Positions 1 to 64,000 of a DNA stretch of 64,000 nucleotides are shown here, piece by piece (positions within the stretch are counted from its first letter, which is position 1; each line of letters starts with the position of its first letter). The notes under the pieces were generated by a model. That model saw nothing but the letters and a program-made list of their open reading frames with translations. It did no database searches and was not told where the DNA came from. The position numbers and the translations under genes are program-made. Origin of the DNA: an uncultured Eubacteriales bacterium (GTDB lineage: Bacteria; Bacillota; Clostridia; Christensenellales; CAG-138); contig ONNZ01000011.1 in the NCBI GenBank assembly GCA_900319345.1, positions 6,411 to 70,410 on the forward strand, given 5' to 3'.

Positions 1-659
1 GTGATCCGGTCCGCCACGGTGACACCGGTGAGGCCGTCGCCGTTCGATTGGACGCCCACGATCTTCCGGTTGGTTTCGATCGTCACGTTGCTGCGGCTTC
101 GGAGGATCTTCTGCAGGGTCTCCTCACCCGTGAGCTCGGGCAGGTCCTGGAGGATGATGACCTCCCGGCACTTCTCCGCCAGCAGGATCGCCTCCTGGAG
201 CGCGGAGTTGCCGCCGCCGGCCACGCAGACGGTTTGGCCGGAGAAAAAGTCGCCGTCGCACACGGCGCAGAAGGAGATGCCGTTGCCCACCAGCTCGTTC
301 TCCCCGGGCAGGCCCAGCATTCGATGCTTCACGCCCGTGGCGATGACCACGGCCATAGCTTCGAATGCGTTCCCCTCCTCGGTCCGCACCAGCTTGTGGC
401 CGTCCGCTTCCTCCACGGCCACGGCCTTTTCCAGCTCCACCTCGGCGCCCAGGGCCAGTATCTGCTCCAGGAGCTTGTCGGCGAACTCGTTGCCGCTCAT
501 TTGGATGGTGCCCGGGTAGTTCTCCACCTTGGGGGAGTAGGTGATCTGGCCGCCGAAGCCGTGCTTCTCCAGCACCAGCACGCTTTTGCCGTTCCGCAGG
601 GCGTACAGCGCCGCGGTCATGCCCGCCGGGCCGCCGCCGATGACGATGATGTCGTACAT
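1..659 (-). CDS. trxB: thioredoxin-disulfide reductase, truncated by the window edge (N-terminal ~219 aa present)
   Basis: It is absent from the ORF track because it runs off the window. My reverse-complement translation from the ATG at ~659 reads MYDIIVIGGGPAGMTAALYALRNG...GISFCAVCDGDFF...VAGGGNSALQEA. This shows the FAD GxGxxG motif, a CAVC redox dithiol and a second Rossmann motif. Confidence 0.85.
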   Translation of the reverse strand, partial: MYDIIVIGGGPAGMTAALYALRNGKSVLVLEKHGFGGQITYSPKVENYPGTIQMSGNEFADKLLEQILALGAEVELEKAVAVEEADGHKLVRTEEGNAFEAMAVVIATGVKHRMLGLPGENELVGNGISFCAVCDGDFFSGQTVCVAGGGNSALQEAILLAEKCREVIILQDLPELTGEETLQKILRSRSNVTIETNRKIVGVQSNGDGLTGVTVADRI

Positions 660-793
660 GATGAATACCTCAAGTTTTGTTGTGTTCCTTTTTTCTCTTC
701 GGTGAAGAGAAAAAAGGAACCGAAAAAAGAGAAGCTTAAGAAGGGATCAAAGGCTTCGCTGAAGCGATCTTTCCCTTCTTAAAGTTCTTTTGT

Positions 794-820
794 TCAACTT
801 TTCTTTCAAGAAAAGTTGAA
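794..820 (-). terminator. hairpin downstream of nrdD (ttcaacttttctt/aagaaaagttgaa)
   Basis: A 13-bp perfect stem with a 1-nt loop lies 23 nt after the nrdD stop. The trailing T-run on the minus strand is weak. Confidence 0.4.
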
Positions 821-842
821 TGGCTTTCAATAGATTCCTCTA

Positions 843-3269
843 TTACTTTTTCCCCATGAGCCAGCCCTTGATATCGCTGACGCCGCGGAAGGAGGTGAAC
901 CCGTCTCCCTCGATGAGCACCAGGGTGGGGGCCTGCTTCACGCCGTACTGGTTGACCAGCTCCTTGTTCTCGTTGGCGTTCAGCGGCGTGTAGGCGATGC
1001 CCGCCTTATCGAGGAGCGCCATGGCCAGCTTGCAGTTGGGGCAGGTGGGCGTCTTGAACAGCAGGATGCTGGCGCTGCCCGCCTTCACCTCTTCCTTCAC
1101 CTCCGCCACGGGCTCGGCCTTGACTTCCTCTGCGGGGGTTGTGAACACGGGCTTCTCCGCAGCTGCGCCCTCGGGCTTGGGGCCCACATGGGTCAGCACG
1201 GACCGGCCGATGTTGTAGACCTTCCGATCCTTGAACTCCTGGGCCTTGCCGTCGTTCCAGTTCTGCACGGGCCGGTAGTAGCCGGTGATGCGGCTGTAGA
1301 CCTCGGTCTTCTGTCCGCAGATGGGGCAGGTGAAGTGCTCGCCCGTGATATAGCCGTGGTCCTTGCACACCGAATAGGTGGGGGACAGGGTGTAATAGGG
1401 GAGCTTATAGTTTTCGGCGATCTTCCGAACCAGGTTGGCCGCGGCCTTCCAGTCGGGAAGCTTCTCCCCCAGGAAGGCGTGGAACACGGTGCCGGAGGTG
1501 TACAGGGTCTGCAGATCGTCCTGGATATCGAGGGCCGAGAACACGTCCTCCGTGTAGCCCACGGGCAGGTGGGAGGAGTTGGTGTAGTAGGGCGTGCCGT
1601 TCTCGTTGGCGGTGATGATGTCGGGGAACTCCTCCTTGTCGTGCTTGGCGAAACGATAGGTGGTGGACTCCGCCGGGGTGGCCTCCAGGTTGTAGAGGTC
1701 GCCGTACTGCTCCTGATAGTCGCTGAGGCGCTCCCGCATATGGTTCAGCACGTCCTTGGCGAACTGCTGGGTCTCGGGATGGGTCAGATCCTTCCTGAGC
1801 CACTTGGCGTTCAGGCCCACCTCGTTCATGCCGATGAGGCCGATGGTGGAGAAGTGGTTGTTGAAGGTGCCCAGGTACCGCTTGGTGTAGGGGTACAGGC
1901 CCGCATCCAGGAGCTTGGTGATGACGGTCCGCTTGGTCTTGAGGCTCCGGGCGGCGATGTCCATCATCCGATCGAGGCGGGCGTAGAAATCCTTCTCGTC
2001 GCTGGCCAGGTACGCGAGCCGGGGCAGGTTGATGGTCACCACGCCCACGGAGCCGGTGCTTTCGCCGGATCCGAAGAACCCGCCGGACTTCTTGCGAAGC
2101 TCACGCAGGTCGAGCCGCAGCCGGCAGCACATGGACCTGACGTCGCTGGGCTCCATGTCGGAGTTGATGTAGTTGGAGAAGTAGGGCGTGCCGTACTTGG
2201 CGGTCATCTCGAACAGGAGCTTGTTGTTCTCGGTCTCGCTCCAGTCGAAGTCCCGGGTGATGGAGTAGGTGGGGATGGGGTACTGGAAGCCGCGGCCGTT
2301 GGCGTCGCCCTCGATCATGACCTCGATGAACGCCTTGTTCACCATGTCCATTTCCTTCTTGCAGTCGCCGTAGGTGAAGTCCATCTCCTTGCCGCCCACG
2401 ATGGCGGGCAGGTTTTCGAGGTCCTTGGGCACGGTCCAGTCCAACGTGATGTTGGAGAAGGGCGCCTGGGTGCCCCAGCGGCTGGGCGTGTTCACGCCGT
2501 AGATGAAGCTCTGGACGCACTGCTTCACTTCCTTCTGGGAGAGGTTGTCCACCTTCACGAAGGGAGCGAGGTAGGTATCGAAGCTGGAGAAGGCCTGGGC
2601 GCCGGCCCACTCGTTCTGCATGATGCCCAGGAAGTTGACCATCTGGTTGCAGAGGGTGGAGAGGTGGCTGGCCGGGGAGGAGGTGATCTTGCCGGGCACG
2701 CCGCCGAGGCCCTCCTGGATGAGCTGCTTCAAACTCCAGCCCGCGCAGTAGCCGGTGAGCATGCTAAGGTCGTGGAGATGGATGGCCGCGCTACGGTGGG
2801 CCTCCGCCACCTCGGGATCGTAGATCTCGGTGAGCCAGTAGTTGGCGGTGATGGCGCCGGAGTTGGAGAGGATCAGGCCGCCCACGGAGTAGGTGACGGT
2901 GGAGTTCTCCTTCACCCGCCAGTCGGCGATCTTCAGATAGTTGTCCACCAGGTCCTTGTAGTTGAGGAGGGCGGAGTTCACGTTCCGGACCTTCTCCCGC
3001 TGCTTGCGGTACAGGATGTAGGCCTTGGCCACGTCCGCATAGCCGCTTTCAGACAGCACCTTTTCCACGCTGTCCTGGATGTCCTCCACGGCGATGCAGC
3101 CGTCCTGGATCTTGTTCTCGAAGTCCGCCGTCACATGGAGGGCCAACAGGTCGATCACACTGGGATGATAGGCCTTGTTCAGGGCCACGAACGCCTTGGT
3201 GATGGCGCCGGTGATCTTGCTGATGGTGAATTCGGCGATCTGTCCGTCACGCTTTTTGACTTGATACAT
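843..3269 (-). CDS. nrdD: anaerobic ribonucleoside-triphosphate reductase (class III RNR) with a fused C-terminal glutaredoxin/NrdH-like domain
   Basis: Based on ORF 843..3341. The likely start is the internal MYQVKKRDGQIAEF, preceded by GGAGAAG. It has an ATP-cone-like N-terminus, a Zn-ribbon (CKDHGYITGEHFTCPICGQ) and the glycyl-radical motif SRITGYYRPV. An acidic/Ala-Glu-Lys linker and a thioredoxin-fold tail follow (LLFKTPTCPNCKLAMALLDKAGIAY...APTLVL). Confidence 0.93.
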   Translation of the reverse strand: MYQVKKRDGQIAEFTISKITGAITKAFVALNKAYHPSVIDLLALHVTADFENKIQDGCIAVEDIQDSVEKVLSESGYADVAKAYILYRKQREKVRNVNSALLNYKDLVDNYLKIADWRVKENSTVTYSVGGLILSNSGAITANYWLTEIYDPEVAEAHRSAAIHLHDLSMLTGYCAGWSLKQLIQEGLGGVPGKITSSPASHLSTLCNQMVNFLGIMQNEWAGAQAFSSFDTYLAPFVKVDNLSQKEVKQCVQSFIYGVNTPSRWGTQAPFSNITLDWTVPKDLENLPAIVGGKEMDFTYGDCKKEMDMVNKAFIEVMIEGDANGRGFQYPIPTYSITRDFDWSETENNKLLFEMTAKYGTPYFSNYINSDMEPSDVRSMCCRLRLDLRELRKKSGGFFGSGESTGSVGVVTINLPRLAYLASDEKDFYARLDRMMDIAARSLKTKRTVITKLLDAGLYPYTKRYLGTFNNHFSTIGLIGMNEVGLNAKWLRKDLTHPETQQFAKDVLNHMRERLSDYQEQYGDLYNLEATPAESTTYRFAKHDKEEFPDIITANENGTPYYTNSSHLPVGYTEDVFSALDIQDDLQTLYTSGTVFHAFLGEKLPDWKAAANLVRKIAENYKLPYYTLSPTYSVCKDHGYITGEHFTCPICGQKTEVYSRITGYYRPVQNWNDGKAQEFKDRKVYNIGRSVLTHVGPKPEGAAAEKPVFTTPAEEVKAEPVAEVKEEVKAGSASILLFKTPTCPNCKLAMALLDKAGIAYTPLNANENKELVNQYGVKQAPTLVLIEGDGFTSFRGVSDIKGWLMGKK

Positions 3270-3350
3270 AGGTACTTCTCCTAAGCGATATTTTGAAAAA
3301 CTGATGGGGCGCAGCCCGATACAGCCGCAACACCCGAGCATGGCTACTCT

Positions 3351-3418
3351 ACCATATCTTGTGGTGCGGTGTCAATATCTTGTGTTGTTTGTTAACAAAT
3401 CACACAATATCTTGTATT
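3351..3418 (-). promoter_or_regulatory. three NrdR-box-like operators upstream of nrdD
   Basis: The sites are ACCATATCTTGTGGT (3351-3365), GTCAATATCTTGTGTT (3371-3386) and CACAATATCTTGTATT (3403-3418). All share ATATCTTGT and resemble the 16-bp NrdR palindrome acaCwAtATaTwGtgt. Spacings of ~20 and ~32 bp put them on the same helical face. Confidence 0.6.
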
Positions 3419-3460
3419 TATACGGCGCAGTATACACAGGTGATCTGCAAAAAAGCCTGA

Positions 3461-4150
3461 TTATAGGCCGCGAATGGATGTATAGGGCACGTATACCCTT
3501 GCCATAGATGCGTATTTTTCCAAATTTTCCCTTGTGGGGGCGTGCAGGCCCGCGAAGGGCACGGAATCCCGGTCGGTGAAGGGCTGCAAAAAGTAGGCCT
3601 TCGCCCCGGCGATCCACCGGCCCATGGCCTCGAAATCCGCCGCCTTGTGGAGCTCGTCCACCACCGTGGTGCGGAACTCGTAGGGGATGGAGCTATCCAT
3701 CAAGAGCTTCACGCTCCGGCGGATGGGGGCAAGGTCCAGGTTGTCGAGGCCCACGGTCAGGGCGTACTTCTCGGGGCTGTTCTTCAGGTCCATAGCCACA
3801 TAGTCCACCAGCCCCTCCTGAAGGAGCGCCGCCAGGGCGTCCGGGTGGTTGCCGTTGGTATCCACCTTCACCCCGAAGCCCAGCTCACGGATGGCGCGGA
3901 GGAGCTCCGGCAGATCCTTCCGCAGCAGGGGCTCTCCGCCGGTGATGGCCACCCCGTCCAAGAGGCCCTGGCGGCCCTTCAGGAACTTAAGCAATTCTGC
4001 ATCGTCCATGACCGCCGGGGCGGAGCCGTCCAGCAGCTCCCCGTTGTGGCAGAAGGGGCAGCGAAAGTCGCAGCCGCCCAAAAACACCGTGCAGGCCACC
4101 CGGCCGGGGAAGTCCAGCAGCGTCATCTTCTGTAAGCCCTGTATCTTCAT
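3461..4150 (-). CDS. nrdG: anaerobic ribonucleotide reductase activating protein (radical SAM)
   Basis: The 229-aa ORF begins MKIQGLQKMTLLDFPGRVACTVFLGGCDFRCPFCHN, which carries the CxxxCxxC radical-SAM cluster motif. It also has GGEPLL and is adjacent to nrdD. Confidence 0.9.
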   Translation of the reverse strand: MKIQGLQKMTLLDFPGRVACTVFLGGCDFRCPFCHNGELLDGSAPAVMDDAELLKFLKGRQGLLDGVAITGGEPLLRKDLPELLRAIRELGFGVKVDTNGNHPDALAALLQEGLVDYVAMDLKNSPEKYALTVGLDNLDLAPIRRSVKLLMDSSIPYEFRTTVVDELHKAADFEAMGRWIAGAKAYFLQPFTDRDSVPFAGLHAPTRENLEKYASMARVYVPYTSIRGL

Positions 4151-4162
4151 GGCATTTCTCCT

Positions 4163-5104
4163 TTAGATCGTGTATAAAATGTTCAGGTTCCGCACATCCC
4201 CGTCCTCGATGCCGTCGTTGACGGAGTAGGCGTGCTTCTCGAGGTCGCCGCAGATGGCCTTGGTGAGGCCCTGGTTTTGGAGCTCGTCGATGACGTCTGC
4301 CGCGGTGCTCTCGATCATGTCGTACTTCGATTCCGCCAGCTCGGGGTCGTTCCCCGTGGTCAAAAGATACTCCAGCGTCTCCGCCGTCAACGACAGCTTG
4401 GGTAGCCGCCGCAGCGCCCGGAAGCTCCATTTATAGTAGGGGGCGTAGGCCCGGTTCAGCAGGAAGACCACTTCGATGCAGCTCTTCACGAACTCGTTGA
4501 CCGCCAGCTGGGCCGCGGCGGGCTCCCCGTGCTTCAGGCACCGGAGGTAGTTATACTGCCCCGCCTGGGCCATGAGGAGCAGGTGGCCGCTGAGGCGCTT
4601 TTTGCGCACGTCCTCCGGCATATGGGACAGGGCCGCCCGGATGGCCGTGACCTCCCCGAGATCGTCCCGGAAGAGCTGGCCGCCCGTGGCCTCCAGCAGC
4701 GCTTGCTGGGGGAGCTTCAGCCACTGGTCCACCGTGAGCACGCCGTCGGGGGCGCCCACCTTCTCCGTGAAGAAGTCCGCCGCCCTGAGGACCCCGTGCC
4801 GGGCCCCGCCCACGGGGGCCAAGGCGCTGCGCCGGAACCCCATGAATTCCTTGGGGAGCTTCGCGTAGGCACGCTCCAGCAAAAAGGCGGTCCGCCGGTC
4901 CACCACGCTTTCGTCCGGCAGCAGCAGGCAGAACCCGGGCTCGAAGTCGTGGTCCCGGCTCACCTCGTCGTCGAAGCCCAAGCACTCGGACCCGCTGCCC
5001 AGAAGGCCCACGGCGATCAGCCCCGCCTGCGCGGGGAACTGCTCCCGGAGCATGGGCGCGCCGTACTCTTCGTAGAACGCCCGGGAAAGCTCAAGCCCGT
5101 TCAT
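4163..5104 (-). CDS. DUF4037-like (nucleotidyltransferase-related) protein
   Basis: The 313-aa ORF has an N-terminus (GLELSRAFYEEYGAPMLREQFP...GSGSECLGFDDEVSRDHDFEPGFCLLL) that matches my memory of the DUF4037 family. Coding-like codon usage. Confidence 0.6.
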   Translation of the reverse strand: MNGLELSRAFYEEYGAPMLREQFPAQAGLIAVGLLGSGSECLGFDDEVSRDHDFEPGFCLLLPDESVVDRRTAFLLERAYAKLPKEFMGFRRSALAPVGGARHGVLRAADFFTEKVGAPDGVLTVDQWLKLPQQALLEATGGQLFRDDLGEVTAIRAALSHMPEDVRKKRLSGHLLLMAQAGQYNYLRCLKHGEPAAAQLAVNEFVKSCIEVVFLLNRAYAPYYKWSFRALRRLPKLSLTAETLEYLLTTGNDPELAESKYDMIESTAADVIDELQNQGLTKAICGDLEKHAYSVNDGIEDGDVRNLNILYTI

Positions 5105-5921
5105 AGATCGCTTTGGCCCTTTCTTTAAGATCGTCGGCTATGAGGAACCAGCCGTAGTAGTCGAAGGTGGGGGCGCACTTCTCGCACACGAAGGCGTAGT
5201 ACCCGTCCCTCGGCAGGGTCCCGTCGTCCAGCAGGGCGGCAGCCTTCTCCAAATACTGCTCGATCTTCTTCTCGCCCTTCTCGAGGCCGTGCTCCAGCTC
5301 CACCGCGTTGGCGAGATTCAGGTACGTGATGGCCTGTTCCAGGGCCCCGTGCTCCACCTTGCCCATCACGTCCAGGGCCTTCAAAAAACTTTCATAGGCC
5401 TCCCCGAAGCGGCCGAGCGCCATGTACGCAAGGCCCATGTTGTTGTAGAGGCCCCCCAGCCGTCCGTCGTTCTCGGGGAGATTCCCCTCGTAGACGGCCT
5501 TGGCTTTTTCAAATAGCTCAATGGAGCGCTCGGGCATGCCGAAGGCGTCGTAGACCGTGGCGGCGTTCACGTAGGCGGTGCCAGCGGACAGGGTGCCCTC
5601 GAAGCCCAGCCGGTCGATCAGGTTCAAACTTTCGTTGGCGTTCAAAATGGCCTGGTCCTTGTCGCCCACCTTCCGGTAGTGGCCCATCATTTCGCCCCGG
5701 ACGAAGAACTCGCCCCTCAGGTCCCCGTTTTGTTGGGCCTCGGCCAGCCAGTACTTCAAATGCCGCTCCGCCCCGGCGTAGTCCCGGCGGCTCATGTATT
5801 CGTCCAGCTTCTCCCGGACCCGCCGCTGGGGGATGGGCGCGGGCCGGTCCTTGTCCATGCACAGGACGCAGGCGGGCTCCTGGTAGTCCTCGGGGCCGAT
5901 GGGGCCGTGATGCTCCTTCAT
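5091..5921 (-). CDS. tetratricopeptide-repeat protein
   Basis: The 276-aa ORF has repeated 34-aa Ala/Tyr/Gly-patterned helices (e.g. GLYNNMGLAYMALGRFGEAYESFLKAL). It overlaps the downstream gene start by 14 nt. Confidence 0.7.
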   Translation of the reverse strand: MKEHHGPIGPEDYQEPACVLCMDKDRPAPIPQRRVREKLDEYMSRRDYAGAERHLKYWLAEAQQNGDLRGEFFVRGEMMGHYRKVGDKDQAILNANESLNLIDRLGFEGTLSAGTAYVNAATVYDAFGMPERSIELFEKAKAVYEGNLPENDGRLGGLYNNMGLAYMALGRFGEAYESFLKALDVMGKVEHGALEQAITYLNLANAVELEHGLEKGEKKIEQYLEKAAALLDDGTLPRDGYYAFVCEKCAPTFDYYGWFLIADDLKERAKAIYERA

Positions 5922-5934
5922 AGGCGCCTCCTCT

Positions 5935-6495
5935 TCATTCGTTCTTCAGCAGCAGCCCGCCCAGCAGGATGATCTGCTCCGGCAGCCGTTGGCCCGCAGA
6001 CCACTGCAGGGTTTCGCCGAAATATTTCTCCAGGGCCCCGCCGCAGTCGCCGCCCAGGGCTTCGATGGACCACCGCATCCTTTCGGGCATCCGGCAGGGC
6101 TTCCCCTCCGTTCGAGCGCAGGCGGGGCACAGGTCGCACTTGCCCGCGAACAGGGCCAGGTTCCCGGGGGCCTCGGCTTCCATGGCCAGCAGATCCTCGG
6201 CCAAGCCCGCCTTGATCTTCGGCAGCTCCGTGGCCTCGAAGGCCCGCCGCTCCCCGGGGAACAGCCGGTCCTTGGTGAAGACCAGTTTTCGGGCGTAGAG
6301 GCGGAGGGCGTCGTACCGTTGCCACAGGGTCATGGGATCGAACCCAAAGGGCGGGCAGGACCAGAACCGGCCGTAGTTGGGGCAGTCCTGGCAGTATCCC
6401 GAAAACCGGGGCACGTCCACCAGGTCCCGCCGAAACTCGTCCAGGGGGATCGTCCGATCCAATGTGGTGCAGGTGTACAGGGTTCCTTCTTCCAT
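5935..6495 (-). CDS. DUF2284-like predicted metal-binding protein
   Basis: The 186-aa ORF has Cys motifs CQDCPNYGRFWSCPP and CDLCPAC typical of that family. Confidence 0.6.
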   Translation of the reverse strand: MEEGTLYTCTTLDRTIPLDEFRRDLVDVPRFSGYCQDCPNYGRFWSCPPFGFDPMTLWQRYDALRLYARKLVFTKDRLFPGERRAFEATELPKIKAGLAEDLLAMEAEAPGNLALFAGKCDLCPACARTEGKPCRMPERMRWSIEALGGDCGGALEKYFGETLQWSAGQRLPEQIILLGGLLLKNE

Positions 6496-6623
6496 AGGTC
6501 TATGCTACCATGGTCCGGTCGCTTTGACAAGCGCCAAACTTAACGCTCTGTTTGCATTTCCACCCTTGCGCATGGGGTGGGGCGGTGCGATAATATATTT
6601 ATCCTGTCAAGGGGGATAGATCC

Positions 6624-7622
6624 ATGAAAGAGATGAACGTAGGCGTCCTGGGCGCCACCGGCGCGGTGGGCCAGGAGATGCTGAAGATACTGGCGGAGCG
6701 GGACTTCCCCGTGGGGAGCGTCCGGCCCCTGGCCAGCGCCCGCAGCGCGGGCAAGATGATCCTGTTCAAAGGGGAGCAGGTGCCCATCGTGGAGGCCCGG
6801 GAAGACGCCTTCCGGGGCCTCGACCTCGTTTTGGGCGCGGCGGAGAACGATATCGCAAAGCGGTTCGCGCCCCATGTCCTGGACGCGGGGGCCGTGTTCG
6901 TGGACAATTCCAGCGCCTTCCGGTTGCGGGAGGACGTGCCCCTGATCATCCCGGAGATCAACCCGGAGGACGCCAAATGGCACAAAGGCATCATCGCCAA
7001 CCCCAACTGCACCACCATCGTGGCCCTCATGGCCGTGGCGCCCCTGGCCAGGGTGAGCCCCATCGAGACCATGATCGCCTCCTCCTACCAGGCCGTCAGC
7101 GGCGCCGGCGTGGCGGGCATGCGGGAGCTGACGGAGGAGATCGAGGCAGGCCTGAAGGGGGAGCCCTACGCGCCCAAGGCCTTCGCCCACCAGATCGCCT
7201 ACAACGTGATCCCCCAGATCGGGTCCGAGCAGTACCTCGGCTACACCAGCGAGGAGATGAAGATGCAGAACGAGGGCCGGAAGATATTGCACCTGCCCGA
7301 CATGAAGGTGAGCTGCACCTGCGTCCGGGTGCCGGTGCTCCGCAGCCACAGCGTGTCCGTGGTCCTGCGGACCAGGGAAAAGATCACCGTGGACCGGGCC
7401 CGCGCGCTCATCGCCGCCGCCCCGGGCTGCAAGCTGGTGGACGATCTTCCCAACCACGTGTACCCCATGCCTCTTGACACTTCGGACCAGGACCTGATCT
7501 TCGTGGGCCGGATCCGGGAGGACCTGACCTCCGACAAGGGCCTCAACCTCTGGTGCTGCGGCGACCAGATCCGCAAGGGCGCCGCCACCAATGCGGTACA
7601 GATCGCAGAGTTGTTATTGTGA
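6624..7622 (+). CDS. asd: aspartate-semialdehyde dehydrogenase
   Basis: The 332-aa ORF has VGVLGATGAVGQEML, the active-site region NPNCTTI and SGAG. An RBS GGGGGA lies upstream. Confidence 0.93.
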   Translation: MKEMNVGVLGATGAVGQEMLKILAERDFPVGSVRPLASARSAGKMILFKGEQVPIVEAREDAFRGLDLVLGAAENDIAKRFAPHVLDAGAVFVDNSSAFRLREDVPLIIPEINPEDAKWHKGIIANPNCTTIVALMAVAPLARVSPIETMIASSYQAVSGAGVAGMRELTEEIEAGLKGEPYAPKAFAHQIAYNVIPQIGSEQYLGYTSEEMKMQNEGRKILHLPDMKVSCTCVRVPVLRSHSVSVVLRTREKITVDRARALIAAAPGCKLVDDLPNHVYPMPLDTSDQDLIFVGRIREDLTSDKGLNLWCCGDQIRKGAATNAVQIAELLL

Positions 7623-7632
7623 TTTTTTCTGT

Positions 7633-7668
7633 GCCGCTTTTTCTTTTCAGGTGAAAAGAAAAAGCGGC
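7633..7668 (+). terminator. rho-independent terminator after asd
   Basis: A 16-bp stem gccgctttttcttttc/gaaaagaaaaagcggc lies between convergent genes. A- and T-runs flank it, so it could act bidirectionally. Confidence 0.6.
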
Positions 7669-7753
7669 GCAAAAAGAAAAGCCTATTGGGATAATAGGCT
7701 TCGTAAACAAACAGCTTATTTCGAAATAAAGTTCTTTGGCAGCACCTTTTCTT

Positions 7754-8473
7754 TCAAGAAAAGGTGCGTATTTTAATAATATCCTTAATGACTTCTCCCG
7801 CCAGAATGAGCCCGGCCACCGAGGGCACGAAGGCTACGCTGCCGGGGGTGGCCCGGCGATGGGTCTCCTCGTCCGTGGGGGCGGGGGAGAGGGCCGGCTC
7901 CGTGGAGTAGACCACCTTCACGTGGTCGATGCCCCGCTTCCTGAGCTCCCGGCGCATGACCCGGGCCAGGGGGCACACGGAGGTCTCGGCGATGTCCGCC
8001 ACCCGGAAGGCCGTGGGGTCCAGCTTGTTCCCGGCGCCCATGGAGGAGATGATTGGCGTCCCCGCCGCCTTGGCCGCCTCGATGAGCTGGAGCTTCCCGG
8101 CCACGGTGTCGATGGCGTCCACCACGTAATCGTATGCCGTAAAATCAAACTGATCCGCCGTTTCCGGCAGGTAGAAGATGGGATAGGTCCGGACCTGACA
8201 ATCGGGGTTGATGCTCAGCACCCGGGCCTTGGCCGCCTCCACCTTCAGCATCCCCAGGGTGTCTCGGGTGGCCACGATCTGCCGGTTCAGGTTGGAGAGG
8301 ACCACCCGGTCGCTGTCGATCAAATCCAGTGCCCCCACGCCGCTGCGGGCCAGGGCCTCCACCGCGTGGCCGCCCACGCCGCCGATGCCGAACACGGCCA
8401 CCCGGGCCCTCCCCAGCCGGTCCAGGGCTTCGTCCCCCAGCAGCATCCGGGTCCTGGAAAACATATCCTCCAT
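7754..8473 (-). CDS. tcdA: tRNA threonylcarbamoyladenosine dehydratase (ThiF/MoeB-like E1 fold)
   Basis: The 239-aa ORF has VAVFGIGGVGGHAVEALARSGVGALDLIDSDRVVLSNLNRQ. Its stop is embedded in the hairpin at 7742-7767. Confidence 0.8.
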   Translation of the reverse strand: MEDMFSRTRMLLGDEALDRLGRARVAVFGIGGVGGHAVEALARSGVGALDLIDSDRVVLSNLNRQIVATRDTLGMLKVEAAKARVLSINPDCQVRTYPIFYLPETADQFDFTAYDYVVDAIDTVAGKLQLIEAAKAAGTPIISSMGAGNKLDPTAFRVADIAETSVCPLARVMRRELRKRGIDHVKVVYSTEPALSPAPTDEETHRRATPGSVAFVPSVAGLILAGEVIKDIIKIRTFS

Positions 8474-8476
8474 AGG

Positions 8477-9394
8477 TCACTCCTCCTCGACCGGCAGGTC
8501 TTCGATCAGCACGTCCATGGTGCCGCCGCAGACCATCCCCTCCATGGCCGCCACCTCGCCGGTCATGTCCACGGTGACCACCTGGCTCTTGCCCGTGCCG
8601 ATCAGCCGCCGGGCCGCCAGGATGGCCTGGTTCTCCCCGCAGCCGCCGCCGATGGTGCCGGCGGCGTTCCCCAGCTTGTCCGCACCCATGAGGGCCCCGC
8701 CCTTCACCGGCGTAGAGCCCTTGGTGGCGAGGACCAGCAGCAGGGCGGCGGGCCGGGTGTCGTCCGCCAGGAACCGCAGGGCGTCCGGGTCCGTGTTCTG
8801 TTGGGGCAGCAGGCCCGCCTCCGCAGGCAGGGCGTGGCGGGCGGCGATCAGCTCCGCGCAGATGGACACGGCGATCTCCGCCGGGGTCACCGCCCCGATG
8901 GAAAGGCCGATGGGCGCGTGGACCCGGGCGATGCGCTCCTTGTCATAGCCTTCCTCTCCAAGCAGTTCGAACAGCCCCTTCACCCGCCGGTGGGAGCCGA
9001 TCATGCCCAGATACCGGGGCTCGTTCCCCCGGAGCAGGTATTTCATGCAGACGGTGTCGTCCTTGTGGCCCCGGGTCAGCACGCACACGAAGTCCCCCGC
9101 GCCGATGTTCAGCTGGGGCAGGGCGTTTTCGAAGCTGTCGCAGATGACCTCCTTCGCCTCCGGGAACCGGGTGTAGCTGGCGAAGGCGGGCCGATCGTCC
9201 GCCACCGTGACGGCGAACCCCACCTTCAGCGCCGCCTCGTAGAGGGCCAACGACACGTGGCCGCCCCCCAGCAGCACCAGCCGCTCCGGGGGCAGGAACC
9301 GGCGGACCACCCGCCGCCCGTCCACCTGACGGACCAGGTCCGCCTCCTGGCCCGCGGTGACCGCGTCCCAAATATCCTGGAATTCCTTACGCAT
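8477..9394 (-). CDS. XdhC/CoxI-family accessory protein (domain order appears permuted)
   Basis: The 305-aa ORF has the Rossmann part first (LVLLGGGHVSLALYEAALKVGFAVTVADDR). The XdhC_CoxI-like segment (LLVLATKGSTPVKGGALMG...GTIGGGCGE) is at the C-terminus. Confidence 0.65.
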   Translation of the reverse strand: MRKEFQDIWDAVTAGQEADLVRQVDGRRVVRRFLPPERLVLLGGGHVSLALYEAALKVGFAVTVADDRPAFASYTRFPEAKEVICDSFENALPQLNIGAGDFVCVLTRGHKDDTVCMKYLLRGNEPRYLGMIGSHRRVKGLFELLGEEGYDKERIARVHAPIGLSIGAVTPAEIAVSICAELIAARHALPAEAGLLPQQNTDPDALRFLADDTRPAALLLVLATKGSTPVKGGALMGADKLGNAAGTIGGGCGENQAILAARRLIGTGKSQVVTVDMTGEVAAMEGMVCGGTMDVLIEDLPVEEE

Positions 9395-9953
9395 GCTGCG
9401 CCTCGTAGGCCTTCATGGCGTCCAGAGTGTCGGACAAAAGCTGCTCCAAAGGCCAGCCCAGCATGTCCGCCCCCTTCTCGATCACGTCCCGGGAGCACCC
9501 GGCGGCGAAGTTCAACGTCTTATACTTCTTCTTCAGGGACTTGAGGCTCACCTCGCCCACCTGCTTGTTGGGGTGGATCAGGGCCACGGCCCCGATGAGG
9601 CCCGTGAGCTCGTCGGTGGCGTAGAGCACTTTCTCCATCTCGTGCTCCGGCTTCACGTCGTTCCGATGGCCGTAGCCGTGGCTCACGATGGCCCGGATGA
9701 GCCGGGGGTCGAGATCCAGCCCCTCCATGATCTCCCTGGTCTTCTCGCAGTGCTGCTCCGGCCACTTCTCGTAATCCAGGTCGTGTAAGAGCCCCACCAG
9801 CTGCCAGAATTCCTTCTCGGCCCCGTAGCCCAGCTTGTCCGCGTACCAGCCCATGACCGCGGACACGGTCTCGGCGTGCTGCAGATGGAAGGGCTCCTGG
9901 TTGTATTCGGTGAGCAGGGCCCAGGCCTCGCTCCGCGTGATCTCTCTTGCCAT
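9387..9953 (-). CDS. HD/HDIG-domain phosphohydrolase
   Basis: Based on ORF 9387..10016. The probable start is MAREITRSEAW. H...HD motifs are present (HLQHAETV, LLHDLDYEKW, SHGYGH). It overlaps the xdhC-like start by 8 nt. Confidence 0.7.
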   Translation of the reverse strand: MAREITRSEAWALLTEYNQEPFHLQHAETVSAVMGWYADKLGYGAEKEFWQLVGLLHDLDYEKWPEQHCEKTREIMEGLDLDPRLIRAIVSHGYGHRNDVKPEHEMEKVLYATDELTGLIGAVALIHPNKQVGEVSLKSLKKKYKTLNFAAGCSRDVIEKGADMLGWPLEQLLSDTLDAMKAYEAQHA

Positions 9954-10070
9954 GTTTCTTCGCACCTTTCCATAGGTTTCTTGCCTATTATAGGAAGAAA
10001 ACGGGGCCGCTGTCAATTCTGAAAACGAACACGTGTCAACATCAGCTGCTTTTGTTCAACAAAACGAACT

Positions 10071-10123
10071 AAGACAAAGACAAAGAAAAAGACAAAGACA
10101 AAGAAAAAGGAAAAGACAAAGAC
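10071..10123. repeat. purine-only (AAGACA/AAGAAA)n low-complexity tract
   Basis: The sequence aagacaaagacaaagaaaaagacaaagacaaagaaaaaggaaaagacaaagac is followed by (tc)n. It is intergenic, upstream of the HD gene. Confidence 0.8.
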
Positions 10124-10155
10124 TCTCTCTCTGCATATGGGCGCCTGAGGCGCAA

Positions 10156-10191
10156 AGAGAAAAAGATCCCCTCTCGGTTTCGGAGGGGATC
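10156..10191 (-). terminator. rho-independent terminator of the cotF-like gene
   Basis: The stem gatcccctc/gaggggatc is followed on the minus strand by tttttctctttg. Confidence 0.65.
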
Positions 10192-10204
10192 GCCTTCTAT
10201 GGGG

Positions 10205-10666
10205 TCACGCTGTCATGCCGTGGGTACTCATGTAGTCGTACAGCATCTGCCCGTGCTCCTGCTCCTCCTTCTGGATGTGGTTCAGGGCAGAGCGGGCGCC
10301 GGCGTCGGTGAACTCGAAGATACAGGTGTCGTACACGCTGGACACGTGCTTTTCCGTGTCCAGGGCGTCCTTCAAAAGATACTCGTCGGTCTTGCTGTGG
10401 GACTTCTCAGCGGCCTTCCCGTCCCCGGGCTGGCTCTGGCCGCCCTGCTGGTTCTGCTGGCCGCCCGACATCATGGGCACCGTGCCGCCCATCAGGCTGT
10501 TGATGGTCTTCAGGTGCTCCTCCTCCTTGGCGCGGATGGTCAAGAACAGGTCCGCCAGGGCCTGGTCCTCCGCCTTCTGGGCGTACTGGCCGTACTTCTC
10601 GATGCAGATCTCCTCCGAAGTCTTGAGGTCCTGCAGCAGCATGGATTCCTTTTGTGTCAGTTTCAT
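10205..10666 (-). CDS. spore coat protein F (CotF)-like, ferritin-like fold
   Basis: This is the C-terminal part of ORF 10205..11041, and the upstream part is non-coding-like. The start is M(N)MKLTQKESMLLQDL, after GAGGTG. The sequence continues EICIEKYGQYAQKAED...HLKTIN...LKDALDTEKHVSSVYD...ALNHIQKEEQEHGQMLYDYM. The start could instead be 10672. Confidence 0.7.
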   Translation of the reverse strand: MKLTQKESMLLQDLKTSEEICIEKYGQYAQKAEDQALADLFLTIRAKEEEHLKTINSLMGGTVPMMSGGQQNQQGGQSQPGDGKAAEKSHSKTDEYLLKDALDTEKHVSSVYDTCIFEFTDAGARSALNHIQKEEQEHGQMLYDYMSTHGMTA

Positions 10667-10808
10667 ATTCATCACCTCGCCCATAGGATGGCCGGGCCGG
10701 CCGCCCGCCATGCGCCCCCGCCAAAGTCTCCGCTTTTTCGCAGGTATCCCTTGCGTTTTGCGCTCCGCTGTCGTATACTGTCCCATATTTTCACGCCAGG
10801 AGGGGATC

Positions 10809-11519
10809 ATGGAGGCATACGGGTACAGGGAGGGGCTCAGGGACGGGCTGCCCATCGGCCTGGGGTATCTGTCGGTATCCTTCGGCTTCGCCATCTGGGC
10901 GGTGAAGCAGGGCATCCCGGGCCTTATTTTGGTGCTCCTCTCCGGCACCAATCTGACCTCCGCAGGCCAGGTGGCGGGGGTCACGGTCATGGCGGCGGGG
11001 GGCCTTCTCGTGGAGCTCGCCTTGACGGAGCTGGTCATCAACCTGCGCTACGCCCTCATGAGCGTCACCCTGACCCAGAAGCTTTCGCCCCGGTTCAGCC
11101 TGCTGCAGCGGATGGCGGCCTCCTTCTTCGTCACCGACGAGATCTTCGCCGTGGCCTCCACCCGCAAGGGCCTCTTGACCTTCCCCTACATGATGGGCCT
11201 CGGGTGCCTGCCCTGGATCGGCTGGACCCTTGGCACGGCTTTGGGCGCCTTCGCGGGGACGCTGCTCCCTGCGGCCCTCTCCGCCGCGCTGGGCATCGCC
11301 ATCTACGGCATGTTCATGGCCATCCTGGTGCCGGGGGCCCTGGAGGAGCGGGGGGTGCTCCTGGCCATCTTCGCCGCCGTATCGTTGGGCATGGTCCTCC
11401 GGTACGTGCCTCTGTTCCGCTTCCTCTCCGAGGGCTTCGTCATCATCATCAGCGCCGTCTTCGGGGCCTGCGTCGCCGCTTGGCTCAAGCCTGTGAAGGC
11501 GGGGGAGGGGGAGGCATGA
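10809..11519 (+). CDS. azlC: AzlC-family branched-chain amino acid exporter subunit
   Basis: This is the in-frame C-terminal 236 aa of ORF 10275..11519. AGGAGGGG precedes the ATG at 10809. The sequence reads REGLRDGLPIGLGYLSVSFGFA...NLRYALMS...FVTDEIF and is polytopic. Confidence 0.8.
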   Translation: MEAYGYREGLRDGLPIGLGYLSVSFGFAIWAVKQGIPGLILVLLSGTNLTSAGQVAGVTVMAAGGLLVELALTELVINLRYALMSVTLTQKLSPRFSLLQRMAASFFVTDEIFAVASTRKGLLTFPYMMGLGCLPWIGWTLGTALGAFAGTLLPAALSAALGIAIYGMFMAILVPGALEERGVLLAIFAAVSLGMVLRYVPLFRFLSEGFVIIISAVFGACVAAWLKPVKAGEGEA

Positions 11520-11824
11520 AGCTGTACCTGTATCTGCTGGTGATGGCGGGGGTCACCTACCTCGTCCGCATGCTGCCCCTCGCCTTCTTCCGCAAAAAGA
11601 TCACCAGCCCCTTTCTGCTGGGGGTCCTCCACTACATGCCCTTCGCGGTGCTGGGGACCATGACCGTCCCCGCCATCTTCACCTCCACCGGGGAGCCCCT
11701 CTCCGCCGTGGCGGGCTTCGTGGCCGCCCTTTTCCTGGGTCTCAAGCGCCGGTCCCTCATCGAGGTGGCTCTCGTTGCCACCGCCGCGGCGTATGTGACC
11801 TCCCTGGTCCTGCCCCTGTTCTGA
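11516..11824 (+). CDS. azlD: AzlD-family small membrane protein
   Basis: An ATGA overlap joins it to azlC. The 102-aa hydrophobic protein begins MKLYLYLLVMAGVTYLVRMLPLAFF. Confidence 0.75.
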   Translation: MKLYLYLLVMAGVTYLVRMLPLAFFRKKITSPFLLGVLHYMPFAVLGTMTVPAIFTSTGEPLSAVAGFVAALFLGLKRRSLIEVALVATAAAYVTSLVLPLF

Positions 11825-11842
11825 AAAATCTCAAAAAACCTC

Positions 11843-11873
11843 TTGACCCTGACGTAACGTCAGGGTTTATACT
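11843..11873 (+). promoter_or_regulatory. MerR-type promoter with a 19-bp spacer and internal dyad
   Basis: The layout is TTGACC (11843-48), a 19-nt spacer containing the palindrome CCCTGACGTAACGTCAGGG, then TATACT (11868-73). It lies immediately upstream of the MerR-family gene. Confidence 0.65.
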
Positions 11874-11891
11874 TGCTTCAGAAGGGAGGCG

Positions 11892-12629
11892 ATGGAGATG
11901 ATGACGGTCCATGAGGTCAGCGAGCTCACCGGTGTCAGCGTCCGGGCGCTGCATCACTACGATGAGCTGGGGCTCCTGAAGCCCGCGGCGGTGACGGAGG
12001 CAGGCTATCGGCTCTACGACGAAAGCTCCCTCGTCCGGCTCCAGAGCATCCTGCTCTTTCGGGAGCTGCAGTTCCCTTTGAAGGACATCGGGGCCATATT
12101 GGACAGCCCCACCTTCGACAGGAACCGGGCCCTGGACCAGCAGATCCAGCTGCTGGAGCTGAGGAAGGAGCATCTGGAGAACCTGATCGACTTAGCCAAA
12201 GGCATCAAAGGCATGGGGGTGAAACATTTGACGGATTTTAGAGCATTCGACACCAAGAAGATCGACGAATACGCCCGGGAGGCCAAGGCGTCCTGGGGAC
12301 AGACCAAGGAATGGAAGGAATACGAACAGAAGGCCCAGGGCCGGACCCGGGAGGACAACGCCGCCCTGGCCCGGGGCATGATGGACATCTTCGCCGAATT
12401 CGGCGCCATCCGGGACACGGACCCCGCCGCGCCGGAGGCCCAGGCACTGGTGGATAAGCTCCAGAGCTACATCACGGAGCACTACTACACCTGCTCCGAC
12501 GAGATCCTGCTGAGCCTGTCCAAGATGTACGACGGGGGCGGCACCATGACCGAGAGCATCGACAAGGTGGGCGGCCCCGGCACAGGGGACTTCGCCGCCC
12601 GGGCCATCGCGGTCCACTGTAAAAAGTAA
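11892..12629 (+). CDS. MerR-family transcriptional regulator with a TipAS-like C-terminal domain
   Basis: MTVHEVSELTGVSVRALHHYDELGLLKP is a MerR HTH, followed by a coiled coil and a C-terminal effector domain. The start may be ATG 11898 or 11901, which have better SD spacing. Confidence 0.85.
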   Translation: MEMMTVHEVSELTGVSVRALHHYDELGLLKPAAVTEAGYRLYDESSLVRLQSILLFRELQFPLKDIGAILDSPTFDRNRALDQQIQLLELRKEHLENLIDLAKGIKGMGVKHLTDFRAFDTKKIDEYAREAKASWGQTKEWKEYEQKAQGRTREDNAALARGMMDIFAEFGAIRDTDPAAPEAQALVDKLQSYITEHYYTCSDEILLSLSKMYDGGGTMTESIDKVGGPGTGDFAARAIAVHCKK

Positions 12630-12692
12630 GCCCTGTTGCGCTGCAGCGAATAAAGAGGTATACTCATCCTATCAACCACAAGGAGGGCGGGT

Positions 12693-13754
12693 ATGCCTCT
12701 TTTATTGGTGCGCAACGATATCACCAGGATGACCGTGGACGCCATCGTCAACGCGGCCAATCCTTCCCTGCTGGGAGGCGGCGGGGTGGACGGCGCCATC
12801 CACCGGGCCGCGGGGCCGGAGCTGCTGGCGGAATGCCGCACGTTGAACGGCTGCAAAACCGGGGAGGCCAAGATCACCGGCGCCTACCGCCTCCACGCCA
12901 AGTACGTGATCCACACCGTGGGGCCCATCTGGTACGGGGGCGGCCGCGGGGAGGAGCATATGCTCCGGTCCTGCTATCGCCGTTCCCTGGAATTGGCGGC
13001 GGACCACGGCTGCGAGACCGTGGCCTTTCCCCTGATCTCCAGCGGCGTCTACGGCTACCCCAAGGCCGACGCCTTCCGGGTGGCCACCGAGGCCATCACG
13101 GCCTTCCTGGAGGGCCATGAGCTCACCGTGTACCTGGTCCTGTTCGACCGGGCAGCCTACCTGTTGGGGGACCGGTTCGGGGACGTGCGGGCCTTCATCG
13201 ACGACGCCTACGCCCAGGCGGAGGAGGAGCGCCCCCGGAACCAGGCGAGCTATCGCTGGAAACGGGAGCCCAAGGCCCTGCTGGACGAGGACACCTGCTG
13301 CTTCGAGGCGGCCGCTGCGCCTATGCCCGCCGCCGCGCCCCGGAAGAAGTCCAAGCCCCTGGCGAAGGCGGAGAAAGCGGCGGACCCGGACCTGGAAAGC
13401 ATGCTGCGCCAACTGGACGAGGGCTTTTCCCGGACGCTGCTGAAACTCATCGACGAGAGGGGCATGACGGACGTCCAGTGCTACAAGCGGGCCAACATCG
13501 ACCGGAAGCTGTTCTCCAAGATCCGGTCCGATCCCGCCTACAAGCCCTCCAAGACCACCGCCATCGCCCTGGCCCTGGCCCTGGAGCTACCCCTCCCCGA
13601 GACCCAGGCCCTCCTCGGCAGGGCGGGGTACACCCTGTCCCACAGCTTCCTCTTCGACATCATCGTGGAAGCCTGCATCCAAAAGGGCGTCTTCAACGTC
13701 CTGGACGTGAACGAACTTCTCTTCTCCTACGATCAGCCTCTTTTGGGGAGTTGA
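12693..13754 (+). CDS. macro-domain (ADP-ribose binding/hydrolase) protein with a C-terminal HTH-like domain
   Basis: [33 protein letters not shown]...[13 protein letters not shown] are canonical macro motifs. The C-terminal ~110 aa resembles an XRE-like HTH ([22 protein letters not shown]). Confidence 0.8.
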
Positions 13755-13855
13755 GATGTCGCCCGACGAGCGACCTTTTTCCCCTTCATATCCTCTATAC
13801 TGTGGTCACAGGGTCGAAAAAGCCCGGTGACCATTTTTATAAGGAGGACAAGAAA

Positions 13856-14503
13856 ATGAAGAAGGGTTTGACGGAACTGGTGTTCATCCTGGACGAGAGC
13901 GGCAGCATGAGCGGCATGGAGACGGACACCATCGGCGGCTTCAACAGCATGATCGACAAGCAGCGCCGGGAGGCGGGGACGGCCTACGTGTCCACGGTGG
14001 CCTTCTCCAACGAGAGCCGGGTGATCCACGATCGGGTGGACCTGGATCAGGTGGCGCCCCTGACCCGGCGGGACTACGTCCCCAGCGGCTGCACGGCCCT
14101 GCTGGACGCCCTGGGCGGGGCCATCCACCACATCGGGAACGTGCACAAGTACGCCCGGCCGGAGGACGTGCCGGAGCACACCATCTTCATCATCACCACC
14201 GACGGCATGGAGAACGCCAGCCGTCGGTACAGCCGCCGGGAGGTGAAACAGATGGTGGAGCGGCAAAAGGCTAGGTACGGCTGGGAATTCCTGTTCCTGG
14301 GGGCCAACATGGACGCCATCGCCGCCGCGGAGGACATCGGCATCCGGCGAGATCGGGCGGTGAAGTACGTGTCCGACCCGGAGGGCACCGAGCTCAACTA
14401 CCGGGTGGTCAGCGACACCCTCTGCGACCTGCGCATGAGCCGCCCCGTCACCGCCTCCTGGAAGGCCGCCATCGAGGCGGACGAGCAGGCGAGGGGGAAT
14501 TGA
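13856..14503 (+). CDS. von Willebrand factor A (vWA) domain protein
   Basis: The start follows AAGGAGGA. The MIDAS motif is in LVFILDESGSMSG, with further matches in TALLDALG and IFIITTDGMEN. The upstream part of ORF 13478.. overlaps the macro gene and was rejected. Confidence 0.75.
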   Translation: MKKGLTELVFILDESGSMSGMETDTIGGFNSMIDKQRREAGTAYVSTVAFSNESRVIHDRVDLDQVAPLTRRDYVPSGCTALLDALGGAIHHIGNVHKYARPEDVPEHTIFIITTDGMENASRRYSRREVKQMVERQKARYGWEFLFLGANMDAIAAAEDIGIRRDRAVKYVSDPEGTELNYRVVSDTLCDLRMSRPVTASWKAAIEADEQARGN

Positions 14504-14586
14504 CATTTTTTTCCAGCATATCCCGGTCGGATCGGGCCACACTATGGATGTCGGCCATGAGCCGAACAATACCGGGAGGTAAAGAG

Positions 14587-14736
14587 ATGTCTTTCTTCGA
14601 TGAGTTTGAACGCTCCTATACCGGCGACCAGAACAAAAAGGACAAGAAGAACCGGAACGAGCGTAAGGAACAGGACCGACAGATGGAAACGGAACAGAAG
14701 CTGAGAAGGGACAGAAACGATCCCTACTACGAGTAA
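14587..14736 (+). CDS. hypothetical small charged protein (49 aa)
   Basis: GGGAGG precedes the ATG. The product is Lys/Arg/Glu/Asp-rich (MSFFDEFERSYTGDQNKKDKKNRNERKEQDRQMETEQKLRRDRNDPYYE). A terminator follows. No family recognised. Confidence 0.35.
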   Translation: MSFFDEFERSYTGDQNKKDKKNRNERKEQDRQMETEQKLRRDRNDPYYE

Positions 14737-14753
14737 CGACTGAACCAAAACCA

Positions 14754-14781
14754 GAAAAAGGAGGCCGATGGGCCTCCTTTT
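14754..14781. terminator. bidirectional rho-independent terminator
   Basis: The sequence aaaaaggaggcc gatg ggcctccttttt lies between convergent genes. Confidence 0.75.
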
Positions 14782-14786
14782 TCATA

Positions 14787-16253
14787 TTATTTGATGATCA
14801 ATATCCTCTCCGTCCCTGAGAAGGGCTCGGAAAGCTCCCCGTTCAGCTCCCGGAGCCGGGCCTGGGGGATGCCGAAGCGCTTGCCCACGGTGAACAGGTT
14901 TTCCTGGGGGTCCGGGGCGTAGATGAGGATGCCGCGGCCCGGCTGGGTGCCGGGTCCCGCCAGGAGGTCGTCGGTGTAGCCGATGGGGGTCTCGGCGTAC
15001 TGCTCCCCAGAGAAGAGGAGCTCCACCCGGGCCTGCAGCACCCGCCCCCGGCCCGTGACCGTGGAGAAGGCCGCCGCAGACAGGGGCAGCACCAGGGCCC
15101 CCTGGCCCGGCAGGGTCAGGGAGAAGGGCACCTCCCCCGTGAAGCTGTGCAACAGCCCGCTGTCGCACCGGTACACCGTGGTCACCAGCGCCACGCCATC
15201 GAGGAGCGTCCCCCCGTCCGTGGGCTCCAGGCCTGTGACGGCGGGCAGGGCCCGGCTATAGAGGACCTGCTGGACCTCCGGCATGTGGTTGGGCACGGCG
15301 AGGGGCCCTTCCACAGTATCCTCCTGGAGCACGGGCCCGAGATACATGAGCCCCGTCCGCTCCTCCCGGTGGCAGAGGAAGGTGCCGCCCTCGTCGTAGG
15401 CGTCCGATAGGACCCGAAGCCGGCTTTCCGCGGCCCCGTAGGCGGACACGGACACGTCCCCATTGAGGAACAGGGCTTCCCCATCGGTCCGGGCGGAGAG
15501 GCCGGTGAGCTCCGCCGTCAGGGTGGTGCCCTGGCCGGTCTGTCCCTCCAGCTTCACCGTGTCCGAGAAGGGGGTCCGCACGGTCATCTCCTGGAGCCGT
15601 CCCTCCGGGTCCAGCAGCACCAGGGACGAGAACAGCTCCCCGTCGAGAGCCATGCCCTCCCCGGCCGGGCGGCTGCTGAGGATGCGGACCGTACCCTTCG
15701 CTTCCAGCACGTTGGCGCCCGCTTCCACCCCCAGTTCGTCCCGGACCTGGACGGCCTTGGCCCCCTGGAGGGACCGGCGGCGGGTGACGATGGTCTCCTC
15801 CCGGCTCTCCAGGCCCACCGCCCCCCGGATGGCGGACACAGCCCCCACCTCCCGGGGCGCCATGAGCCATACCTTCAGGTCCAAAACCGCGCTGAGCCGC
15901 AGCCCGTCGTCCTCCCGGTGGCAGGCGCACTTCAACAGCTGCCCGTATATCCGGGGCTGCAGGCCGTCCTCCGTGATCCGGGCGCTCATAAGGTGGGTGA
16001 ACTCCGCCGCCGCGTCGAAGGAGAACAGCACCCGTTCCCCGGTCTCCGCGACGAGATGGAGTTGCAGCTGGCCCGAGAGCCGGACGCCGGTCTCGCTGAC
16101 CCGGACCTCCCGTATTTGGAGTTGGGGCGTCACCGACAGCACGCTGCCGGCGGTCCGCCCCTGGGGCAGGGGGATGGCGCTTTCGATGGGCACCTGCTCC
16201 TCCAGCCGCATGCACAGGGTATCCACGTTGAAACTGACCTTTTCCACATCCAT
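14787..16253 (-). CDS. DUF3794-like repeat protein with a C-terminal LysM domain (spore coat/cortex-associated type)
   Basis: The 488-aa ORF has repeated beta-rich segments. The C-terminus ILIYAPDPQENLFTVGKRFGIPQARLRELNGEL resembles LysM. Confidence 0.6.
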   Translation of the reverse strand: MDVEKVSFNVDTLCMRLEEQVPIESAIPLPQGRTAGSVLSVTPQLQIREVRVSETGVRLSGQLQLHLVAETGERVLFSFDAAAEFTHLMSARITEDGLQPRIYGQLLKCACHREDDGLRLSAVLDLKVWLMAPREVGAVSAIRGAVGLESREETIVTRRRSLQGAKAVQVRDELGVEAGANVLEAKGTVRILSSRPAGEGMALDGELFSSLVLLDPEGRLQEMTVRTPFSDTVKLEGQTGQGTTLTAELTGLSARTDGEALFLNGDVSVSAYGAAESRLRVLSDAYDEGGTFLCHREERTGLMYLGPVLQEDTVEGPLAVPNHMPEVQQVLYSRALPAVTGLEPTDGGTLLDGVALVTTVYRCDSGLLHSFTGEVPFSLTLPGQGALVLPLSAAAFSTVTGRGRVLQARVELLFSGEQYAETPIGYTDDLLAGPGTQPGRGILIYAPDPQENLFTVGKRFGIPQARLRELNGELSEPFSGTERILIIK

Positions 16254-16414
16254 GGCTATGACCTCCCATAGGGTTTCTTATCGTCACAGCCTATGCACCG
16301 CAAACGGAAAAAAGACCCGGGAAAGACGGGCCGAGCAAGCCGCGGCCCCCTGCGAATGTGGGACAAGGGAGCTATCGCAGGGAGGGGCTTGCCCCGCCTA
16401 CGTTTCGCCGTGAC

Positions 16415-16468
16415 AAACAAAAAAGCCCCGCCGCTTGCAGGCCAACGAGGCCGTCAAGCGGGAGGGGC
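16415..16468 (-). terminator. terminator of the CDF transporter gene
   Basis: On the minus strand, gcccctcccgcttg...caagcggcggggc is followed by ttttttgtttgt. Confidence 0.6.
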
Positions 16469-16525
16469 AGAGCGCTACTCTGTAGATCCTTGTTTGCTGA
16501 TCGGAACGGAGCGCTTTCTTCCGAT

Positions 16526-17653
16526 TCAATCCGCGATATCCACGTCCGGTACGATCAGGATCTCGTAGTCCGGATATAGTCCGCGGATTTCTTGGTACAA
16601 CGTTTCCAACGCTTCCTTCCGATCGACGTCGAAGCTCATAACGACGTCGAAGCGAAGGGTCTTTTGTTCCGTATCGGCATAGAAGCCGTGCATCTGCAAG
16701 GCCCATTCGTGGGAGAGAACGGTTTGCTGGATGCGGTTGCGCATCTGCGCCGCTTCATCGTTCGACGTGTTGTAGGAATAGACGCCGATGCCGGTCAGAA
16801 TGACGCCGGTCTTATGAAAGACGTTGGTTTGGATCCGCCGCGTGATACGGTCCACCTCGTCCACGGTCAGCGTATCCGGAAGCTCGACGTGCACGGAGCC
16901 GTAGTTTTTGTTCGGTCCGTAGTTGAACAGCGTAACGTCATATGCGCCGAGGACGGCTTCCTCCTCGCAGATGATCTGCTTCAGTTCCTTCGTGATCTCA
17001 GCATCCTCCCGCTTGCCGATGATATCGTTCAGCGTTTCGATCATCATCTCGATGCCCGCCTTGATAATGAAGCCCGCAATGATCACACCGACGTAGGCTT
17101 CCAGCGACACGCCCCAAACGAGATAGACGATCGCCGAGGCAAGCACCGAAGCGGACAAAATCGCGTCGAACATGGCGTCGGAGCCAGAGGCAGCGAGCGC
17201 GCCGGAGTTGACCTTCTTGCCCTGCTTCTTCACATACAGACCGAGCAGGAGCTTCACGACGATCGCCACGGAAATGATGACGAGCGTGACCGTGCCGTAG
17301 TCCGCTGCTTCCGGATGGAAGATCTTTTTGATCGATTCGACCAGCGACGTGATGCCCGCATACAGCACCAGCGCGGCGACGATCATGGAACTTAAATACT
17401 CGATCCTGCCGTAGCCCAGCGGATGCTTTTTGTCCGGCTGCTTGGCGCCCAGCTTCGCACCGATGATCGTTACGACGCTGGAGAGCGCATCGGAAAGGTT
17501 GTTGACTGCGTCCAGAATGATCGCGATCGAATTGGACATGAGCCCGACGAACGCCTTGAATCCCACCAGCAGCAGGTTCGTGACGATCCCGATAACGCTC
17601 GTGCGGACGATCGTTTTTTCCCTGATGGCAACTTCTGCCGAAATATCCTGCAT
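16526..17653 (-). CDS. cation diffusion facilitator (CDF) family metal efflux transporter
   Basis: The 375-aa ORF has six TM segments. It contains SNSIAIILDAVNNLSDALSS...KKHPLGYGRIEYL and a C-terminal cytoplasmic domain. Confidence 0.85.
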   Translation of the reverse strand: MQDISAEVAIREKTIVRTSVIGIVTNLLLVGFKAFVGLMSNSIAIILDAVNNLSDALSSVVTIIGAKLGAKQPDKKHPLGYGRIEYLSSMIVAALVLYAGITSLVESIKKIFHPEAADYGTVTLVIISVAIVVKLLLGLYVKKQGKKVNSGALAASGSDAMFDAILSASVLASAIVYLVWGVSLEAYVGVIIAGFIIKAGIEMMIETLNDIIGKREDAEITKELKQIICEEEAVLGAYDVTLFNYGPNKNYGSVHVELPDTLTVDEVDRITRRIQTNVFHKTGVILTGIGVYSYNTSNDEAAQMRNRIQQTVLSHEWALQMHGFYADTEQKTLRFDVVMSFDVDRKEALETLYQEIRGLYPDYEILIVPDVDIAD

Positions 17654-17662
17654 GCAGATCCC

Positions 17663-18208
17663 TCACAGCGCCGCTTCGACGGCCTTTTTGACCTCCGCCA
17701 TATCGACGGTAGGCTCAAAACGCGCAACCACGTTGCCCTCGCGGTCGATGAGGAACTTCGTGAAGTTCCATTTGATGTACGCCTTGTCGCCGAACTGTTT
17801 GTTGTTCATCTTCGCAAACTTTTCGAGCATGGCGTTTTTGACGCCCTTGCCGAAGCCCTCAAACGGCTTTTCCATGGCAAGGAACGCAAACAGCGGATCG
17901 GCGGTCTCCCCGTTGACGTCGATCTTCTTGAACTGTGGGAAATCCGCACCGAATTTCAGCGTGCAGAACGAATGGATCTCGTCCTCGCTGCCGGGAGCCT
18001 GATTGGCAAACTGGTTGCAGGGGAAATCGAGGATTTCAAAGTTCTTCTCCCGGAGTTCCTTGTACATGGCTTCGAGGGGATCGTAGTGCGGGGTAAAGCC
18101 GCAGCCCGTTGCCGTGTTGACGATCAGCAGCACCTTGCCCTTGTATTCTGACAGGCTGACGTCGTTTCCTTTTCTGTCTTTCACCGTGAAATCATAGACC
18201 GTTTTCAT
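17663..18208 (-). CDS. glutathione peroxidase
   Basis: The 181-aa ORF has VLLIVNTATGCGFTPHY and FPCNQFANQAPG, which are Gpx signatures with the Cys form. Confidence 0.9.
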   Translation of the reverse strand: MKTVYDFTVKDRKGNDVSLSEYKGKVLLIVNTATGCGFTPHYDPLEAMYKELREKNFEILDFPCNQFANQAPGSEDEIHSFCTLKFGADFPQFKKIDVNGETADPLFAFLAMEKPFEGFGKGVKNAMLEKFAKMNNKQFGDKAYIKWNFTKFLIDREGNVVARFEPTVDMAEVKKAVEAAL

Positions 18209-18665
18209 TGTTTTGCTCCTTTTCCTTTCTGCATTGATTGTTCAAGAGTTCATACAGCAGCGCGTACAGCGCCTGCGCCTTTTCCGGCGACAGCGCAAGA
18301 CAGCTCGCCACCTTTTTCGGCACGTCCATGGCCTGCTCCTGCAGGGCTTTGCCCGCCTCCGTCAGCGTGATCACGACCACCCGGTCATCCCGTTCGCTTC
18401 TGGTTCGTTCGATATACCCTGCTTGCTGCATCTTCTTGAGCAGGGGGGAGATCGTCCCGTTATCCAGCATCAGCGTTTCGCAAAGCTCTCCCACCGAGAT
18501 CCCGTCCCTTTCCCACAGCACCAGAAACGCGATGTACTGCGTATACGTGAGCCCCAGCGGCTTCAAATACGGCGTGTACAGGTTCGTTACGTTCCGTGCG
18601 GCGGCGTACAGCGGGAAGCAAAGCTGGTTCTTGAGCTTCATTGTTTCATGATCGTCATGGGCCAT
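18192..18665 (-). CDS. MarR-family regulator, OhrR-like (organic peroxide sensing)
   Basis: The start is MAHDDHETMKLKNQLCFPLYAAAR, with the conserved sensing Cys in an LCFxLY context. A winged HTH follows (GISVGELCETLMLDNGTISPLLKKM). It overlaps the gpx start. Confidence 0.75.
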   Translation of the reverse strand: MAHDDHETMKLKNQLCFPLYAAARNVTNLYTPYLKPLGLTYTQYIAFLVLWERDGISVGELCETLMLDNGTISPLLKKMQQAGYIERTRSERDDRVVVITLTEAGKALQEQAMDVPKKVASCLALSPEKAQALYALLYELLNNQCRKEKEQNNENGL

Positions 18666-18690
18666 AAAGCAATCCTCTAATTGCATTTGA

Positions 18691-18705
18691 TACAATTATA
18701 TTGTA
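18691..18705. promoter_or_regulatory. OhrR-type operator TACAATTATATTGTA
   Basis: This AT-rich inverted repeat TACAAT-N3-ATTGTA lies 26 nt upstream of the MarR/OhrR-like start. From memory, it closely resembles the Bacillus OhrR operator TACAATT-AATTGTA. Confidence 0.55.
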
Positions 18706-18758
18706 ACAAATATAAATAGGACTGTCAAGGATATGCTTTTCATCAAAAACAGCAAATA

Positions 18759-18787
18759 AGAAATGGCGCTTCAAAAGCACCATTTCT
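18759..18787 (-). terminator. terminator of serS
   Basis: The stem agaaatgg(c/t)gc / gc(a/g)ccatttct is followed on the minus strand by a T-rich run. Confidence 0.55.
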
Positions 18788-18816
18788 ACCTGTCGATATG
18801 CTGTAAAGACCGCCGC

Positions 18817-20106
18817 TTACTCCAAATGGTCCTTGCCGCCCATGTAGGGCCGGAGAGGTTCGGGGACGGTCACGGAGCCGTCCGCCTGCAAGTGGTTCTC
18901 CAGGAACGCGATCAGCATCCGGGGCGGGGCCACCACGGTGTTGTTCAGGGTGTGGGCGTAGTAGTTGCCCTTCTGCTTGTCCTTGCTCTTGATCCGGATG
19001 CCGAGGCGCCGGGCCTGGGCGTCGCCCAGATTGGAGCAGCTGCCCACCTCGAAGTACTTCTGCTGCCGGGGGGACCAGGCCTCCACGTCCAGGCTCTTGA
19101 CCTTCAGGTCAGCGAGGTCGCCGGAGCAGCACTCCAGGGTCCGCACGGGGATCTCCAGGGAGCGGAAGAAGTCCACCGTGTTCTTCCACAGCTCGTCGAA
19201 CATCCTGGGGCTGTCCTCGGGCTTGCAGACGATGATCATCTCCTGCTTCTCGAACTGGTGGATCCGGTACACGCCCCTCTCCTCGATGCCGTGGGCGCCC
19301 ACCTCCTTGCGGAAGCAGGGGCTGTAGCTGGTGAGCCGCTGGGGGAGGCTGTCCTCCTCCAGGAAGGAGTCGATGAACTTGCCGATCATGGAGTGCTCGC
19401 TGGTGCCGATGAGGTACAGGTCCTCGCCCTCGATCTTATACATCATGTTCTCCATCTCGGAGAAGCTCATGACCCCGTTCACCACGCTGGAATGGATCAT
19501 GAAGGGGGGGATATAGTAGGTATAGCCCCGGTCGATCATGAAGTCTCGGGCGTAGGAGAGGACGGCGGAATGGAGCCGGGCGATGTCGCCGCACAGGTAG
19601 TAGAACCCGTTGCCGCTGATCTTGTCCCGGGCCGCGTCCAGCTCGATGCCGTTGAACTTCTTCATGATGTCCGTGTGGTAGGGGATGGGATAGTCGGGCA
19701 CCAGGGGCTCCCCGAAGCGCTCGATCTCCACGTTCTCGGAGTCGTCCTTGCCGATGGGCACGGAGGGGTCGATGATCTGGGGGATCACCAGCATGCGCTT
19801 GCGGATCTCCCCCTGGAGCTCCACCTTCCGCTGGTCCAGGGCGGCCATCTCGTCGGCCATGGCGGTGACCTCCTTCTTGGTGGCCTCTGCCTCGTCCCGC
19901 TTGCCCTGGCCCATGAGCATGCCGATCCGCTTGCTGATCACGTTCCGCTGGTTGCGGAGGTAGTCACAGCGGGTCACGGCCTCCCGATACTCCTTATCGA
20001 GGGCGATCACCTGGTCCACCAGGGGGAGTTTCTCGTCCTGGAACTTCTTCTTGATGTTCTCCCGGACCAAGTCGGGGTCCGTGCGCAACAGCTTGATGTC
20101 GATCAT
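18817..20106 (-). CDS. serS: serine--tRNA ligase
   Basis: The 429-aa ORF has an N-terminal coiled-coil arm (MIDIKLLRTDPDLVRENIKKK). Class II motifs are present (FRKEVGAHG, GTSEHSM). Confidence 0.92.
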   Translation of the reverse strand: MIDIKLLRTDPDLVRENIKKKFQDEKLPLVDQVIALDKEYREAVTRCDYLRNQRNVISKRIGMLMGQGKRDEAEATKKEVTAMADEMAALDQRKVELQGEIRKRMLVIPQIIDPSVPIGKDDSENVEIERFGEPLVPDYPIPYHTDIMKKFNGIELDAARDKISGNGFYYLCGDIARLHSAVLSYARDFMIDRGYTYYIPPFMIHSSVVNGVMSFSEMENMMYKIEGEDLYLIGTSEHSMIGKFIDSFLEEDSLPQRLTSYSPCFRKEVGAHGIEERGVYRIHQFEKQEMIIVCKPEDSPRMFDELWKNTVDFFRSLEIPVRTLECCSGDLADLKVKSLDVEAWSPRQQKYFEVGSCSNLGDAQARRLGIRIKSKDKQKGNYYAHTLNNTVVAPPRMLIAFLENHLQADGSVTVPEPLRPYMGGKDHLE

Positions 20107-20110
20107 ATGT

Positions 20111-21802
20111 TTACATCCTTTCCGGGGCCTGGATGCCCAGCAGATTCAATCCGATTGCTATGGTTTGCCGCGCCGCGTCGGTGAGAGCGAGGCGCGCCGT
20201 CCGCTCCGCTTCGTCGTCCGCCATGATGCGGATCTCATAGTAGAACTTGTTCATGGCGGTGCACACGGCCATGACCGCCCGCGCCACCAGATAGGGCTCG
20301 TACTTCTCGCCCGCAGCCTTCACCGCGGCGGGGAAGCCGTCGATGGCCTTGAGGAGCGCCAGGGAATAGGGGTCGGAGAGGACGGAAGCGTCCAGCCTGG
20401 CTCTATCGTAGCCCCCCGCCTTCCGCAGCACGGAGCAGCAGCGGGCGTGGGTGTACTGGGCGTAGGGGCCCGTCTCCCCATCGAAGTTCAGCACCTTGTC
20501 GTAGCTAAAGACCACGTCCTTGATCCGGGAGTTGTAGAGGGCTCCCCAGATCACCGCGCCCACGCCCACGGCCTCCGCCGCAGCGCGCTTGTCCTCCAAG
20601 TCGGGGCTCTTCTCGCAGATGATCTCGTAGGTCTTCTCCACCGCCGCGTCCAGCACGTCGTCGAGATACAGGACCTTGCCCTCCCGGGTGTGGAAGGCGC
20701 CGCCCTCCATGCTGACCATGCCGAAGTTCACGTGGACGCAGTCCTTGACCCAGTCCCGCCCCATGAGCTCCAGCACCTTGAAGATCTGCTTGAAGTGCAG
20801 GTCCTGCTGGTAGGCCACCACGTAGAGGAGCTTGGCAAAATCGTAGGTCTCCTTCCGGTAGCAGGCGGCGGCCAGGTCCCTTGTGGCGTAGATGGTGCTG
20901 CCGTCGCTCTTTAAGATGATGCAGGGGGGCATGTTCCACTCGCTCAGGTCCACGATGGTGGCCCCCTTGTCCAGCTTGCTGATGCCCTTCTCCCGAAGCT
21001 CTTCGATGACGGGCTCCATCTTGTCCTCGTAGAAGGATTCCCCCGCCCAGCTGTCGAACCGGACGCCCATGCGCTCGTAGGTCTTCTTGACCTCCCGGAT
21101 GGTGGCGTCCTTCATCTGCTTCCAGAGGGATACGGCCTCCTCGTCCCCAATTTCGATCCGGTGGAACCAGGAGCGGGCCTCCTCGTCCATCTCGGGATGG
21201 TCCTCGGCCTCCTTATGGTAGCGGACGTACAGGTCCACCAGCTCCCGGATGCCGTACTGGTCCACGGGCTTGACGCCCCACTTCTTATAGGCCACGATCA
21301 TCTTGCCGAACTGGGTGCCCCAGTCCCCCAGGTGGTTCACGCCCACGGGCTCGTACCCCAAATGCTTATAGATGCGGTAGAGGGCGTTGCCGATGGCGGT
21401 GCTGGGCAGATGGTGGAAACCGAAGGGCTTGGCGATGTTGATGGAGGAATAGTCCAGCACCACGTGCCGGCCCTGCCCCTCGTCGGAACCGCCATAGGCT
21501 TTCCCCGCGTCCAGGACCTTTGTGAGCACGTTCTGGGCCTGCTGCCCCTTCTCGATGAAGAAATTGAGATAGGGCCCCACGGCCTCCGCCTTCTCGATGC
21601 CCGCGGGCAGGACCAGCTTCTCCTTCAGCTCCCCGGCGATGGCGGTGGGGGCCTTCCGAAGGACCTTGGAGAGCTTGAAGCAGGGGAAGGCGATGTCGCC
21701 CATGCTGGGGTTCTTGGGGGTCTCCAGCAAGCCCAAAAGCTCCTCCAGGGGCAGGTCCACGCACCCCTGCAGGGCGGCGGCCACGGCGTTCGTATAGTTC
21801 AT
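20111..21802 (-). CDS. argS: arginine--tRNA ligase
   Basis: Based on ORF 20111..21865. The likely start is MNYTNAVAAALQ. Matches include SINIAKPFGFHHL (HIGH-like), GDWGTQFG and the C-terminal anticodon-binding domain ending ...GIQAPERM. Confidence 0.92.
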   Translation of the reverse strand: MNYTNAVAAALQGCVDLPLEELLGLLETPKNPSMGDIAFPCFKLSKVLRKAPTAIAGELKEKLVLPAGIEKAEAVGPYLNFFIEKGQQAQNVLTKVLDAGKAYGGSDEGQGRHVVLDYSSINIAKPFGFHHLPSTAIGNALYRIYKHLGYEPVGVNHLGDWGTQFGKMIVAYKKWGVKPVDQYGIRELVDLYVRYHKEAEDHPEMDEEARSWFHRIEIGDEEAVSLWKQMKDATIREVKKTYERMGVRFDSWAGESFYEDKMEPVIEELREKGISKLDKGATIVDLSEWNMPPCIILKSDGSTIYATRDLAAACYRKETYDFAKLLYVVAYQQDLHFKQIFKVLELMGRDWVKDCVHVNFGMVSMEGGAFHTREGKVLYLDDVLDAAVEKTYEIICEKSPDLEDKRAAAEAVGVGAVIWGALYNSRIKDVVFSYDKVLNFDGETGPYAQYTHARCCSVLRKAGGYDRARLDASVLSDPYSLALLKAIDGFPAAVKAAGEKYEPYLVARAVMAVCTAMNKFYYEIRIMADDEAERTARLALTDAARQTIAIGLNLLGIQAPERM

Positions 21803-21918
21803 AGGGTTCTCCTTCCTATGTGGCTCGGATTCATAACTTAAATAGTATAGCAGATTCTTTTCCAAAAGAAAACAGAGGATTTCAAAAAATCCTCCGTGAT
21901 TCTTTCCTAAAACAGCTC

Positions 21919-22173
21919 TTATCCCTCGTGTATCTCCACGGACAGGTACTTGTTCCGCCGAGCCGCGTCCTTGAACACCCGGACGAAATGCTCCCCGCAG
22001 GGGGACGAGGCCCCGGTGAGGATGAGGCGAGTGGGCGCGCCCACGTCCGTCAGGCAGTCGTGAAGGGCGTCCAGATTCCGGCCGAAATAGGGCGGGAGCT
22101 GGAGCTCCTCCGAAAGATAGTCGTAGACCGCGTCAGGGGTGCCGAGCCGGGCAAAGTCGCACAAAACAAGCAT
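21919..22173 (-). CDS. barstar-family ribonuclease inhibitor
   Basis: The 84-aa ORF has YDYLSEELQLPPYFGRNLDALHDCL, the barstar signature. It lies 3 nt downstream of the barnase-like gene. Confidence 0.8.
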   Translation of the reverse strand: MLVLCDFARLGTPDAVYDYLSEELQLPPYFGRNLDALHDCLTDVGAPTRLILTGASSPCGEHFVRVFKDAARRNKYLSVEIHEG

Positions 22174-22176
22174 GGT

Positions 22177-22839
22177 TCATTCCTCCCCGTAGAGCAAGGT
22201 GAAGCTTTCGTAGTGGTCGTCGGTGTAGTAGATGAGGCCGTCGTTGGAATAGATGATGCGCTTAGCCCCCCGGGAGCGCTTCCCCACGGTGTCGATGTCG
22301 CACTCGTAGTAGCTGCGGCCCTTCTTTTGGGGCAGGAGCCTCTCGTAGTTGCCGAAATAGTCCCCGCCGATGGCCGCGCCGGTGCGGTAGTACTCCACCT
22401 CGCCTCCGTCCCAACCCAGCTTCTGGGCCTCCTTTTTGGTGATGAAGTGGGGCGGCAGCTCCCCGTAGAGGTGCAGGTACAGGGCCACCCGGTCCTTGTC
22501 GTCGTAGTCCGCCCCATACTCCACCGGGCTTTCCGTGGGGGCGGGGGTGGGCTTCGCCGTAGGCTTGGGCGTATCCGTGGGCGTGGGCTTTTCGGTGGGC
22601 TTGGGCGCGTCCGTGGGCTTGGGGGCGTCCGTGGCCCTGGGCTCCGCCGTGGGCGCGGGAGTCTCCCGCCGAGGGGCTTCCGTCAGCAACACCAAACTGC
22701 TGTCCACGGGCGCTTCCGTCGGCGCGGCGGTGGCCGGCATCTCCGTGATCTGAACGAACTCCGTCTGGGCGGGCCGGGGCGCGCAGCCCGCGGCCAGGAC
22801 CAGCAGCAATATGAGCCATAGGGACAAAACCTTCTTCAT
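22177..22839 (-). CDS. secreted lipoprotein ribonuclease, barnase family
   Basis: The start MKKVLSLWLILLLVLAAGC carries a lipobox, followed by a Pro/Thr-rich linker. The C-terminal domain reads YLHLYGELPPHFITKKEAQKLGW...YYECDI...RGAKRIIYSNDGLIYYTDDHYESF, which matches the barnase catalytic region. Confidence 0.8.
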   Translation of the reverse strand: MKKVLSLWLILLLVLAAGCAPRPAQTEFVQITEMPATAAPTEAPVDSSLVLLTEAPRRETPAPTAEPRATDAPKPTDAPKPTEKPTPTDTPKPTAKPTPAPTESPVEYGADYDDKDRVALYLHLYGELPPHFITKKEAQKLGWDGGEVEYYRTGAAIGGDYFGNYERLLPQKKGRSYYECDIDTVGKRSRGAKRIIYSNDGLIYYTDDHYESFTLLYGEE

Positions 22840-22929
22840 ATCCCCAGTATACACCCCGCCACCCCATTGTGCAACGGGCAGAATGGATGTATACTATGGA
22901 CAAGTATGAAACGTGGGGAGGGGACGACC

Positions 22930-23904
22930 ATGCGCAAGACCATCGCGCTGTTGCTGGCGCTGCTGCTTTTCGCTTGCGTGGGTTGCGAAGCCCAGCCAAA
23001 GCCCCTTCAGCGCACGGACTACCTGCTGGACACGGTGGTGACCCTGACCCTGTATGACGCCAAGGAGGCGGACCTGGACGCGGCCTTCAAGGAGATACGG
23101 CGGTTGAACGATTTGCTGGACGCCTACGCCCCCTTCAGCGATCTTGGCTGGGTGCAGGCGGCCGCCGGGGTGAAGCCCGTGGCCGTATCCCCCGAGACCA
23201 TGGAGCTGCTGCTCTTCGCCAAGGAGATGTATGAGCGCACGGGCGGGTATCTGGACGCCACGGTGGGCCCCCTCATCGACCTGTGGGATATCCGGAACGG
23301 GGGCCACTACCCCACGGAAAGCGAGCTGACCGCCGCCTTGGGGCTCCTGGGCATGGAGGACCTCGTCCTGGACGAAGCCCAGGGCACCGCCTATCTCCCT
23401 CGCACCGGCATGCGCCTCGATTTGGGGGCCTTCGCCAAGGGGTATATCGCGGACAAGGTCAAGGCCCTGCTGCTGGACAGAGGCGTCAAGAGTGCCGTCC
23501 TGGACCTGGGCCGGAACATCCTTTTGATCGGGGAGAAGCCGGACGGCGCCCCCTTCTCCATCGGCGTCCAAAGCCCCATGAATTCCGGGGACCTGCTGCG
23601 GGTGCTTTCCCTGCGGGACAAGAGCCTGGTCACCTCCGGCACCTACGAGCGCTATTTCGAGCACGAGGGCAAACGCTATCACCACGTGCTGGATCCCTTC
23701 ACCGGCTTCCCCGCGGATCGGGACCTGCTGGCCGTCACCGTCCTTTCCGACAGCTCCCTCTGGGGCGACGCCCTGTCCACCGCCTGCCTGCTGCTGGGGG
23801 CGGAGGAGGGCTTGAAGCTCGTCGACGCCGTCCCCCAGGCGGAGGCCCTCTTCGTCCGCGCCGACGGCACCGTGGTCACGTCCGCCGGCTTCCCAAATTC
23901 ATGA
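22930..23904 (+). CDS. apbE: FAD:protein FMN transferase (ApbE) lipoprotein
   Basis: The start MRKTIALLLALLLFACVGC carries a lipobox. Further matches are YLLDTVVTLTLY, GAFAKGYIAD, TSGTYERYF and HHVLDP. Confidence 0.85.
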   Translation: MRKTIALLLALLLFACVGCEAQPKPLQRTDYLLDTVVTLTLYDAKEADLDAAFKEIRRLNDLLDAYAPFSDLGWVQAAAGVKPVAVSPETMELLLFAKEMYERTGGYLDATVGPLIDLWDIRNGGHYPTESELTAALGLLGMEDLVLDEAQGTAYLPRTGMRLDLGAFAKGYIADKVKALLLDRGVKSAVLDLGRNILLIGEKPDGAPFSIGVQSPMNSGDLLRVLSLRDKSLVTSGTYERYFEHEGKRYHHVLDPFTGFPADRDLLAVTVLSDSSLWGDALSTACLLLGAEEGLKLVDAVPQAEALFVRADGTVVTSAGFPNS

Positions 23905-23919
23905 TCCAAAACCACAACT

Positions 23920-23944
23920 GCCCTTTCGCTTCATGCGAAAGGGC
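23920..23944. terminator. hairpin gccctttcgc-ttcat-gcgaaagggc between convergent apbE and alr
   Basis: A perfect 10-bp GC-rich stem. The flanking A/T tracts are modest. Confidence 0.5.
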
Positions 23945-24015
23945 AATTTAGCTTGCGCGCCGCAAATTTAGCTGCCGCAAATGCGGCAATTTAGCTCACC
24001 GCAGGTGAATTTAGC
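23945..24015. repeat. four direct copies of AATTTAGC spaced 20/23/20 bp
   Basis: Copies lie at 23945, 23965, 23988 and 24008, each in a GC(A)AATTTAGC(T) context. The last copy overlaps the alr stop codon. Confidence 0.7.
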
Positions 24016-25186
24016 CGATCAGGGGGCGGTGTATGCCGACCACCTGATCATCCTCCAGATACACCCGGGGCACCCGGGGGGTGACGAGGCAGGTGACCTC
24101 GTAGCCGATGGTCCCGATCAGGTCCGCCACGTCGTCCGCCGTGATCTCCTCGGCCCCGTCCCGGCCGAAGATGGTGACGGTGTCGCCCACCTGGGCCTCC
24201 GGGACGCCGGTCACGTCGATCATGAACTGGTCCATGCACACCCGACCGATGATGGGGCAGCGCTTCCCGCGGATCAGCACTTGGCCTCGGTTGCTGAGGA
24301 GTCGGTTCACCCCGTCCGCGTACCCGGCGCACACGGTGGCCACCCGGGTCCCGGGCTGGGCCACGTAGGTGCAGCCGTAGCTCACGGGGGTGGGCGCTGC
24401 GATGGTCTTCAAAAAGCTGATGTGGGACCGCAGGGCCATGACGCCCCGTATCCCGCCGATGAGGCTCAGGTCCACCTCGCTGGAGGGCTTGAGCCCGTAA
24501 AGGATGATGCCCTCCCGGACCATGTCGAACTTGTCCGGCATCTCGATGAGCCCCGCGCTGTTGTCGAGGTGCTTCAGCGGGATCTCAATGCCCCGGCGCT
24601 CCATGGCCTCCGTGAAGGCCTTGTACCGCTTCGTCTGTTCAACGGCGTAGGTCTTGTCGGCGGAGTCCGCCTTGGCGTAGTGGCTGAAGACCCCCAGGAG
24701 CTTCCCGCCGGGGAGCTTCGAAAGGGCCTCGATCTCGGCCAGGGACGCGTCCGTGCAGGCAAAGCCGATCCGGCCCATGCCCGTATCGAGGGCCACGTGG
24801 TAGGGGATATCCTTCCCGTGGGCTTCCCCGTAGGCGCATAGGGCCTGGCCGTATTCGAAGGAGGGCACCGCCGCCTCGATATCGTACCGGGCGATGGCCT
24901 CGAAGTCGCTCTCCGGCGTGGGGGCCAGCAGGAAGATGGGCGTCTCGATGCCCGCCTTTCTAAGCTCCACGGCCTCGTCCGTCATGGCCACGGCGAACCG
25001 GTCCGCCTTGCCCTCCAACAGCTTCGCCGCTTCCACGGCCCCGTGGCCGTAGGCGTTGGCCTTGATCACCGCAGCGAGGAGCACCTCATCCGGCAGGTGG
25101 CGTCGGGCCGCCAGAAAGTTGTGGAGCATGGCGCTAAGATCGACCTCGCACCAGGTCCGCAGCGTATCGAAAACCGTCATTTCCAA
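24011..25186 (-). CDS. alr: alanine racemase
   Basis: The 391-aa ORF has AVIKANAYGHG, the PLP-lysine motif. The C-terminal beta domain contains VSYG. Confidence 0.92.
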   Translation of the reverse strand: MEMTVFDTLRTWCEVDLSAMLHNFLAARRHLPDEVLLAAVIKANAYGHGAVEAAKLLEGKADRFAVAMTDEAVELRKAGIETPIFLLAPTPESDFEAIARYDIEAAVPSFEYGQALCAYGEAHGKDIPYHVALDTGMGRIGFACTDASLAEIEALSKLPGGKLLGVFSHYAKADSADKTYAVEQTKRYKAFTEAMERRGIEIPLKHLDNSAGLIEMPDKFDMVREGIILYGLKPSSEVDLSLIGGIRGVMALRSHISFLKTIAAPTPVSYGCTYVAQPGTRVATVCAGYADGVNRLLSNRGQVLIRGKRCPIIGRVCMDQFMIDVTGVPEAQVGDTVTIFGRDGAEEITADDVADLIGTIGYEVTCLVTPRVPRVYLEDDQVVGIHRPLIG

Positions 25187-25297
25187 AACCTCGACTCTGT
25201 ATTCTCCGATACTGTATCACCCTGGCTTCGGATTGACAAGGCCCTATGAATGTGATACCGTACAAAAATAAACGAAAACAAGCGAGCGACTGTCGAA

Positions 25298-26713
25298 ATG
25301 GTCTTTTCTTCCCTGACTTTTTTGTGTCTGTTCCTGCCCCTGGTGGTGGGTCTCCATAGCCTGGTGAAAAACGGCACGGCGCGTAACGCCATCCTGCTGG
25401 CGGCGTCGCTCCTGTTCTACGCCTGGGGGGAGCCGGTGTGGATCGTGGCCATGCTGTTCGCCACCGCGGTGAACTACGTCTGCGCCCGGATCATCGTGGG
25501 CGCCAAGACTGAGGGGGGCAGGAAGCTGGCGTTGGCGGTGGGCATCCTCATCAGCCTGGCGGCCCTGCTGTACTTTAAGTACGCGGCCTTTCTGGTGAAC
25601 AACTTCTGCGGCCTTATGGGCCTTTCCTACCGGATGACCCAGCCCAAGCTCCCCATCGGCATCTCCTTTTACACCTTCCAGATCATCACCTACACCGTGG
25701 ACGTGTACCGGGGCAAGGCGCCGCTGCAGAAGAACCCCCTGTGGCTGTTGCTGTACGTGTCCTTGTTCCCCCAGCTCATCGCCGGGCCCATCGTCCGCTA
25801 TATCGACGTGGCCTCGGCCATCGAGGATCGGAAGGTCACGGTCAAGGGCATGGGGGAGGGCTTCTTCCGGTTCTCGCTGGGCCTGGGCAAGAAGGTGCTG
25901 CTGGCCAACCTGTGCGGCGAGGTGCTGGAAAGCCTGCCTATCCCGGCCCAGATGTCCTGCCTCTCCGGCTGGGTGGCGACCATCCTCTTTACCCTCCAGA
26001 TCTACTTCGACTTCGCCGGCTATTCCGACATGGCCATCGGTCTCGGGCGGATGCTGGGGTTCCGGTTTCTGGAGAACTTCGACGCGCCCCTGGTCTCCAA
26101 GAGCGTCTCCGAGTTCTGGCGGCGCTGGCACATGTCTTTGGGCACCTTCTTCCGGGAGTACGTGTACATCCCCCTGGGCGGCAACCGGGTGAGCAAAGGC
26201 CGCTGGGTCCTCAACATGGCGGTGGTCTGGGGCCTTACGGGCATCTGGCACGGGGCCAACTGGAACTACTTGATCTGGGGCCTCTATTACGGGATGCTGC
26301 TGGTGCTGGAAAAGATGCTGCTGGAAAAGCCCCTGGCGCGGGCCCCCGGCTTTTTACGGCACGTCCTGGTGCTGCTGGTCACCCTGGTGGGCTTCGTGTT
26401 CTTCCGAAACGAATCCTTTGCCGACATCGGCCTCCAGCTCCGAGCCATGTTCGCCCCCTGGCGGGTGCCCCTGTCCGACCCCTACGCCGTGTACGCGGTG
26501 AAGAACAACCCGCTCCTGCTGATCGCCTGCGTCCTCTGCTCCCTGCCCCTGCGCAAGACGGTGGAAGCCTGGTTCAAGCGGCGCCGGGAGGCGGGGCGGC
26601 GGAACGCCTTTAGGCCTTACGTCAAGGCCCTGGTGGCCCTGGCGATCACGGCCCTGTCGGTCATGTTCCTGGTGGGGCAGAGCTTCAACCCGTTCCTGTA
26701 TTTCCGGTTCTGA
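25298..26713 (+). CDS. MBOAT-family membrane O-acyltransferase (AlgI/DltB-like)
   Basis: The 471-aa polytopic ORF has FSSLTFLCLFLP, FYAWGEP, FWRRWHMSL and the WHG conserved-His region. Confidence 0.85.
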   Translation: MVFSSLTFLCLFLPLVVGLHSLVKNGTARNAILLAASLLFYAWGEPVWIVAMLFATAVNYVCARIIVGAKTEGGRKLALAVGILISLAALLYFKYAAFLVNNFCGLMGLSYRMTQPKLPIGISFYTFQIITYTVDVYRGKAPLQKNPLWLLLYVSLFPQLIAGPIVRYIDVASAIEDRKVTVKGMGEGFFRFSLGLGKKVLLANLCGEVLESLPIPAQMSCLSGWVATILFTLQIYFDFAGYSDMAIGLGRMLGFRFLENFDAPLVSKSVSEFWRRWHMSLGTFFREYVYIPLGGNRVSKGRWVLNMAVVWGLTGIWHGANWNYLIWGLYYGMLLVLEKMLLEKPLARAPGFLRHVLVLLVTLVGFVFFRNESFADIGLQLRAMFAPWRVPLSDPYAVYAVKNNPLLLIACVLCSLPLRKTVEAWFKRRREAGRRNAFRPYVKALVALAITALSVMFLVGQSFNPFLYFRF

Positions 26714-26725
26714 GGGAGGCGGCGG

Positions 26726-28186
26726 ATGGCTAAGAAGAGAAAAAAGAAGAGAAACATGGTCCCGGTGGCGGTGGCCTGCCTGGTGCTGCTCCTGCTGCTG
26801 GCGGCCGCTGTCTACGAGCTGCTGCTGCCCGCCGGTCCCGTGTTCTCCGAACGGGAGAACCGGATCCTTTCGGAGAAGCCCGCCTTCTCCTGGAAAGCCT
26901 TTTTCGACGGCAGCTTCGCGGACGATCTGGAGAGATATCTGGCCGACCGGTTCCCCGGCCGCATGGGCTTCATCGACTTTACCCGGGAGTTGAGGCAGGT
27001 GGGGAGCCTGGCCACCTGGGAGGAGTATTCCCTGGTGGCGGAGAGCGACGTGGCCGACATGCAGGACCCGGGGGAGGTGGAGGAGGCCCAACCCATGGTC
27101 ACGCCCCGGCCCACCCGGACCCCCGCGCCCACGCCCACGGCCACGCCCGAGCCTACCCCCGCGCCTACGCCGGATCCCCAGGCTACGCTGACGCCCACGG
27201 ACACGCCGGAGCCCACGCCTACCCCCGTCCCCACGCCCACGCCCCGGCCCACCAAGCCCCCGGCCAGCGCCAACGACTTCCCCGGCGAGCTCCGGGTGGA
27301 TCTTCTGGACGGCACCTCCAAGCGCCGGTCCTATGCCTTCATGCGCTATAAGGTCCAGCGCCAGTGCTCCCTGTTCGACGCCTACGCCTCGCTCCTGCCG
27401 GAGGACGGCATCTTCGCCATCACCATCGTGCCCAACGCCTACCGGGCCAACCGGCTGCTGGCCTTGGACGATCCCAAGGGTATGGTCTCGGAGGTGGAGC
27501 CCTTCATCCATGCCATGACGGCCAACAACGTGGCCGCCTTCTCCACAGCGGACATCCTCTCCGCGCCCATGCTGGCGGGGGAGTACGTGTATTTCCGCTC
27601 CGACATGCACTGGACGCCCTACGGGGCCTATCTGGTGGTCTCTGAGATGCTGGCGGAGGCGGGGGAGACCCTGCCCCCCTACGACGCCTTCCCCAAGACG
27701 CAGGAGCACCCCTTCCTGGGCACCCTCTATCGGGACTCCCTGAACAAGCAGATGGAGGCGAACCCGGACACCCTGGACATCCTGACGCCCATCCGGCCCA
27801 CGGTGGTGCGTCGGTACACCACCCCCCAGAAATACGACGAAGTGCCCTTCATCGACGACAACGCCAGCCCCCGGGACCGGTACACGGTGTACCTGGGCGG
27901 GCCCAAGGGGAACTGGACCGTGGTGGAGCGCACGGACATCCCGGAGGAGTCCTTCGAAAAGACCTGCCTCGTGATCTCCGACTCCTACGGCCTGTGCACC
28001 ATGCCCTTCTTCGCCCAGGCCTATGACCGGGCCATCCTCTACGACGCCCGGTATTACGAGAGGTACGTCATGGGCGCGGTGTCGGGCCTGATCGAAAGCT
28101 GGGGCGTTCAGGACATCTACATGATCCTGGGGGACGCCCATTTCTCCGAGGAGACCTTCTGCAGGCTCTGCAACGCGGAATTCTGA
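26726..28186 (+). CDS. DHHW/AlgJ-AlgX-like extracytoplasmic protein, partner of MBOAT
   Basis: An N-terminal signal-anchor is followed by an ~80-aa Pro/Thr-rich insert. The FRSDMHWTPYGAY motif resembles DHHW. It lies 12 nt after the MBOAT gene. Confidence 0.6.
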   Translation: MAKKRKKKRNMVPVAVACLVLLLLLAAAVYELLLPAGPVFSERENRILSEKPAFSWKAFFDGSFADDLERYLADRFPGRMGFIDFTRELRQVGSLATWEEYSLVAESDVADMQDPGEVEEAQPMVTPRPTRTPAPTPTATPEPTPAPTPDPQATLTPTDTPEPTPTPVPTPTPRPTKPPASANDFPGELRVDLLDGTSKRRSYAFMRYKVQRQCSLFDAYASLLPEDGIFAITIVPNAYRANRLLALDDPKGMVSEVEPFIHAMTANNVAAFSTADILSAPMLAGEYVYFRSDMHWTPYGAYLVVSEMLAEAGETLPPYDAFPKTQEHPFLGTLYRDSLNKQMEANPDTLDILTPIRPTVVRRYTTPQKYDEVPFIDDNASPRDRYTVYLGGPKGNWTVVERTDIPEESFEKTCLVISDSYGLCTMPFFAQAYDRAILYDARYYERYVMGAVSGLIESWGVQDIYMILGDAHFSEETFCRLCNAEF

Positions 28187-28200
28187 TCGACATACAGCAA

Positions 28201-28230
28201 CAGCCCCTCCCAAACGGAAGGGGCTGTTTT
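28201..28230. terminator. bidirectional terminator between the DHHW gene and the TIR/SLOG cluster
   Basis: The stem cagcccct/aggggctg is followed by tttt, and by an A-rich run on the other side. Confidence 0.6.
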
Positions 28231-28243
28231 CGTATTCCTTCGC

Positions 28244-29836
28244 TTACAGGCTGAAATCCGGGGCGTTGTCCCGCTGGTAGGAGCACCAGTTGCCGTTTTC
28301 GATGAGCTCCTCCCGGGCAAGGAGCAGCAGGAGCGATTCGTCCTGGCCGTAGATGGAGAGCCGATCCAGTATCTTCTGGTAGAAGGCGGCCATCTTCACA
28401 TGATCCTCCACGCCCCGGGACAGGGACAGCTTCCCGTAGTAGTTGGAGATGAAGAGGGTGGCGGCGGAGATGCTCCCCAGCACCAGCTTGATAAGGGTCC
28501 GATACTCCTCCGCCTCCGGGATGGCGCCGAGGCGGGGGAAGAGGCCGCCGTACAGCACCTCGAACACCAGGGCCAAAAGGTACAGCACGATGCTGATCAG
28601 CAGGGCCGCGCCCACCACCCGGCCGCTGATGCGGAGCTTGGTCTGGGCCTTCTTTTGGGCCTTCCGGTGGTAATTGAACTGATCCTCCGCCCAGCAGGCC
28701 CGGATGTCGTGGCTTTCCTTCGGCGCCTCGCCCACGCAGAGGACGGTGATGGCCATGGCGATCCAGGGGGTCTCCTCCTGCTGGCTCCAGGGCAGCAGGG
28801 TGATGGCCTCCCGCCGGACCCCGGCGTAGCGCAGAAAGCCTTGGGCCCGCAGGCTCTCGGCCAGCACCCGGTACTCCAGGTACCGTCGGTGGCAGCTGGA
28901 CCGATAGGCGAACCGGGTCAGCACCCACGCAAGGAGCAGCGAAAGGCCGCACACCAGGATGAGCCAGTGCAGGTTCGCCTCGTCGTACAGCAGGAATGCG
29001 GCGGTGATCAGGGTGCTGAGCACGGCCAGCAGGATGAGGACGCGCCGATACACCTTAGCGAACCGCAGGCTTAGCCGGTCCGCCTGCTGATACACGGCCT
29101 CGATCCGATCGAGGAGGGGGTCCTCCTCCTGGCGCTCCGGCAGCAGGGGATAGGCGTCGGCGGTATCGGTCTTGTCTGCCAAAGCGTTGAACTCCTCCGT
29201 CCGGTCCATGAGCGTCTGCCAGGGCTCCCCGTCCCCCAGCCGCCGCACAGCGCCCGGGACGTTCGCCGCCTGCTCAGTTCGGGGCGTGAAAAGATGGATC
29301 ACCGCCGTGGAGGAGAAGAGGGGGGCGCTGTGGACGGGATGGTAGCTGCCGTGGAGGGCGAACCCCACGGCCTCCGCGGTGCCGCAGCCGGTTTTGGTGC
29401 CGGGGCCCCCGTCCCACAGGGCCAGGAGCACGTGGCAGTGGGTGGCCACGTAGATGCCGGCCTGCCGGTAGTAGAAATCCCGGTCGGGGGCTTGGGGCAG
29501 GGCCTCCGTGGCCGGGGTCACGAAGCGCTGCTCCGCCTTGGATAAAAGGTCCCGAAAGCTATGGAGGGCCGCCCCGGCGAAGTCCTGCTCGTACTCCGCC
29601 AGGGGGAGGGGCAGGGCCGCGACCAGGGGGATGCCCAGGCTGAGGGCGGCTTCGGCGCAGAGCTGGTCGGCCCCCTCGGCCAGACTGTTGAGCATGACCA
29701 TGGGGCTGTGGGGATAGCTCTCCCGCAGCCCTTCCAGCTCTCGCTTCACCCCCGCCAAGAGGGCGGGCCTGTCCTCCGGCCGGATGGCCCGGTGGCCCGT
29801 GACCCCTACCGTCAGGGGGATGCGTTCAGTTTCCAT
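28244..29836 (-). CDS. SLOG (LOG/DprA-like Rossmann) domain fused to a multi-TM, tandem SLATT-like membrane module
   Basis: This is a 530-aa ORF. The N-terminus has VGVTGHR, NSLAEGADQLCAEAAL (DprA-like S.lA.G.D..a..aAL) and WDGGPGTKTGCGTAEAV (LOG-like PGGxGTxxE). The C-terminal half has about 5 hydrophobic helices (VLILLAVLSTLITAAFLLY, WLILVCGLSLLLAWVL, VVGAALLISIVLYLLALVF, LIKLVLGSISAATLFISNYY). Amphipathic helices flank these helices. Confidence 0.6.
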   Translation of the reverse strand: METERIPLTVGVTGHRAIRPEDRPALLAGVKRELEGLRESYPHSPMVMLNSLAEGADQLCAEAALSLGIPLVAALPLPLAEYEQDFAGAALHSFRDLLSKAEQRFVTPATEALPQAPDRDFYYRQAGIYVATHCHVLLALWDGGPGTKTGCGTAEAVGFALHGSYHPVHSAPLFSSTAVIHLFTPRTEQAANVPGAVRRLGDGEPWQTLMDRTEEFNALADKTDTADAYPLLPERQEEDPLLDRIEAVYQQADRLSLRFAKVYRRVLILLAVLSTLITAAFLLYDEANLHWLILVCGLSLLLAWVLTRFAYRSSCHRRYLEYRVLAESLRAQGFLRYAGVRREAITLLPWSQQEETPWIAMAITVLCVGEAPKESHDIRACWAEDQFNYHRKAQKKAQTKLRISGRVVGAALLISIVLYLLALVFEVLYGGLFPRLGAIPEAEEYRTLIKLVLGSISAATLFISNYYGKLSLSRGVEDHVKMAAFYQKILDRLSIYGQDESLLLLLAREELIENGNWCSYQRDNAPDFSL

Positions 29837-31553
29837 ACACCGCCATGCCGCTGCGCTCGGCCAGGGACGGGATGTTGCGGATGGCGTCTCGATCGTAGTC
29901 CTTGATCTCCTCGGACAGCTGGTCGTAGGGCACCAGGTAGGGGGAGGTCTTCTTCTCGGCGTTCCGTTCGCCCAGCTTCCAGCCCCGGCTCAGGCGCTCC
30001 TGCATCCAGGCCTCGTGCTCCAGCTCGGCCATGAACTCCACCAGCTCCGGCGGGAATTCCTTCACGGCGCCCTTCTTGCCCTTGGGCCCCAGGCGGTAGC
30101 CCACCTGCTCCAGCCGGTCGCAGATGTTCTGGGCCTGGCGCAGGTTGCTGTACTTCAAATCATCGGGCAGCTGGGAGAAATCGGGGTAATCCAAAGGCCG
30201 CTCCGGGTGATCCTGGAGCTGCTTCTCGCAGTAGCGGGCGTGGATGGCGATGGCCAGCAGCTCGATATCCTTCAGCAGCGGCCGGGCGTTCACCTTCTGA
30301 AGCTGGGGCTTGAAGGGCTCGAAACTGTCCAGACTCTCCGCGTCCACGTCGAAGCCCAGGGGGAAGATGGCCTTGAGGTCCAGGAGCCCTTGCAAGAGCT
30401 CGATCTTCTCCCTACAGAACTTCTCGGGCAGGTGGCCGTGCCTCGTCACGTAGGTGGCGGAAAGGTATCCGTTCTTGACGGACAGGTGCACCGTGTCCGC
30501 CAGGGTGAAGGTCCGGGTCAGGATGCCGTGAGCCTCCCGGTTCCACTCCTGGAGCTCGTCGCAGAGGATCAGCAAAAAGGCGATGGGGTTCTTCTGGGCG
30601 GCCATGGGCCCGAGGTTGAAGGGCTTCTTCTGCAGCACGTTCCGATAGTAGTTGTGAAGGAGGATGGCCGTGGCGCTGTCGAGGATGGGCCAATAGAACC
30701 GCTCCGGGTGGTCGCCGGACATCTGGATGGCGTAGCCGTACCACTTGAGGATGATCATGGCGCTGTAGTAGCCGTGATCGATGAAGCCGGAGGCGGCCAT
30801 GTCGTTCACGAACCGGTCCACGGCCTTCTTGGTCTCCATGAGATCCGTGCCCAGGGTCTGGTGCACGTGGTGGGCCAAGAGGTCGTTGGGGGTCAAGAGG
30901 TCGATATAGGAGCAGCTCTCATAGGCGTCGTAGTAGGCCCGGGTGAAGGGGCGCTTGGGCACCACCTCCCGGATGTGGTTCAGCTCCGAGAAGTTCTCGA
31001 ATTTGATCTGGGCCTTGACCCGGACCTCGTCCCCGTCCGCGTCCGCCACCATGCGGATGAACCGGTTGATCTGGTGGCCCACGATCTCCACCGGGTAGCC
31101 CACGTCGTGGAACAGGGCCGCCACGCCCCAGCGGAAGAAGAACTCCTCGTGGGGGGTCTGGTAGGCGTAGATGTAGTCCTTCTCGGGCACGGCGCTGTCG
31201 AAGGCCTTCCGGTAGGCCTCGTTCTCGGCGTAGATGCTGAGGCCCGTCAAAAACACGTTCACCGCGTGGATGAAGTGGTCCCGCTGCTTGTCGATGAGGG
31301 TGGCGGCGGTGGCCTCGTAGTGTCGCAGGATGTCCACGAGGTCGATGAACGGGTCGTTCTTGCCGGGCAGGGTGATCCGATAGCTGTCGAAGAAGGCCCG
31401 GTAGACGGCGAAAGCGGTCTCCGGGGTCTCGCCGGACAGGAAGGTCGACACGGCGCCCCGCAGGAAGGACTTGTAGCTGTGGCCCTCCTGCAGGTCGGCG
31501 GCAAGGCTCAGCTGATCGAAAAATCGGTCCACGAAGGGGGAAAGATTGCTCAT
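29826..31553 (-). CDS. HD-domain phosphohydrolase fused to a C-terminal RyR (ryanodine-receptor-type) domain
   Basis: Based on ORF 29826..31583. The start MSNLSPFVDRF follows AAAGGAG. HD motifs are RDHFIHAVNVF and AALFHDVGYP, with IDHGYYS later. The C-terminus reads LAIAIHARYCEK...FMAELEHEAWMQERLSRGWKLGERNAEKKTSPYLVPYDQLSEEIKDYDRDAIRNIP, which matches the RyR-domain pattern. It overlaps the next gene by 11 nt. Confidence 0.65.
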   Translation of the reverse strand: MSNLSPFVDRFFDQLSLAADLQEGHSYKSFLRGAVSTFLSGETPETAFAVYRAFFDSYRITLPGKNDPFIDLVDILRHYEATAATLIDKQRDHFIHAVNVFLTGLSIYAENEAYRKAFDSAVPEKDYIYAYQTPHEEFFFRWGVAALFHDVGYPVEIVGHQINRFIRMVADADGDEVRVKAQIKFENFSELNHIREVVPKRPFTRAYYDAYESCSYIDLLTPNDLLAHHVHQTLGTDLMETKKAVDRFVNDMAASGFIDHGYYSAMIILKWYGYAIQMSGDHPERFYWPILDSATAILLHNYYRNVLQKKPFNLGPMAAQKNPIAFLLILCDELQEWNREAHGILTRTFTLADTVHLSVKNGYLSATYVTRHGHLPEKFCREKIELLQGLLDLKAIFPLGFDVDAESLDSFEPFKPQLQKVNARPLLKDIELLAIAIHARYCEKQLQDHPERPLDYPDFSQLPDDLKYSNLRQAQNICDRLEQVGYRLGPKGKKGAVKEFPPELVEFMAELEHEAWMQERLSRGWKLGERNAEKKTSPYLVPYDQLSEEIKDYDRDAIRNIPSLAERSGMAVYGN

Positions 31554-31618
31554 GTTTCTGCTCCTTTCGTTGCTTAGATACAATTATATCCGTTTCCGCG
31601 CCCAAAGGGAAGGGGGGA

Positions 31619-34600
31619 TCATTGGATTTCCAGCCTAAAAACGTACCCCTCGCCCAGGGAGTCGGCGGCTTCGGCCATGTCGCTGGACAGGTACAGCTGT
31701 CTAAGATCGTTCGGCAGCTCCCGCAGGCAGCTTAGGTCCGTGAGCTGGGGGTTCCAGCGAAGGTCCAGCTGCTCCAGCATGGGATGGGCGGCCACGAAGG
31801 CCCGAAGCTGCTCGTTGGTGATGCCCGAGCGGTGGCAGGAGAGATCGTGCATCTCCTTGCCCATCACGTGATCCAGCCACCGATCCACCGGCACGTTGTT
31901 CATGTTCAGCCCCCAGTAGACGGGCACCGCCTCCAACACCCCGTAGTCCTCGTAGGTGAGCTTGTTGCTGTCCGTCACGTCCAACGCCACCCAAAAGCCC
32001 CAGCTGTTGTAATCCTCCGACGTGCAGTAGCTATAGTCCACCCGTTCGAGGGGCGAGAAGTCCCGCACGTTGGTGCCGGACAGGCTGATGCTGACCAGGC
32101 GGGGCAACTGCTCGATGCCCGCGATGCTGTCGATGGGCTCGTTTCGCAGGCTGACGTCCTCCAGGGAGGCCGTCCGCCACAGGGCGGAGAAGTCGGTGAT
32201 CTTGCGGCATTCCTCGATGGTGATCCGCCGAAGCTGGGGGAAATCCTCCACGCCGTCCAACGTGGTCAAATCCTGGCCGTACAGGTCCAGCTGCTCCAGG
32301 TTCGGCAGCAAAGCGGCCAGCTCGCCCATGTCCGTCACGGCCCCGGCGAGCAGGGGCAGCCGTTCGTCGGTCTCGTTGCTGTGCAGATACAGCTTCGGCG
32401 GGTCGGTGACCCAGTCCTCCTCGAACCACCAGGGGCCGCCGGCGTAGACGTATTCGCCCGCGAGGGACAGGCTCTTGATGTACCGCCGCATCGCCTCCGG
32501 CTGGGCCTTCAGCTCCTTGAAGGTCATCATGGGCAGCTGGAAGGCCACGTCCTCCAGGGCGGAGCAGGCGGCCAGGGGCGACAGGTCCGTCACGGGGCTG
32601 CCGTTCACGTCCAGGCGCCGGAGAGCGTACAGGTTCTGTATCCCCTGGAGGGAGGCGACGCCGGTGTACTGGAACCGCAGCTCCTCCAGACTCTGGATCG
32701 TGAAGGCGGCGGAGGCGTCGGCGAGGGCCGGGCACTGCCGGATGTCCAGGTTCTTGAGATCGCCCATGGCCTGGATGCCCTCCAGGGAGGCGAGCTCCAG
32801 CTGGGCGTAGACGGTCAGCTCCCGAAGCCCCGTCAGCTTTTCAAGGACGGTCAGGTCCGTCAGCGTCCCCGGCTCCACGGGTATGCGCTCCTCCTCCCCG
32901 TCGTAGCGAAGGTACAGGGCGGGCGGGTCCGTGGCCCAGTCCTCCTCCACCCAGGCGCCCTCGGGCACCACCGCGTCCCCGGCCAACGTCAGCCGGCCGA
33001 TGCGTCCGAGGAGGGCGCTGGGGAGGCTGTCGATCTCCGCAAGGCTCGCAAGCTCGATGTCAGGCTGGACGGGCTCCCATCCGCCCTCCGGGTAGACGAC
33101 CTGATACGCCTCCAGCAGGCCGCTGTCCACCATGGCCTGGGCCTGCTCCATAAGATGGGCCGGGATCTGCAGGCTCTTGCCCTTCAGGTGGTAGAGGGGC
33201 GACAGGTCCGTGACCCCGTCCACGTCCATAAGGGAGATGCTGTACCAGTCCTGCTTATAGTTTTCGAAGCAGGACAGGTCCTTGAGGTCGAAGATGGTGG
33301 TGAGGGTGATGTTCTTGGTCACCACGTTTCCGAAGTCAGGCAGGCTGAACAGCCCCTCCAAATGGATCTCGTAGATGCTCCGCCCCGTCAGAGCCGACCA
33401 GTCGTAGAGCCGGGGGCAGTTATAGATCTCCAGCTCCTGCATCCTGGGCATCCCCTCCAGTCCGGCAAGGGAGGCGAGGTAGGGGCAGTCGTCCAGGATC
33501 AGCCGTCGGGCGTCGGGCTGGTCCAGCCCCTCCAGGGAGCGGACGCAGTGGAGCAGCAGCTCGTTGGTCACATGGGGGAGCAGGGTCACGTCCAGCCCCT
33601 CGCTCTGGTTGCCCCGGCCGCCCCGGTTCCACAGCTCGAAGTCAGTGACCGTGGCGTTCTGGACATAGGGCAGGGCGCTGCCGTTCCGGTCCGTGATGTT
33701 GAGATAGCTGTATTTTTCGATGGCGGCCAGGCCCTCCCAGTTCGGCACCTCCGCGATGCCGAAGGAGAAGTATTCCTTGTTCTCGATATCCCAGAGGAAG
33801 TCCACGTCGTTGACGTCGACCCCATACAGCTGCAGGTCCCGGAGCTTGGGGAGCTTGGTCACCGGTGTCAAATCTCGCAAGGCGAAGCACTCGTGCATGG
33901 TCAGGGACTCGAGAGCCGTGCAGCCCGAGAGGGCGGAGATGTCCGTCAGGTTCCGCAGGTTCCAGGTGTTGATCTGCCGCAGCCTCACATGGTCCTCCAG
34001 CCCGTGGAAGGACCGCAGGGTCTCCATGTTGGAGAGGCTCAGCTGTTTCAGCGATCGGCAGCCCGCCAGGAAGGACAGGTCGCTGACAGGGCAGTCCTGC
34101 AAGTAGAGTTTGTCCAGATTGACGCAGGAGGAGAGGGCGGTCAGGTCCCTGAGCTGGAAGCAGCCGTCGATGTCCACACTGTCCAGCAGCACCTTGCTGT
34201 TGAGCCCCTGGAGGCTGGTGAGCCTCTCCATGCCCCGCAGATGCACTCTGCTCAGGGCGCTGGCGTTCGAAAGGCAGGTCAGGTCCAAAATGGGCACGTT
34301 GGCAAAGTGCACATGATCCAGCTTCCGGCAGTTTTTCAACCCGGACAGGTTGACGGTCCGCTGCTCCCCTTCCAGGCTCAGGTTCAAATCCCTCAGGCTG
34401 GCGGGGCCGAATCCGGACAGGTCCGCTTCGGCGGTCCCGTACAGGTTCATGAACACGGTGTTGAGCTGCGGGCACTCGTTGAGGGGGGAGAAGTCCAGCA
34501 CCGGGCCGTGGTAGTTGAACACCTGCAGTCGGCGGCCCTTCACCCCGGAGATGTCGTCGATGGCGCAGTCGAAGAGCTCCACGCAGTCCAGCTTCTGGAG

Positions 34601-35404
34601 GCCCGACAGGTCCGGCAGCGTGCCCTCCACCTGGACCAGCGTCAGCAGCATCAGGTTCTTCATATAGGGCAGGAAGCTCAGATCCCCCCAATCGTGGAGG
34701 GCGTACTCGTGGCCGTCCTCGGCACTGTACCAGTGGGCCCGGCCCTCCTCCACGCTGAAGCTTCGATTGGCGACCTGCTCCACGCCCACCCGGGAGATGC
34801 CCCGGTCCGCCAGGGTCCCGTCGTCCTCGCTGAAGGCGTAGAAGCCGTTCCCCACGATGATGAGCTCGTGGACCTGCTCCAGCTCCTGCAGGGTCAGGTC
34901 CACCTCCTTCGGGAACACGGGCTCCGGAGTGGGCGTGGCGGGGATCGGTGTGGGGGGCAGCGGCGGCGGGACTTGCCGCTTCTGAAACAGGACGATGCCG
35001 CCCACCAGGAGCAGCGCCACAGCCGCCAGGGACAGGATCAGGGGCAGGCGGTTCCTTCTATCGCCCATGGCCGCCGTGGCGATCCGGCCCGCCAGCTCCT
35101 CCGGCCCGTATTTCTGGCCGTCCAGGCCGTGCCGGGCCATGAGGGCGCGCTGGAGCTCCTCCGGGGGCGTGGACCCGTCCAGGTTCACCGGGATCACCAG
35201 CGCCCGGCCCGCGTTGAGCCGGAAGAATTGGTCCGCCTCCGGGCTGTCCGCCGACAGGCTTTCCGACAGGAACAGCATCAGGGCGTCCCCCTTCCGGGGG
35301 TCTGCGGCGCGCACGGTGACGCCCTTCTTCTTCAGGGCGTCCAGGATGGGCTTCACGCGGCTCTCGTCCGCGGGGGCGTAGAGGGGATAGATGGCTCGTT
35401 TCAT
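31619..35404 (-). CDS. TIR-like domain / single TM / large extracellular leucine-rich-repeat protein (1,261 aa)
   Basis: The N-terminus is a flavodoxin-like beta-alpha-beta pattern (AIYPLYAPADESRVKPILDALKKKGVTV...ALMLFLSESL...PEAD...ALVIPVNLDG). An Arg-rich stop-transfer (GDRRNR) precedes the TM helix LPLILSLAAVALLLVGGIVLF, then a Pro-rich linker. About 1,050 aa of ~22-24-aa LRRs follow (L..L..L.L..C..L.DLS.L). Confidence 0.65.
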   Translation of the reverse strand: MKRAIYPLYAPADESRVKPILDALKKKGVTVRAADPRKGDALMLFLSESLSADSPEADQFFRLNAGRALVIPVNLDGSTPPEELQRALMARHGLDGQKYGPEELAGRIATAAMGDRRNRLPLILSLAAVALLLVGGIVLFQKRQVPPPLPPTPIPATPTPEPVFPKEVDLTLQELEQVHELIIVGNGFYAFSEDDGTLADRGISRVGVEQVANRSFSVEEGRAHWYSAEDGHEYALHDWGDLSFLPYMKNLMLLTLVQVEGTLPDLSGLQKLDCVELFDCAIDDISGVKGRRLQVFNYHGPVLDFSPLNECPQLNTVFMNLYGTAEADLSGFGPASLRDLNLSLEGEQRTVNLSGLKNCRKLDHVHFANVPILDLTCLSNASALSRVHLRGMERLTSLQGLNSKVLLDSVDIDGCFQLRDLTALSSCVNLDKLYLQDCPVSDLSFLAGCRSLKQLSLSNMETLRSFHGLEDHVRLRQINTWNLRNLTDISALSGCTALESLTMHECFALRDLTPVTKLPKLRDLQLYGVDVNDVDFLWDIENKEYFSFGIAEVPNWEGLAAIEKYSYLNITDRNGSALPYVQNATVTDFELWNRGGRGNQSEGLDVTLLPHVTNELLLHCVRSLEGLDQPDARRLILDDCPYLASLAGLEGMPRMQELEIYNCPRLYDWSALTGRSIYEIHLEGLFSLPDFGNVVTKNITLTTIFDLKDLSCFENYKQDWYSISLMDVDGVTDLSPLYHLKGKSLQIPAHLMEQAQAMVDSGLLEAYQVVYPEGGWEPVQPDIELASLAEIDSLPSALLGRIGRLTLAGDAVVPEGAWVEEDWATDPPALYLRYDGEEERIPVEPGTLTDLTVLEKLTGLRELTVYAQLELASLEGIQAMGDLKNLDIRQCPALADASAAFTIQSLEELRFQYTGVASLQGIQNLYALRRLDVNGSPVTDLSPLAACSALEDVAFQLPMMTFKELKAQPEAMRRYIKSLSLAGEYVYAGGPWWFEEDWVTDPPKLYLHSNETDERLPLLAGAVTDMGELAALLPNLEQLDLYGQDLTTLDGVEDFPQLRRITIEECRKITDFSALWRTASLEDVSLRNEPIDSIAGIEQLPRLVSISLSGTNVRDFSPLERVDYSYCTSEDYNSWGFWVALDVTDSNKLTYEDYGVLEAVPVYWGLNMNNVPVDRWLDHVMGKEMHDLSCHRSGITNEQLRAFVAAHPMLEQLDLRWNPQLTDLSCLRELPNDLRQLYLSSDMAEAADSLGEGYVFRLEIQ

Positions 35405-35433
35405 GGGGGTTCCTTTCTATAGTCCGGTGTGTC

Positions 35434-38400
35434 TCAACCCACTTGCAGCTCGAACCCGTACCCCTCCCCCAGGGAGGCTTTGGCCTGGGCCATGTTGGGA
35501 GACATCCGGACCTTCCGCAGGTTTTCCAGATTCAGCAGGCAGCTCACGTCGGTCAGCTGCGGGTTCCAGGAGATCTGCACCTCCTCCAGCTCCGGATGGG
35601 CCTCCACGAAGGCTTTGAACTGTTCGTTGGTGAAGCCGCAGTCGTCGGCGTTGAGCCGCTTCACGGGCTTTCCCGCCAGATGATCCAGCCACAGCTTGGC
35701 GGGCACGTTGTGGAGCTCCAGCTGGGAGAAGCCGGGGATGCCCTCCAGGAAGGCGTAGGCGTCCTGGGGCAGGCTGTCGCTGTTCATCACGTTCAGGGCA
35801 AGCGACACGCCCGGCTCCCGGTCCTGGGTCATGGCATAGGTGAAGTCCACCTGACCCAGGGGCGAGAAGTCCCGGATGTTGGTCCCCGCCACCCGTACCT
35901 GGCGCAGGTGCTTGAGCCCCTCAATGCCCTCGAGAGAGGTGATCTTCGTGTTGCACACCTCCAGCATCTCCAGGTCGTAGAGGTTCTGCACCCCCTGGAG
36001 GGAGGCCACGGGGCAGCGCTCGAAGTTGATCTCCTTGAGCCCCTGGAGGGTGAAGGCGGCGGAAACGTCCGTCAGGTTCGGGCTGAACATCACCCTGAGC
36101 CGCTGCAGGTTCTCGAGAGCCTGGACGCCTTCGAGGCTGGTTAACGGCTGCCACCACAGGTTCAGATCCTCCAAGCCCGTCAGCACGCTGAGCTTGGAGA
36201 GGTCCGTGATCCGGGTCCCGGGCTTGTCGATCTTCTTCTGCTCGCCCGTGGCCCGATCCTCGACGAAGGCGGGCACGTTCTGCTGCCCCCAATCGGACCA
36301 GAAGTTCGTGGTATCGTCGTTCACCAGCTCATCGCCGATGATGGTGAGCCGCTTCACATGCTTCAACAGGGAGGGGGGCAGGGTCTCCAGCTCATCGAGG
36401 CTCAGCAGCTGTACCTGCATGTCGCTGGGGTCCCAGCCGCCGTCGGGATAGACGATCTCGTACTTCTTGAACCGCTTGTCCTCCACCAGCCCCTTGGCCT
36501 GCTCGCCCACCTGGGGCGGCACCTCCAGCTTGTTTCCATGGAGCCGGAACAGGGGGGCGAGGCTGGCGATCTGAGGCAGGTCCTCCAGACGGAAGCTGTA
36601 GCTTCGATCATCGCTGATCCCGTCAAGACAGCTTAGATCAGGCAGCACGTCCTCCGACAGCTTTTCCAATGTCAGCTCCTGGAAGGCAACGGCGCTGAAA
36701 TCGGGCAGCGTCAGCACCCGTTCGATCTCGAGCCGGTGGAAGGTCTTTCCTTCGATCCCCGACCAGTCCGAGAGACGGGGGCAGTTTTCCACGGTCAGGA
36801 TGCTGTCCGCCTTGCCGAAGCCGGTCAAATTTTCGATGCCGGCGAAGGAGGTGAAGTAGGGGCAGTCCTGGATCCAGAGCTTCGTACTGAAGTTCATCTC
36901 CCGGATGCCGGTGAGATCCCGGTTGAGGCAGTCGCACAGGTCCAGCTCCCCGGTCACGTTGGGCAGGGTGGAGAGGTCCACCAGACCCCCGTTGTAGATC
37001 ATCAGCTGGCGGATGGTTTTTCCCTCCAGATAGGGTGCCACCGCAGCGTAGTTGCCGCAGGTGTTCGCATGCACGTAGTTGAAGGTGTCGATGGCGTCGA
37101 TGCCCGAATAATCGCAGGGACCGGCGATGCAGAACTCCAGGACCACGTTCTTTTTGATCCGCAGCTCCTTCAAAAAGTCCAGACTGCCGATGTGGTTCGC
37201 CCCGAACAGAGCGATGCTTTGGAGCCGGGGGAGCCGGCCCAGCACGCTCACGTCCGTCAGGTACTCCAAGGGACCGTTTCCGGAGAGACGGAACTCGACG
37301 AGGCTGCTGCAGCCTTCCAATGGGGAGATGTCCCTGAGCAGAGGGGCGTCGTTGATGTTGACGATCTTCAGGTACCGATGATCCTCCAGTCCCTCCAGGG
37401 TCCTTAGCCCTTCCAGATCGTCGATCCGCAGCTCCTCCAGCAGGGGCGCCCCTTCGAGGCCAGTGAGGGTGCGCAGAGAATCCGTCCAACGCAGCTCCAG
37501 CTTCTTAAGCTTACCGGCGTTGGCGAGGCAGCTTAGATCGGTGAGCTGAGGGTAGCCGTCGACGAGCAGCTCCTGCAGGTTGGGACACTGGAGCAGGAAG
37601 GAGAAGTCCACCCCTTCCACACCAAAGCCGGACCCCAGGCCAAAACTGACCAGCTTGGGCGGATGGAAAGAGGAAAGGTCCACCCGGGGGGAGCCCACCA
37701 GGTCCAGATGGGCGGAGCGCAGATTCTGGCAATCCGTAAGGGGCGAGAAATCGCTGACGCCCGCGCCGTGATATTCGATGTTCTGGATGGTGCTTCCCCG
37801 GAGCCCTTCCAGATCGGAAAGGTCGCTGTAGCCCACCATCACGTCCCGCAGGTCCGTAAGCCCCGAAAGGTCCGGCAAAGTGGCGGTCACGTTGTACAGG
37901 GAGAGGAACCGCAAATTGGGCAGCAGAGCCAGCCAGCTGAGGTCGTCCAGCGTCACGTGGGGATACTCGTGACCGTCCTCCTTGCTGTAGAAGTGGACGC
38001 CGTCATCCATCCAGCCGCCGTAGGCAAAGTCCTCGTCGCGGCGCGGGTTCACGTACTTGCCCTTGGTGTTCTTCTCGTCAAAGGTATAGAAGTGGAACTC
38101 GTCGCCCATGAACACCACCTCGGCCACCTGCTCGAGATCCACATCGATGCCGTCCACCCGGGGCGGCTCCGTAGGGGCCGGCGTGGCCGTGGCGGGGACC
38201 TCCGTGGCGGGCGGCGTCGGCGGGGGCGGGGTCTGCCGCTGCCGGAACAGGAGGATGGCGCCTACGGCCAGGAACGCCGCCGACCCGATCAAGGTCAGGA
38301 TCAGGGGCAGGAGGCTCTTTTTATCGCCCTTGACCGCCTTGGCCACAAGGTCGCTGAGCTCCTCTGCGCTGTACTTGCGGCCGTCCAGGGTGTGGCGGGC

Positions 38401-38667
38401 CATGAGGGCGTTCTGCAGCTCCTCCGGGGGCGTGGACCCGTCCAGGTTCACCGGGATCACCAGTTCCCGGCCCGCGTTCAGCCGGAAGAAATCGTCCACG
38501 GCGGGGCTGTCCAACCCCAGGTTTTCCGACAGGAACAACACCAGGGCGTCCTTCTTGCCGGGCTTCGCGCTCCGCACCGTGACGCCCCTTTGCCCCAGGG
38601 CATCCAGGATGGGCTTCACCCGGCTCTCGTCCGCGGGGGCGTACAGGGGATAGATGGCTCGCTTCAT
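35434..38667 (-). CDS. TIR-like domain / single TM / extracellular leucine-rich-repeat protein (1,077 aa), paralog of 31619..35404
   Basis: Based on ORF 35434..38682. The start MKRAIYPLYAPADESRVKPILDAL follows AAAGGAAAG. The first ~100 aa are largely identical to the downstream paralog. The TM helix is LLPLILTLIGSAAFLAVGAILLF. The LRR ectodomain is divergent. Confidence 0.65.
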   Translation of the reverse strand: MKRAIYPLYAPADESRVKPILDALGQRGVTVRSAKPGKKDALVLFLSENLGLDSPAVDDFFRLNAGRELVIPVNLDGSTPPEELQNALMARHTLDGRKYSAEELSDLVAKAVKGDKKSLLPLILTLIGSAAFLAVGAILLFRQRQTPPPPTPPATEVPATATPAPTEPPRVDGIDVDLEQVAEVVFMGDEFHFYTFDEKNTKGKYVNPRRDEDFAYGGWMDDGVHFYSKEDGHEYPHVTLDDLSWLALLPNLRFLSLYNVTATLPDLSGLTDLRDVMVGYSDLSDLEGLRGSTIQNIEYHGAGVSDFSPLTDCQNLRSAHLDLVGSPRVDLSSFHPPKLVSFGLGSGFGVEGVDFSFLLQCPNLQELLVDGYPQLTDLSCLANAGKLKKLELRWTDSLRTLTGLEGAPLLEELRIDDLEGLRTLEGLEDHRYLKIVNINDAPLLRDISPLEGCSSLVEFRLSGNGPLEYLTDVSVLGRLPRLQSIALFGANHIGSLDFLKELRIKKNVVLEFCIAGPCDYSGIDAIDTFNYVHANTCGNYAAVAPYLEGKTIRQLMIYNGGLVDLSTLPNVTGELDLCDCLNRDLTGIREMNFSTKLWIQDCPYFTSFAGIENLTGFGKADSILTVENCPRLSDWSGIEGKTFHRLEIERVLTLPDFSAVAFQELTLEKLSEDVLPDLSCLDGISDDRSYSFRLEDLPQIASLAPLFRLHGNKLEVPPQVGEQAKGLVEDKRFKKYEIVYPDGGWDPSDMQVQLLSLDELETLPPSLLKHVKRLTIIGDELVNDDTTNFWSDWGQQNVPAFVEDRATGEQKKIDKPGTRITDLSKLSVLTGLEDLNLWWQPLTSLEGVQALENLQRLRVMFSPNLTDVSAAFTLQGLKEINFERCPVASLQGVQNLYDLEMLEVCNTKITSLEGIEGLKHLRQVRVAGTNIRDFSPLGQVDFTYAMTQDREPGVSLALNVMNSDSLPQDAYAFLEGIPGFSQLELHNVPAKLWLDHLAGKPVKRLNADDCGFTNEQFKAFVEAHPELEEVQISWNPQLTDVSCLLNLENLRKVRMSPNMAQAKASLGEGYGFELQVG

Positions 38668-38700
38668 AGTCTTTCCTTTCAAATACTGTATGGATGATGC

Positions 38701-39915
38701 TTACGGCACCAGCACCACGGTGAAATCACAGGTCTCCGGCCAAACGAGGGGCAGCATGTCCGCGCTGACGGTGACGGTCTTCAGCGACGGCAGATCCGCC
38801 AGGGGACTTAGGTCCTTCACGCCGCTGTGTTCAAGATGCAGCGTCTCCAGCCGGGGCAGGTCCGTGAGCCCCGTCAGGGTTTCCAACGACCTGTCACCGG
38901 ACAGGTACAGCTCCTTCAGCATCACGAGGCCGCTGAGGGCCCGGGCGCTGGACAGGGGCTGATACACCAGGGCCAGCTTCTCGAGATAGGCCATCTTCCC
39001 GATGATGGACAGATCCCGCACCTTGCCCTCCTGGGGCTTGCTGCCGTTCACCAGGCATTCCCCCTGGTGGGTGAAGGCCGTGTGTTCCAGATCCGGCGCG
39101 TACATGTTGCCCACGATGGCCAGTTCCGTCACCGCCGCCAGCTCGTTCAGCTTGATCTTCTCCGTGGCCCCGACGGTCCCCAGGATCACCCGGACGGCCT
39201 TCTCCTGATCCGTGTCGGGGAAGTCCACCTCGTCCATGCCCGGGGGGAAGGAGGGCGTGGGGGGCGGGGTGCTCGTGGCGTCAGGGGTGGCTGTAGGCGT
39301 GGGCGCGGGGGTGGCCGTGGCCGTGGCGGTGGGGGAGGGGGTCGGCGTCGAGCCCCCATAAATCAGCTGGTCCCACCAGCCGGCGTAGACCCCGTAGGCC
39401 CCCGCCAGGGCTGCCCCGAACAGGATCGCGGACAGCAGGAACCCGAACAGGCCCCGGGGAAGCTTCTCCCACCACTTGCGGTAGAAGGCCCCCTTGAGTT
39501 TCTTGTGCCGGGTGACCTGGTCCGCCCGGGCCTTGGCGTCCCCGGGGGTGGGGAGGGGAAGGCAGCTTTTTAATAAGGTCTCCCACTCGCTGCCGGGCTC
39601 AGGCCGACTGTCGTCCAGGGCGAAGTACAGCACGGGCTTTTTCAGGGCTACGGCGGTCTCGATCTCCGAACGGCAGTTGCTGGAGGCGAGGGCCGTCCTG
39701 GACAGGAAGAACAGGACCATGGCCGAGCAGCGCATGTGGGTCTCGATGTTCTTGGGCCAGTCGTTGCCCGCCGGGATGCCCTCGTCGTACCAGAGCCGGA
39801 CCTTTCGCTGGTGGAGCAGGGTGATGGTCTCCAGGACCTCCGGGGAATCCCGGTGAGAATAGCTGATGAACAGATAGGGTCGCTTGCCCTCGTAGGGGGT
39901 GAAGAAGGCGCTCAT
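38701..39915 (-). CDS. canonical TIR domain / single TM / Pro-Thr linker / short LRR ectodomain protein (404 aa)
   Basis: The N-terminus follows the TIR_2-type pattern, including the W/N..xE glutamate position. It reads RPYLFISYSHRDSPEVLETITLLHQRKVRLWYDEGIPAGNDWPKNIETHMRCSAMVLFFLSRTALASSNCRSEIETAVALKKPVLYFALDD. The TM helix is GLFGFLLSAILFGAALAGAYGVY. A (TPxP)n linker follows, then LRRs (LKELYLSGDRSLETLTGLTDLPRLETLHLEHSGVKDLSPLADLPSLKTV). Confidence 0.75.
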   Translation of the reverse strand: MSAFFTPYEGKRPYLFISYSHRDSPEVLETITLLHQRKVRLWYDEGIPAGNDWPKNIETHMRCSAMVLFFLSRTALASSNCRSEIETAVALKKPVLYFALDDSRPEPGSEWETLLKSCLPLPTPGDAKARADQVTRHKKLKGAFYRKWWEKLPRGLFGFLLSAILFGAALAGAYGVYAGWWDQLIYGGSTPTPSPTATATATPAPTPTATPDATSTPPPTPSFPPGMDEVDFPDTDQEKAVRVILGTVGATEKIKLNELAAVTELAIVGNMYAPDLEHTAFTHQGECLVNGSKPQEGKVRDLSIIGKMAYLEKLALVYQPLSSARALSGLVMLKELYLSGDRSLETLTGLTDLPRLETLHLEHSGVKDLSPLADLPSLKTVTVSADMLPLVWPETCDFTVVLVP

Positions 39916-40760
39916 GGCTGGTCACCTCCCGCCACGATCAGGGTGTAGCTGTCGTAGAGCTCCGGCTGCTCCGGGGCCCCCTGGGCCGCCGCCTCCGACA
40001 GGATCAGGGTGGTGAGGCGGGGGAGAAGGGCAAGCTCCTTTGGGTTTTCGGGCAGTTGGGACAGATACAGGCTCTCCAGCTCGGCCACCGCTTCCTCCGT
40101 GATGGGGCCGCCGCCGATGGCGAAGCGGACCGCCTCCCGCAAGGCTTCGTCCTGGAAGAGGACCGCGTCCTCCGGCGGGGCGACCTCCTCCTGGGGCGGC
40201 GGCGCGGGGGGATTCAGATACCGATACGCCCCGGCGCCTCCGGCCAGCAGCAGGGCCAGCACGATCAGCAGGACGCTGATCCGCCGGAGCCACAGCCGGT
40301 CGTAGACGGGCAGCGGGTCCCCCCGATAGAGTTGAGAGAAGTAGGGGCTGTGGAAGATGGCGCCCACCAGCTCCGAGGCGTTGGTCCCCGGGGTGACGGA
40401 GGAGAACTGGCCCGTGAGTCCCAGGGAAAGGCCCCCGTCCCCGCCGTCCGTGTTCAGCACCAGGATGGGCTGCCGGGCCTTCTGGCAGACCAGCAGCTGG
40501 TTCTTCAGCTCCATGTCCCGCCGGGCGCTGTCCGTGAGGAACAGCACCGTGAGCCCGGCCCCCAGCATGCGCTGGCTTCGAGCGTTCCCGCTGGTCCTGT
40601 CCCGGGAGTAGCCCACGCAGTACCACACCCGGCAGCCCCGGAGCAGCAGCTGCCGCAGCAGGGGCCGGACCTTGCGCTCGTCCCGGTCGGAGAAGCACAG
40701 GTGGATGTAGGGCTCCGCGCCCATATAGGGGGGATAGTAGGTTTCGGTTTTGCTGGCCAT
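39912..40760 (-). CDS. divergent TIR-like domain / single TM / short ectodomain protein (282 aa)
   Basis: The TIR-like part reads EPYIHLCFSDRDERKVRPLLRQLLLRGCRVWY...LTVLFLTDSARRDMELKNQLLVCQKARQPILVLNTD. The TM helix is RRISVLLIVLALLLAGGAGAY. An ~100-aa C-terminal segment has one or two LRR-like units. An ATGA overlap joins it to the next gene. Confidence 0.55.
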   Translation of the reverse strand: MASKTETYYPPYMGAEPYIHLCFSDRDERKVRPLLRQLLLRGCRVWYCVGYSRDRTSGNARSQRMLGAGLTVLFLTDSARRDMELKNQLLVCQKARQPILVLNTDGGDGGLSLGLTGQFSSVTPGTNASELVGAIFHSPYFSQLYRGDPLPVYDRLWLRRISVLLIVLALLLAGGAGAYRYLNPPAPPPQEEVAPPEDAVLFQDEALREAVRFAIGGGPITEEAVAELESLYLSQLPENPKELALLPRLTTLILSEAAAQGAPEQPELYDSYTLIVAGGDQP

Positions 40761-40813
40761 GGCCTGCCCCTTCCTTGAGGCATATTCCCCTCAAGATATA
40801 CTTCAACATATAC

Positions 40814-40842
40814 AGTATATCTTTTTTTCTCCCCCGTGGCAA
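40814..40842 (-). promoter_or_regulatory. sigma-70-like promoter of the TIR-LRR cluster
   Basis: On the minus strand the layout is TTGCCA, a 17-nt spacer, then TATACT. Downstream are a 7-bp hairpin (cttgagg...cctcaag) and the RBS AAGGAAGGGG before the ATG at 40760. Confidence 0.5.
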
Positions 40843-40934
40843 GCAAAAAACGACGTCCTTCACCGCCCTCGGGGCCCTTCCCGGGGCCCCGCTTCCCCCC
40901 TCCGAAAATAATCTCACTTTTTTTGAAAAACCTC

Positions 40935-40963
40935 TTGCAATTTCATCCGGACTTGGCTATAAT
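40935..40963 (+). promoter_or_regulatory. sigma-70-like promoter of tRNA-Asn
   Basis: The layout is TTGCAA, a 17-nt spacer, then TATAAT. It ends 13 nt before the tRNA 5' end. Confidence 0.6.
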
Positions 40964-40976
40964 ACCTCTCGAACGT

Positions 40977-41048
<72 letters not shown>

Positions 41049-41176
41049 TAACAGCCGACGGCTGTTATCTGGTGCGGAGCCGAGCGCTGCCTGTGGCAGG
41101 AGCAGCGAGGCGAAGCACGGGCAAAACAAGGAGAAAACGTGCACGGTGCGCACGTTTCGATTATGTTTTGCCCCCG

Positions 41177-41575
41177 TCAGGGTTGTAGGTTCGAGCCCCT
41201 GTCCGCGGCTCTGTCTTTTTCAAGAAACAGCTTCATCCTCTCCAGGGCCTCCGGGCTGACGGTGTGCTCCATTTCGCGAGCGTCCCGTTCGGCGGCGGCA
41301 GGGTCCACGCCCATGGCGATCAGACAGGCTTTCAGGACGTGGTGTCGGTCCAGGGCCTGCAGGGCCGCTTCCCGCCCGGCGGTCGTCAGGCGGATCCGCT
41401 TGTCCCCGTCCATGGTCAGACACCCGCCCTCCCGCAGGCGCTTCATGGCCTTGCTTACGCTGGGCTTGGTCACATGGAGGGCTTTGGCTACGTCCAGGGA
41501 GCGCACGACGCCGTTCTGCTGCTCTATAACCAGGATCGTTTTCAAATACTCCTTGCCGCCTTTGTGCAGTTCCAT
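41177..41575 (-). CDS. DtxR/MntR-family metal-dependent transcriptional repressor (no SH3-like domain)
   Basis: The 132-aa ORF reads EYLKTILVIEQQNGVVRSLDVAKALHVTKPSVSKAMKRLREGG...RHHVLKACL...DAREMEHTVSPE. Confidence 0.85.
   Translation of the reverse strand: MELHKGGKEYLKTILVIEQQNGVVRSLDVAKALHVTKPSVSKAMKRLREGGCLTMDGDKRIRLTTAGREAALQALDRHHVLKACLIAMGVDPAAAERDAREMEHTVSPEALERMKLFLEKDRAADRGSNLQP
41179..41198 (+). repeat. 20-nt direct repeat of the tRNA-Asn variable/T-arm segment (AGGGTTGTAGGTTCGAGCCC)
   Basis: It is identical to 41018-41037 inside the tRNA. The copy does not fold into a T-arm. It lies 130 nt downstream of the tRNA 3' end and supplies the last 6 codons and part of the stop codon of the DtxR-family gene on the opposite strand. 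Confidence 0.85.
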
Positions 41576-41622
41576 AGGGGCCTCCTTCGCGCTCGTTCGC
41601 CGGCGAGCTGTATGTGCGCTGT

Positions 41623-41640
41623 GGTTAGATATAACTAACT
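41623..41640. promoter_or_regulatory. candidate DtxR-family operator GGTTAGATATAACTAACT
   Basis: An inverted repeat GGTTAG-N6-CTAAC(T) in the divergent intergenic region. Confidence 0.45.
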
Positions 41641-41741
41641 ATGATTATACACATTTTCCGCAGGCTGTCAACGGCATCCTGTGCCCCGGGCTTCGAGAAA
41701 AAAACACCAGAAAGGGTATTTTCAAAACCGGATCGGTGTGG

Positions 41742-41769
41742 TATACTCTGTAGTTAGAGTAAACTAACC
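41742..41769 (+). promoter_or_regulatory. -10 element TATACT plus candidate operator AGTTAGAGTAAACTAACC
   Basis: The operator (41752-41769) lies 4 nt downstream of TATACT (41742-47). This is 28 nt upstream of the ATG at 41797, a classic repressor position. Confidence 0.5.
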
Positions 41770-41796
41770 AAATCTTCAGGCAGAGAGGATCCGACT

Positions 41797-42438
41797 ATGA
41801 GGTATCTGGGGATGCCCGCGGGGATGTGGGCCCTGTTCGCCGGGAGCTTCCGGCGGCAGCTGACGGAGGCCCTGGGCTATGATCGCGCCGCGGCGGCCGA
41901 GATCACGCGAAAGGCCCACCGGGAGTACCGGGCGCTGATCCGCCGGCTGCCCGCCTTCGAGAAGGGGGACCGGTTTGAGATGAACATCGTGAGCTGCGCC
42001 ATGCTGAGCGCCTTCGTGCTGAGCATGCCGAAGCGCCCCACCGTGGACGAGCTGACGGCCTATTACGCCGGGGCCATGATGATCGGGCCCATGCGCTGGT
42101 TCTGCCGCCTAAGCGGTAAGCGGAAGTTCAGCCCGAAGGACGTGGCGGGCATGGAGGCCACCGCCGCTCGGAACGCCGCGGACCGGAACCCCTATTCCTG
42201 GAACATGGCGTTCCTGCCCTACCCGGACGGCAGCGGCTACGAGGCCCGGTTTAGCCGCTGCGGCATCTGTACCTTGATGAACGAGCTGGGGCTCTTCGAC
42301 CTGGTCCCCGCCATGTGCCGATTGGACTACGCCATGAGCGAAGCCGGCGGCCACGATTTCGTGCGGTTGTACACCTTGGCCTCCGGCGGACCCTACTGCG
42401 ACTGCGGCTACAAGAGGAAAGAGAGGAACGAAAGATGA
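41797..42438 (+). CDS. L-2-amino-thiazoline-4-carboxylic acid hydrolase-like protein
   Basis: The 213-aa ORF has a C-terminal Cys pattern (FSRCGICTLMNELGLFDLVPAMCRLDYAM...GGPYCDCGY) typical of that family, as I recall it. Confidence 0.55.
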   Translation: MRYLGMPAGMWALFAGSFRRQLTEALGYDRAAAAEITRKAHREYRALIRRLPAFEKGDRFEMNIVSCAMLSAFVLSMPKRPTVDELTAYYAGAMMIGPMRWFCRLSGKRKFSPKDVAGMEATAARNAADRNPYSWNMAFLPYPDGSGYEARFSRCGICTLMNELGLFDLVPAMCRLDYAMSEAGGHDFVRLYTLASGGPYCDCGYKRKERNER

Positions 42439-42689
42439 TCAAAACGACCTTGAAGATCGACGGCATGATGTGCGGCATGTGCGAGGCCCACGTAGCGGAG
42501 GCCATCCGCCGGGCGGTCCCCGCTGCCAAGAAGGTCTCCGCCTCCCGGAGCAAGGGGGAGGCCACCTTCCTGACGGAGGACGCCGTGGACGAAGGGGCCT
42601 TGAAGGCGGCCATCGACGCCACGGGCTACACCTGCCTGGGGATTTCCTCCGCACCCTGTGAAAAGAAGGGCTGGTTCGGGTGGAGATAA
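42435..42689 (+). CDS. heavy-metal-associated (HMA) domain protein, CopZ-like
   Basis: An ATGA overlap joins it to the previous gene. MIKTTLKIDGMMCGMCEAHVAEAIR carries the GMxCxxC motif. Confidence 0.8.
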   Translation: MIKTTLKIDGMMCGMCEAHVAEAIRRAVPAAKKVSASRSKGEATFLTEDAVDEGALKAAIDATGYTCLGISSAPCEKKGWFGWR

Positions 42690-43465
42690 GGACGGTCCTG
42701 TGGGGGCTGCTGATCCCCTTCCTGGGCACGGCGGCGGGCGCCGGGTGCGTGTTCTTCCTGCAGAAGGACCTGAAGGTCAGCGTCCAGCGGGCCCTCACCG
42801 GCTTTGCGGCGGGGGTCATGGTGGCGGCGTCCATCTGGAGCCTCATCGTCCCGGCTATGGAGCAGAGCGCCCCTCTGGGCCGCTGGGCCTTCCTGCCGGC
42901 CTTCGTGGGCTTCTGGCTGGGCATCGGGTTCTTGCTGCTCCTCGATCATGTGATCCCCCACCTCCATCGGCGGATCGATCAGGCGGAGGGCCCCAAGAGC
43001 CATCTGTCCAGGACCATCATGATGATCCTGGCCGTGACCCTCCACAACATCCCCGAGGGCATGGCGGTGGGCGTGGTCTACGCGGGGCTTTGCACGGGGT
43101 CCGCCAACATCACGGCGGGGGGAGCCCTGGCCCTGGCGTTGGGCATCGCCATCCAGAACTTCCCGGAGGGGGCCATCATCTCCATGCCCCTCTACGCCGA
43201 GGGCAAGAGCAAGCCCAAGGCCTTCTGGCTGGGCGTCCTCTCCGGGGCGGTGGAGCCCCTCTTCGGCGGGCTCACCGTCATCGTGGCGGGGCTGGTGGTG
43301 CCGGCCATGCCCTATCTGCTGTCCTTCGCCGCGGGGGCCATGCTCTACGTGGTGGTGGAGGAGCTGATCCCCGAGATGTCGGCGGGGGAACATTCCAACA
43401 TCGGCGTCCTGTTTTTCGCCGTGGGCTTCAGCCTCATGATGGCCCTGGACGTGGCGCTGGGATAA
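42680..43465 (+). CDS. ZIP-family (ZupT-like) divalent metal transporter
   Basis: The 261-aa polytopic ORF has LAVTLHNIPEGMAVG and LGIAIQNFPEGAIIS, the paired HNxPEG/QNxPEG motifs. Confidence 0.85.
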   Translation: MEIRTVLWGLLIPFLGTAAGAGCVFFLQKDLKVSVQRALTGFAAGVMVAASIWSLIVPAMEQSAPLGRWAFLPAFVGFWLGIGFLLLLDHVIPHLHRRIDQAEGPKSHLSRTIMMILAVTLHNIPEGMAVGVVYAGLCTGSANITAGGALALALGIAIQNFPEGAIISMPLYAEGKSKPKAFWLGVLSGAVEPLFGGLTVIVAGLVVPAMPYLLSFAAGAMLYVVVEELIPEMSAGEHSNIGVLFFAVGFSLMMALDVALG

Positions 43466-43474
43466 GGAGGCGAC

Positions 43475-44314
43475 ATGAAGTGTCATATTGAAAAGAATAC
43501 CGTCCAGGAGACGCTGGTCATCCCCCTGTTCGGGCGGCTGGTGTGCTCCGAACGGTTCCCGGCCCTGTTTTCGGACCCGGAGGCCAAGCGCATCTGCGAT
43601 TCTTTGGACTACGACTTCGCCGAAAAGCGGAGGAAGATGGAGTCCCCGGCGGGGCTCTTCGGGGCGCTGGAGGTGGCCCAGCGGCAGTACGACCTTCGCT
43701 GCGAGGTGGAGGCCTATTTGAAGGACCATCCCCGGGCCGCCGTGGTGAATTTGGGCTGCGGTCTCGACGACACCTTTCATAAGTGCGACAACGGCCTCTG
43801 CCGGGGCTACAATATCGACTTCCCAGACGTGATCGAGGTGCGCAATCAGCTCCTGCCGGCCATCGACAGAGAGACGAACCTGGCCTGCGATCTCAATGAC
43901 TATAGCTGGATGGAGAAGATCGACGCTTCCGACGGGGCCGTCTTCTTCGCCGCGGGCGTGTTCTATTATTTCAAGACCGAGGCCGTGCGGCGGCTCTTTG
44001 ACGCCATGGCCCGTCGCTTCCCCGGCGGGGCGTTGGCCTTCGACGCCTGCAACGCGCGGGGGGCCAAGCTCATGCGCAAGACCTGGCTCAAGGAGGCGGG
44101 GATCACCGACGTGGACGCCTTCTTCTCTCTGGAGGACGAGGGAGAGCTTCGGGGCTGGGGCGACCGGTTCGCGGCCGTCACCGCCAAGAGCTACATGCGG
44201 GGCTATCGGGACATCTATCGGGACGTGAGCCTGTTCCACAGGCTGATGATCCGCTTCTGCGACAGCCTGGTGAACATGAAGATCGTGAAGATCACGTTTA
44301 GGGAGAGCATATGA
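43475..44314 (+). CDS. class I SAM-dependent methyltransferase (LCM/TcmP-like O-methyltransferase family)
   Basis: The 279-aa ORF has VVNLGCGLDDTF (motif I), YNIDFPDVIEVRN and a C-terminal Rossmann remainder. Confidence 0.6.
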   Translation: MKCHIEKNTVQETLVIPLFGRLVCSERFPALFSDPEAKRICDSLDYDFAEKRRKMESPAGLFGALEVAQRQYDLRCEVEAYLKDHPRAAVVNLGCGLDDTFHKCDNGLCRGYNIDFPDVIEVRNQLLPAIDRETNLACDLNDYSWMEKIDASDGAVFFAAGVFYYFKTEAVRRLFDAMARRFPGGALAFDACNARGAKLMRKTWLKEAGITDVDAFFSLEDEGELRGWGDRFAAVTAKSYMRGYRDIYRDVSLFHRLMIRFCDSLVNMKIVKITFRESI

Positions 44315-44562
44315 CACGGCACGACGAGATCCGGCGCTCCTACAAGGCGCTGGGCGACATGGCCAGCATGTACGACGGGATCATCACCCGTTCCACGCTC
44401 CTGGGCAAGATCATGGACAGCCTGGTCTGGGGCCTCGACAAGGACCTGGCGGAAAGATGGGTGGAGGACGCCCTCTCGCCTGTCCCGGTGGATTTCGCCG
44501 GGAAGCTCCTGGAGGTGCCGGTGTGCACCGGGGTGCTGACCATGAGGCGCCGCAATCCGTAG
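44311..44562 (+). pseudogene. 5' fragment of a class I SAM-dependent methyltransferase, truncated just after motif I
   Basis: The 83-aa ORF reads MTRHDEIRRSYKALGDMASMYDG...GKLLEVPVCTGVLT, then RRRNP and a stop inside an inverted repeat. Full-length relatives are ~230-250 aa (from memory). Confidence 0.55.
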
Positions 44563-44600
44563 GATGAACTCCGCTACGCTCCGTTCATCCTACGGATTGC
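44552..44600. repeat. perfect 18-bp inverted repeat (gcaatccgtaggatgaac / gttcatcctacggattgc) with a 13-nt loop
   Basis: Read directly from the sequence. There is no flanking T-run on either strand. A second 9-bp hairpin follows (aacaccttg...caaggtgtt at ~44604-44632). Confidence 0.8.
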
Positions 44601-44758
44601 AAAAGAAACACCTTGCTCATGTGGAACAAGGTGTTGTGTACAAGTTTTTAGTTATTTCCTGTGTCTACTTGACAAGGGCAGAACATACGGGCCGGCTGCT
44701 GTTTTTCCTTTAGTCTTGTTCCCTGATAGGACAGTTTCAAAAAAAGCGGTATAACCCC

Positions 44759-45127
44759 TCAGCGATACTGCCGGGCGTGCTTGCGGATGGCGGCGAAGGT
44801 CTCCTCGCTCAGGTCGTGCTCGATCTCGCAGGCGTCCCGCCGGGCGGTGTCCGGGCTCACGCCCAGGCCCATGAGGAGCTCGGTCAAAAGCTTATGGCGC
44901 TCGTACATGCGCTCCGCGATCTCGAGACCGGGGGGGAGCAGCACGATCATGCCCGCCGGGTCCAGGGCGATATAGCCGCTTTCCCGGAGGCGCTTGGTGG
45001 CGTAGCTGACGCTGGGCTTGGTCACCCCCAGCTTCTCCGCCACGTCGATGGAACGGATATAGCCCCGCTCCTCCTTCAGCATGAGCATGGCTTCCAGATA
45101 ATCTTCCGCTGATTTATGTATGGTCAT
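44759..45127 (-). CDS. DtxR/MntR-family metal-dependent transcriptional repressor
   Basis: Based on ORF 44759..45208. The likely start is MTIHKSAEDYLEAMLMLKEERGYIRSIDVAEKLGVTKPSVSYATKRLRESG. It is divergent from feoA. Confidence 0.85.
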   Translation of the reverse strand: MTIHKSAEDYLEAMLMLKEERGYIRSIDVAEKLGVTKPSVSYATKRLRESGYIALDPAGMIVLLPPGLEIAERMYERHKLLTELLMGLGVSPDTARRDACEIEHDLSEETFAAIRKHARQYR

Positions 45128-45201
45128 AGTCGTCACCTCGCTTAAGGATACCATCCCCGCCGAAAAAAAGCAAGGAAAACAGAATATACATGGGTTAGTT
45201 A

Positions 45202-45255
45202 TTGACAACTACAATTAAAGGTGTTAAACTACCCGCAGGTTAGCGAGCTCTAACC
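45202..45255 (+). promoter_or_regulatory. feoA promoter (TTGACA-17-TAAACT) with operator GGTTAGCGAGCTCTAACC
   Basis: The -35 is at 45202-07 and the -10 at 45225-30. The inverted repeat GGTTAG-N6-CTAACC is at 45238-55, just downstream. Extra GGTTAG half-sites lie at 45193 and 45273. Confidence 0.5.
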
Positions 45256-45323
45256 CTTTTTATGGGCCAGGGGTTAGAGATGTTTAACAGCTACGAGCGG
45301 CCCATGAGAGAGGGGGAAAGACG

Positions 45324-45536
45324 ATGATGCCACTGGTTCTGGCAGACACAGGCGAGGAAGCCGTCATCAAGCGCGTGGGCGGCAGCCCCGAGATGAAGAA
45401 GCACCTGGAGGACATGGGCTTCGTGGCGGGCGGCGCGGTCACGGTGTTGAACACCATCGGCGGGAACCTGATCGTGAAGATCAAGGAAGCCCGGGTGGCC
45501 ATCAGCAAGGAGATGGCCGGAAAAATAATGATTTAA
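45324..45536 (+). CDS. feoA: FeoA-domain protein
   Basis: The 70-aa ORF has an SH3-like FeoA pattern (AVIKRVGGSPEMKKHLEDMGFVAGGAVTVLN...GNLIVKI). Confidence 0.85.
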   Translation: MMPLVLADTGEEAVIKRVGGSPEMKKHLEDMGFVAGGAVTVLNTIGGNLIVKIKEARVAISKEMAGKIMI

Positions 45537-45561
45537 AAAGCGAAGCAAAGGAGAAACAAGG

Positions 45562-45783
45562 ATGAAAACACTGAGAGACGTTTCTGTGGGCGACACCGTG
45601 AAGGTGGTCAAGCTCCACGGCGAGGGCGCCGTCAAGCGCCGGATCATGGACATGGGCATCACCAAGGGCGTGGAGGTCTACGTCCGGAAGCTGGCCCCCC
45701 TGGGGGACCCGGTGGAGGTCAACGTCCGGGGCTACGAGCTTTCGATCCGCAAAGCTGACGCCGAGATGATCGAGGTAGAGTAA
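45562..45783 (+). CDS. feoA: FeoA-domain protein (second copy)
   Basis: The 73-aa ORF reads VGDTVKVVKLHGEGAVKRRIMDMGITKGVEVYVRKLAPLGDPVEV. Confidence 0.85.
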   Translation: MKTLRDVSVGDTVKVVKLHGEGAVKRRIMDMGITKGVEVYVRKLAPLGDPVEVNVRGYELSIRKADAEMIEVE

Positions 45784-45798
45784 AGGAGCAGATACAGT

Positions 45799-48032
45799 AT
45801 GGATAACAAACAGATTCGCATCGCCCTGGCGGGCAACCCCAACAGCGGCAAGACCACCCTGTTCAACAAGCTGACCGGGTCCAACCAGTTCGTGGGCAAC
45901 TGGCCCGGCGTCACCGTGGAGAAGAAGGAGGGCAAGCTGATCGTAGATAAGGAGGTCATCTTGACCGACCTCCCCGGCATCTACTCCCTCTCTCCTTACA
46001 CCTTGGAGGAGGTGGTGGCCCGGAACTACCTCATCGAGGAGAAGCCAGACGCCATTTTGAACATCGTGGACGCTACCAACCTGGAGCGCAATTTGTACCT
46101 CACCACCCAGCTCACGGAGCTGGGCATCCCCGTGGTCATCGCCCTCAACATGATGGATCTCGTGAAGAAGGCGGGGGACAGCATCAACGTGAAGGAGCTC
46201 TCCCGGCAGCTGGGCTGCAAGATCGTGGAGATCTCCGCCCTCAAGGGCGACGGGGTCAAGGAAGCGGCGCTCGCCGCCATCGAGACCGCCAAGAACGGCA
46301 AGACCATCCCCCAGCACAGCTTCTCCGGCCCGGTGGAGCACGCCCTCGCGCACATCGAGGAGGTCACCGTCCACAACCTGCCCGAAGAGCAGCAGCGCTG
46401 GTACGCCATCAAGGTCTTCGAACGGGACGAGAAGGTCATGGACCAGCTGAAGATCCCCGCGGACGTGCGGGCCCACATCGAGAAGGACATCGCCGCCGCC
46501 GAGAAGGAGCTGGACGACGATGCGGAGAGCATCATCACCAACGAGCGCTACGTGTACATCGGCCAGACGCTCAAGGGCATCTATAGGAAGAAAGGGAAGG
46601 GGCAGCTGTCCATCTCCGACAAGATCGACAAGATCGTCACCAACCGCATCCTGGCCCTGCCCATCTTCGCGGCGGTCATGTTCCTGGTCTACGCCCTGGC
46701 CATGGGCAAGTCCATTGCGGACGGCGGCATCTCCCTCGGCACCTTCCTCACCGACTGGGCCAACGATGTGCTGGGCGGCGCCTGGCTCACTGACGGCTCA
46801 AGGGCCATCCTGGAGGGCTGGGGCGTGGCGCCCTGGCTGGTGGGTCTCATCTCTGACGGCATCTTCGCCGGCGTCGGCGCGGTGCTGGGTTTCGTGCCCC
46901 AGATGCTGGTCCTGTTCCTGATGCTGTGCCTTTTGGAGGACTGCGGCTACATGGCCCGTATCGCCTTCATCATGGACCGTATCTTCCGCCGCTTCGGCCT
47001 CTCCGGCAAGAGCTTCATCCCCATGCTGGTGGGCATGGGCTGCGGCGTGCCGGGCGTCATGGCCACTCGTACCATCGAGAATGAGCGTGACCGCCGCATG
47101 ACCATCATGACCACCACCTTCATCCCCTGCGGCGCCAAGATGCCCATCATCGGTCTCATTGCCGGCGCCCTCTTCGGCGGCAGCACTTGGATCGCCGTTT
47201 CCGCCTACTTCATCGGCATCGCGGCCATCGTCGTTTCCGGCATCATACTAAAGAAGACGAAGATGTTCGCCGGCGACCCGGCTCCTTTCGTCATGGAGCT
47301 GCCCGCCTACCATCTGCCCGCCTGGGGCAACGTGCTCAGGGGCACCTGGGAGCGGGGCTGGTCCTTCATCAAGCGGGCCGGTACCGTCATCGTGATCTCC
47401 TCCATCGTCATCTGGTTCCTTACCAGCTTCGGTTCCGTCAACGGCCACTTCGGCATGGTGGACGATCTCTATGCGGATGAAACCGTCGTCACCGACGAAT
47501 ACGTGGCCCAGGTGGCCGACCGCATGGGCATCCCCGAGGACGAGGTGGAGCCCATGGACGAGGCGACTGGAAACCCACCGCCGCCACGGTCACCGGTCTC
47601 GTGGCCAAGGAGGAGGTCGTGGCCAACTTCGGCATCATGTACGCCTATGACGACCAGGAGGGCGAGGAAGAGCTGGAGGAGAACGGCGACCAGATCTGGG
47701 ATCGGGTGGCCGACGACTTCAACGCCTTCTCCGGCGGCCACGGGAAGCTGGCGGCCTTCGCCTTCATGATCTTCAACCTCCTGTGCGCCCCCTGCTTCGC
47801 GGCCATTGGCGCCATCAAGCGAGAGATGAACAGTCCCAAGTGGACCTGGTTCGCCATCGCCTATCAGTGCGGCTTCGCCTGGGTCATAGCCTTCATCGTC
47901 TGGCAGGTGGGCCGGCTCTTCGCAGGCGGCATGAACATCGTGGGCCTCGTTCTGGCCCTCGTGATGCTGGCTCTGCTCTGCTGGCAGCTCTTCAAGCCCT
48001 ATCAGGAAGCCCAGAAGCTGACCGTGAAATAA
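45799..48032 (+). pseudogene. feoB: ferrous iron transporter FeoB, interrupted by an apparent 1-nt frameshift near 47,560-47,575
   Basis: ORF 45799..47769 has the G-domain (ALAGNPNSGKTTLFN, DLPGIYSL, NMMD) and the membrane domain. It degenerates into a Pro/Arg/Ser-rich tail. The authentic C-terminus (..DWKPTAATVTGLVAKEEVVANFGIMY...CAPCFAAIGAIKREM...) continues in the frame of ORF 47601..48032. That frame is open from 47481. Confidence 0.8.
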
Positions 48033-48127
48033 CTTGGCCCCCCATCCCATGATAGCGGCAGCGCGGCGAGATAAGGCACCTTTCATCCTCGCTGCGCTGC
48101 CCCTCCTGAAAAGAAGGAAGTGATCCT

Positions 48128-48340
48128 ATGCTTGCCTGGCTTTCCGCCAATCTGATCAATATCACCCTGATCGCCGCCGTCGCGCTGATCGTGTTCCTGC
48201 TGATCCGCGTCATGGTCCGGGACCGCAGGGCGGGCAAGGCACCCTGCGGCGGCAACTGCGCCTCCTGCGGCGCCTGCCGCGACTGCGCCTCCTGCGGCAG
48301 CTGCGCCGCCGCCAAGGAGAAGACGACGGCCCATCGCTGA
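48128..48340 (+). CDS. FeoB-associated Cys-rich membrane protein
   Basis: The 70-aa ORF has one TM helix, then GKAPCGGNCASCGACRDCASCGSC. Confidence 0.8.
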   Translation: MLAWLSANLINITLIAAVALIVFLLIRVMVRDRRAGKAPCGGNCASCGACRDCASCGSCAAAKEKTTAHR

Positions 48341-48357
48341 CGCCATCGGAAACGAAA

Positions 48358-48384
48358 GGGACTGCCTCATAACGAGGCAGTCCC
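48358..48384 (+). terminator. terminator of the feo operon
   Basis: An 11-bp stem gggactgcctc/gaggcagtccc lies 18 nt after the stop. The T-tail is weak. Confidence 0.55.
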
Positions 48385-48783
48385 TTGTCATATGGAGCGC
48401 TCCAAGAGATTTCTGCCGCAAGGCAGAAAGGCAGACGAGGGCACAGGCCGTCAGGAAGGTTGGCAGAAGCCGTTTTCTCCGCGTCCGAGCTATAGTTCGC
48501 TATGCGAAGGGCCGGAAAAACGGCTAATTTGCGGCATATAAAAATGGGAAAGGACGCAGCTATGCATGCCTCTCCCCAATAAATCCAACAGAGATTATTC
48601 CGCTTTTCCACAAAAAAGTTTTGTGGACGAGGAAGACCGGGCGGACGTGGGACATGGAGCCGCCGGTTTCGCCGTTCTCTGCAAAATGGGTCTTCATTTT
48701 CTCAGCTTTCCGTGATACAATCAAATATCATCGGCCGTATCGTGTCCGGCCGGACGACGAGCGCTTTTCAGGAGGCGATACCT

Positions 48784-49512
48784 ATGACTATTGTTGAGGC
48801 CTTGACGGGGCACTTCTCCCTCTGGCAGTACGCCGAGTTCTTCCTCCGGGTGCTGATGTCCTGCGGTTGCGGGGCTGCCATCGGATACGAGCGCAGCAAG
48901 CGGCTGAAGGAGGCGGGCATCCGGACCCACATCATCGTGTGCTGCGCGGCGGCGCTGACCATGATCGTCTCCAAATACGGCTTCGCGGACCTGGTGGGCC
49001 CCGACGGCGGTGGGCTCTACGGCACCAAGGGCACGGACCCGGCCCGGCTGGCGGCCCAGATCATCAGCGGCGTCTCCTTCCTGGGGGCGGGCATCATCTT
49101 TCGCAACGGCAACTCCATCAAGGGCCTGACCACGGCGGCGGGCATTTGGGCCACCGCGGGGATCGGCCTGGCCATCGGGGCGGGCATGTACGTCATCGGC
49201 GTCTTCTCCACGGCGGTGGTGGCCGCCATCCAGATCCTGACCCACAAGTTCACCGTGGGCGTGGACTCCATGGTGGTGGGCCGGCTGCACTGCGTGGTGA
49301 GCCATTCGGCTGAGTTCCGCAAGGTGTTGAACGAGTACATCGAGGAACACGGCATGCAGATCCTGGAGGTGAAGATCGACCTGCTGGAGGACGGCAGCGC
49401 CGCCTACAACCTAACGCTGCGCATGCGCCACGACGTGACGGTCAACGATCTGTCGGAGTTTTTGGAATCCGTCGGCGACGTGCGGGCGGTCAGCTTCGAG
49501 CTGGGCATCTGA
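48784..49512 (+). CDS. MgtC/SapB-family membrane protein
   Basis: The start MTIVEAL follows CAGGAGG. Matches include CGCGAAIGYERS, GIRTHIIVC and GVSFLGAGIIF, plus a C-terminal ACT-like domain. Confidence 0.85.
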   Translation: MTIVEALTGHFSLWQYAEFFLRVLMSCGCGAAIGYERSKRLKEAGIRTHIIVCCAAALTMIVSKYGFADLVGPDGGGLYGTKGTDPARLAAQIISGVSFLGAGIIFRNGNSIKGLTTAAGIWATAGIGLAIGAGMYVIGVFSTAVVAAIQILTHKFTVGVDSMVVGRLHCVVSHSAEFRKVLNEYIEEHGMQILEVKIDLLEDGSAAYNLTLRMRHDVTVNDLSEFLESVGDVRAVSFELGI

Positions 49513-49604
49513 CCAGCGCAAGGACTATGGACGAAATCGGGATATAACTGCACAGCCCCGCGGCGGGGAAGCCCCTGCCGCAAAGAAAGGAGAAAGGAAA
49601 AGAT

Positions 49605-50447
49605 ATGGTATCGACGGAAAAGAAAGCGCTGCAGGCCTTTGCCGTCCGCATCCGCATGGCGCTGGTGGAGGCGATCCACTCCATCGGCTCCGGCCACGTG
49701 GGCGGGGCGATGAGCATCGCGGACGTGCTGGCCGTCCTCTACGGCCGGGAGATGAACGTGCGGCCGGAGGACCCCCAGTGGCCGGACAGGGACTACCTGG
49801 CGGTGTCCAAGGGCCACGCCGGCCCCGCGGTCTACGGGACGTTGGCGTTGAAGGGCTACTTCCCCTATGAGGAGCTGAAGACCCTGAACCAGGGCGGCAC
49901 TCGGCTCCCCAGCCACTGCGATCGGAACAAGACCCCCGGCATCGACGTGACCACGGGCTCCCTGGGCCAGGGCGCCTCCCAGGCCGCGGGTTTGGCTCTT
50001 GGGAACCGGCTCAAGGGCCGGAAGAACCGGGTGTTCCTCATCGTGGGCGACGGCGAGCTGGACGAGGGCCAGTGCTGGGAAGCTTTCTCCTTCGCCGCAG
50101 CCAAGAAGCTTTCTAACCTGGTGGTCCTCATCGACTGGAACAAGAAGCAGCTGGACGGCCGGGTGGACGAGATACTGCCCCTCGGCGACATCGCCGCCAA
50201 GATGGAGGCCTTCGGCTTCGACACCGTCAAGGTGGACGGCGGGGACGTGGAAGCTATCGCCGGGGCCCTGGAACGAACACGGCAGGGGGGCGACAAGCCC
50301 TACGCCATCGTGCTCGACACGGTGAAAGGACACGGCGTGGCGGAAGCAGAGAACACGGAGATGAACCACAGCATGCCCATCAACGACGAGCGGTACGCCC
50401 GCTGGATGGCTGAGTTGCAGGCGGACCTGGCCGCATTGGAGGGATGA
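49605..50447 (+). CDS. transketolase, N-terminal (thiamine-diphosphate binding) subunit
   Basis: The 280-aa ORF has SGHVGGAMSIADVLAVLY and GDGELDEGQCWEA. Confidence 0.9.
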   Translation: MVSTEKKALQAFAVRIRMALVEAIHSIGSGHVGGAMSIADVLAVLYGREMNVRPEDPQWPDRDYLAVSKGHAGPAVYGTLALKGYFPYEELKTLNQGGTRLPSHCDRNKTPGIDVTTGSLGQGASQAAGLALGNRLKGRKNRVFLIVGDGELDEGQCWEAFSFAAAKKLSNLVVLIDWNKKQLDGRVDEILPLGDIAAKMEAFGFDTVKVDGGDVEAIAGALERTRQGGDKPYAIVLDTVKGHGVAEAENTEMNHSMPINDERYARWMAELQADLAALEG

Positions 50448-51415
50448 CTATGAAGATCGCATATACCGGTGAAATGGACAAGCGCCTCTGCAAGGAGGTC
50501 ATCGGGGCCACCATCGAAAAGCTGGTGACCGAGGATGAGAACGTGGTGTATCTGGACGCGGACCTCATGAGCTGCTGCGGCACCCTGAAGTGGGCCAAGC
50601 AGAACCCGGAGCGGGCCATCGACTGCGGCATCGCCGAGAGCAACATGGCCGGCGTGGCCGCAGGCCTGGCCGTGGCGGGCTATCGGCCCATCATCCACTC
50701 CTTCGGCACCTTCGCGTCCCGGCGCTGCTACGACCAGATCTTCCTTTCCGGCGGCTACGGTATGAACGATATCACGGTGATCGGCACCGATCCCGGCGTG
50801 ACGGCGGCCATGAACGGCGGCACCCACATGCCCTTCGAGGACGTGGCCCTCTACAGCGTCCTGCCCGGCAGCACCGTCATCGACGCCTCCGATCCCACCT
50901 GCCTCGAGAGCGTGCTCAAGCAGTGCGTCTATCGTCCGGGGATCAAGTACATCCGGGTGAGCCGCAAGCAGCTGGCTAAGGTATACGAGGACGGGGCCGA
51001 GCTGCCCATCGGCAAGGCCGTGACCCTGCGGGAGGGCGCCCACGCGGTGATCTTCGCCGCCGGCATCATGCTCCACGAGGCCATGCAGGCCGCCCTGTCC
51101 CTGGAGAAGCAGGGCCTGTCCGTGGCGGTGGTGGACTGCTTCACCATCAAGCCCCTGGACCGGGAGGCCGTGATCGATTGGGCCCGGAAGACCGGCGCCG
51201 TGGTGGTGGCGGAGAACGCCAACCGGCACGGCGGTCTCTATACGGCGGTGCTGGAAGCCCTGGCTGAAAGCTGCCCCGTGCCCGCCGCCTGCGTGGCCGT
51301 GGAGGACGAGTTCGGCGAGGTGGGTTCCCAGGGGTACCTGCAGAAGCGGTTCGGCCTGACGGCGGCCCACATCGAGGAGCAGATTAAATCCGTCGTCGCG
51401 AGAAAGAAAGCCTGA
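50444..51415 (+). CDS. transketolase, C-terminal (pyrimidine-binding) subunit
   Basis: The 323-aa ORF overlaps the upstream subunit by 4 nt. It has GIAESNMAGVAAGLA and FTIKPLD. Confidence 0.9.
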   Translation: MTMKIAYTGEMDKRLCKEVIGATIEKLVTEDENVVYLDADLMSCCGTLKWAKQNPERAIDCGIAESNMAGVAAGLAVAGYRPIIHSFGTFASRRCYDQIFLSGGYGMNDITVIGTDPGVTAAMNGGTHMPFEDVALYSVLPGSTVIDASDPTCLESVLKQCVYRPGIKYIRVSRKQLAKVYEDGAELPIGKAVTLREGAHAVIFAAGIMLHEAMQAALSLEKQGLSVAVVDCFTIKPLDREAVIDWARKTGAVVVAENANRHGGLYTAVLEALAESCPVPAACVAVEDEFGEVGSQGYLQKRFGLTAAHIEEQIKSVVARKKA

Positions 51416-52668
51416 TGAAGCTGACCTTTGGCTATGGCGACGGCGTCCAGGAGGTGGAGGTCCCCGAGAGGAATCTAATGGGGGAGCTCCACGCCAACCC
51501 CGTGCCCCTGGGCCTCACCGGCGAGGCGGAGGTAGCCCGGGCCCTGCAGGAGCCCATGGGCGCCCCTCGGCTTCGGGACATGGTCCGCCCCGGGGAGACC
51601 GTAGCCATCGTCACCAGCGACATCACCCGACCTATGCCTACGGCCAGGGTCATGCCCCTGCTGCTGGACGAGCTCTATCTGGGCGGCGTCCGGCCGGAGG
51701 ACATCACCCTGGTCTTTGCGTTGGGGAGCCATCGGCCCCACACGGTGGCGGAGCGGCGGAAGCTGGCCGGAGAGCGGGCCTTCTCCGAGATCCGCTGCGT
51801 GGACAGCGACCCCGACGACTGCGTCCGTTTCGGCGTCACCTCCCGGGGCACCCCCGTGGACGTGACCCGGATCGTGGCGGAGGCGGATCGGCGCGTCTGC
51901 CTGGGCAACATCGAATACCACTATTTCGCCGGGTACTCCGGCGGGGCCAAGGCCATCATGCCCGGCGTGTCCAGCCGGGCCGCCATCCAATCGAACCACA
52001 GCCGCATGGTCCTGCCTGAATGCTGCGCCGGGGCCCTGGAGACCAACCCCCTGCGTATGGACATCGAGGAGGCCGGGGCCATGGTGGGCATCGACTTCAT
52101 CTTGAACGTGGTCCTTTCGGAGCACAAGGAGATATTGCGGGCGGTGGCGGGGGACCCGTTGGCCGCCCATCGGGCGGGCTGCGCCTTCCTGGACACCCTG
52201 TACCGGAAGGAGCTCCCTGAGGCGGCGGACATCGTCCTGGTCTCCCAGGGCGGCACCCCCAAGGACCTGAACCTGTATCAGACCCAGAAGGCTCTCGATA
52301 ACGCCAGCCACGCCGTGCGAGACGGGGGGATCATCATCCTCATGGGCTCCTGCCGGGAGGGCCTGGGGGAGAGGACCTTCGAGGAATGGATGACCACCGC
52401 GCCCACGGCCCGTTCTCTCATCGACCGCATCCAAAGGGAATTCAAGCTGGGCGGCCACAAGGCCGCGGCCATTGCCATGGTGCTGGAGAGGGCGGAGGTG
52501 GATTTGGTGAGCGAGCTGGATGCCGATTTGGTCCGGTCCCTGTTCCTGGTGCCCCAGCCCTCGGCCCAGGCGGCCCTGGACCACGCCTTCCAAAAGCTGG
52601 GCCCGGACGCCCGGGTCCTCAGCATGCCCTGCGGCGGCTCCACGCTGCCCACCGTCATTTCGAGATAA
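51415..52668 (+). CDS. LarA-family nickel-pincer-dependent 2-hydroxyacid racemase/epimerase
   Basis: The 417-aa ORF has AIVTSDITRPMP, IEYHYFAGYSGGAK and TQKAL. These match LarA (DUF2088) signatures as I recall them. Confidence 0.75.
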   Translation: MKLTFGYGDGVQEVEVPERNLMGELHANPVPLGLTGEAEVARALQEPMGAPRLRDMVRPGETVAIVTSDITRPMPTARVMPLLLDELYLGGVRPEDITLVFALGSHRPHTVAERRKLAGERAFSEIRCVDSDPDDCVRFGVTSRGTPVDVTRIVAEADRRVCLGNIEYHYFAGYSGGAKAIMPGVSSRAAIQSNHSRMVLPECCAGALETNPLRMDIEEAGAMVGIDFILNVVLSEHKEILRAVAGDPLAAHRAGCAFLDTLYRKELPEAADIVLVSQGGTPKDLNLYQTQKALDNASHAVRDGGIIILMGSCREGLGERTFEEWMTTAPTARSLIDRIQREFKLGGHKAAAIAMVLERAEVDLVSELDADLVRSLFLVPQPSAQAALDHAFQKLGPDARVLSMPCGGSTLPTVISR

Positions 52669-52681
52669 ACAGGAGAAAAAT

Positions 52682-53851
<1,170 letters not shown>

Positions 53852-53954
53852 AGCGAAAAAGCTTGCCGGGCAGACCAAACGGCCGCGGGCAAGCTTCTGT
53901 ATATAGTCCCATCCGCTTGACAGCGATAAACGGAAAGGGATATAATACAGTAAA

Positions 53955-54140
53955 ATTGAATACAGCAGTCGGTGCCTTTGCCGCCATCGGGGGCAAGGGG
54001 TAAAAGGGAAACAGGTGCAAGGCCTGTGCGATCTCGTCACTGTATGCGGAAAAGCTCATCCTGCGCCACGGGCGCGGCCACTGGGAGACCGGGAAGGCGA
54101 TGGGCGAAACGCCGCGAGCCAGGAAACCTGCCGTCTGTCG
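53955..54140 (+). ncRNA. cobalamin (B12) riboswitch
   Basis: Matches include GGTGCC...AAAAGGGAAACAGGTGCAA..CCTGT...TCACTGT and GCCACTGGGAGACCGGGAAGGC. The B12-box-like AGCCAGGAAACCTGCC is also present. A TATAAT lies at 53941. It is ~190 nt upstream of the CbiK-like gene. Boundaries are approximate. Confidence 0.8.
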
Positions 54141-54334
54141 GGTACGGGAAAAGTCGTTTTTTCCAGATCACGAGGGATTGATCGTGTACCATGCTCCCGT
54201 CTTGGGGCGCTCTTTACACGCAGTCTCTTTGCCGTTCGGTGAAGAGCTTTTTTCGTGCCGTGGGTCACGCTGATGTACGCATCACATACATCGGGGGACG
54301 CCCAGGCGTCCCAAGAAAAGAAGAGGAGGAACCT

Positions 54335-57007
54335 ATGAAAAGAAAGATCGCATTGTTTCTGGCCCTCGTCATGCTGGCAGCCGTCAGCGTGATCGCTCTG
54401 CCCACCATGGCGGAGGGAGAGGAGCCCTCTGAGGCCGATAAGGAAGCCGCCGCCAAGGTGGCCGCCCTCATCGATGCCATCTACGTCCAGCAGCGGACCG
54501 AGACCACCGACGCCGACTGCGCCGCCGCCAAGGCCGCCTGGGACGCACTGACCGATCTGCAGAAATCCCTGGTGGAGGGCGAGGAGGCCGATCCCGACTA
54601 TTTCGGCCGGGACACCGGCGACGCCTCCAAGGACGATCCCCGGAACGCCGACGAGATCGGTGAGAACGAGCTGTTGGTGGTGAGCTTCGGCACCTCCTTC
54701 AACGACAGCAGGGCCGAGGACATCGGCGGCATCGAAGCCGCCCTGGCCGCCGCCTTCCCCGAGTGGTCCGTGCGCCGGGCCTTCACCGCCCAGATCATCA
54801 TCAACCACGTCCAGGCCCGGGACGGCGAGTTCATCGACAACATGGACCAGGCCCTGGAGCGTGCCGTGAAGAACGGCGTGAAGAACCTGATCGTCCAGCC
54901 CACCCATCTCATGCACGGCGCCGAGTACGACGAGCTGGTGGAGGCCGTGACCAAGTACGCCGACAAGTTCGCCACCGTCACCGTGGCCGAGCCCCTGCTG
55001 GGCCAGGTGGGCGCTGACGCCGCCGCCGTGAACAACGACAAGCAGACCGTGGCCGAGGCCGTAGTGGCCGCCGCCGTGGCGGACGGTGGGTTCTCCAGCC
55101 TCCACGCCGCCGAGAAGGACGGCACCGCCATCGTGCTCATGGGCCACGGCACCGCCCACAGCGCCAAGGTCACCTACTCCCAGATGCAGACCATGATGCG
55201 GGAGCTGGGCTACAAGAACGTGTTCATCGGTACCGTGGAGGGCGAGCCCGAGGAGACCGCCTGCGAGGAAGTCATCAAGGCCGTCCATGAGGCTGGCTAC
55301 ACCAAGGTCATCCTGCGGCCCCTGATGGTGGTGGCCGGCGACCACGCCAACAACGACATGGCCGATCCTGAGGACGAGGAGTCCTGGCTGAGCCAGTTCA
55401 AGGCCTCCGAAAAGTTCACCGACGTCCAGTGCCAGATCGCGGGCCTCGGCCGGATCGAGACCGTCCAGAAGCTGTATGTGAACCATGCCCAGGCCGCCGT
55501 CTACGCCATGGCCCCCGCCAACGAGACCGACGCCGAGGCCGGCGCCCGGGTGGGCCAGCTCATCGACGCCATCTACGTCCAGCAGCGGACCGAAACCACC
55601 GACGCCCAGTGCGCGGCCGCCAAGGCCGCCTGGGACGCTCTGACCGACGCCCAGAAGGAGCTCGTCGAGGGCGAGGAAGCTGATCCCGATTACTTCGGCC
55701 GCGACACCGGCGACGCCAAGCTGGACGATCCGCTGAACAAGAACGGCATCGGCGAGAACGAGCTCCTGGTGGTGAGCTTCGGCACCTCCTTCAACGAAAG
55801 CCGGGCTCAGGATATCGGCGGCATCGAGAAGGCTTTGGCCGCCGCGTTCCCCGAGTGGGCTGTGCGCCGGGCCTTCACCGCCCAGATCATCATCAACCAC
55901 GTCCAGGCCAGGGACGGCGAGTTCATCGACAACATGGACCAGGCCCTGGATCGCGCCGTCATGAACGGCGTCAAGAACCTGATCGTCCAGCCCACCCACC
56001 TCATGCACGGCGCCGAGTACGACGAGCTGGTGGATGCTGTCACGAAATACGCCGACAAGATGACCATTGTGGTGGCCGAGCCCCTGCTGGGCCAGGTGGG
56101 CGCTGACGCCAACCAGGTCAACACCGACAAGCAGACCGTGGCCAAGGCCGTGGTGGATGCGGCCGTGAAGGCCGCTGGGGCCGAGTCTTTGGAGGCCCTG
56201 GAGAAGGACGGCACCGCCCTGGTGCTCATGGGCCACGGCACTGCCCACAGCGCCAAGGTCACCTACTCCCAGATGCAGACCCAGATGAAGGAACTGGGCT
56301 ATAAGAACGTGTTCATCGGCACCGTGGAGGGCGAGCCCGAGGAGACCGCCTGTGAGGCCGTCATCGAGGCCGTCAGCGCCGCCGGCTACACCAAGGTCAT
56401 CCTGCGGCCCCTGATGGTGGTGGCCGGCGACCACGCCAACAACGACATGGCTGACCCTGAGGACGAGGAGTCCTGGCTGAGCCAGTTCAAGGCCTCCGAA
56501 AAGTTCACCGATATCCAGTGCCAGATCGAGGGCCTTGGCCGGATCGAGACCGTCCAGGCGCTGTACGTCGCCCATACCAAGGCGGTCATCGACGAGAAGG
56601 GCCTGCAGGTGGAAGCGGCCGCCGCCCCCGCCGCGGCCCTGGCTGACGGCGTCTACAAGGCCACCTTCAAGACCGACAGCAGCATGTTCCATGTGAACGA
56701 GGCCTGCAAGGGACAGGGCACCCTAACCGTGAAGGACGGGCAGATGACCATCCACATCAGCCTGGTGTCCAAGAACATCACCAACCTGTATCTGGGCCTG
56801 AAGGACGACGCCCAGAAGGAGGGCGCGGACATCCTGCAGCCCACCACCGATACGGTGAAGTACGACGACGGCACCACGGACGAGGTCTACGGCTTCGACG
56901 TGCCCGTGGCGGCCCTGGACGAGGAATTCGATCTCGCCATCCTGGGCAAGAGCGGCAAGTGGAACGACCACAAGGTAGTGGTCACCAACCCCGTGCCCGA
57001 AGCGTAA
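54335..57007 (+). CDS. secreted protein with two tandem CbiK-type (class II chelatase fold) domains and a C-terminal beta-rich domain
   Basis: The start MKRKIALFLALVMLAAVSVIALPTMA (signal peptide) follows GAGGAGGA. Each ~364-aa repeat has VVSFGTSF, IVQPTHLMHGAEY and LMGHGTAH, which are CbiK signatures. The C-terminal ~130 aa resemble the next gene's product. Confidence 0.75.
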   Translation: MKRKIALFLALVMLAAVSVIALPTMAEGEEPSEADKEAAAKVAALIDAIYVQQRTETTDADCAAAKAAWDALTDLQKSLVEGEEADPDYFGRDTGDASKDDPRNADEIGENELLVVSFGTSFNDSRAEDIGGIEAALAAAFPEWSVRRAFTAQIIINHVQARDGEFIDNMDQALERAVKNGVKNLIVQPTHLMHGAEYDELVEAVTKYADKFATVTVAEPLLGQVGADAAAVNNDKQTVAEAVVAAAVADGGFSSLHAAEKDGTAIVLMGHGTAHSAKVTYSQMQTMMRELGYKNVFIGTVEGEPEETACEEVIKAVHEAGYTKVILRPLMVVAGDHANNDMADPEDEESWLSQFKASEKFTDVQCQIAGLGRIETVQKLYVNHAQAAVYAMAPANETDAEAGARVGQLIDAIYVQQRTETTDAQCAAAKAAWDALTDAQKELVEGEEADPDYFGRDTGDAKLDDPLNKNGIGENELLVVSFGTSFNESRAQDIGGIEKALAAAFPEWAVRRAFTAQIIINHVQARDGEFIDNMDQALDRAVMNGVKNLIVQPTHLMHGAEYDELVDAVTKYADKMTIVVAEPLLGQVGADANQVNTDKQTVAKAVVDAAVKAAGAESLEALEKDGTALVLMGHGTAHSAKVTYSQMQTQMKELGYKNVFIGTVEGEPEETACEAVIEAVSAAGYTKVILRPLMVVAGDHANNDMADPEDEESWLSQFKASEKFTDIQCQIEGLGRIETVQALYVAHTKAVIDEKGLQVEAAAAPAAALADGVYKATFKTDSSMFHVNEACKGQGTLTVKDGQMTIHISLVSKNITNLYLGLKDDAQKEGADILQPTTDTVKYDDGTTDEVYGFDVPVAALDEEFDLAILGKSGKWNDHKVVVTNPVPEA
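54455..56582 (+). repeat. intragenic tandem duplication, period 1,092 nt (364 codons)
   Basis: ctcatcgaTgccatctacgtccagcagcggaccga at 54467 recurs at 55559. Protein blocks LIDAIYVQQRTETTDA.CAAAKAAWDALTD and GENELLVVSFGTSFN.SRA.DIGGIE are near-identical in both copies. Confidence 0.85.
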
Positions 57008-57128
57008 CGGCTGTCCATAAAGGCGCCATCGACCCTGTATACGAAGCGGCGCGGCAGCTCGAAAAAGCTGCCGTGCCGCATAGCTGTATTCAAAGAAGAA
57101 AGTTTTTTGTACAGAAAGGACGCTCCCC

Positions 57129-57560
57129 ATGAAGAAACGGACGATTTGTTTGGTGCTGGTTTTCCTGCTGCTGACGCTGGCCGCGGCCTGCAAGAAGGCC
57201 CCTGAGGCGGAGGCCCCCGCGGAGCCGGAGGGCCTTCCGGACGGGACCTATACCGTGGCCGCCGCCCTCACCGGCGGCACGGGCAAGGCGAAGATCGCCT
57301 CCCCCCTGCAGCTCACGGTCCAGGACGGCAAGATCACGGCCACCCTCGTCTGGAGCAGCGCCAACTACGACTATATGAAGGTGGACGGCGTCCGCTACGA
57401 CGCCGTCATCGAGGATGGCCATTCGGTGTTCACCGTGCCCGTAGCTTCCCTGGAGGAGCCCCTCCCTGTGGTGGCGGACACGGTGGCCATGAGCACGCCC
57501 CACGAGATCGAGTACACCATCACCTTCGATCCCGCTACCTTGGCGGCTGACGCGAAATGA
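57129..57560 (+). CDS. small lipoprotein with a beta-rich domain, paralogous to the C-terminal domain of the CbiK-like protein
   Basis: MKKRTICLVLVFLLLTLAAAC carries a lipobox. DGTYTVAAALTGGTGKAKIASPLQLTVQDGKITATLVW parallels DGVYKATFKTDSS...GTLTVKDGQMTIHISLV in the upstream protein. Confidence 0.6.
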   Translation: MKKRTICLVLVFLLLTLAAACKKAPEAEAPAEPEGLPDGTYTVAAALTGGTGKAKIASPLQLTVQDGKITATLVWSSANYDYMKVDGVRYDAVIEDGHSVFTVPVASLEEPLPVVADTVAMSTPHEIEYTITFDPATLAADAK

Positions 57561-58726
57561 AGACCCGGGGGAAGAAGATAGCCTGCCTGCTGCTCCTGGG
57601 GGCCTTGGCCCTGGGGCTGCTCTTCGGCTGCGGAGGCGAAAAGCAAGCAGCGGCCGCGGCCACCGGCCCCGAGTGGAGCACCCTGGCGGCGATCCGGCAG
57701 GTGCCCCTAAAGCACGCCACCCAGTTCTCCCTGACGGAGTACGAGGGGGGCTATACCCTTTTAGACATCCCCACCAGCGGCCGGTTCCTGATCGTGCCCC
57801 AGGGGGCGGGCCTGCCCCAGGGGCTGGACGACGACGTGGTCCCCCTGTACGCGCCTCTCGACCGGATGTATCTCGCCGCCACGTCCTCCATGGACTTCTT
57901 CCGGGCCCTGGGCAGCGTCGGCGCCGTCCGCCTGTCCGGCACGGACGTGAACGGCTGGTATATCGAGGAGGCCAAGGCCGCCCTGGAGGACGGCTCCATG
58001 ATCTTCGCGGGCAAGTACAGCGCCCCGGACTACGAGCTGATCTTCGCGGAGAAGTGCGACCTCGCCATCGAGTCCACCATGATCTACCACAGCCCCGAGG
58101 TGAAGGAGCAGCTCGAAAAGCTGGGCGTCCCCGTGCTGGTGGAGCGGTCGAGCTACGAGGAGGACCCCCTGGGCCGCATGGAGTGGGTCAAGGTCTACGG
58201 GGCTCTGCTGGGCAAGCTCCCGGCGGCGGAAGCGCTGTTCGACGGGGAGGTCCAGGCCGTGGAGCCCCTGTTGGACCAGCCCAAGACCGGCAAGACCGTG
58301 GCCTTCTTCTACATCACCACCACCGGCACCGTGAACGTGCGCAAGAGCAGCGACTACGTGCCCCGGATGATCGCCCTCGCGGGGGGCGACTACGCCTTCC
58401 CCGACCTTAGCAGCGGCAGCGCCCTGTCCACCGTGAACATGACCATGGAGTCCTTTTACGACGGGGCCAGGGACGCGGATGTGCTCATCTACAACAGCAC
58501 CATCGACGGGGAGCTGTTCACCCTTTCGGAGCTGTTGCAAAAGAGCGCCTTTCTCAAGGATTTCAAAGCCGTGCAGACCGGGAACGTGTGGTGTACGGGC
58601 AAGAACCTGTTCCAGGAGCCCATGGGCCTTGGGAAGCTCATCTTGGACATGCACCGGGTGCTGACCGACGAGAACGCGCCCGAGGAGCTCACATACCTGC
58701 ATAAGCTGACGGACGGAGGCAAGTGA
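57557..58726 (+). CDS. ABC transporter substrate-binding lipoprotein, BtuF/FhuD (cluster A, class III) type
   Basis: ACLLLLGALALGLLFGCG carries a lipobox. The 389-aa ORF has an ATGA overlap with the previous gene and sits in the B12 regulon context. Confidence 0.75.
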   Translation: MKTRGKKIACLLLLGALALGLLFGCGGEKQAAAAATGPEWSTLAAIRQVPLKHATQFSLTEYEGGYTLLDIPTSGRFLIVPQGAGLPQGLDDDVVPLYAPLDRMYLAATSSMDFFRALGSVGAVRLSGTDVNGWYIEEAKAALEDGSMIFAGKYSAPDYELIFAEKCDLAIESTMIYHSPEVKEQLEKLGVPVLVERSSYEEDPLGRMEWVKVYGALLGKLPAAEALFDGEVQAVEPLLDQPKTGKTVAFFYITTTGTVNVRKSSDYVPRMIALAGGDYAFPDLSSGSALSTVNMTMESFYDGARDADVLIYNSTIDGELFTLSELLQKSAFLKDFKAVQTGNVWCTGKNLFQEPMGLGKLILDMHRVLTDENAPEELTYLHKLTDGGK

Positions 58727-59733
58727 TGGAGAAGCGGACGCGGCTCATACTGGGCTTTCTGGCCCTGCTGCTGGGGTTGGCGGCCCTGGTGGTCTGGAAC
58801 GTGAACGCCGGGAGCGTCCACGTGTCCCCGGGGGAGATCGTGTCCATCCTCCTGGGTCAAGGCGGCGGCAACGACGTGATCGTCCGCAGCATCCGCCTGC
58901 CCCGCATCTTCGCCGCGGCCCTGCTGGGCGGGGCCCTGGCCCTCTCCGGCTTCCTGCTCCAAACCTTCTTCGCCAACCCCATCGCCGGCCCCTTCATCCT
59001 GGGCATCTCCTCGGGGGCGAAGCTGGTCCTGTCCCTGACCCTCATCGGCTTCCTCTCCCGAGGCGTGGCCGTGGGGTCTGTGACCCTCATCCTGGCCTCC
59101 TTCGTGGGGGCCATGCTGTCCATGAGCTTCGTGCTGCTCATTTCCTCCAAGGTGAAGCGGATGTCGCTGCTCATCATCTCCGGCGTCATGATCGGCTATA
59201 TCTGTTCCGCCGTCACCGATTTCGTCATCACCTTCGCCGACGACGCCAACATCGTGAATCTGCACCACTGGTCCTTGGGCAGCTTTTCCGGCATCACCTG
59301 GGGCAACGTGGGCGTCATGGCGTCGGTGATCCTACCCGCCCTGCTGGTAGCCTTCCTGCTCAGTAAGCCCATCAGCGCCTACCAGCTGGGGGAGGTCTAC
59401 GCCCAGAACATGGGGGTCAACGTCCGGGCCTTTCGGGCGGCGCTGATCCTCCTCTCCAGCGTCCTTTCCGCCGCGGTCACCGCCTTTGCGGGCCCCATCT
59501 CCTTCGTGGGCGTGGCGGTGCCCCATCTCATCCGCAGCATCTTCAAGACGGCTAAGCCCCTCGTCATGATCCCCGCCTGCTTCCTGGGCGGGGCGGTGTT
59601 CTGCCTCCTCTGCGACCTGATCGCCCGGACCGCCTTCGCGCCCACGGAGCTGTCCATCAGCTCCGTCACGGCCTTGTTCGGGGCGCCGGTGGTCATATTG
59701 GTCATGCTCCGGCGGCAGAAGGAAAACCTGTAA
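58723..59733 (+). CDS. FecCD/BtuC-family ABC transporter permease
   Basis: The 336-aa polytopic ORF has RLPRIFAAALLGGALALSG, NPIAGPFILGISSGA and GPISFVGVAVPHL. Confidence 0.88.
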   Translation: MMEKRTRLILGFLALLLGLAALVVWNVNAGSVHVSPGEIVSILLGQGGGNDVIVRSIRLPRIFAAALLGGALALSGFLLQTFFANPIAGPFILGISSGAKLVLSLTLIGFLSRGVAVGSVTLILASFVGAMLSMSFVLLISSKVKRMSLLIISGVMIGYICSAVTDFVITFADDANIVNLHHWSLGSFSGITWGNVGVMASVILPALLVAFLLSKPISAYQLGEVYAQNMGVNVRAFRAALILLSSVLSAAVTAFAGPISFVGVAVPHLIRSIFKTAKPLVMIPACFLGGAVFCLLCDLIARTAFAPTELSISSVTALFGAPVVILVMLRRQKENL

Positions 59734-59742
59734 GGAGGGAGC

Positions 59743-60882
59743 ATGGATACCTGGTACATTCGCACCGAGCATATGGACGTGGGCTACGACGGGGTGCCCC
59801 TGATCCGAAACATCGAGATCGGCGTCCGCCGGGGGGAGATCTTGACCCTCATCGGCCCCAACGGCTCCGGCAAATCCACCATATTAAAGAGCATGATCCG
59901 GCAGCTGAAGCTTCTGGCGGGCGTGGTGGTCCTGGACGGGGAGGCCATGGCCGCCATGAAGGAGGGGGACATCGCCAAGAAGATGGCCATCGTCATGACG
60001 GAGCGCCTTCGGGCGGAGCTCATGACCGGCGAGGACGTGGTCGCCACGGGCCGCTACCCCTACACGGGCCGGTTGGGCATCCTGACGGCAGCCGATAAAC
60101 AGAAGGTGAGGGAGGCCGTCGCCCTGGTCCACGGGGAGGATTTCGCGGATCGGCCCTTTAGTCAGATCAGCGACGGCCAGCGGCAGCGGCTGCTCCTCGC
60201 CCGCGCGGTGTGCCAGGAGCCGGAGGTCATCGTTCTCGACGAGCCCACCTCCTTCCTGGACGTGAAGCATAAGCTGGAGCTGTTGGAAATTTTGAAGAAG
60301 CTGGTACGGGAGCGGAACGTGGCGGTATTGATGTCCCTCCACGAGCTGGACCTGGCCCAGAAGATATCGGACCGGGTGGTGTGTGTGGCCAACAACGCCG
60401 TGGACCGGTGCGGCACCCCCGAGGAAATTTTCACCAACGAGTATATCGAGGCCCTCTACGGCATGGAGGCCGGCAGCTACAACGCCCTCTTCGGCTCCCT
60501 GGAGATGGGGCGGGTGGCGGGCGCCCCCCGGGCCTTTGTCATCGGCGGCGCCGGCCGGGGCATCCCCGTGTACCGGGCCCTGCAGCGGCGGGGCGTGCCC
60601 TTCGCTGCGGGCATCTTGGCGGAGAACGATGTGGACTATGCCGTAGCCAAGGCCCTGGCCGTGGAGACGGTGGCCGTGCCCGCCTTCGCCCCCATGGACG
60701 AAGGGGCCTTCGATAGGGCCAAAGCCGTGATGCTCGGCTGCGAGCACGTGATCTGCTGTCTGGACGGTTTCGGCGAGCTGAATCAAAACAACCGCCAGCT
60801 GCGGGACGAAGCGGCGGTGCGGGGAAAGATCCTGCCGGTCAGCCGACTTTCCGAACTTTGGACGGGAGGTGGCGCAGGATGA
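59743..60882 (+). CDS. ABC transporter ATP-binding protein (BtuD/FepC-like) with an extra ~120-aa C-terminal domain
   Basis: It has Walker A GPNGSGKST, the signature ISDGQRQR and Walker B VIVLDEPTS. A non-ABC tail follows after residue ~255 (RAFVIGGAGRGIPVYRALQRRGVPFAAGILAENDVDY...). Confidence 0.85.
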   Translation: MDTWYIRTEHMDVGYDGVPLIRNIEIGVRRGEILTLIGPNGSGKSTILKSMIRQLKLLAGVVVLDGEAMAAMKEGDIAKKMAIVMTERLRAELMTGEDVVATGRYPYTGRLGILTAADKQKVREAVALVHGEDFADRPFSQISDGQRQRLLLARAVCQEPEVIVLDEPTSFLDVKHKLELLEILKKLVRERNVAVLMSLHELDLAQKISDRVVCVANNAVDRCGTPEEIFTNEYIEALYGMEAGSYNALFGSLEMGRVAGAPRAFVIGGAGRGIPVYRALQRRGVPFAAGILAENDVDYAVAKALAVETVAVPAFAPMDEGAFDRAKAVMLGCEHVICCLDGFGELNQNNRQLRDEAAVRGKILPVSRLSELWTGGGAG

Positions 60883-61856
60883 GCCTCTACGGCCTCACCG
60901 CCCTGTCCGTCTTCGCGGGCTTCGGGCTGGACTGCTTGCTGGGGGACCCCCTGAGCGCCGCCCATCCCGTGGTGCTCATGGGTAAGCTCATCTCCTTTCT
61001 CGAAAAAAGGCTTCGGGCCCGCTTCCCGAAGACCCCCCAGGGGGAGCGGACCGCGGGCCGGATCATGGCCCTTACGGTGCCCCTGATCAGCGCCGGCGCG
61101 GGCCTTCTGCTGCTGTATTTTGCTTGGCGGGTCCATCCCTGGGCCTACTTCGCTGTGAGCGCCTTCCTCTGCTGGCAGTGCTTCGCCGCCCGGTGCCTCA
61201 TGACGGAGGCGAAGAAGGTGGTGACCTGTCTCGAAACCCAGGGCCTTGCCGCCGGCCGCCGCCAGGTCGGCATGCTGGTGGGCCGGGACACGGAAAAACT
61301 GACCGAGGAGCAGGTGATCAAGGCCGCCGTAGAGACCGTGGCGGAGAACACCTCCGACGGGGTGGTGGCCCCCCTCCTCTGGATGGCCCTCTTCGGCGCG
61401 GCGGGCGGCCTCCTCTATAAGGCCATCAATACCATGGATTCCATGGTGGGCTACAAGAACGACAGATATCTGCATTTCGGCCGGGCCGCCGCCAAGCTGG
61501 ACGACGGGGCGAACTATATCCCCGCCCGGCTGTCGGCCCTGGCCATGATCGGGGCGGCCTTTCTCCTGAAGCTGGACGGCCGGGGCGCCTGGCGCGCCTG
61601 GCGGCGGGATCGGCGGAATCATGCGAGCCCCAACTCCGCCCAGACCGAGTCCGCCTGCGCCGGAGCGTTGGGAGTGCGGCTGGGGGGCGACGCCAGCTAT
61701 TTCGGCCAGCTCTACAAAAAGCCCACCATCGGCGACCCCCGCCGGCCCATAGAGCGGGCGGACGTGACGCGGGCCTGCAACCTGATGTACGGCACCAGCG
61801 GCCTGCTGCTGGCGTTTTATGGGGTACTTTTGCTGCTGGGAGGGATGCTGCTATGA
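60879..61856 (+). CDS. cbiB: adenosylcobinamide-phosphate synthase
   Basis: MSLYGLTALSVFAGFGLDCLLGDPLSAAHPVVLMG is the CbiB/CobD membrane family. An ATGA overlap joins it to the ATPase. The ORF-track start at 60858 is possible. Confidence 0.85.
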   Translation: MSLYGLTALSVFAGFGLDCLLGDPLSAAHPVVLMGKLISFLEKRLRARFPKTPQGERTAGRIMALTVPLISAGAGLLLLYFAWRVHPWAYFAVSAFLCWQCFAARCLMTEAKKVVTCLETQGLAAGRRQVGMLVGRDTEKLTEEQVIKAAVETVAENTSDGVVAPLLWMALFGAAGGLLYKAINTMDSMVGYKNDRYLHFGRAAAKLDDGANYIPARLSALAMIGAAFLLKLDGRGAWRAWRRDRRNHASPNSAQTESACAGALGVRLGGDASYFGQLYKKPTIGDPRRPIERADVTRACNLMYGTSGLLLAFYGVLLLLGGMLL

Positions 61857-62905
61857 TCATCAATACGGGCTACGGCCACGGGGGCGACGTCTATTCCCAG
61901 CCCATCCGTTTGGACTTCTCCGCCAACGTGAACCCCTTCGGCCCGCCGGAGCCGGTGAAGGCGGCGGTCCGGGCGGCGGCGGACCAGGTCTCCGCCTATC
62001 CCGATCCCTACTGCGGTCCCCTGCGGGACAAGCTGGCGGCCCTGAACGGGGTGGCCCGAAAGGACGTGATCTGCGGCAACGGGGCGGCGGAGCTGATCTA
62101 CCAGTTCATAGGGGCCCTGCGGCCGAAGAAGGCCCTGCTGCCGGTCCCCTCCTTCTCCGACTATGAGGGGGCGTTGGCGGCGGCGGGCTGCGCGCCCACC
62201 TTCTATCCCCTCCGGCGGGAGAGGGGCTTTTTGCTGACCGAGGACGTCCTGGCCCATATCAGCCCCGAAACGGACCTCCTTCTGCTCTGCTCCCCCAACA
62301 ACCCCACGGGCCGATCCGTGCCCCGGGGGCTGCTCCTTTCCATCCTGGACCGGTGCCGGGAGACGGGGACCTGGCTGTTTTTGGACGAGTGCTTTTTGGA
62401 GCTTACCGACGAGGACAAGGCCTTTTCCCTGGCGGACCGGCTGCGGGACGGGGACCGGGTCTTCCTCCTTCGGGCCTTCACCAAGGCTTACGGCATGGCG
62501 GGGCTGCGCCTCGGCTACGGTCTCTGCAAGAACCGGGAGCTATTGGATAGGATGTGCCGCTTGGTCCAGCCCTGGAACGTGTCCACGCTCGCTCAGGCGG
62601 CGGGCCTCGTTGCCCTCGATTGCCTCGATTGGCCGGAAAAGGCCCGGCGGCTGATCCAGAAGGAGAAGCCCTGGCTGTGCGGCTATCTGACCGCCCTGGG
62701 CTTTGAAGTGCTGCCGGGGGACGCCAACTACCTGTTCTTCTCCGGGGCCCCGGGGTTGTACGAGAAGCTACGGGCCCGGGGGGTGCTGATCCGGGACTGT
62801 GCCAACTATCGGGGATTGCAGCCCGGGGACTGCCGCATCGCCGTCCGCACCCGGCGGGAGAACGAGGAACTATTGAGGGCCATACAGGAGGCATTGGATG
62901 TTTGA
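61853..62905 (+). CDS. cobD: threonine-phosphate decarboxylase (class II aminotransferase fold)
   Basis: The 350-aa ORF has HGGDVY, NPFGPP, NPNNPTG and RAFTKAYGMAGLRLGY (PLP-Lys). It sits between cbiB and cbiD. Confidence 0.8.
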   Translation: MIINTGYGHGGDVYSQPIRLDFSANVNPFGPPEPVKAAVRAAADQVSAYPDPYCGPLRDKLAALNGVARKDVICGNGAAELIYQFIGALRPKKALLPVPSFSDYEGALAAAGCAPTFYPLRRERGFLLTEDVLAHISPETDLLLLCSPNNPTGRSVPRGLLLSILDRCRETGTWLFLDECFLELTDEDKAFSLADRLRDGDRVFLLRAFTKAYGMAGLRLGYGLCKNRELLDRMCRLVQPWNVSTLAQAAGLVALDCLDWPEKARRLIQKEKPWLCGYLTALGFEVLPGDANYLFFSGAPGLYEKLRARGVLIRDCANYRGLQPGDCRIAVRTRRENEELLRAIQEALDV

Positions 62906-64000
62906 AACGGGCATAGAGGGCCATTACGCCCTGGTGGACGGGAAGAAGCTCCGCTACGGCTACACCACCGGCACCTGCGCGGCGGCGGCGGCCAAGGGGG
63001 CGGCCCTGCTCCTGCTCACGGGCCGGGCCCCGGCGGCGGTGCAGATACACACCCCCAAGGGCATCGACCTTACCTTGCCCATGGAGGAAGCGAAGCGGGA
63101 GGGGAACGCCGCCCGCTGCGCCGTCCGCAAGTTCAGCGGCGACGACCCGGACGTGACGGACGGGGCCCTGATCGTGGCCACAGCGTCCGTTTCCGCCGCC
63201 CCCGGCGTCCACGTGGACGGGGGCGAGGGAGTGGGCCGGGTGACCAAGCCGGGCCTGAAGGTGCCCGTGGGCGAGGCGGCCATCAACCCCGGCCCCCGCT
63301 CCATGATCGAGCGGGCGGTACAGGAGGCCCTGGAGGAGACGGAGCCGGTCTTAGGCCTGGACGTGGTGATCTCGGTGCCCGAGGGGGCGGCCCTGGCCCA
63401 AAAGACCTTCAACCCCCGGCTGGGCATCCTGGGGGGCATCTCCATCTTGGGCACCAGCGGCATCGTGGAGCCCATGAGCGAGGAGGCCCTCATCGACAGC
63501 ATCCGTCTGGAGATCCGGCAGCGCAAGGCCCTGGGCGAAACACGGTTGATCCTGGCCCCGGGCAACTACGGCACGGACTTTCTGCGGGACACCCTGGGCG
63601 TCTCGGAGGACAGGATCGTCAAGATTTCCAACTACGTGGGCAGGGCTCTGGACGCGGCGGCGGAGGCGGGCTTCGCCGAAGTGCTGCTGGCGGGCCACAT
63701 CGGAAAGCTGGTGAAGCTCTCCGGCGGCATCATGAACACCCACTCCCGGGAGGGGGACGGCCGGGCGGAGCTCATGGCCGCCTGGGCCCTGAAGGCCGGG
63801 GCGGACGGGGACACGGCCCGTTCTATCCTCGCGTGCGTCACCACCGACGAGATGCTGTGCATCCTCCGGGAGAAGGGCTTGCTGGCCCCGGCCATGGAGC
63901 TCATGGCCCAGGGGATCGACCTATACGTGAACGCTCGGGTCAAGGGCCTTTTGACCGTGGGCGTGCTGGTGTTCTCCGACGGCTCCGGGCCCCTGTGCGC
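62898..64000 (+). CDS. cbiD: cobalt-precorrin-5B (C1)-methyltransferase, 3' end beyond the window
   Basis: It is absent from the ORF track because it runs off the edge. My translation reads MFETGIEGHYALVDGKKLRYGYTTGTCAAAAAKGAALLL...GGEGVGRVTKPGL...GEAAINPGPRSMIERA. It overlaps the cobD stop by 8 nt. Confidence 0.85.
   Translation, partial: MFETGIEGHYALVDGKKLRYGYTTGTCAAAAAKGAALLLLTGRAPAAVQIHTPKGIDLTLPMEEAKREGNAARCAVRKFSGDDPDVTDGALIVATASVSAAPGVHVDGGEGVGRVTKPGLKVPVGEAAINPGPRSMIERAVQEALEETEPVLGLDVVISVPEGAALAQKTFNPRLGILGGISILGTSGIVEPMSEEALIDSIRLEIRQRKALGETRLILAPGNYGTDFLRDTLGVSEDRIVKISNYVGRALDAAAEAGFAEVLLAGHIGKLVKLSGGIMNTHSREGDGRAELMAAWALKAGADGDTARSILACVTTDEMLCILREKGLLAPAMELMAQGIDLYVNARVKGLLTVGVLVFSDGSGPLC

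What the first reader, a model, noticed from the sequence alone, without database searches (positions are those of the whole stretch)
31619..40760. Reverse-order Toll-like-receptor architecture: cytoplasmic N-terminal TIR, one TM helix, extracellular C-terminal LRRs, in four adjacent paralogs
**Seen in sequence**
- All four proteins have about 115-160 N-terminal residues with a TIR-like beta-alpha pattern.
- 38701..39915 is the clearest: YLFISYSHRD...VRLWYDEG...VLFFLS...SNCRSEIE...PVLYFALDD, which keeps the glutamate at the W..xE position used by NADase TIRs such as SARM1 E642.
- Arg/Lys-rich segments (GDRRNR, KGDKK, RKWWEKLPR, RLWLRR) lie immediately before a single hydrophobic helix, so the positive-inside rule puts TIR inside.
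- Pro/Thr-rich linkers follow, then LRR arrays of about 100, 190, 900 and 1,090 aa.

**Established knowledge and inference**
- Animal TLRs have the same three modules in the opposite order.
- Known bacterial TIR proteins are mostly cytosolic or secreted.
- A graded series of ectodomain sizes in one operon suggests a receptor/co-receptor set. The first gene is a short, divergent, adaptor-like member.
Basis: partly seen in the sequence, partly recalled or inferred. Interest (0 to 1): 0.8.

Follow-up and report, generated by a model that had tools for sequence, protein, structure and literature searches.

The report
Membrane TIR–LRR receptor operon in rumen Clostridia
Four neighbouring genes encode membrane proteins with a TIR immune-signalling domain inside the cell and leucine-rich repeats outside. 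They sit in one conserved operon with two genes of the kind that respond to TIR-made signals, so this looks like an undescribed bacterial system that senses something at the cell surface.

Summary
On the minus strand, 31619-40760 encodes four paralogous single-pass membrane proteins. Each has an N-terminal TIR or TIR-like domain, one TM helix, a Pro/Thr-rich linker and C-terminal internalin-type LRRs.

Only gene 2 is a canonical TIR. It hits Pfam TIR_2 at 2e-15, and its catalytic Glu84 is invariant in 80/80 orthologs. Gene 1 has lost the Glu. Genes 3 and 4 have a shortened TIR-like fold without the BB-loop segment or a conserved catalytic acid.

- an HD-phosphohydrolase-like protein with a RyR domain
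- a SLOG-like domain fused to two SLATT membrane modules

The short/short/long triad occurs in fixed order in 35/35 well-flanked loci from uncultured rumen and gut Clostridia. HD-RyR and SLOG-SLATT are both present in 26/35.

Relatives of the SLOG-like domain lie in TIR+caspase operons on plasmids. A second lineage of the HD-RyR/SLOG-SLATT pair sits beside a TIR-TM-DUF5050 protein.

Best reading: a surface receptor complex in which ligand-driven clustering switches on the gene-2 TIR. Its NAD-derived signal would then gate the SLOG-SLATT effector, as in Thoeris. The architecture is solid. The mechanism is inferred.

The parts
40814..40842 (-). Promoter-like site (TTGCCA-17-TATACT) upstream of G1. 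An AAGGAAGGGG ribosome-binding site lies just before the ATG.
   Evidence: Consensus scan and sequence read. This is a consensus match only, not evidence of function.
39912..40760 (-). G1, 282 aa, a short paralog. It has a TIR-like domain without a catalytic Glu (about aa 17-135), a TM helix at aa 161-179 (40224-40280) and a ~100-aa ectodomain homologous to the LRR cap of G2.
   Evidence: hhalign to the G2 family: 99.2%, E 2e-19. The most distant homolog, P0222, carries Pfam TIR_2. The catalytic column is variable in 78 orthologs. The stop codon overlaps the G2 start as ATGA.
38701..39915 (-). G2, 404 aa, with a canonical TIR. Layout: TIR aa 14-135 (39511-39876), catalytic Glu84, TM aa 155-173 (39397-39453), disordered Pro/Thr linker aa 187-222, internalin-type LRR aa 230-404 (38704-39228).
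   Evidence: Pfam TIR_2 at 2.1e-15 plus LRR_4. AF2 model, pLDDT 83.5. Foldseek top hits are internalins. Aligns to the Cat1 TIR. E84, S78, N80, C81 and W42-G46 are invariant in 80/80 orthologs.
35434..38667 (-). G3, 1077 aa from the ATG (the ORF extends to a TTG at 38682), a long paralog. It has a truncated TIR-like N-domain (38323-38667), a TM helix (38248-38304), a Pro/Thr linker and a ~935-aa LRR ectodomain.
   Evidence: LRR_4 at 1.5e-23. The N-domain is 74% identical to G4's, against 39.5% over the blastp alignment that includes it (G3 1-924).
31619..35404 (-). G4, 1261 aa, a long paralog. It has a truncated TIR-like N-domain (35060-35404), a TM helix (34985-35041), a Pro/Thr linker and a ~1120-aa LRR ectodomain.
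   Evidence: LRR_4 at 1.9e-37 and LRR_EndoS at 3.5e-26. AF2 model of aa 1-144, pLDDT 83. Foldseek top hits are TIR domains. hhalign to the G2 TIR.
29826..31553 (-). HD-RyR protein, 575 aa from the ATG (the ORF extends to a TTG at 31583). It is cytosolic. It has an N-terminal domain with HD-phosphohydrolase-type invariant motifs and a C-terminal RyR domain (29871-30047).
   Evidence: Pfam RyR at 2.7e-14. Matches PDB RyR repeats at 1.6e-22. Invariant RDH..H, FHDxGYPxE, DH, HN and CDELQxW in 24 orthologs. No hydrophobic helix. Present in 27/35 well-flanked loci.
28244..29836 (-). SLOG-SLATT protein, 530 aa. It has an N-terminal SLOG-like domain (about aa 1-200, 29237-29836) and two 2-TM SLATT-type modules (aa 241-493, 28358-29116). 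It overlaps the HD-RyR gene by 11 nt.
   Evidence: Pfam DUF4231 at 25.9 bits against a 24.7 cut-off. NCBIfam SLATT_1/3/4 hits are sub-threshold. The SLOG family YAcAr is hit by 19/22 orthologs, best E 2.4e-6. Three stretches pass the hydropathy threshold (aa 266-284, 292-310, 407-425). A fourth hydrophobic segment at about aa 447-470 was read from the sequence, not computed. Invariant GVTGH, LAxGxD and LLALWDG..GT. Present in 28/35 well-flanked loci.

Best explanation
**What it is.** A six-gene operon (28244-40842, minus strand) that most likely encodes an outside-in TIR signalling system.

**Shown computationally.**
- G1, G2, G3 and G4 are type-II single-pass membrane proteins, with TIR or TIR-like domains in the cytoplasm and internalin-type LRRs outside.
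- G2 alone keeps the complete catalytic TIR signature.
- G1 is a Glu-less TIR. G3 and G4 are shortened TIR-like domains that lack the BB-loop segment.
- One G1-type, one G2-type and one to three G3/4-type genes are inherited together, in fixed order, in many rumen and gut Clostridia.
- A cytosolic HD-RyR protein and a SLOG-like/2xSLATT membrane protein usually lie on the same strand next to them.

**Inferred.**
1. The four proteins form a hetero-oligomeric receptor. The long, fast-diverging LRR ectodomains bind an extracellular or cell-wall ligand. A phage particle or receptor-binding protein is the leading guess.
2. Binding clusters the cytoplasmic TIR domains. The non-catalytic G1 and G3/4 domains scaffold or gate assembly of the G2 TIR active site, which in known TIR enzymes forms only on oligomerisation.
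3. G2 cleaves NAD+ into a cyclic-ADPR-type messenger.
4. The SLOG-like domain binds the messenger and opens or assembles the SLATT modules. This depolarises or permeabilises the membrane, leading to growth arrest or death.
5. The HD-RyR protein hydrolyses the messenger, which sets a threshold or resets the system. Alternatively it is a second signal-responsive effector.

In short: a Thoeris-like pathway whose TIR sensor looks outward through the membrane.
For: **Architecture and topology:**

**G2 catalytic signature:**
- Glu84 aligns with the Glu of the Cat1 NADase TIR.
- Glu84 is invariant in 80/80 orthologs, along with S78, N80, C81 and WYDEG.
- The equivalent columns in G1 and G3/4 are variable.

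**An obligate set:**
- G1 type and G3/4 type are present in 35/35 loci with at least 9 kb on both flanks. In all 83 fetched loci the tblastn coordinates run G1 then G2 then G3/4, wherever those genes are present.
- There are 1-3 tandem long copies.
- The G1/G2 ATGA overlap is seen here. The same 4-nt overlap appears in L001, L016, L055, L073 and L078.
- N-domains are conserved while ectodomains diverge: G3 against G4 is 74% versus 39.5% over the alignment that includes it.

**Link to the two extra genes:**
- HD in 27/35 loci, SLOG-SLATT in 28/35, both in 26/35.
- HD lies either upstream of G1 (12 loci) or downstream (15), nearly always on the same strand. Linkage therefore survives rearrangement.
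- The SLOG-SLATT protein stays 51-58% identical in most loci where G2 has fallen to about 42-50%; the most divergent loci drop to 37-40%.

**Link of these modules to TIR signalling elsewhere:**
- Stand-alone relatives of the SLOG-like domain lie in TIR+caspase-family operons on Methylorubrum, B. subtilis and Agrobacterium plasmids.
- A second lineage of the HD-RyR + SLOG-SLATT pair lies beside a TIR_2-TM-DUF5050 protein. That protein has the same TIR-in/sensor-out layout with a different ectodomain. TIR-TPR and DUF4062-NB-ARC genes are also nearby.

**Literature:**
- TIR + SLATT is type VII Thoeris, with cADPR as signal. The SLOG domain of type I ThsA binds 3'cADPR (bioRxiv 10.64898/2025.12.03.692087).
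- YpsA-clade SLOG domains are described as cADPR-variant sensors, and SLATT as an ADPr-derivative-regulated permeability effector (PMC9503650).
Against: - There is no experimental datum of any kind. All carriers are uncultured MAGs.
- The operon sits among housekeeping genes, not in a defence island or mobile element: SerRS, ArgRS, Alr, MBOAT, tRNA-Asn, MntR-like, ZIP.
- In 6/35 well-flanked loci the triad stands alone among housekeeping genes, with no HD or SLATT gene within 10 kb.
- PADLOC finds only weak ThsB-like hits (E 1.7e-5) and no known system.
- The SLOG assignment rests on sub-threshold Pfam hits and on context, not on a structure.
- The HD domain has no Pfam hit.
- The SLOG-SLATT family is very large: 5916 clusters at E<=1e-3. 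Most members therefore work without TIR-LRR proteins.
- The ligand is unknown.
- Nothing shows that the four proteins interact.
Confidence: 0.5

Rival explanations
1. The receptor architecture is the same, but the purpose is physiological sensing rather than phage defence. The LRR ectodomains would sense host, plant-fibre-community, protozoan or neighbour-cell surface proteins, or the state of the cell envelope. The TIR/SLOG-SLATT/HD module would then transduce this into a reversible change in membrane potential or dormancy.
For: - The operon sits in housekeeping surroundings and next to no mobile or defence genes in the window or in the six triad-only loci.
- It is broadly present across one ecological guild, ruminant and gut Clostridia, with at least 143 matches among species-representative genomes.
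- It is absent from viral contigs.
- The organism is a spore-former, since a SipL gene is present.
Against: - Every characterised TIR+SLATT or TIR+SLOG pairing is an anti-phage system.
- The related HD-RyR/SLOG-SLATT lineage lies beside serine recombinases, a STAND NTPase and other TIR genes, which is typical defence-island content.
- Tandem amplification and fast divergence of the long LRR paralogs fit an arms race.
Confidence: 0.25
2. G2 acts as its own effector. Clustering of the receptor switches on bulk NAD+ depletion by the G2 TIR, as in SARM1 or TIR-STING-type NADases. The neighbouring HD-RyR and SLOG-SLATT genes would then form an independent system that merely tends to lie nearby.
For: - Six of 35 loci have the triad without HD or SLATT within 10 kb.
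- The catalytic Glu is strictly conserved.
- The SLOG-SLATT family is far more widespread than the triad.
Against: - Both genes are co-located in 26/35 loci, on the same strand, even though their position relative to the triad changes.
- In the window, the intergenic gaps are small and no convincing terminator separates the genes.
- An independent lineage pairs the same two genes with a different TIR-TM-ectodomain protein.
Confidence: 0.15
3. The four proteins are surface adhesins or cell-envelope scaffold proteins. Their cytoplasmic TIR-like domains would serve only as oligomerisation or anchoring modules, with no enzymatic signalling.
For: - Three of the four N-domains lack the catalytic Glu.
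- The LRRs are internalin-like, a class known from adhesins and invasins.
Against: - The G2 catalytic motif and BB-loop region are invariant in 80/80 orthologs, down to about 36-40% overall identity. That is hard to explain without catalysis.
- The triad is linked to nucleotide-signal modules.
Confidence: 0.07

Closest known systems
Type VII Thoeris (ThsB TIR + ThsH SLATT effector; signal canonical cADPR). Source: Yirmiya et al., bioRxiv 10.64898/2025.12.03.692087.
   Same: - A TIR protein with a catalytic Glu is encoded next to a SLATT-type multi-TM protein.
- The expected logic is the same: TIR-made ADPR derivative, then a membrane effector.
   Different: - Here the TIR protein is a membrane receptor with an extracellular LRR domain. 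It comes with two kinds of non-catalytic TIR-like paralogs.
- The SLATT protein carries an N-terminal SLOG-like domain and two SLATT modules.
- An HD-RyR gene is added.
- The locus is not in a defence island.
- PADLOC ThsB hits are weak.
- The preprint mentions no LRR-carrying TIR protein.
Type I Thoeris ThsA (SIR2-SLOG) and type III Thoeris (several TIRs + a SLOG effector).
   Same: - A SLOG-superfamily domain is the presumed receptor of the TIR product.
- Several TIR paralogs occur in one operon, as in type III.
   Different: - The output domain is SLATT, not SIR2.
- The SLOG domain is of the YAcAr/YpsA-related kind and is detected only sub-threshold.
- The TIRs are membrane-anchored.
Animal Toll-like receptors.
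   Same: - The same three modules: LRR ectodomain, single TM helix, cytoplasmic TIR.
- Paralog sets, with non-catalytic TIRs acting as partners.
   Different: - The order and membrane type are reversed. Here the protein is type II, with TIR at the N-terminus. TLRs are type I, with TIR at the C-terminus.
- The LRRs are of the bacterial internalin kind.
- The G2 TIR looks enzymatic, whereas TLR TIRs are scaffolds.
- There are no death-domain adaptors.
- This is most simply an independent assembly of the same domains, not TLR ancestry.
Plant TIR-NB-LRR receptors (TNLs).
   Same: - N-terminal TIR and C-terminal LRR.
- TIR enzymatic activity is switched on by oligomerisation after LRR-mediated recognition (established knowledge, not tested here).
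   Different: TNLs are cytosolic and use an NB-ARC oligomerisation module. Here a TM helix replaces it, and the LRRs are outside the cell.
Listeria internalins (InlB, InlF, InlH, InlC2).
   Same: The LRR fold and helical cap match: Foldseek E 7e-8 to 1e-5, plus NCBIfam internalin models at E down to 6e-28.
   Different: - Scores fall far below the NCBIfam internalin cut-offs.
- There is no signal peptide. No LPXTG or GW anchor is evident in the C-terminal sequences, but no motif search was run.
- Anchoring is through an N-terminal signal-anchor helix with a cytoplasmic TIR.
TIR_2-TM-DUF5050 protein next to HD-RyR + SLOG-SLATT (IMG/VR contig L093 and metagenome contig L094).
   Same: It has the same TIR-in / TM / sensor-out layout and the same two partner genes.
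   Different: - The ectodomain is DUF5050, not LRR.
- There is a single TIR gene on the opposite strand.
- It lies in a recombinase and STAND-rich region.
- It is itself uncharacterised.

Membership tests
TIR domain (Pfam TIR_2, PF13676) | Profile match above the curated cut-off | tested here: met
   - G2 scores 57.7 bits against a cut-off of 28, E 2.1e-15.
- G1, G3 and G4 themselves are below threshold.
- G1 is linked to the G2 family by hhalign (99.2%) and by the TIR_2-positive distant homolog P0222.
- For G3/4, 24/40 members hit sub-threshold, best E 8e-5.
TIR domain (Pfam TIR_2, PF13676) | Flavodoxin-like alpha/beta fold whose closest solved structures are TIR domains | tested here: met
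   - The G4 N-domain model (pLDDT 83) has seven TIR chains as its top Foldseek hits (six BtpA/TcpB, one B. cereus TIR), and most of the remaining top hits are also TIR domains (Hydra TRR-2, MAL, SARM1, MyD88). E values run from 3e-4 upward and TM-scores are 0.5-0.57.
- A few non-TIR folds are interleaved (AmiR at rank 8). CheY-like receivers and flavodoxins mostly rank lower.
- The TM-scores are modest.
Catalytic (NADase/cyclase) TIR | Conserved catalytic Glu on the alphaC helix (the SxWCxxEL-type motif) | tested here: met
   - G2: SSNCRSE84I aligns with Cat1 SDWCWDEL. E84 is invariant in 80/80 orthologs.
- Not met for G1: the column holds A/S/R/N/D/T/Q.
- Not met for G3/G4: the column holds A/R/T/K/E/Q. 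The neighbouring D58 is D or E in only 51/79.
Catalytic (NADase/cyclase) TIR | BB-loop segment between betaB and alphaB | tested here: not met
   - Not met for G3/G4: about 13-15 residues are deleted relative to G2 in both MAFFT and hhalign alignments.
- Present and invariant in G2 (WYDEGIPAG.DW).
- Present in G1.
Catalytic (NADase/cyclase) TIR | NAD+ cleavage or cyclic-ADPR production | not testable with these tools
   Needs a biochemical assay.
Toll-like receptor | Type-I topology: N-terminal signal peptide and LRR ectodomain, TM helix, C-terminal cytoplasmic TIR | tested here: not met
   The order is reversed. The TIR is N-terminal, there is no signal peptide, and the LRRs are C-terminal.
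Thoeris-type TIR signalling system | TIR gene with catalytic residues, adjacent to an effector gene that has a signal-binding domain | tested here: inconclusive
   - The catalytic TIR is present.
- A SLOG-like/SLATT gene lies in the same operon, and in 28/35 loci.
- The SLOG and SLATT assignments are partly sub-threshold. PADLOC ThsB hits are weak and no system is called.
Thoeris-type TIR signalling system | Location in defence islands or on mobile elements | tested here: not met
   - The window flanks and the triad-only loci are housekeeping.
- The G2 family is absent from IMG/VR.
- The related L093/L094 lineage does lie in such a context.
Thoeris-type TIR signalling system | Phage-dependent signal production and protection | not testable with these tools
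   Needs experiments.
SLATT (SMODS and SLOG-associating 2TM effector) | Profile match plus paired TM helices | tested here: met
   - Pfam DUF4231 scores 25.9 bits against a 24.7 cut-off.
- NCBIfam SLATT_1/3/4 hits at E 7e-5 to 4e-4 are below their cut-offs.
- Three hydrophobic stretches pass the hydropathy threshold, two of them paired at aa 266-310. A fourth segment at about aa 447-470 was read from the sequence only.
SLOG superfamily | Profile match to a SLOG family | tested here: inconclusive
   - YAcAr (cpYpsA-related SLOG) is hit by 19/22 orthologs, best E 2.4e-6, and by 4 of 10 remote relatives. One of those four also hits DprA. All are below the 28.2-bit cut-off.
- There is no PDB sequence hit, and no structure could be predicted.
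HD phosphohydrolase superfamily | Conserved H...HD...D metal-binding residues | tested here: inconclusive
   - Invariant RDH93..H96, H149-D150, D259-H260, H300 and D332 in 24 orthologs across two subfamilies.
- No Pfam HD-family hit even at E<=10, and no structure.
RyR domain (PF02026) | Profile match above the cut-off | tested here: met
   53.6 bits against a cut-off of 27.4. Matches PDB RyR repeats at E 1.6e-22 and the bacterial 'putative ryanodine receptor' 3nrt at 8e-11.

The most novel reading that the evidence does not exclude
These genes encode a bacterial 'inverted Toll-like receptor'. In this reading, a hetero-oligomeric surface receptor uses extracellular LRRs to recognise a phage particle, or another foreign surface protein, before or at genome entry. 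It relays this across the membrane by switching on a cytoplasmic TIR enzyme. The NAD-derived messenger then opens a SLOG-gated SLATT pore. To my knowledge, and in the literature I searched, this would be the first outside-in pattern-recognition receptor described for a TIR/Thoeris-type bacterial immune pathway. With the TIR-TM-DUF5050 relatives, it would form a wider class of transmembrane TIR sensors.
Probability: 0.3. Interest if true: 0.9.

Novelty: new variant of a known kind. Interest (0 to 1): 0.72.

Why it matters
- **Where sensing happens.** In the bacterial TIR signalling systems described in the papers I read, the TIR sensors are not described as membrane-anchored or as having extracellular domains. 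A TIR enzyme wired to an extracellular LRR domain would show that bacteria can also couple surface recognition to TIR/NAD-derived second-messenger signalling. That is the logic of animal TLRs, built independently and in the opposite orientation.
- **Role of non-catalytic TIR paralogs.** The system offers a natural case of a fixed 1:1:n set: one Glu-less TIR, one catalytic TIR and one or more truncated TIR-like domains. This could show how non-catalytic TIR paralogs regulate a catalytic one.
- **RyR domain.** It places a prokaryotic RyR domain in a TIR-linked operon. That is suggestive, because cADPR is reported as a TIR product in bacteria and as a modulator of animal ryanodine receptors (discussion of bioRxiv 10.64898/2025.12.03.692087).
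- **Distribution.** The family matches at least 143 places in the species-representative genome collection. Those listed are rumen or gut Clostridia that have never been cultured, which may explain why it has been overlooked.

Tried and rejected
1. **AlphaRep/HEAT hits.** A profile of the G3/G4 N-domain against PDB sequences gave only designed alphaRep/HEAT repeat proteins (E down to 8e-9, no single stretch significant). I rejected these as summed matches of one amphipathic helix (ESRVKPILDALKKKG-like). The AF2 model is alpha/beta, and TIR structures top the fold search.
2. **SLOG-SLATT against PDB sequences.** The single sequence found nothing. The profile found only a short KtrA motif match, which I rejected as spurious.
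4. **PADLOC and NCBIfam.** No known defence system was called, and no named family beyond internalin-like LRR and SLATT hints was found.
5. **Literature.** Searches for a bacterial TIR-TM-LRR protein and targeted reading of TIR surveys and reviews found no description. That means 'not found in the held library', not proof of absence. Burroughs et al. 2015, the original SLOG/SLATT paper, could not be opened.
6. **Phage origin.** The G2 family is absent from IMG/VR, and the SLOG-SLATT protein is absent from the GenBank phage set.
7. **A catalytic substitute in G3/G4.** D58 looked nearly invariant among close homologs, but it is D or E in only 51/79 of the wider family. I dropped it.
8. **LRR regex counting.** My crude regular-expression count of LRR units was uninformative. 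I relied on Pfam and Foldseek instead.

Full report
**1. What is at 31619-40760**

Four ORFs lie head to tail on the minus strand:

| Gene | Coordinates | Length |
|---|---|---|
| G1 | 39912-40760 | 282 aa |
| G2 | 38701-39915 | 404 aa |
| G3 | 35434-38682 (probable ATG start at 38667) | 1082 aa |
| G4 | 31619-35404 | 1261 aa |

- G1's stop overlaps G2's start as ATGA. The other gaps are about 30 nt.
- A promoter-like site and a ribosome-binding site precede G1.
- Each protein has one hydrophobic helix, at residues 122-179, preceded by 4-5 Lys/Arg and followed by a Pro/Thr-rich stretch. None has an N-terminal signal peptide.
- Across orthologs the positive charge lies on the N-terminal side of the helix in 73/79, 68/77 and 51/75 proteins of the three types.
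- A folded N-terminal domain without a signal peptide, together with this charge bias, predicts an N-in/C-out (type II) topology.

**2. The N-terminal domains**

*G2 is a canonical TIR.*
- Pfam TIR_2 at E 2.1e-15.
- The closest solved sequence is the NADase Cat1. G2's SSNCRSE84I aligns with Cat1's SDWCWDEL.
- In 80 distinct orthologs, Glu84, Ser78, Asn80, Cys81 and the WYDEG stretch are invariant.

*G1 has no Pfam hit, but it is a full-length paralog of G2.*
- Its family aligns to the G2 family at 99.2% hhalign probability (E 2e-19). The alignment covers the TIR, the helix, the linker and the start of the ectodomain.
- Its most distant homolog carries TIR_2.
- The catalytic-Glu column is variable in G1 (A/S/R/N/D/T/Q). 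Asp82 and Lys86 are conserved.

*G3 and G4 share a ~115-residue N-domain that is a shortened, probably non-catalytic TIR-like domain.*
- Only 32 close database relatives were found, none with a Pfam annotation.
- hhalign to the G2 TIR gives 96.5% with close homologs and 87.7% with 40 diverse homologs.
- 24 of 40 family members hit TIR_2 sub-threshold, and no other family recurs.
- An AF2 model (pLDDT 83) has TIR domains as its best PDB matches. CheY-like and flavodoxin folds mostly rank lower.
- About 13-15 residues around the BB loop are deleted, and no acidic residue is conserved at or next to the catalytic column.

**3. The C-terminal domains**

- Pfam LRR families hit G2, G3 and G4. NCBIfam internalin models hit them far below membership cut-offs.
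- The full-length G2 model (pLDDT 83.5) shows four parts: TIR 14-135, helix 154-177, a disordered 187-222, and a confident solenoid 230-404. The best structural matches of that solenoid are Listeria internalins.
- G1's ~100-residue ectodomain matches only the cap and first part of G2's LRR domain.
- G3 and G4 are 74% identical in the N-domain, but only 39.5% over the alignment that includes it.

**4. The unit is larger than the finding**

Two more co-oriented genes follow G4.

*29826-31583 (probable ATG at 31553): a cytosolic HD-RyR protein.*
- It has a C-terminal RyR domain: Pfam 2.7e-14, and PDB RyR repeats at 1.6e-22.
- Its N-terminal region has no Pfam hit. Its invariant residues (RDH..H, FHDxGYPxE, DH, HN, CDELQxW) are those of an HD-type metal-dependent phosphohydrolase.

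*28244-29836 (overlapping the HD-RyR gene by 11 nt): a SLOG-SLATT protein.*
- It has two 2-TM SLATT/DUF4231-type modules. Three of the four helices pass the hydropathy threshold; the fourth was read from the sequence.
- Its N-terminal domain carries the invariant motifs GVTGH, LAxGxD and LLALWDG..GT.
- That domain hits the SLOG family YAcAr in 19/22 orthologs and in several remote relatives, always sub-threshold.

Beyond these two genes, convergent MBOAT-like and DHHW-like genes end the unit (named from their translations only). On the other side, a tRNA-Asn and an MntR-like gene lie upstream.

**5. Distribution and conservation**

- The G2 family has more than 370 full-length relatives of about 390 aa with TIR_2+LRR_4. 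NCBI names some of them only 'TIR domain-containing protein'.
- In the species-representative genome collection, 143 places match. The 80 retrieved are uncultured Clostridia MAGs, most of them labelled as from ruminant gut. They include Oscillospiraceae, Ruminococcaceae, Lachnospiraceae, Christensenellales, Ca. Limivicinus and Saccharofermentans.
- I mapped the six window proteins on all 83 fetched loci. Among the 35 loci with at least 9 kb on both sides:

| Gene type | Loci (of 35) |
|---|---|
| G1 type | 35 |
| G3/4 type (order G1, G2, G3/4; one to three tandem long copies) | 35 |
| HD-RyR (12 upstream of G1, 15 downstream) | 27 |
| SLOG-SLATT | 28 |
| Both HD-RyR and SLOG-SLATT | 26 |
| Neither | 6 |

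- In the six loci with neither, the triad sits alone among housekeeping genes.
- Flanking genes differ between lineages.
- The window itself is ordinary chromosome: NrdD, SipL, SerRS, ArgRS, Alr, FeoB, LarA.

**6. Independent links between the partner modules and TIR signalling**

- The SLOG-like domain belongs to a very large family: 5916 clusters at E<=1e-3.
- Its six plasmid-borne relatives in PLSDB are short stand-alone proteins. The three I opened each lie in a TIR + caspase-family operon, in Methylorubrum, B. subtilis pBS72 and Agrobacterium pTi. The other three are Agrobacterium plasmids with the same match. That gene pair is the composition of type IV Thoeris as described in the literature.
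- One IMG/VR contig and a matching metagenome contig carry a 38%-identical SLOG-SLATT gene preceded by an HD-RyR gene.
  - Beside this pair lies a TIR_2-TM-DUF5050 protein. It has a TIR with Glu, then KRFWKNSR, then a hydrophobic helix, then a DUF5050 domain.
  - On the other side lie a TIR-TPR protein, a DUF4062-NB-ARC STAND protein and serine recombinases.
  - The same effector pair therefore recurs with a different 'TIR-in, sensor-out' protein.
- RyR-domain genes on plasmids lie next to a cyclase/Pycsar-effector/TIR cluster and next to a giant SIR2 gene. This is anecdotal.

**7. Comparison with the literature**

- A 2025 preprint defines type VII Thoeris as TIR + SLATT with canonical cADPR as signal. 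It defines type I as TIR + SIR2-SLOG, with the SLOG domain binding 3'cADPR. It cites type III as several TIRs plus a SLOG effector. It mentions no LRR-carrying TIR protein.
- Aravind-group papers describe TIR-SLATT neighbourhoods, and YpsA-clade SLOG domains as sensors of cADPR variants.
- A survey of TIR diversity, and recent reviews, describe no bacterial TIR-TM-LRR protein. Four full-text searches found none either.
- From memory only: early catalogues of bacterial TIR proteins listed assorted fused domains. I could not check whether any included this architecture.

**8. Interpretation**

*Shown:* the architecture, the predicted topology, the split into one catalytic and several non-catalytic TIRs, the obligate triad, and the frequent but not universal linkage to HD-RyR and SLOG-SLATT.

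*Inferred:* the LRR ectodomains bind an external ligand. Clustering then assembles an active G2 TIR site with G1 and G3/4 as scaffolds or gates. An NAD-derived nucleotide is made, the SLOG-like domain senses it, and the SLATT modules act on the membrane. HD-RyR degrades or senses the signal.

I put 0.5 on this pathway. The rivals differ as follows:
- in purpose: physiological sensing, 0.25;
- in whether a second messenger is used: direct NAD+ depletion, 0.15;
- in denying catalysis altogether: 0.07.

*Points against a classical defence system:* the housekeeping context, the six triad-only loci, and the absence of the family from viral contigs.

**9. Verdict**

- It is not a TLR, because the topology test fails. 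It is not a demonstrated Thoeris system either.
- It is best described as a new variant of TIR signalling systems: a transmembrane LRR-TIR receptor set coupled to SLOG-SLATT and HD-RyR partners.
- Interest is high for bacterial immunity and for TIR biology, tempered by the complete lack of experimental data and of cultured hosts.

Noticed in passing
L093:2782-4257 (minus strand; IMG/VR contig IMGVR_UViG_3300048836_000958), with neighbours L093:1-918 and L093:931-2577. Also L094 (Ga0074193_1001117).: A 491-aa TIR_2-TM-DUF5050 protein lies next to an HD-RyR gene and a SLOG-SLATT gene, with two serine recombinases nearby. It has the same TIR-inside/sensor-outside layout with a different ectodomain. 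In L094 the other flank carries a TIR-TPR protein and a DUF4062-NB-ARC STAND protein. This suggests a wider class of transmembrane TIR sensors.
   Followed up: partly
L084 (Methylorubrum plasmid pB146-1), L085 (B. subtilis pBS72), L086 (Agrobacterium pTiCFBP5877): Short 'hypothetical proteins' (about 105-160 aa) homologous to the SLOG-like N-domain of the window's 530-aa protein lie directly next to TIR + caspase-family gene pairs. These operons look like type IV Thoeris. The SLOG-like gene may be an unremarked third component of them.
   Followed up: partly
P0259 (836 aa) and P0304 (811 aa), relatives found: Some members of the SLOG-SLATT family carry two tandem SLOG-like domains before the SLATT region. 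The GVTGHRD and LALWDG motifs each appear twice.
   Followed up: no
window 29826-31553 and alignment A7: The HD-RyR family splits into two deeply divergent subfamilies that are only ~26% identical to each other. One has ~575-590 aa members, 58-91% identical to the window's copy. The other has ~590-655 aa members with a ~32-residue insertion in the RyR domain. Both share all the invariant HD-type and RyR-type residues. Either subfamily can accompany the triad.
   Followed up: partly
window 40976-41049 (+): A tRNA-Asn (GTT) gene lies 216 nt upstream of G1, divergently oriented. No integrase or repeat was seen beside it, so I found no sign that the operon is an integrated island.
   Followed up: partly
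window 41177-41575 (-), 42680-43465 (+), 45799-47769 (+), 16526-17653 (-): The operon's surroundings are rich in metal-homeostasis genes: a DtxR/MntR-like repressor and a ZIP-type transporter (both judged from their translations only), FeoB, and a cation-efflux protein (the last two by Pfam).
   Followed up: no
window 22177-22854 (-) and 26726-28186 (+): Two other predicted envelope or secreted proteins in the window carry long Pro/Thr-rich linkers like those of G2-G4. Judged from the translations only, one has a C-terminal barnase-like ribonuclease sequence. The other is a DHHW-like protein paired with an MBOAT-like gene at 25298-26713. Pro/Thr linkers seem to be a general feature of exported proteins in this organism.
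   Followed up: no
window 14787-16253 (-): This protein has a SipL/SPOCS domain, a spore-coat assembly domain (Pfam 1e-14), so the source organism is probably a spore-forming member of the Clostridia.
   Followed up: no
window 35060-35404 (G4 N-domain; profile A2): The first helix of the G3/G4 N-domain (PADESRVKPILDALKKKG) resembles the consensus of designed alphaRep/HEAT-PBS repeats closely enough to give E 8e-9 against PDB sequences. One family member also hits Pfam HEAT_PBS weakly. I judged this a chance motif resemblance.
   Followed up: yes
window 31645-31662 (-): A weak terminator-like hairpin (5-bp stem, then a T-rich tail) lies inside the last codons of G4, just before the HD-RyR gene. 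The number of such sites in the region is not above the shuffled expectation (12 against 7.6 +/- 2.9).
   Followed up: no
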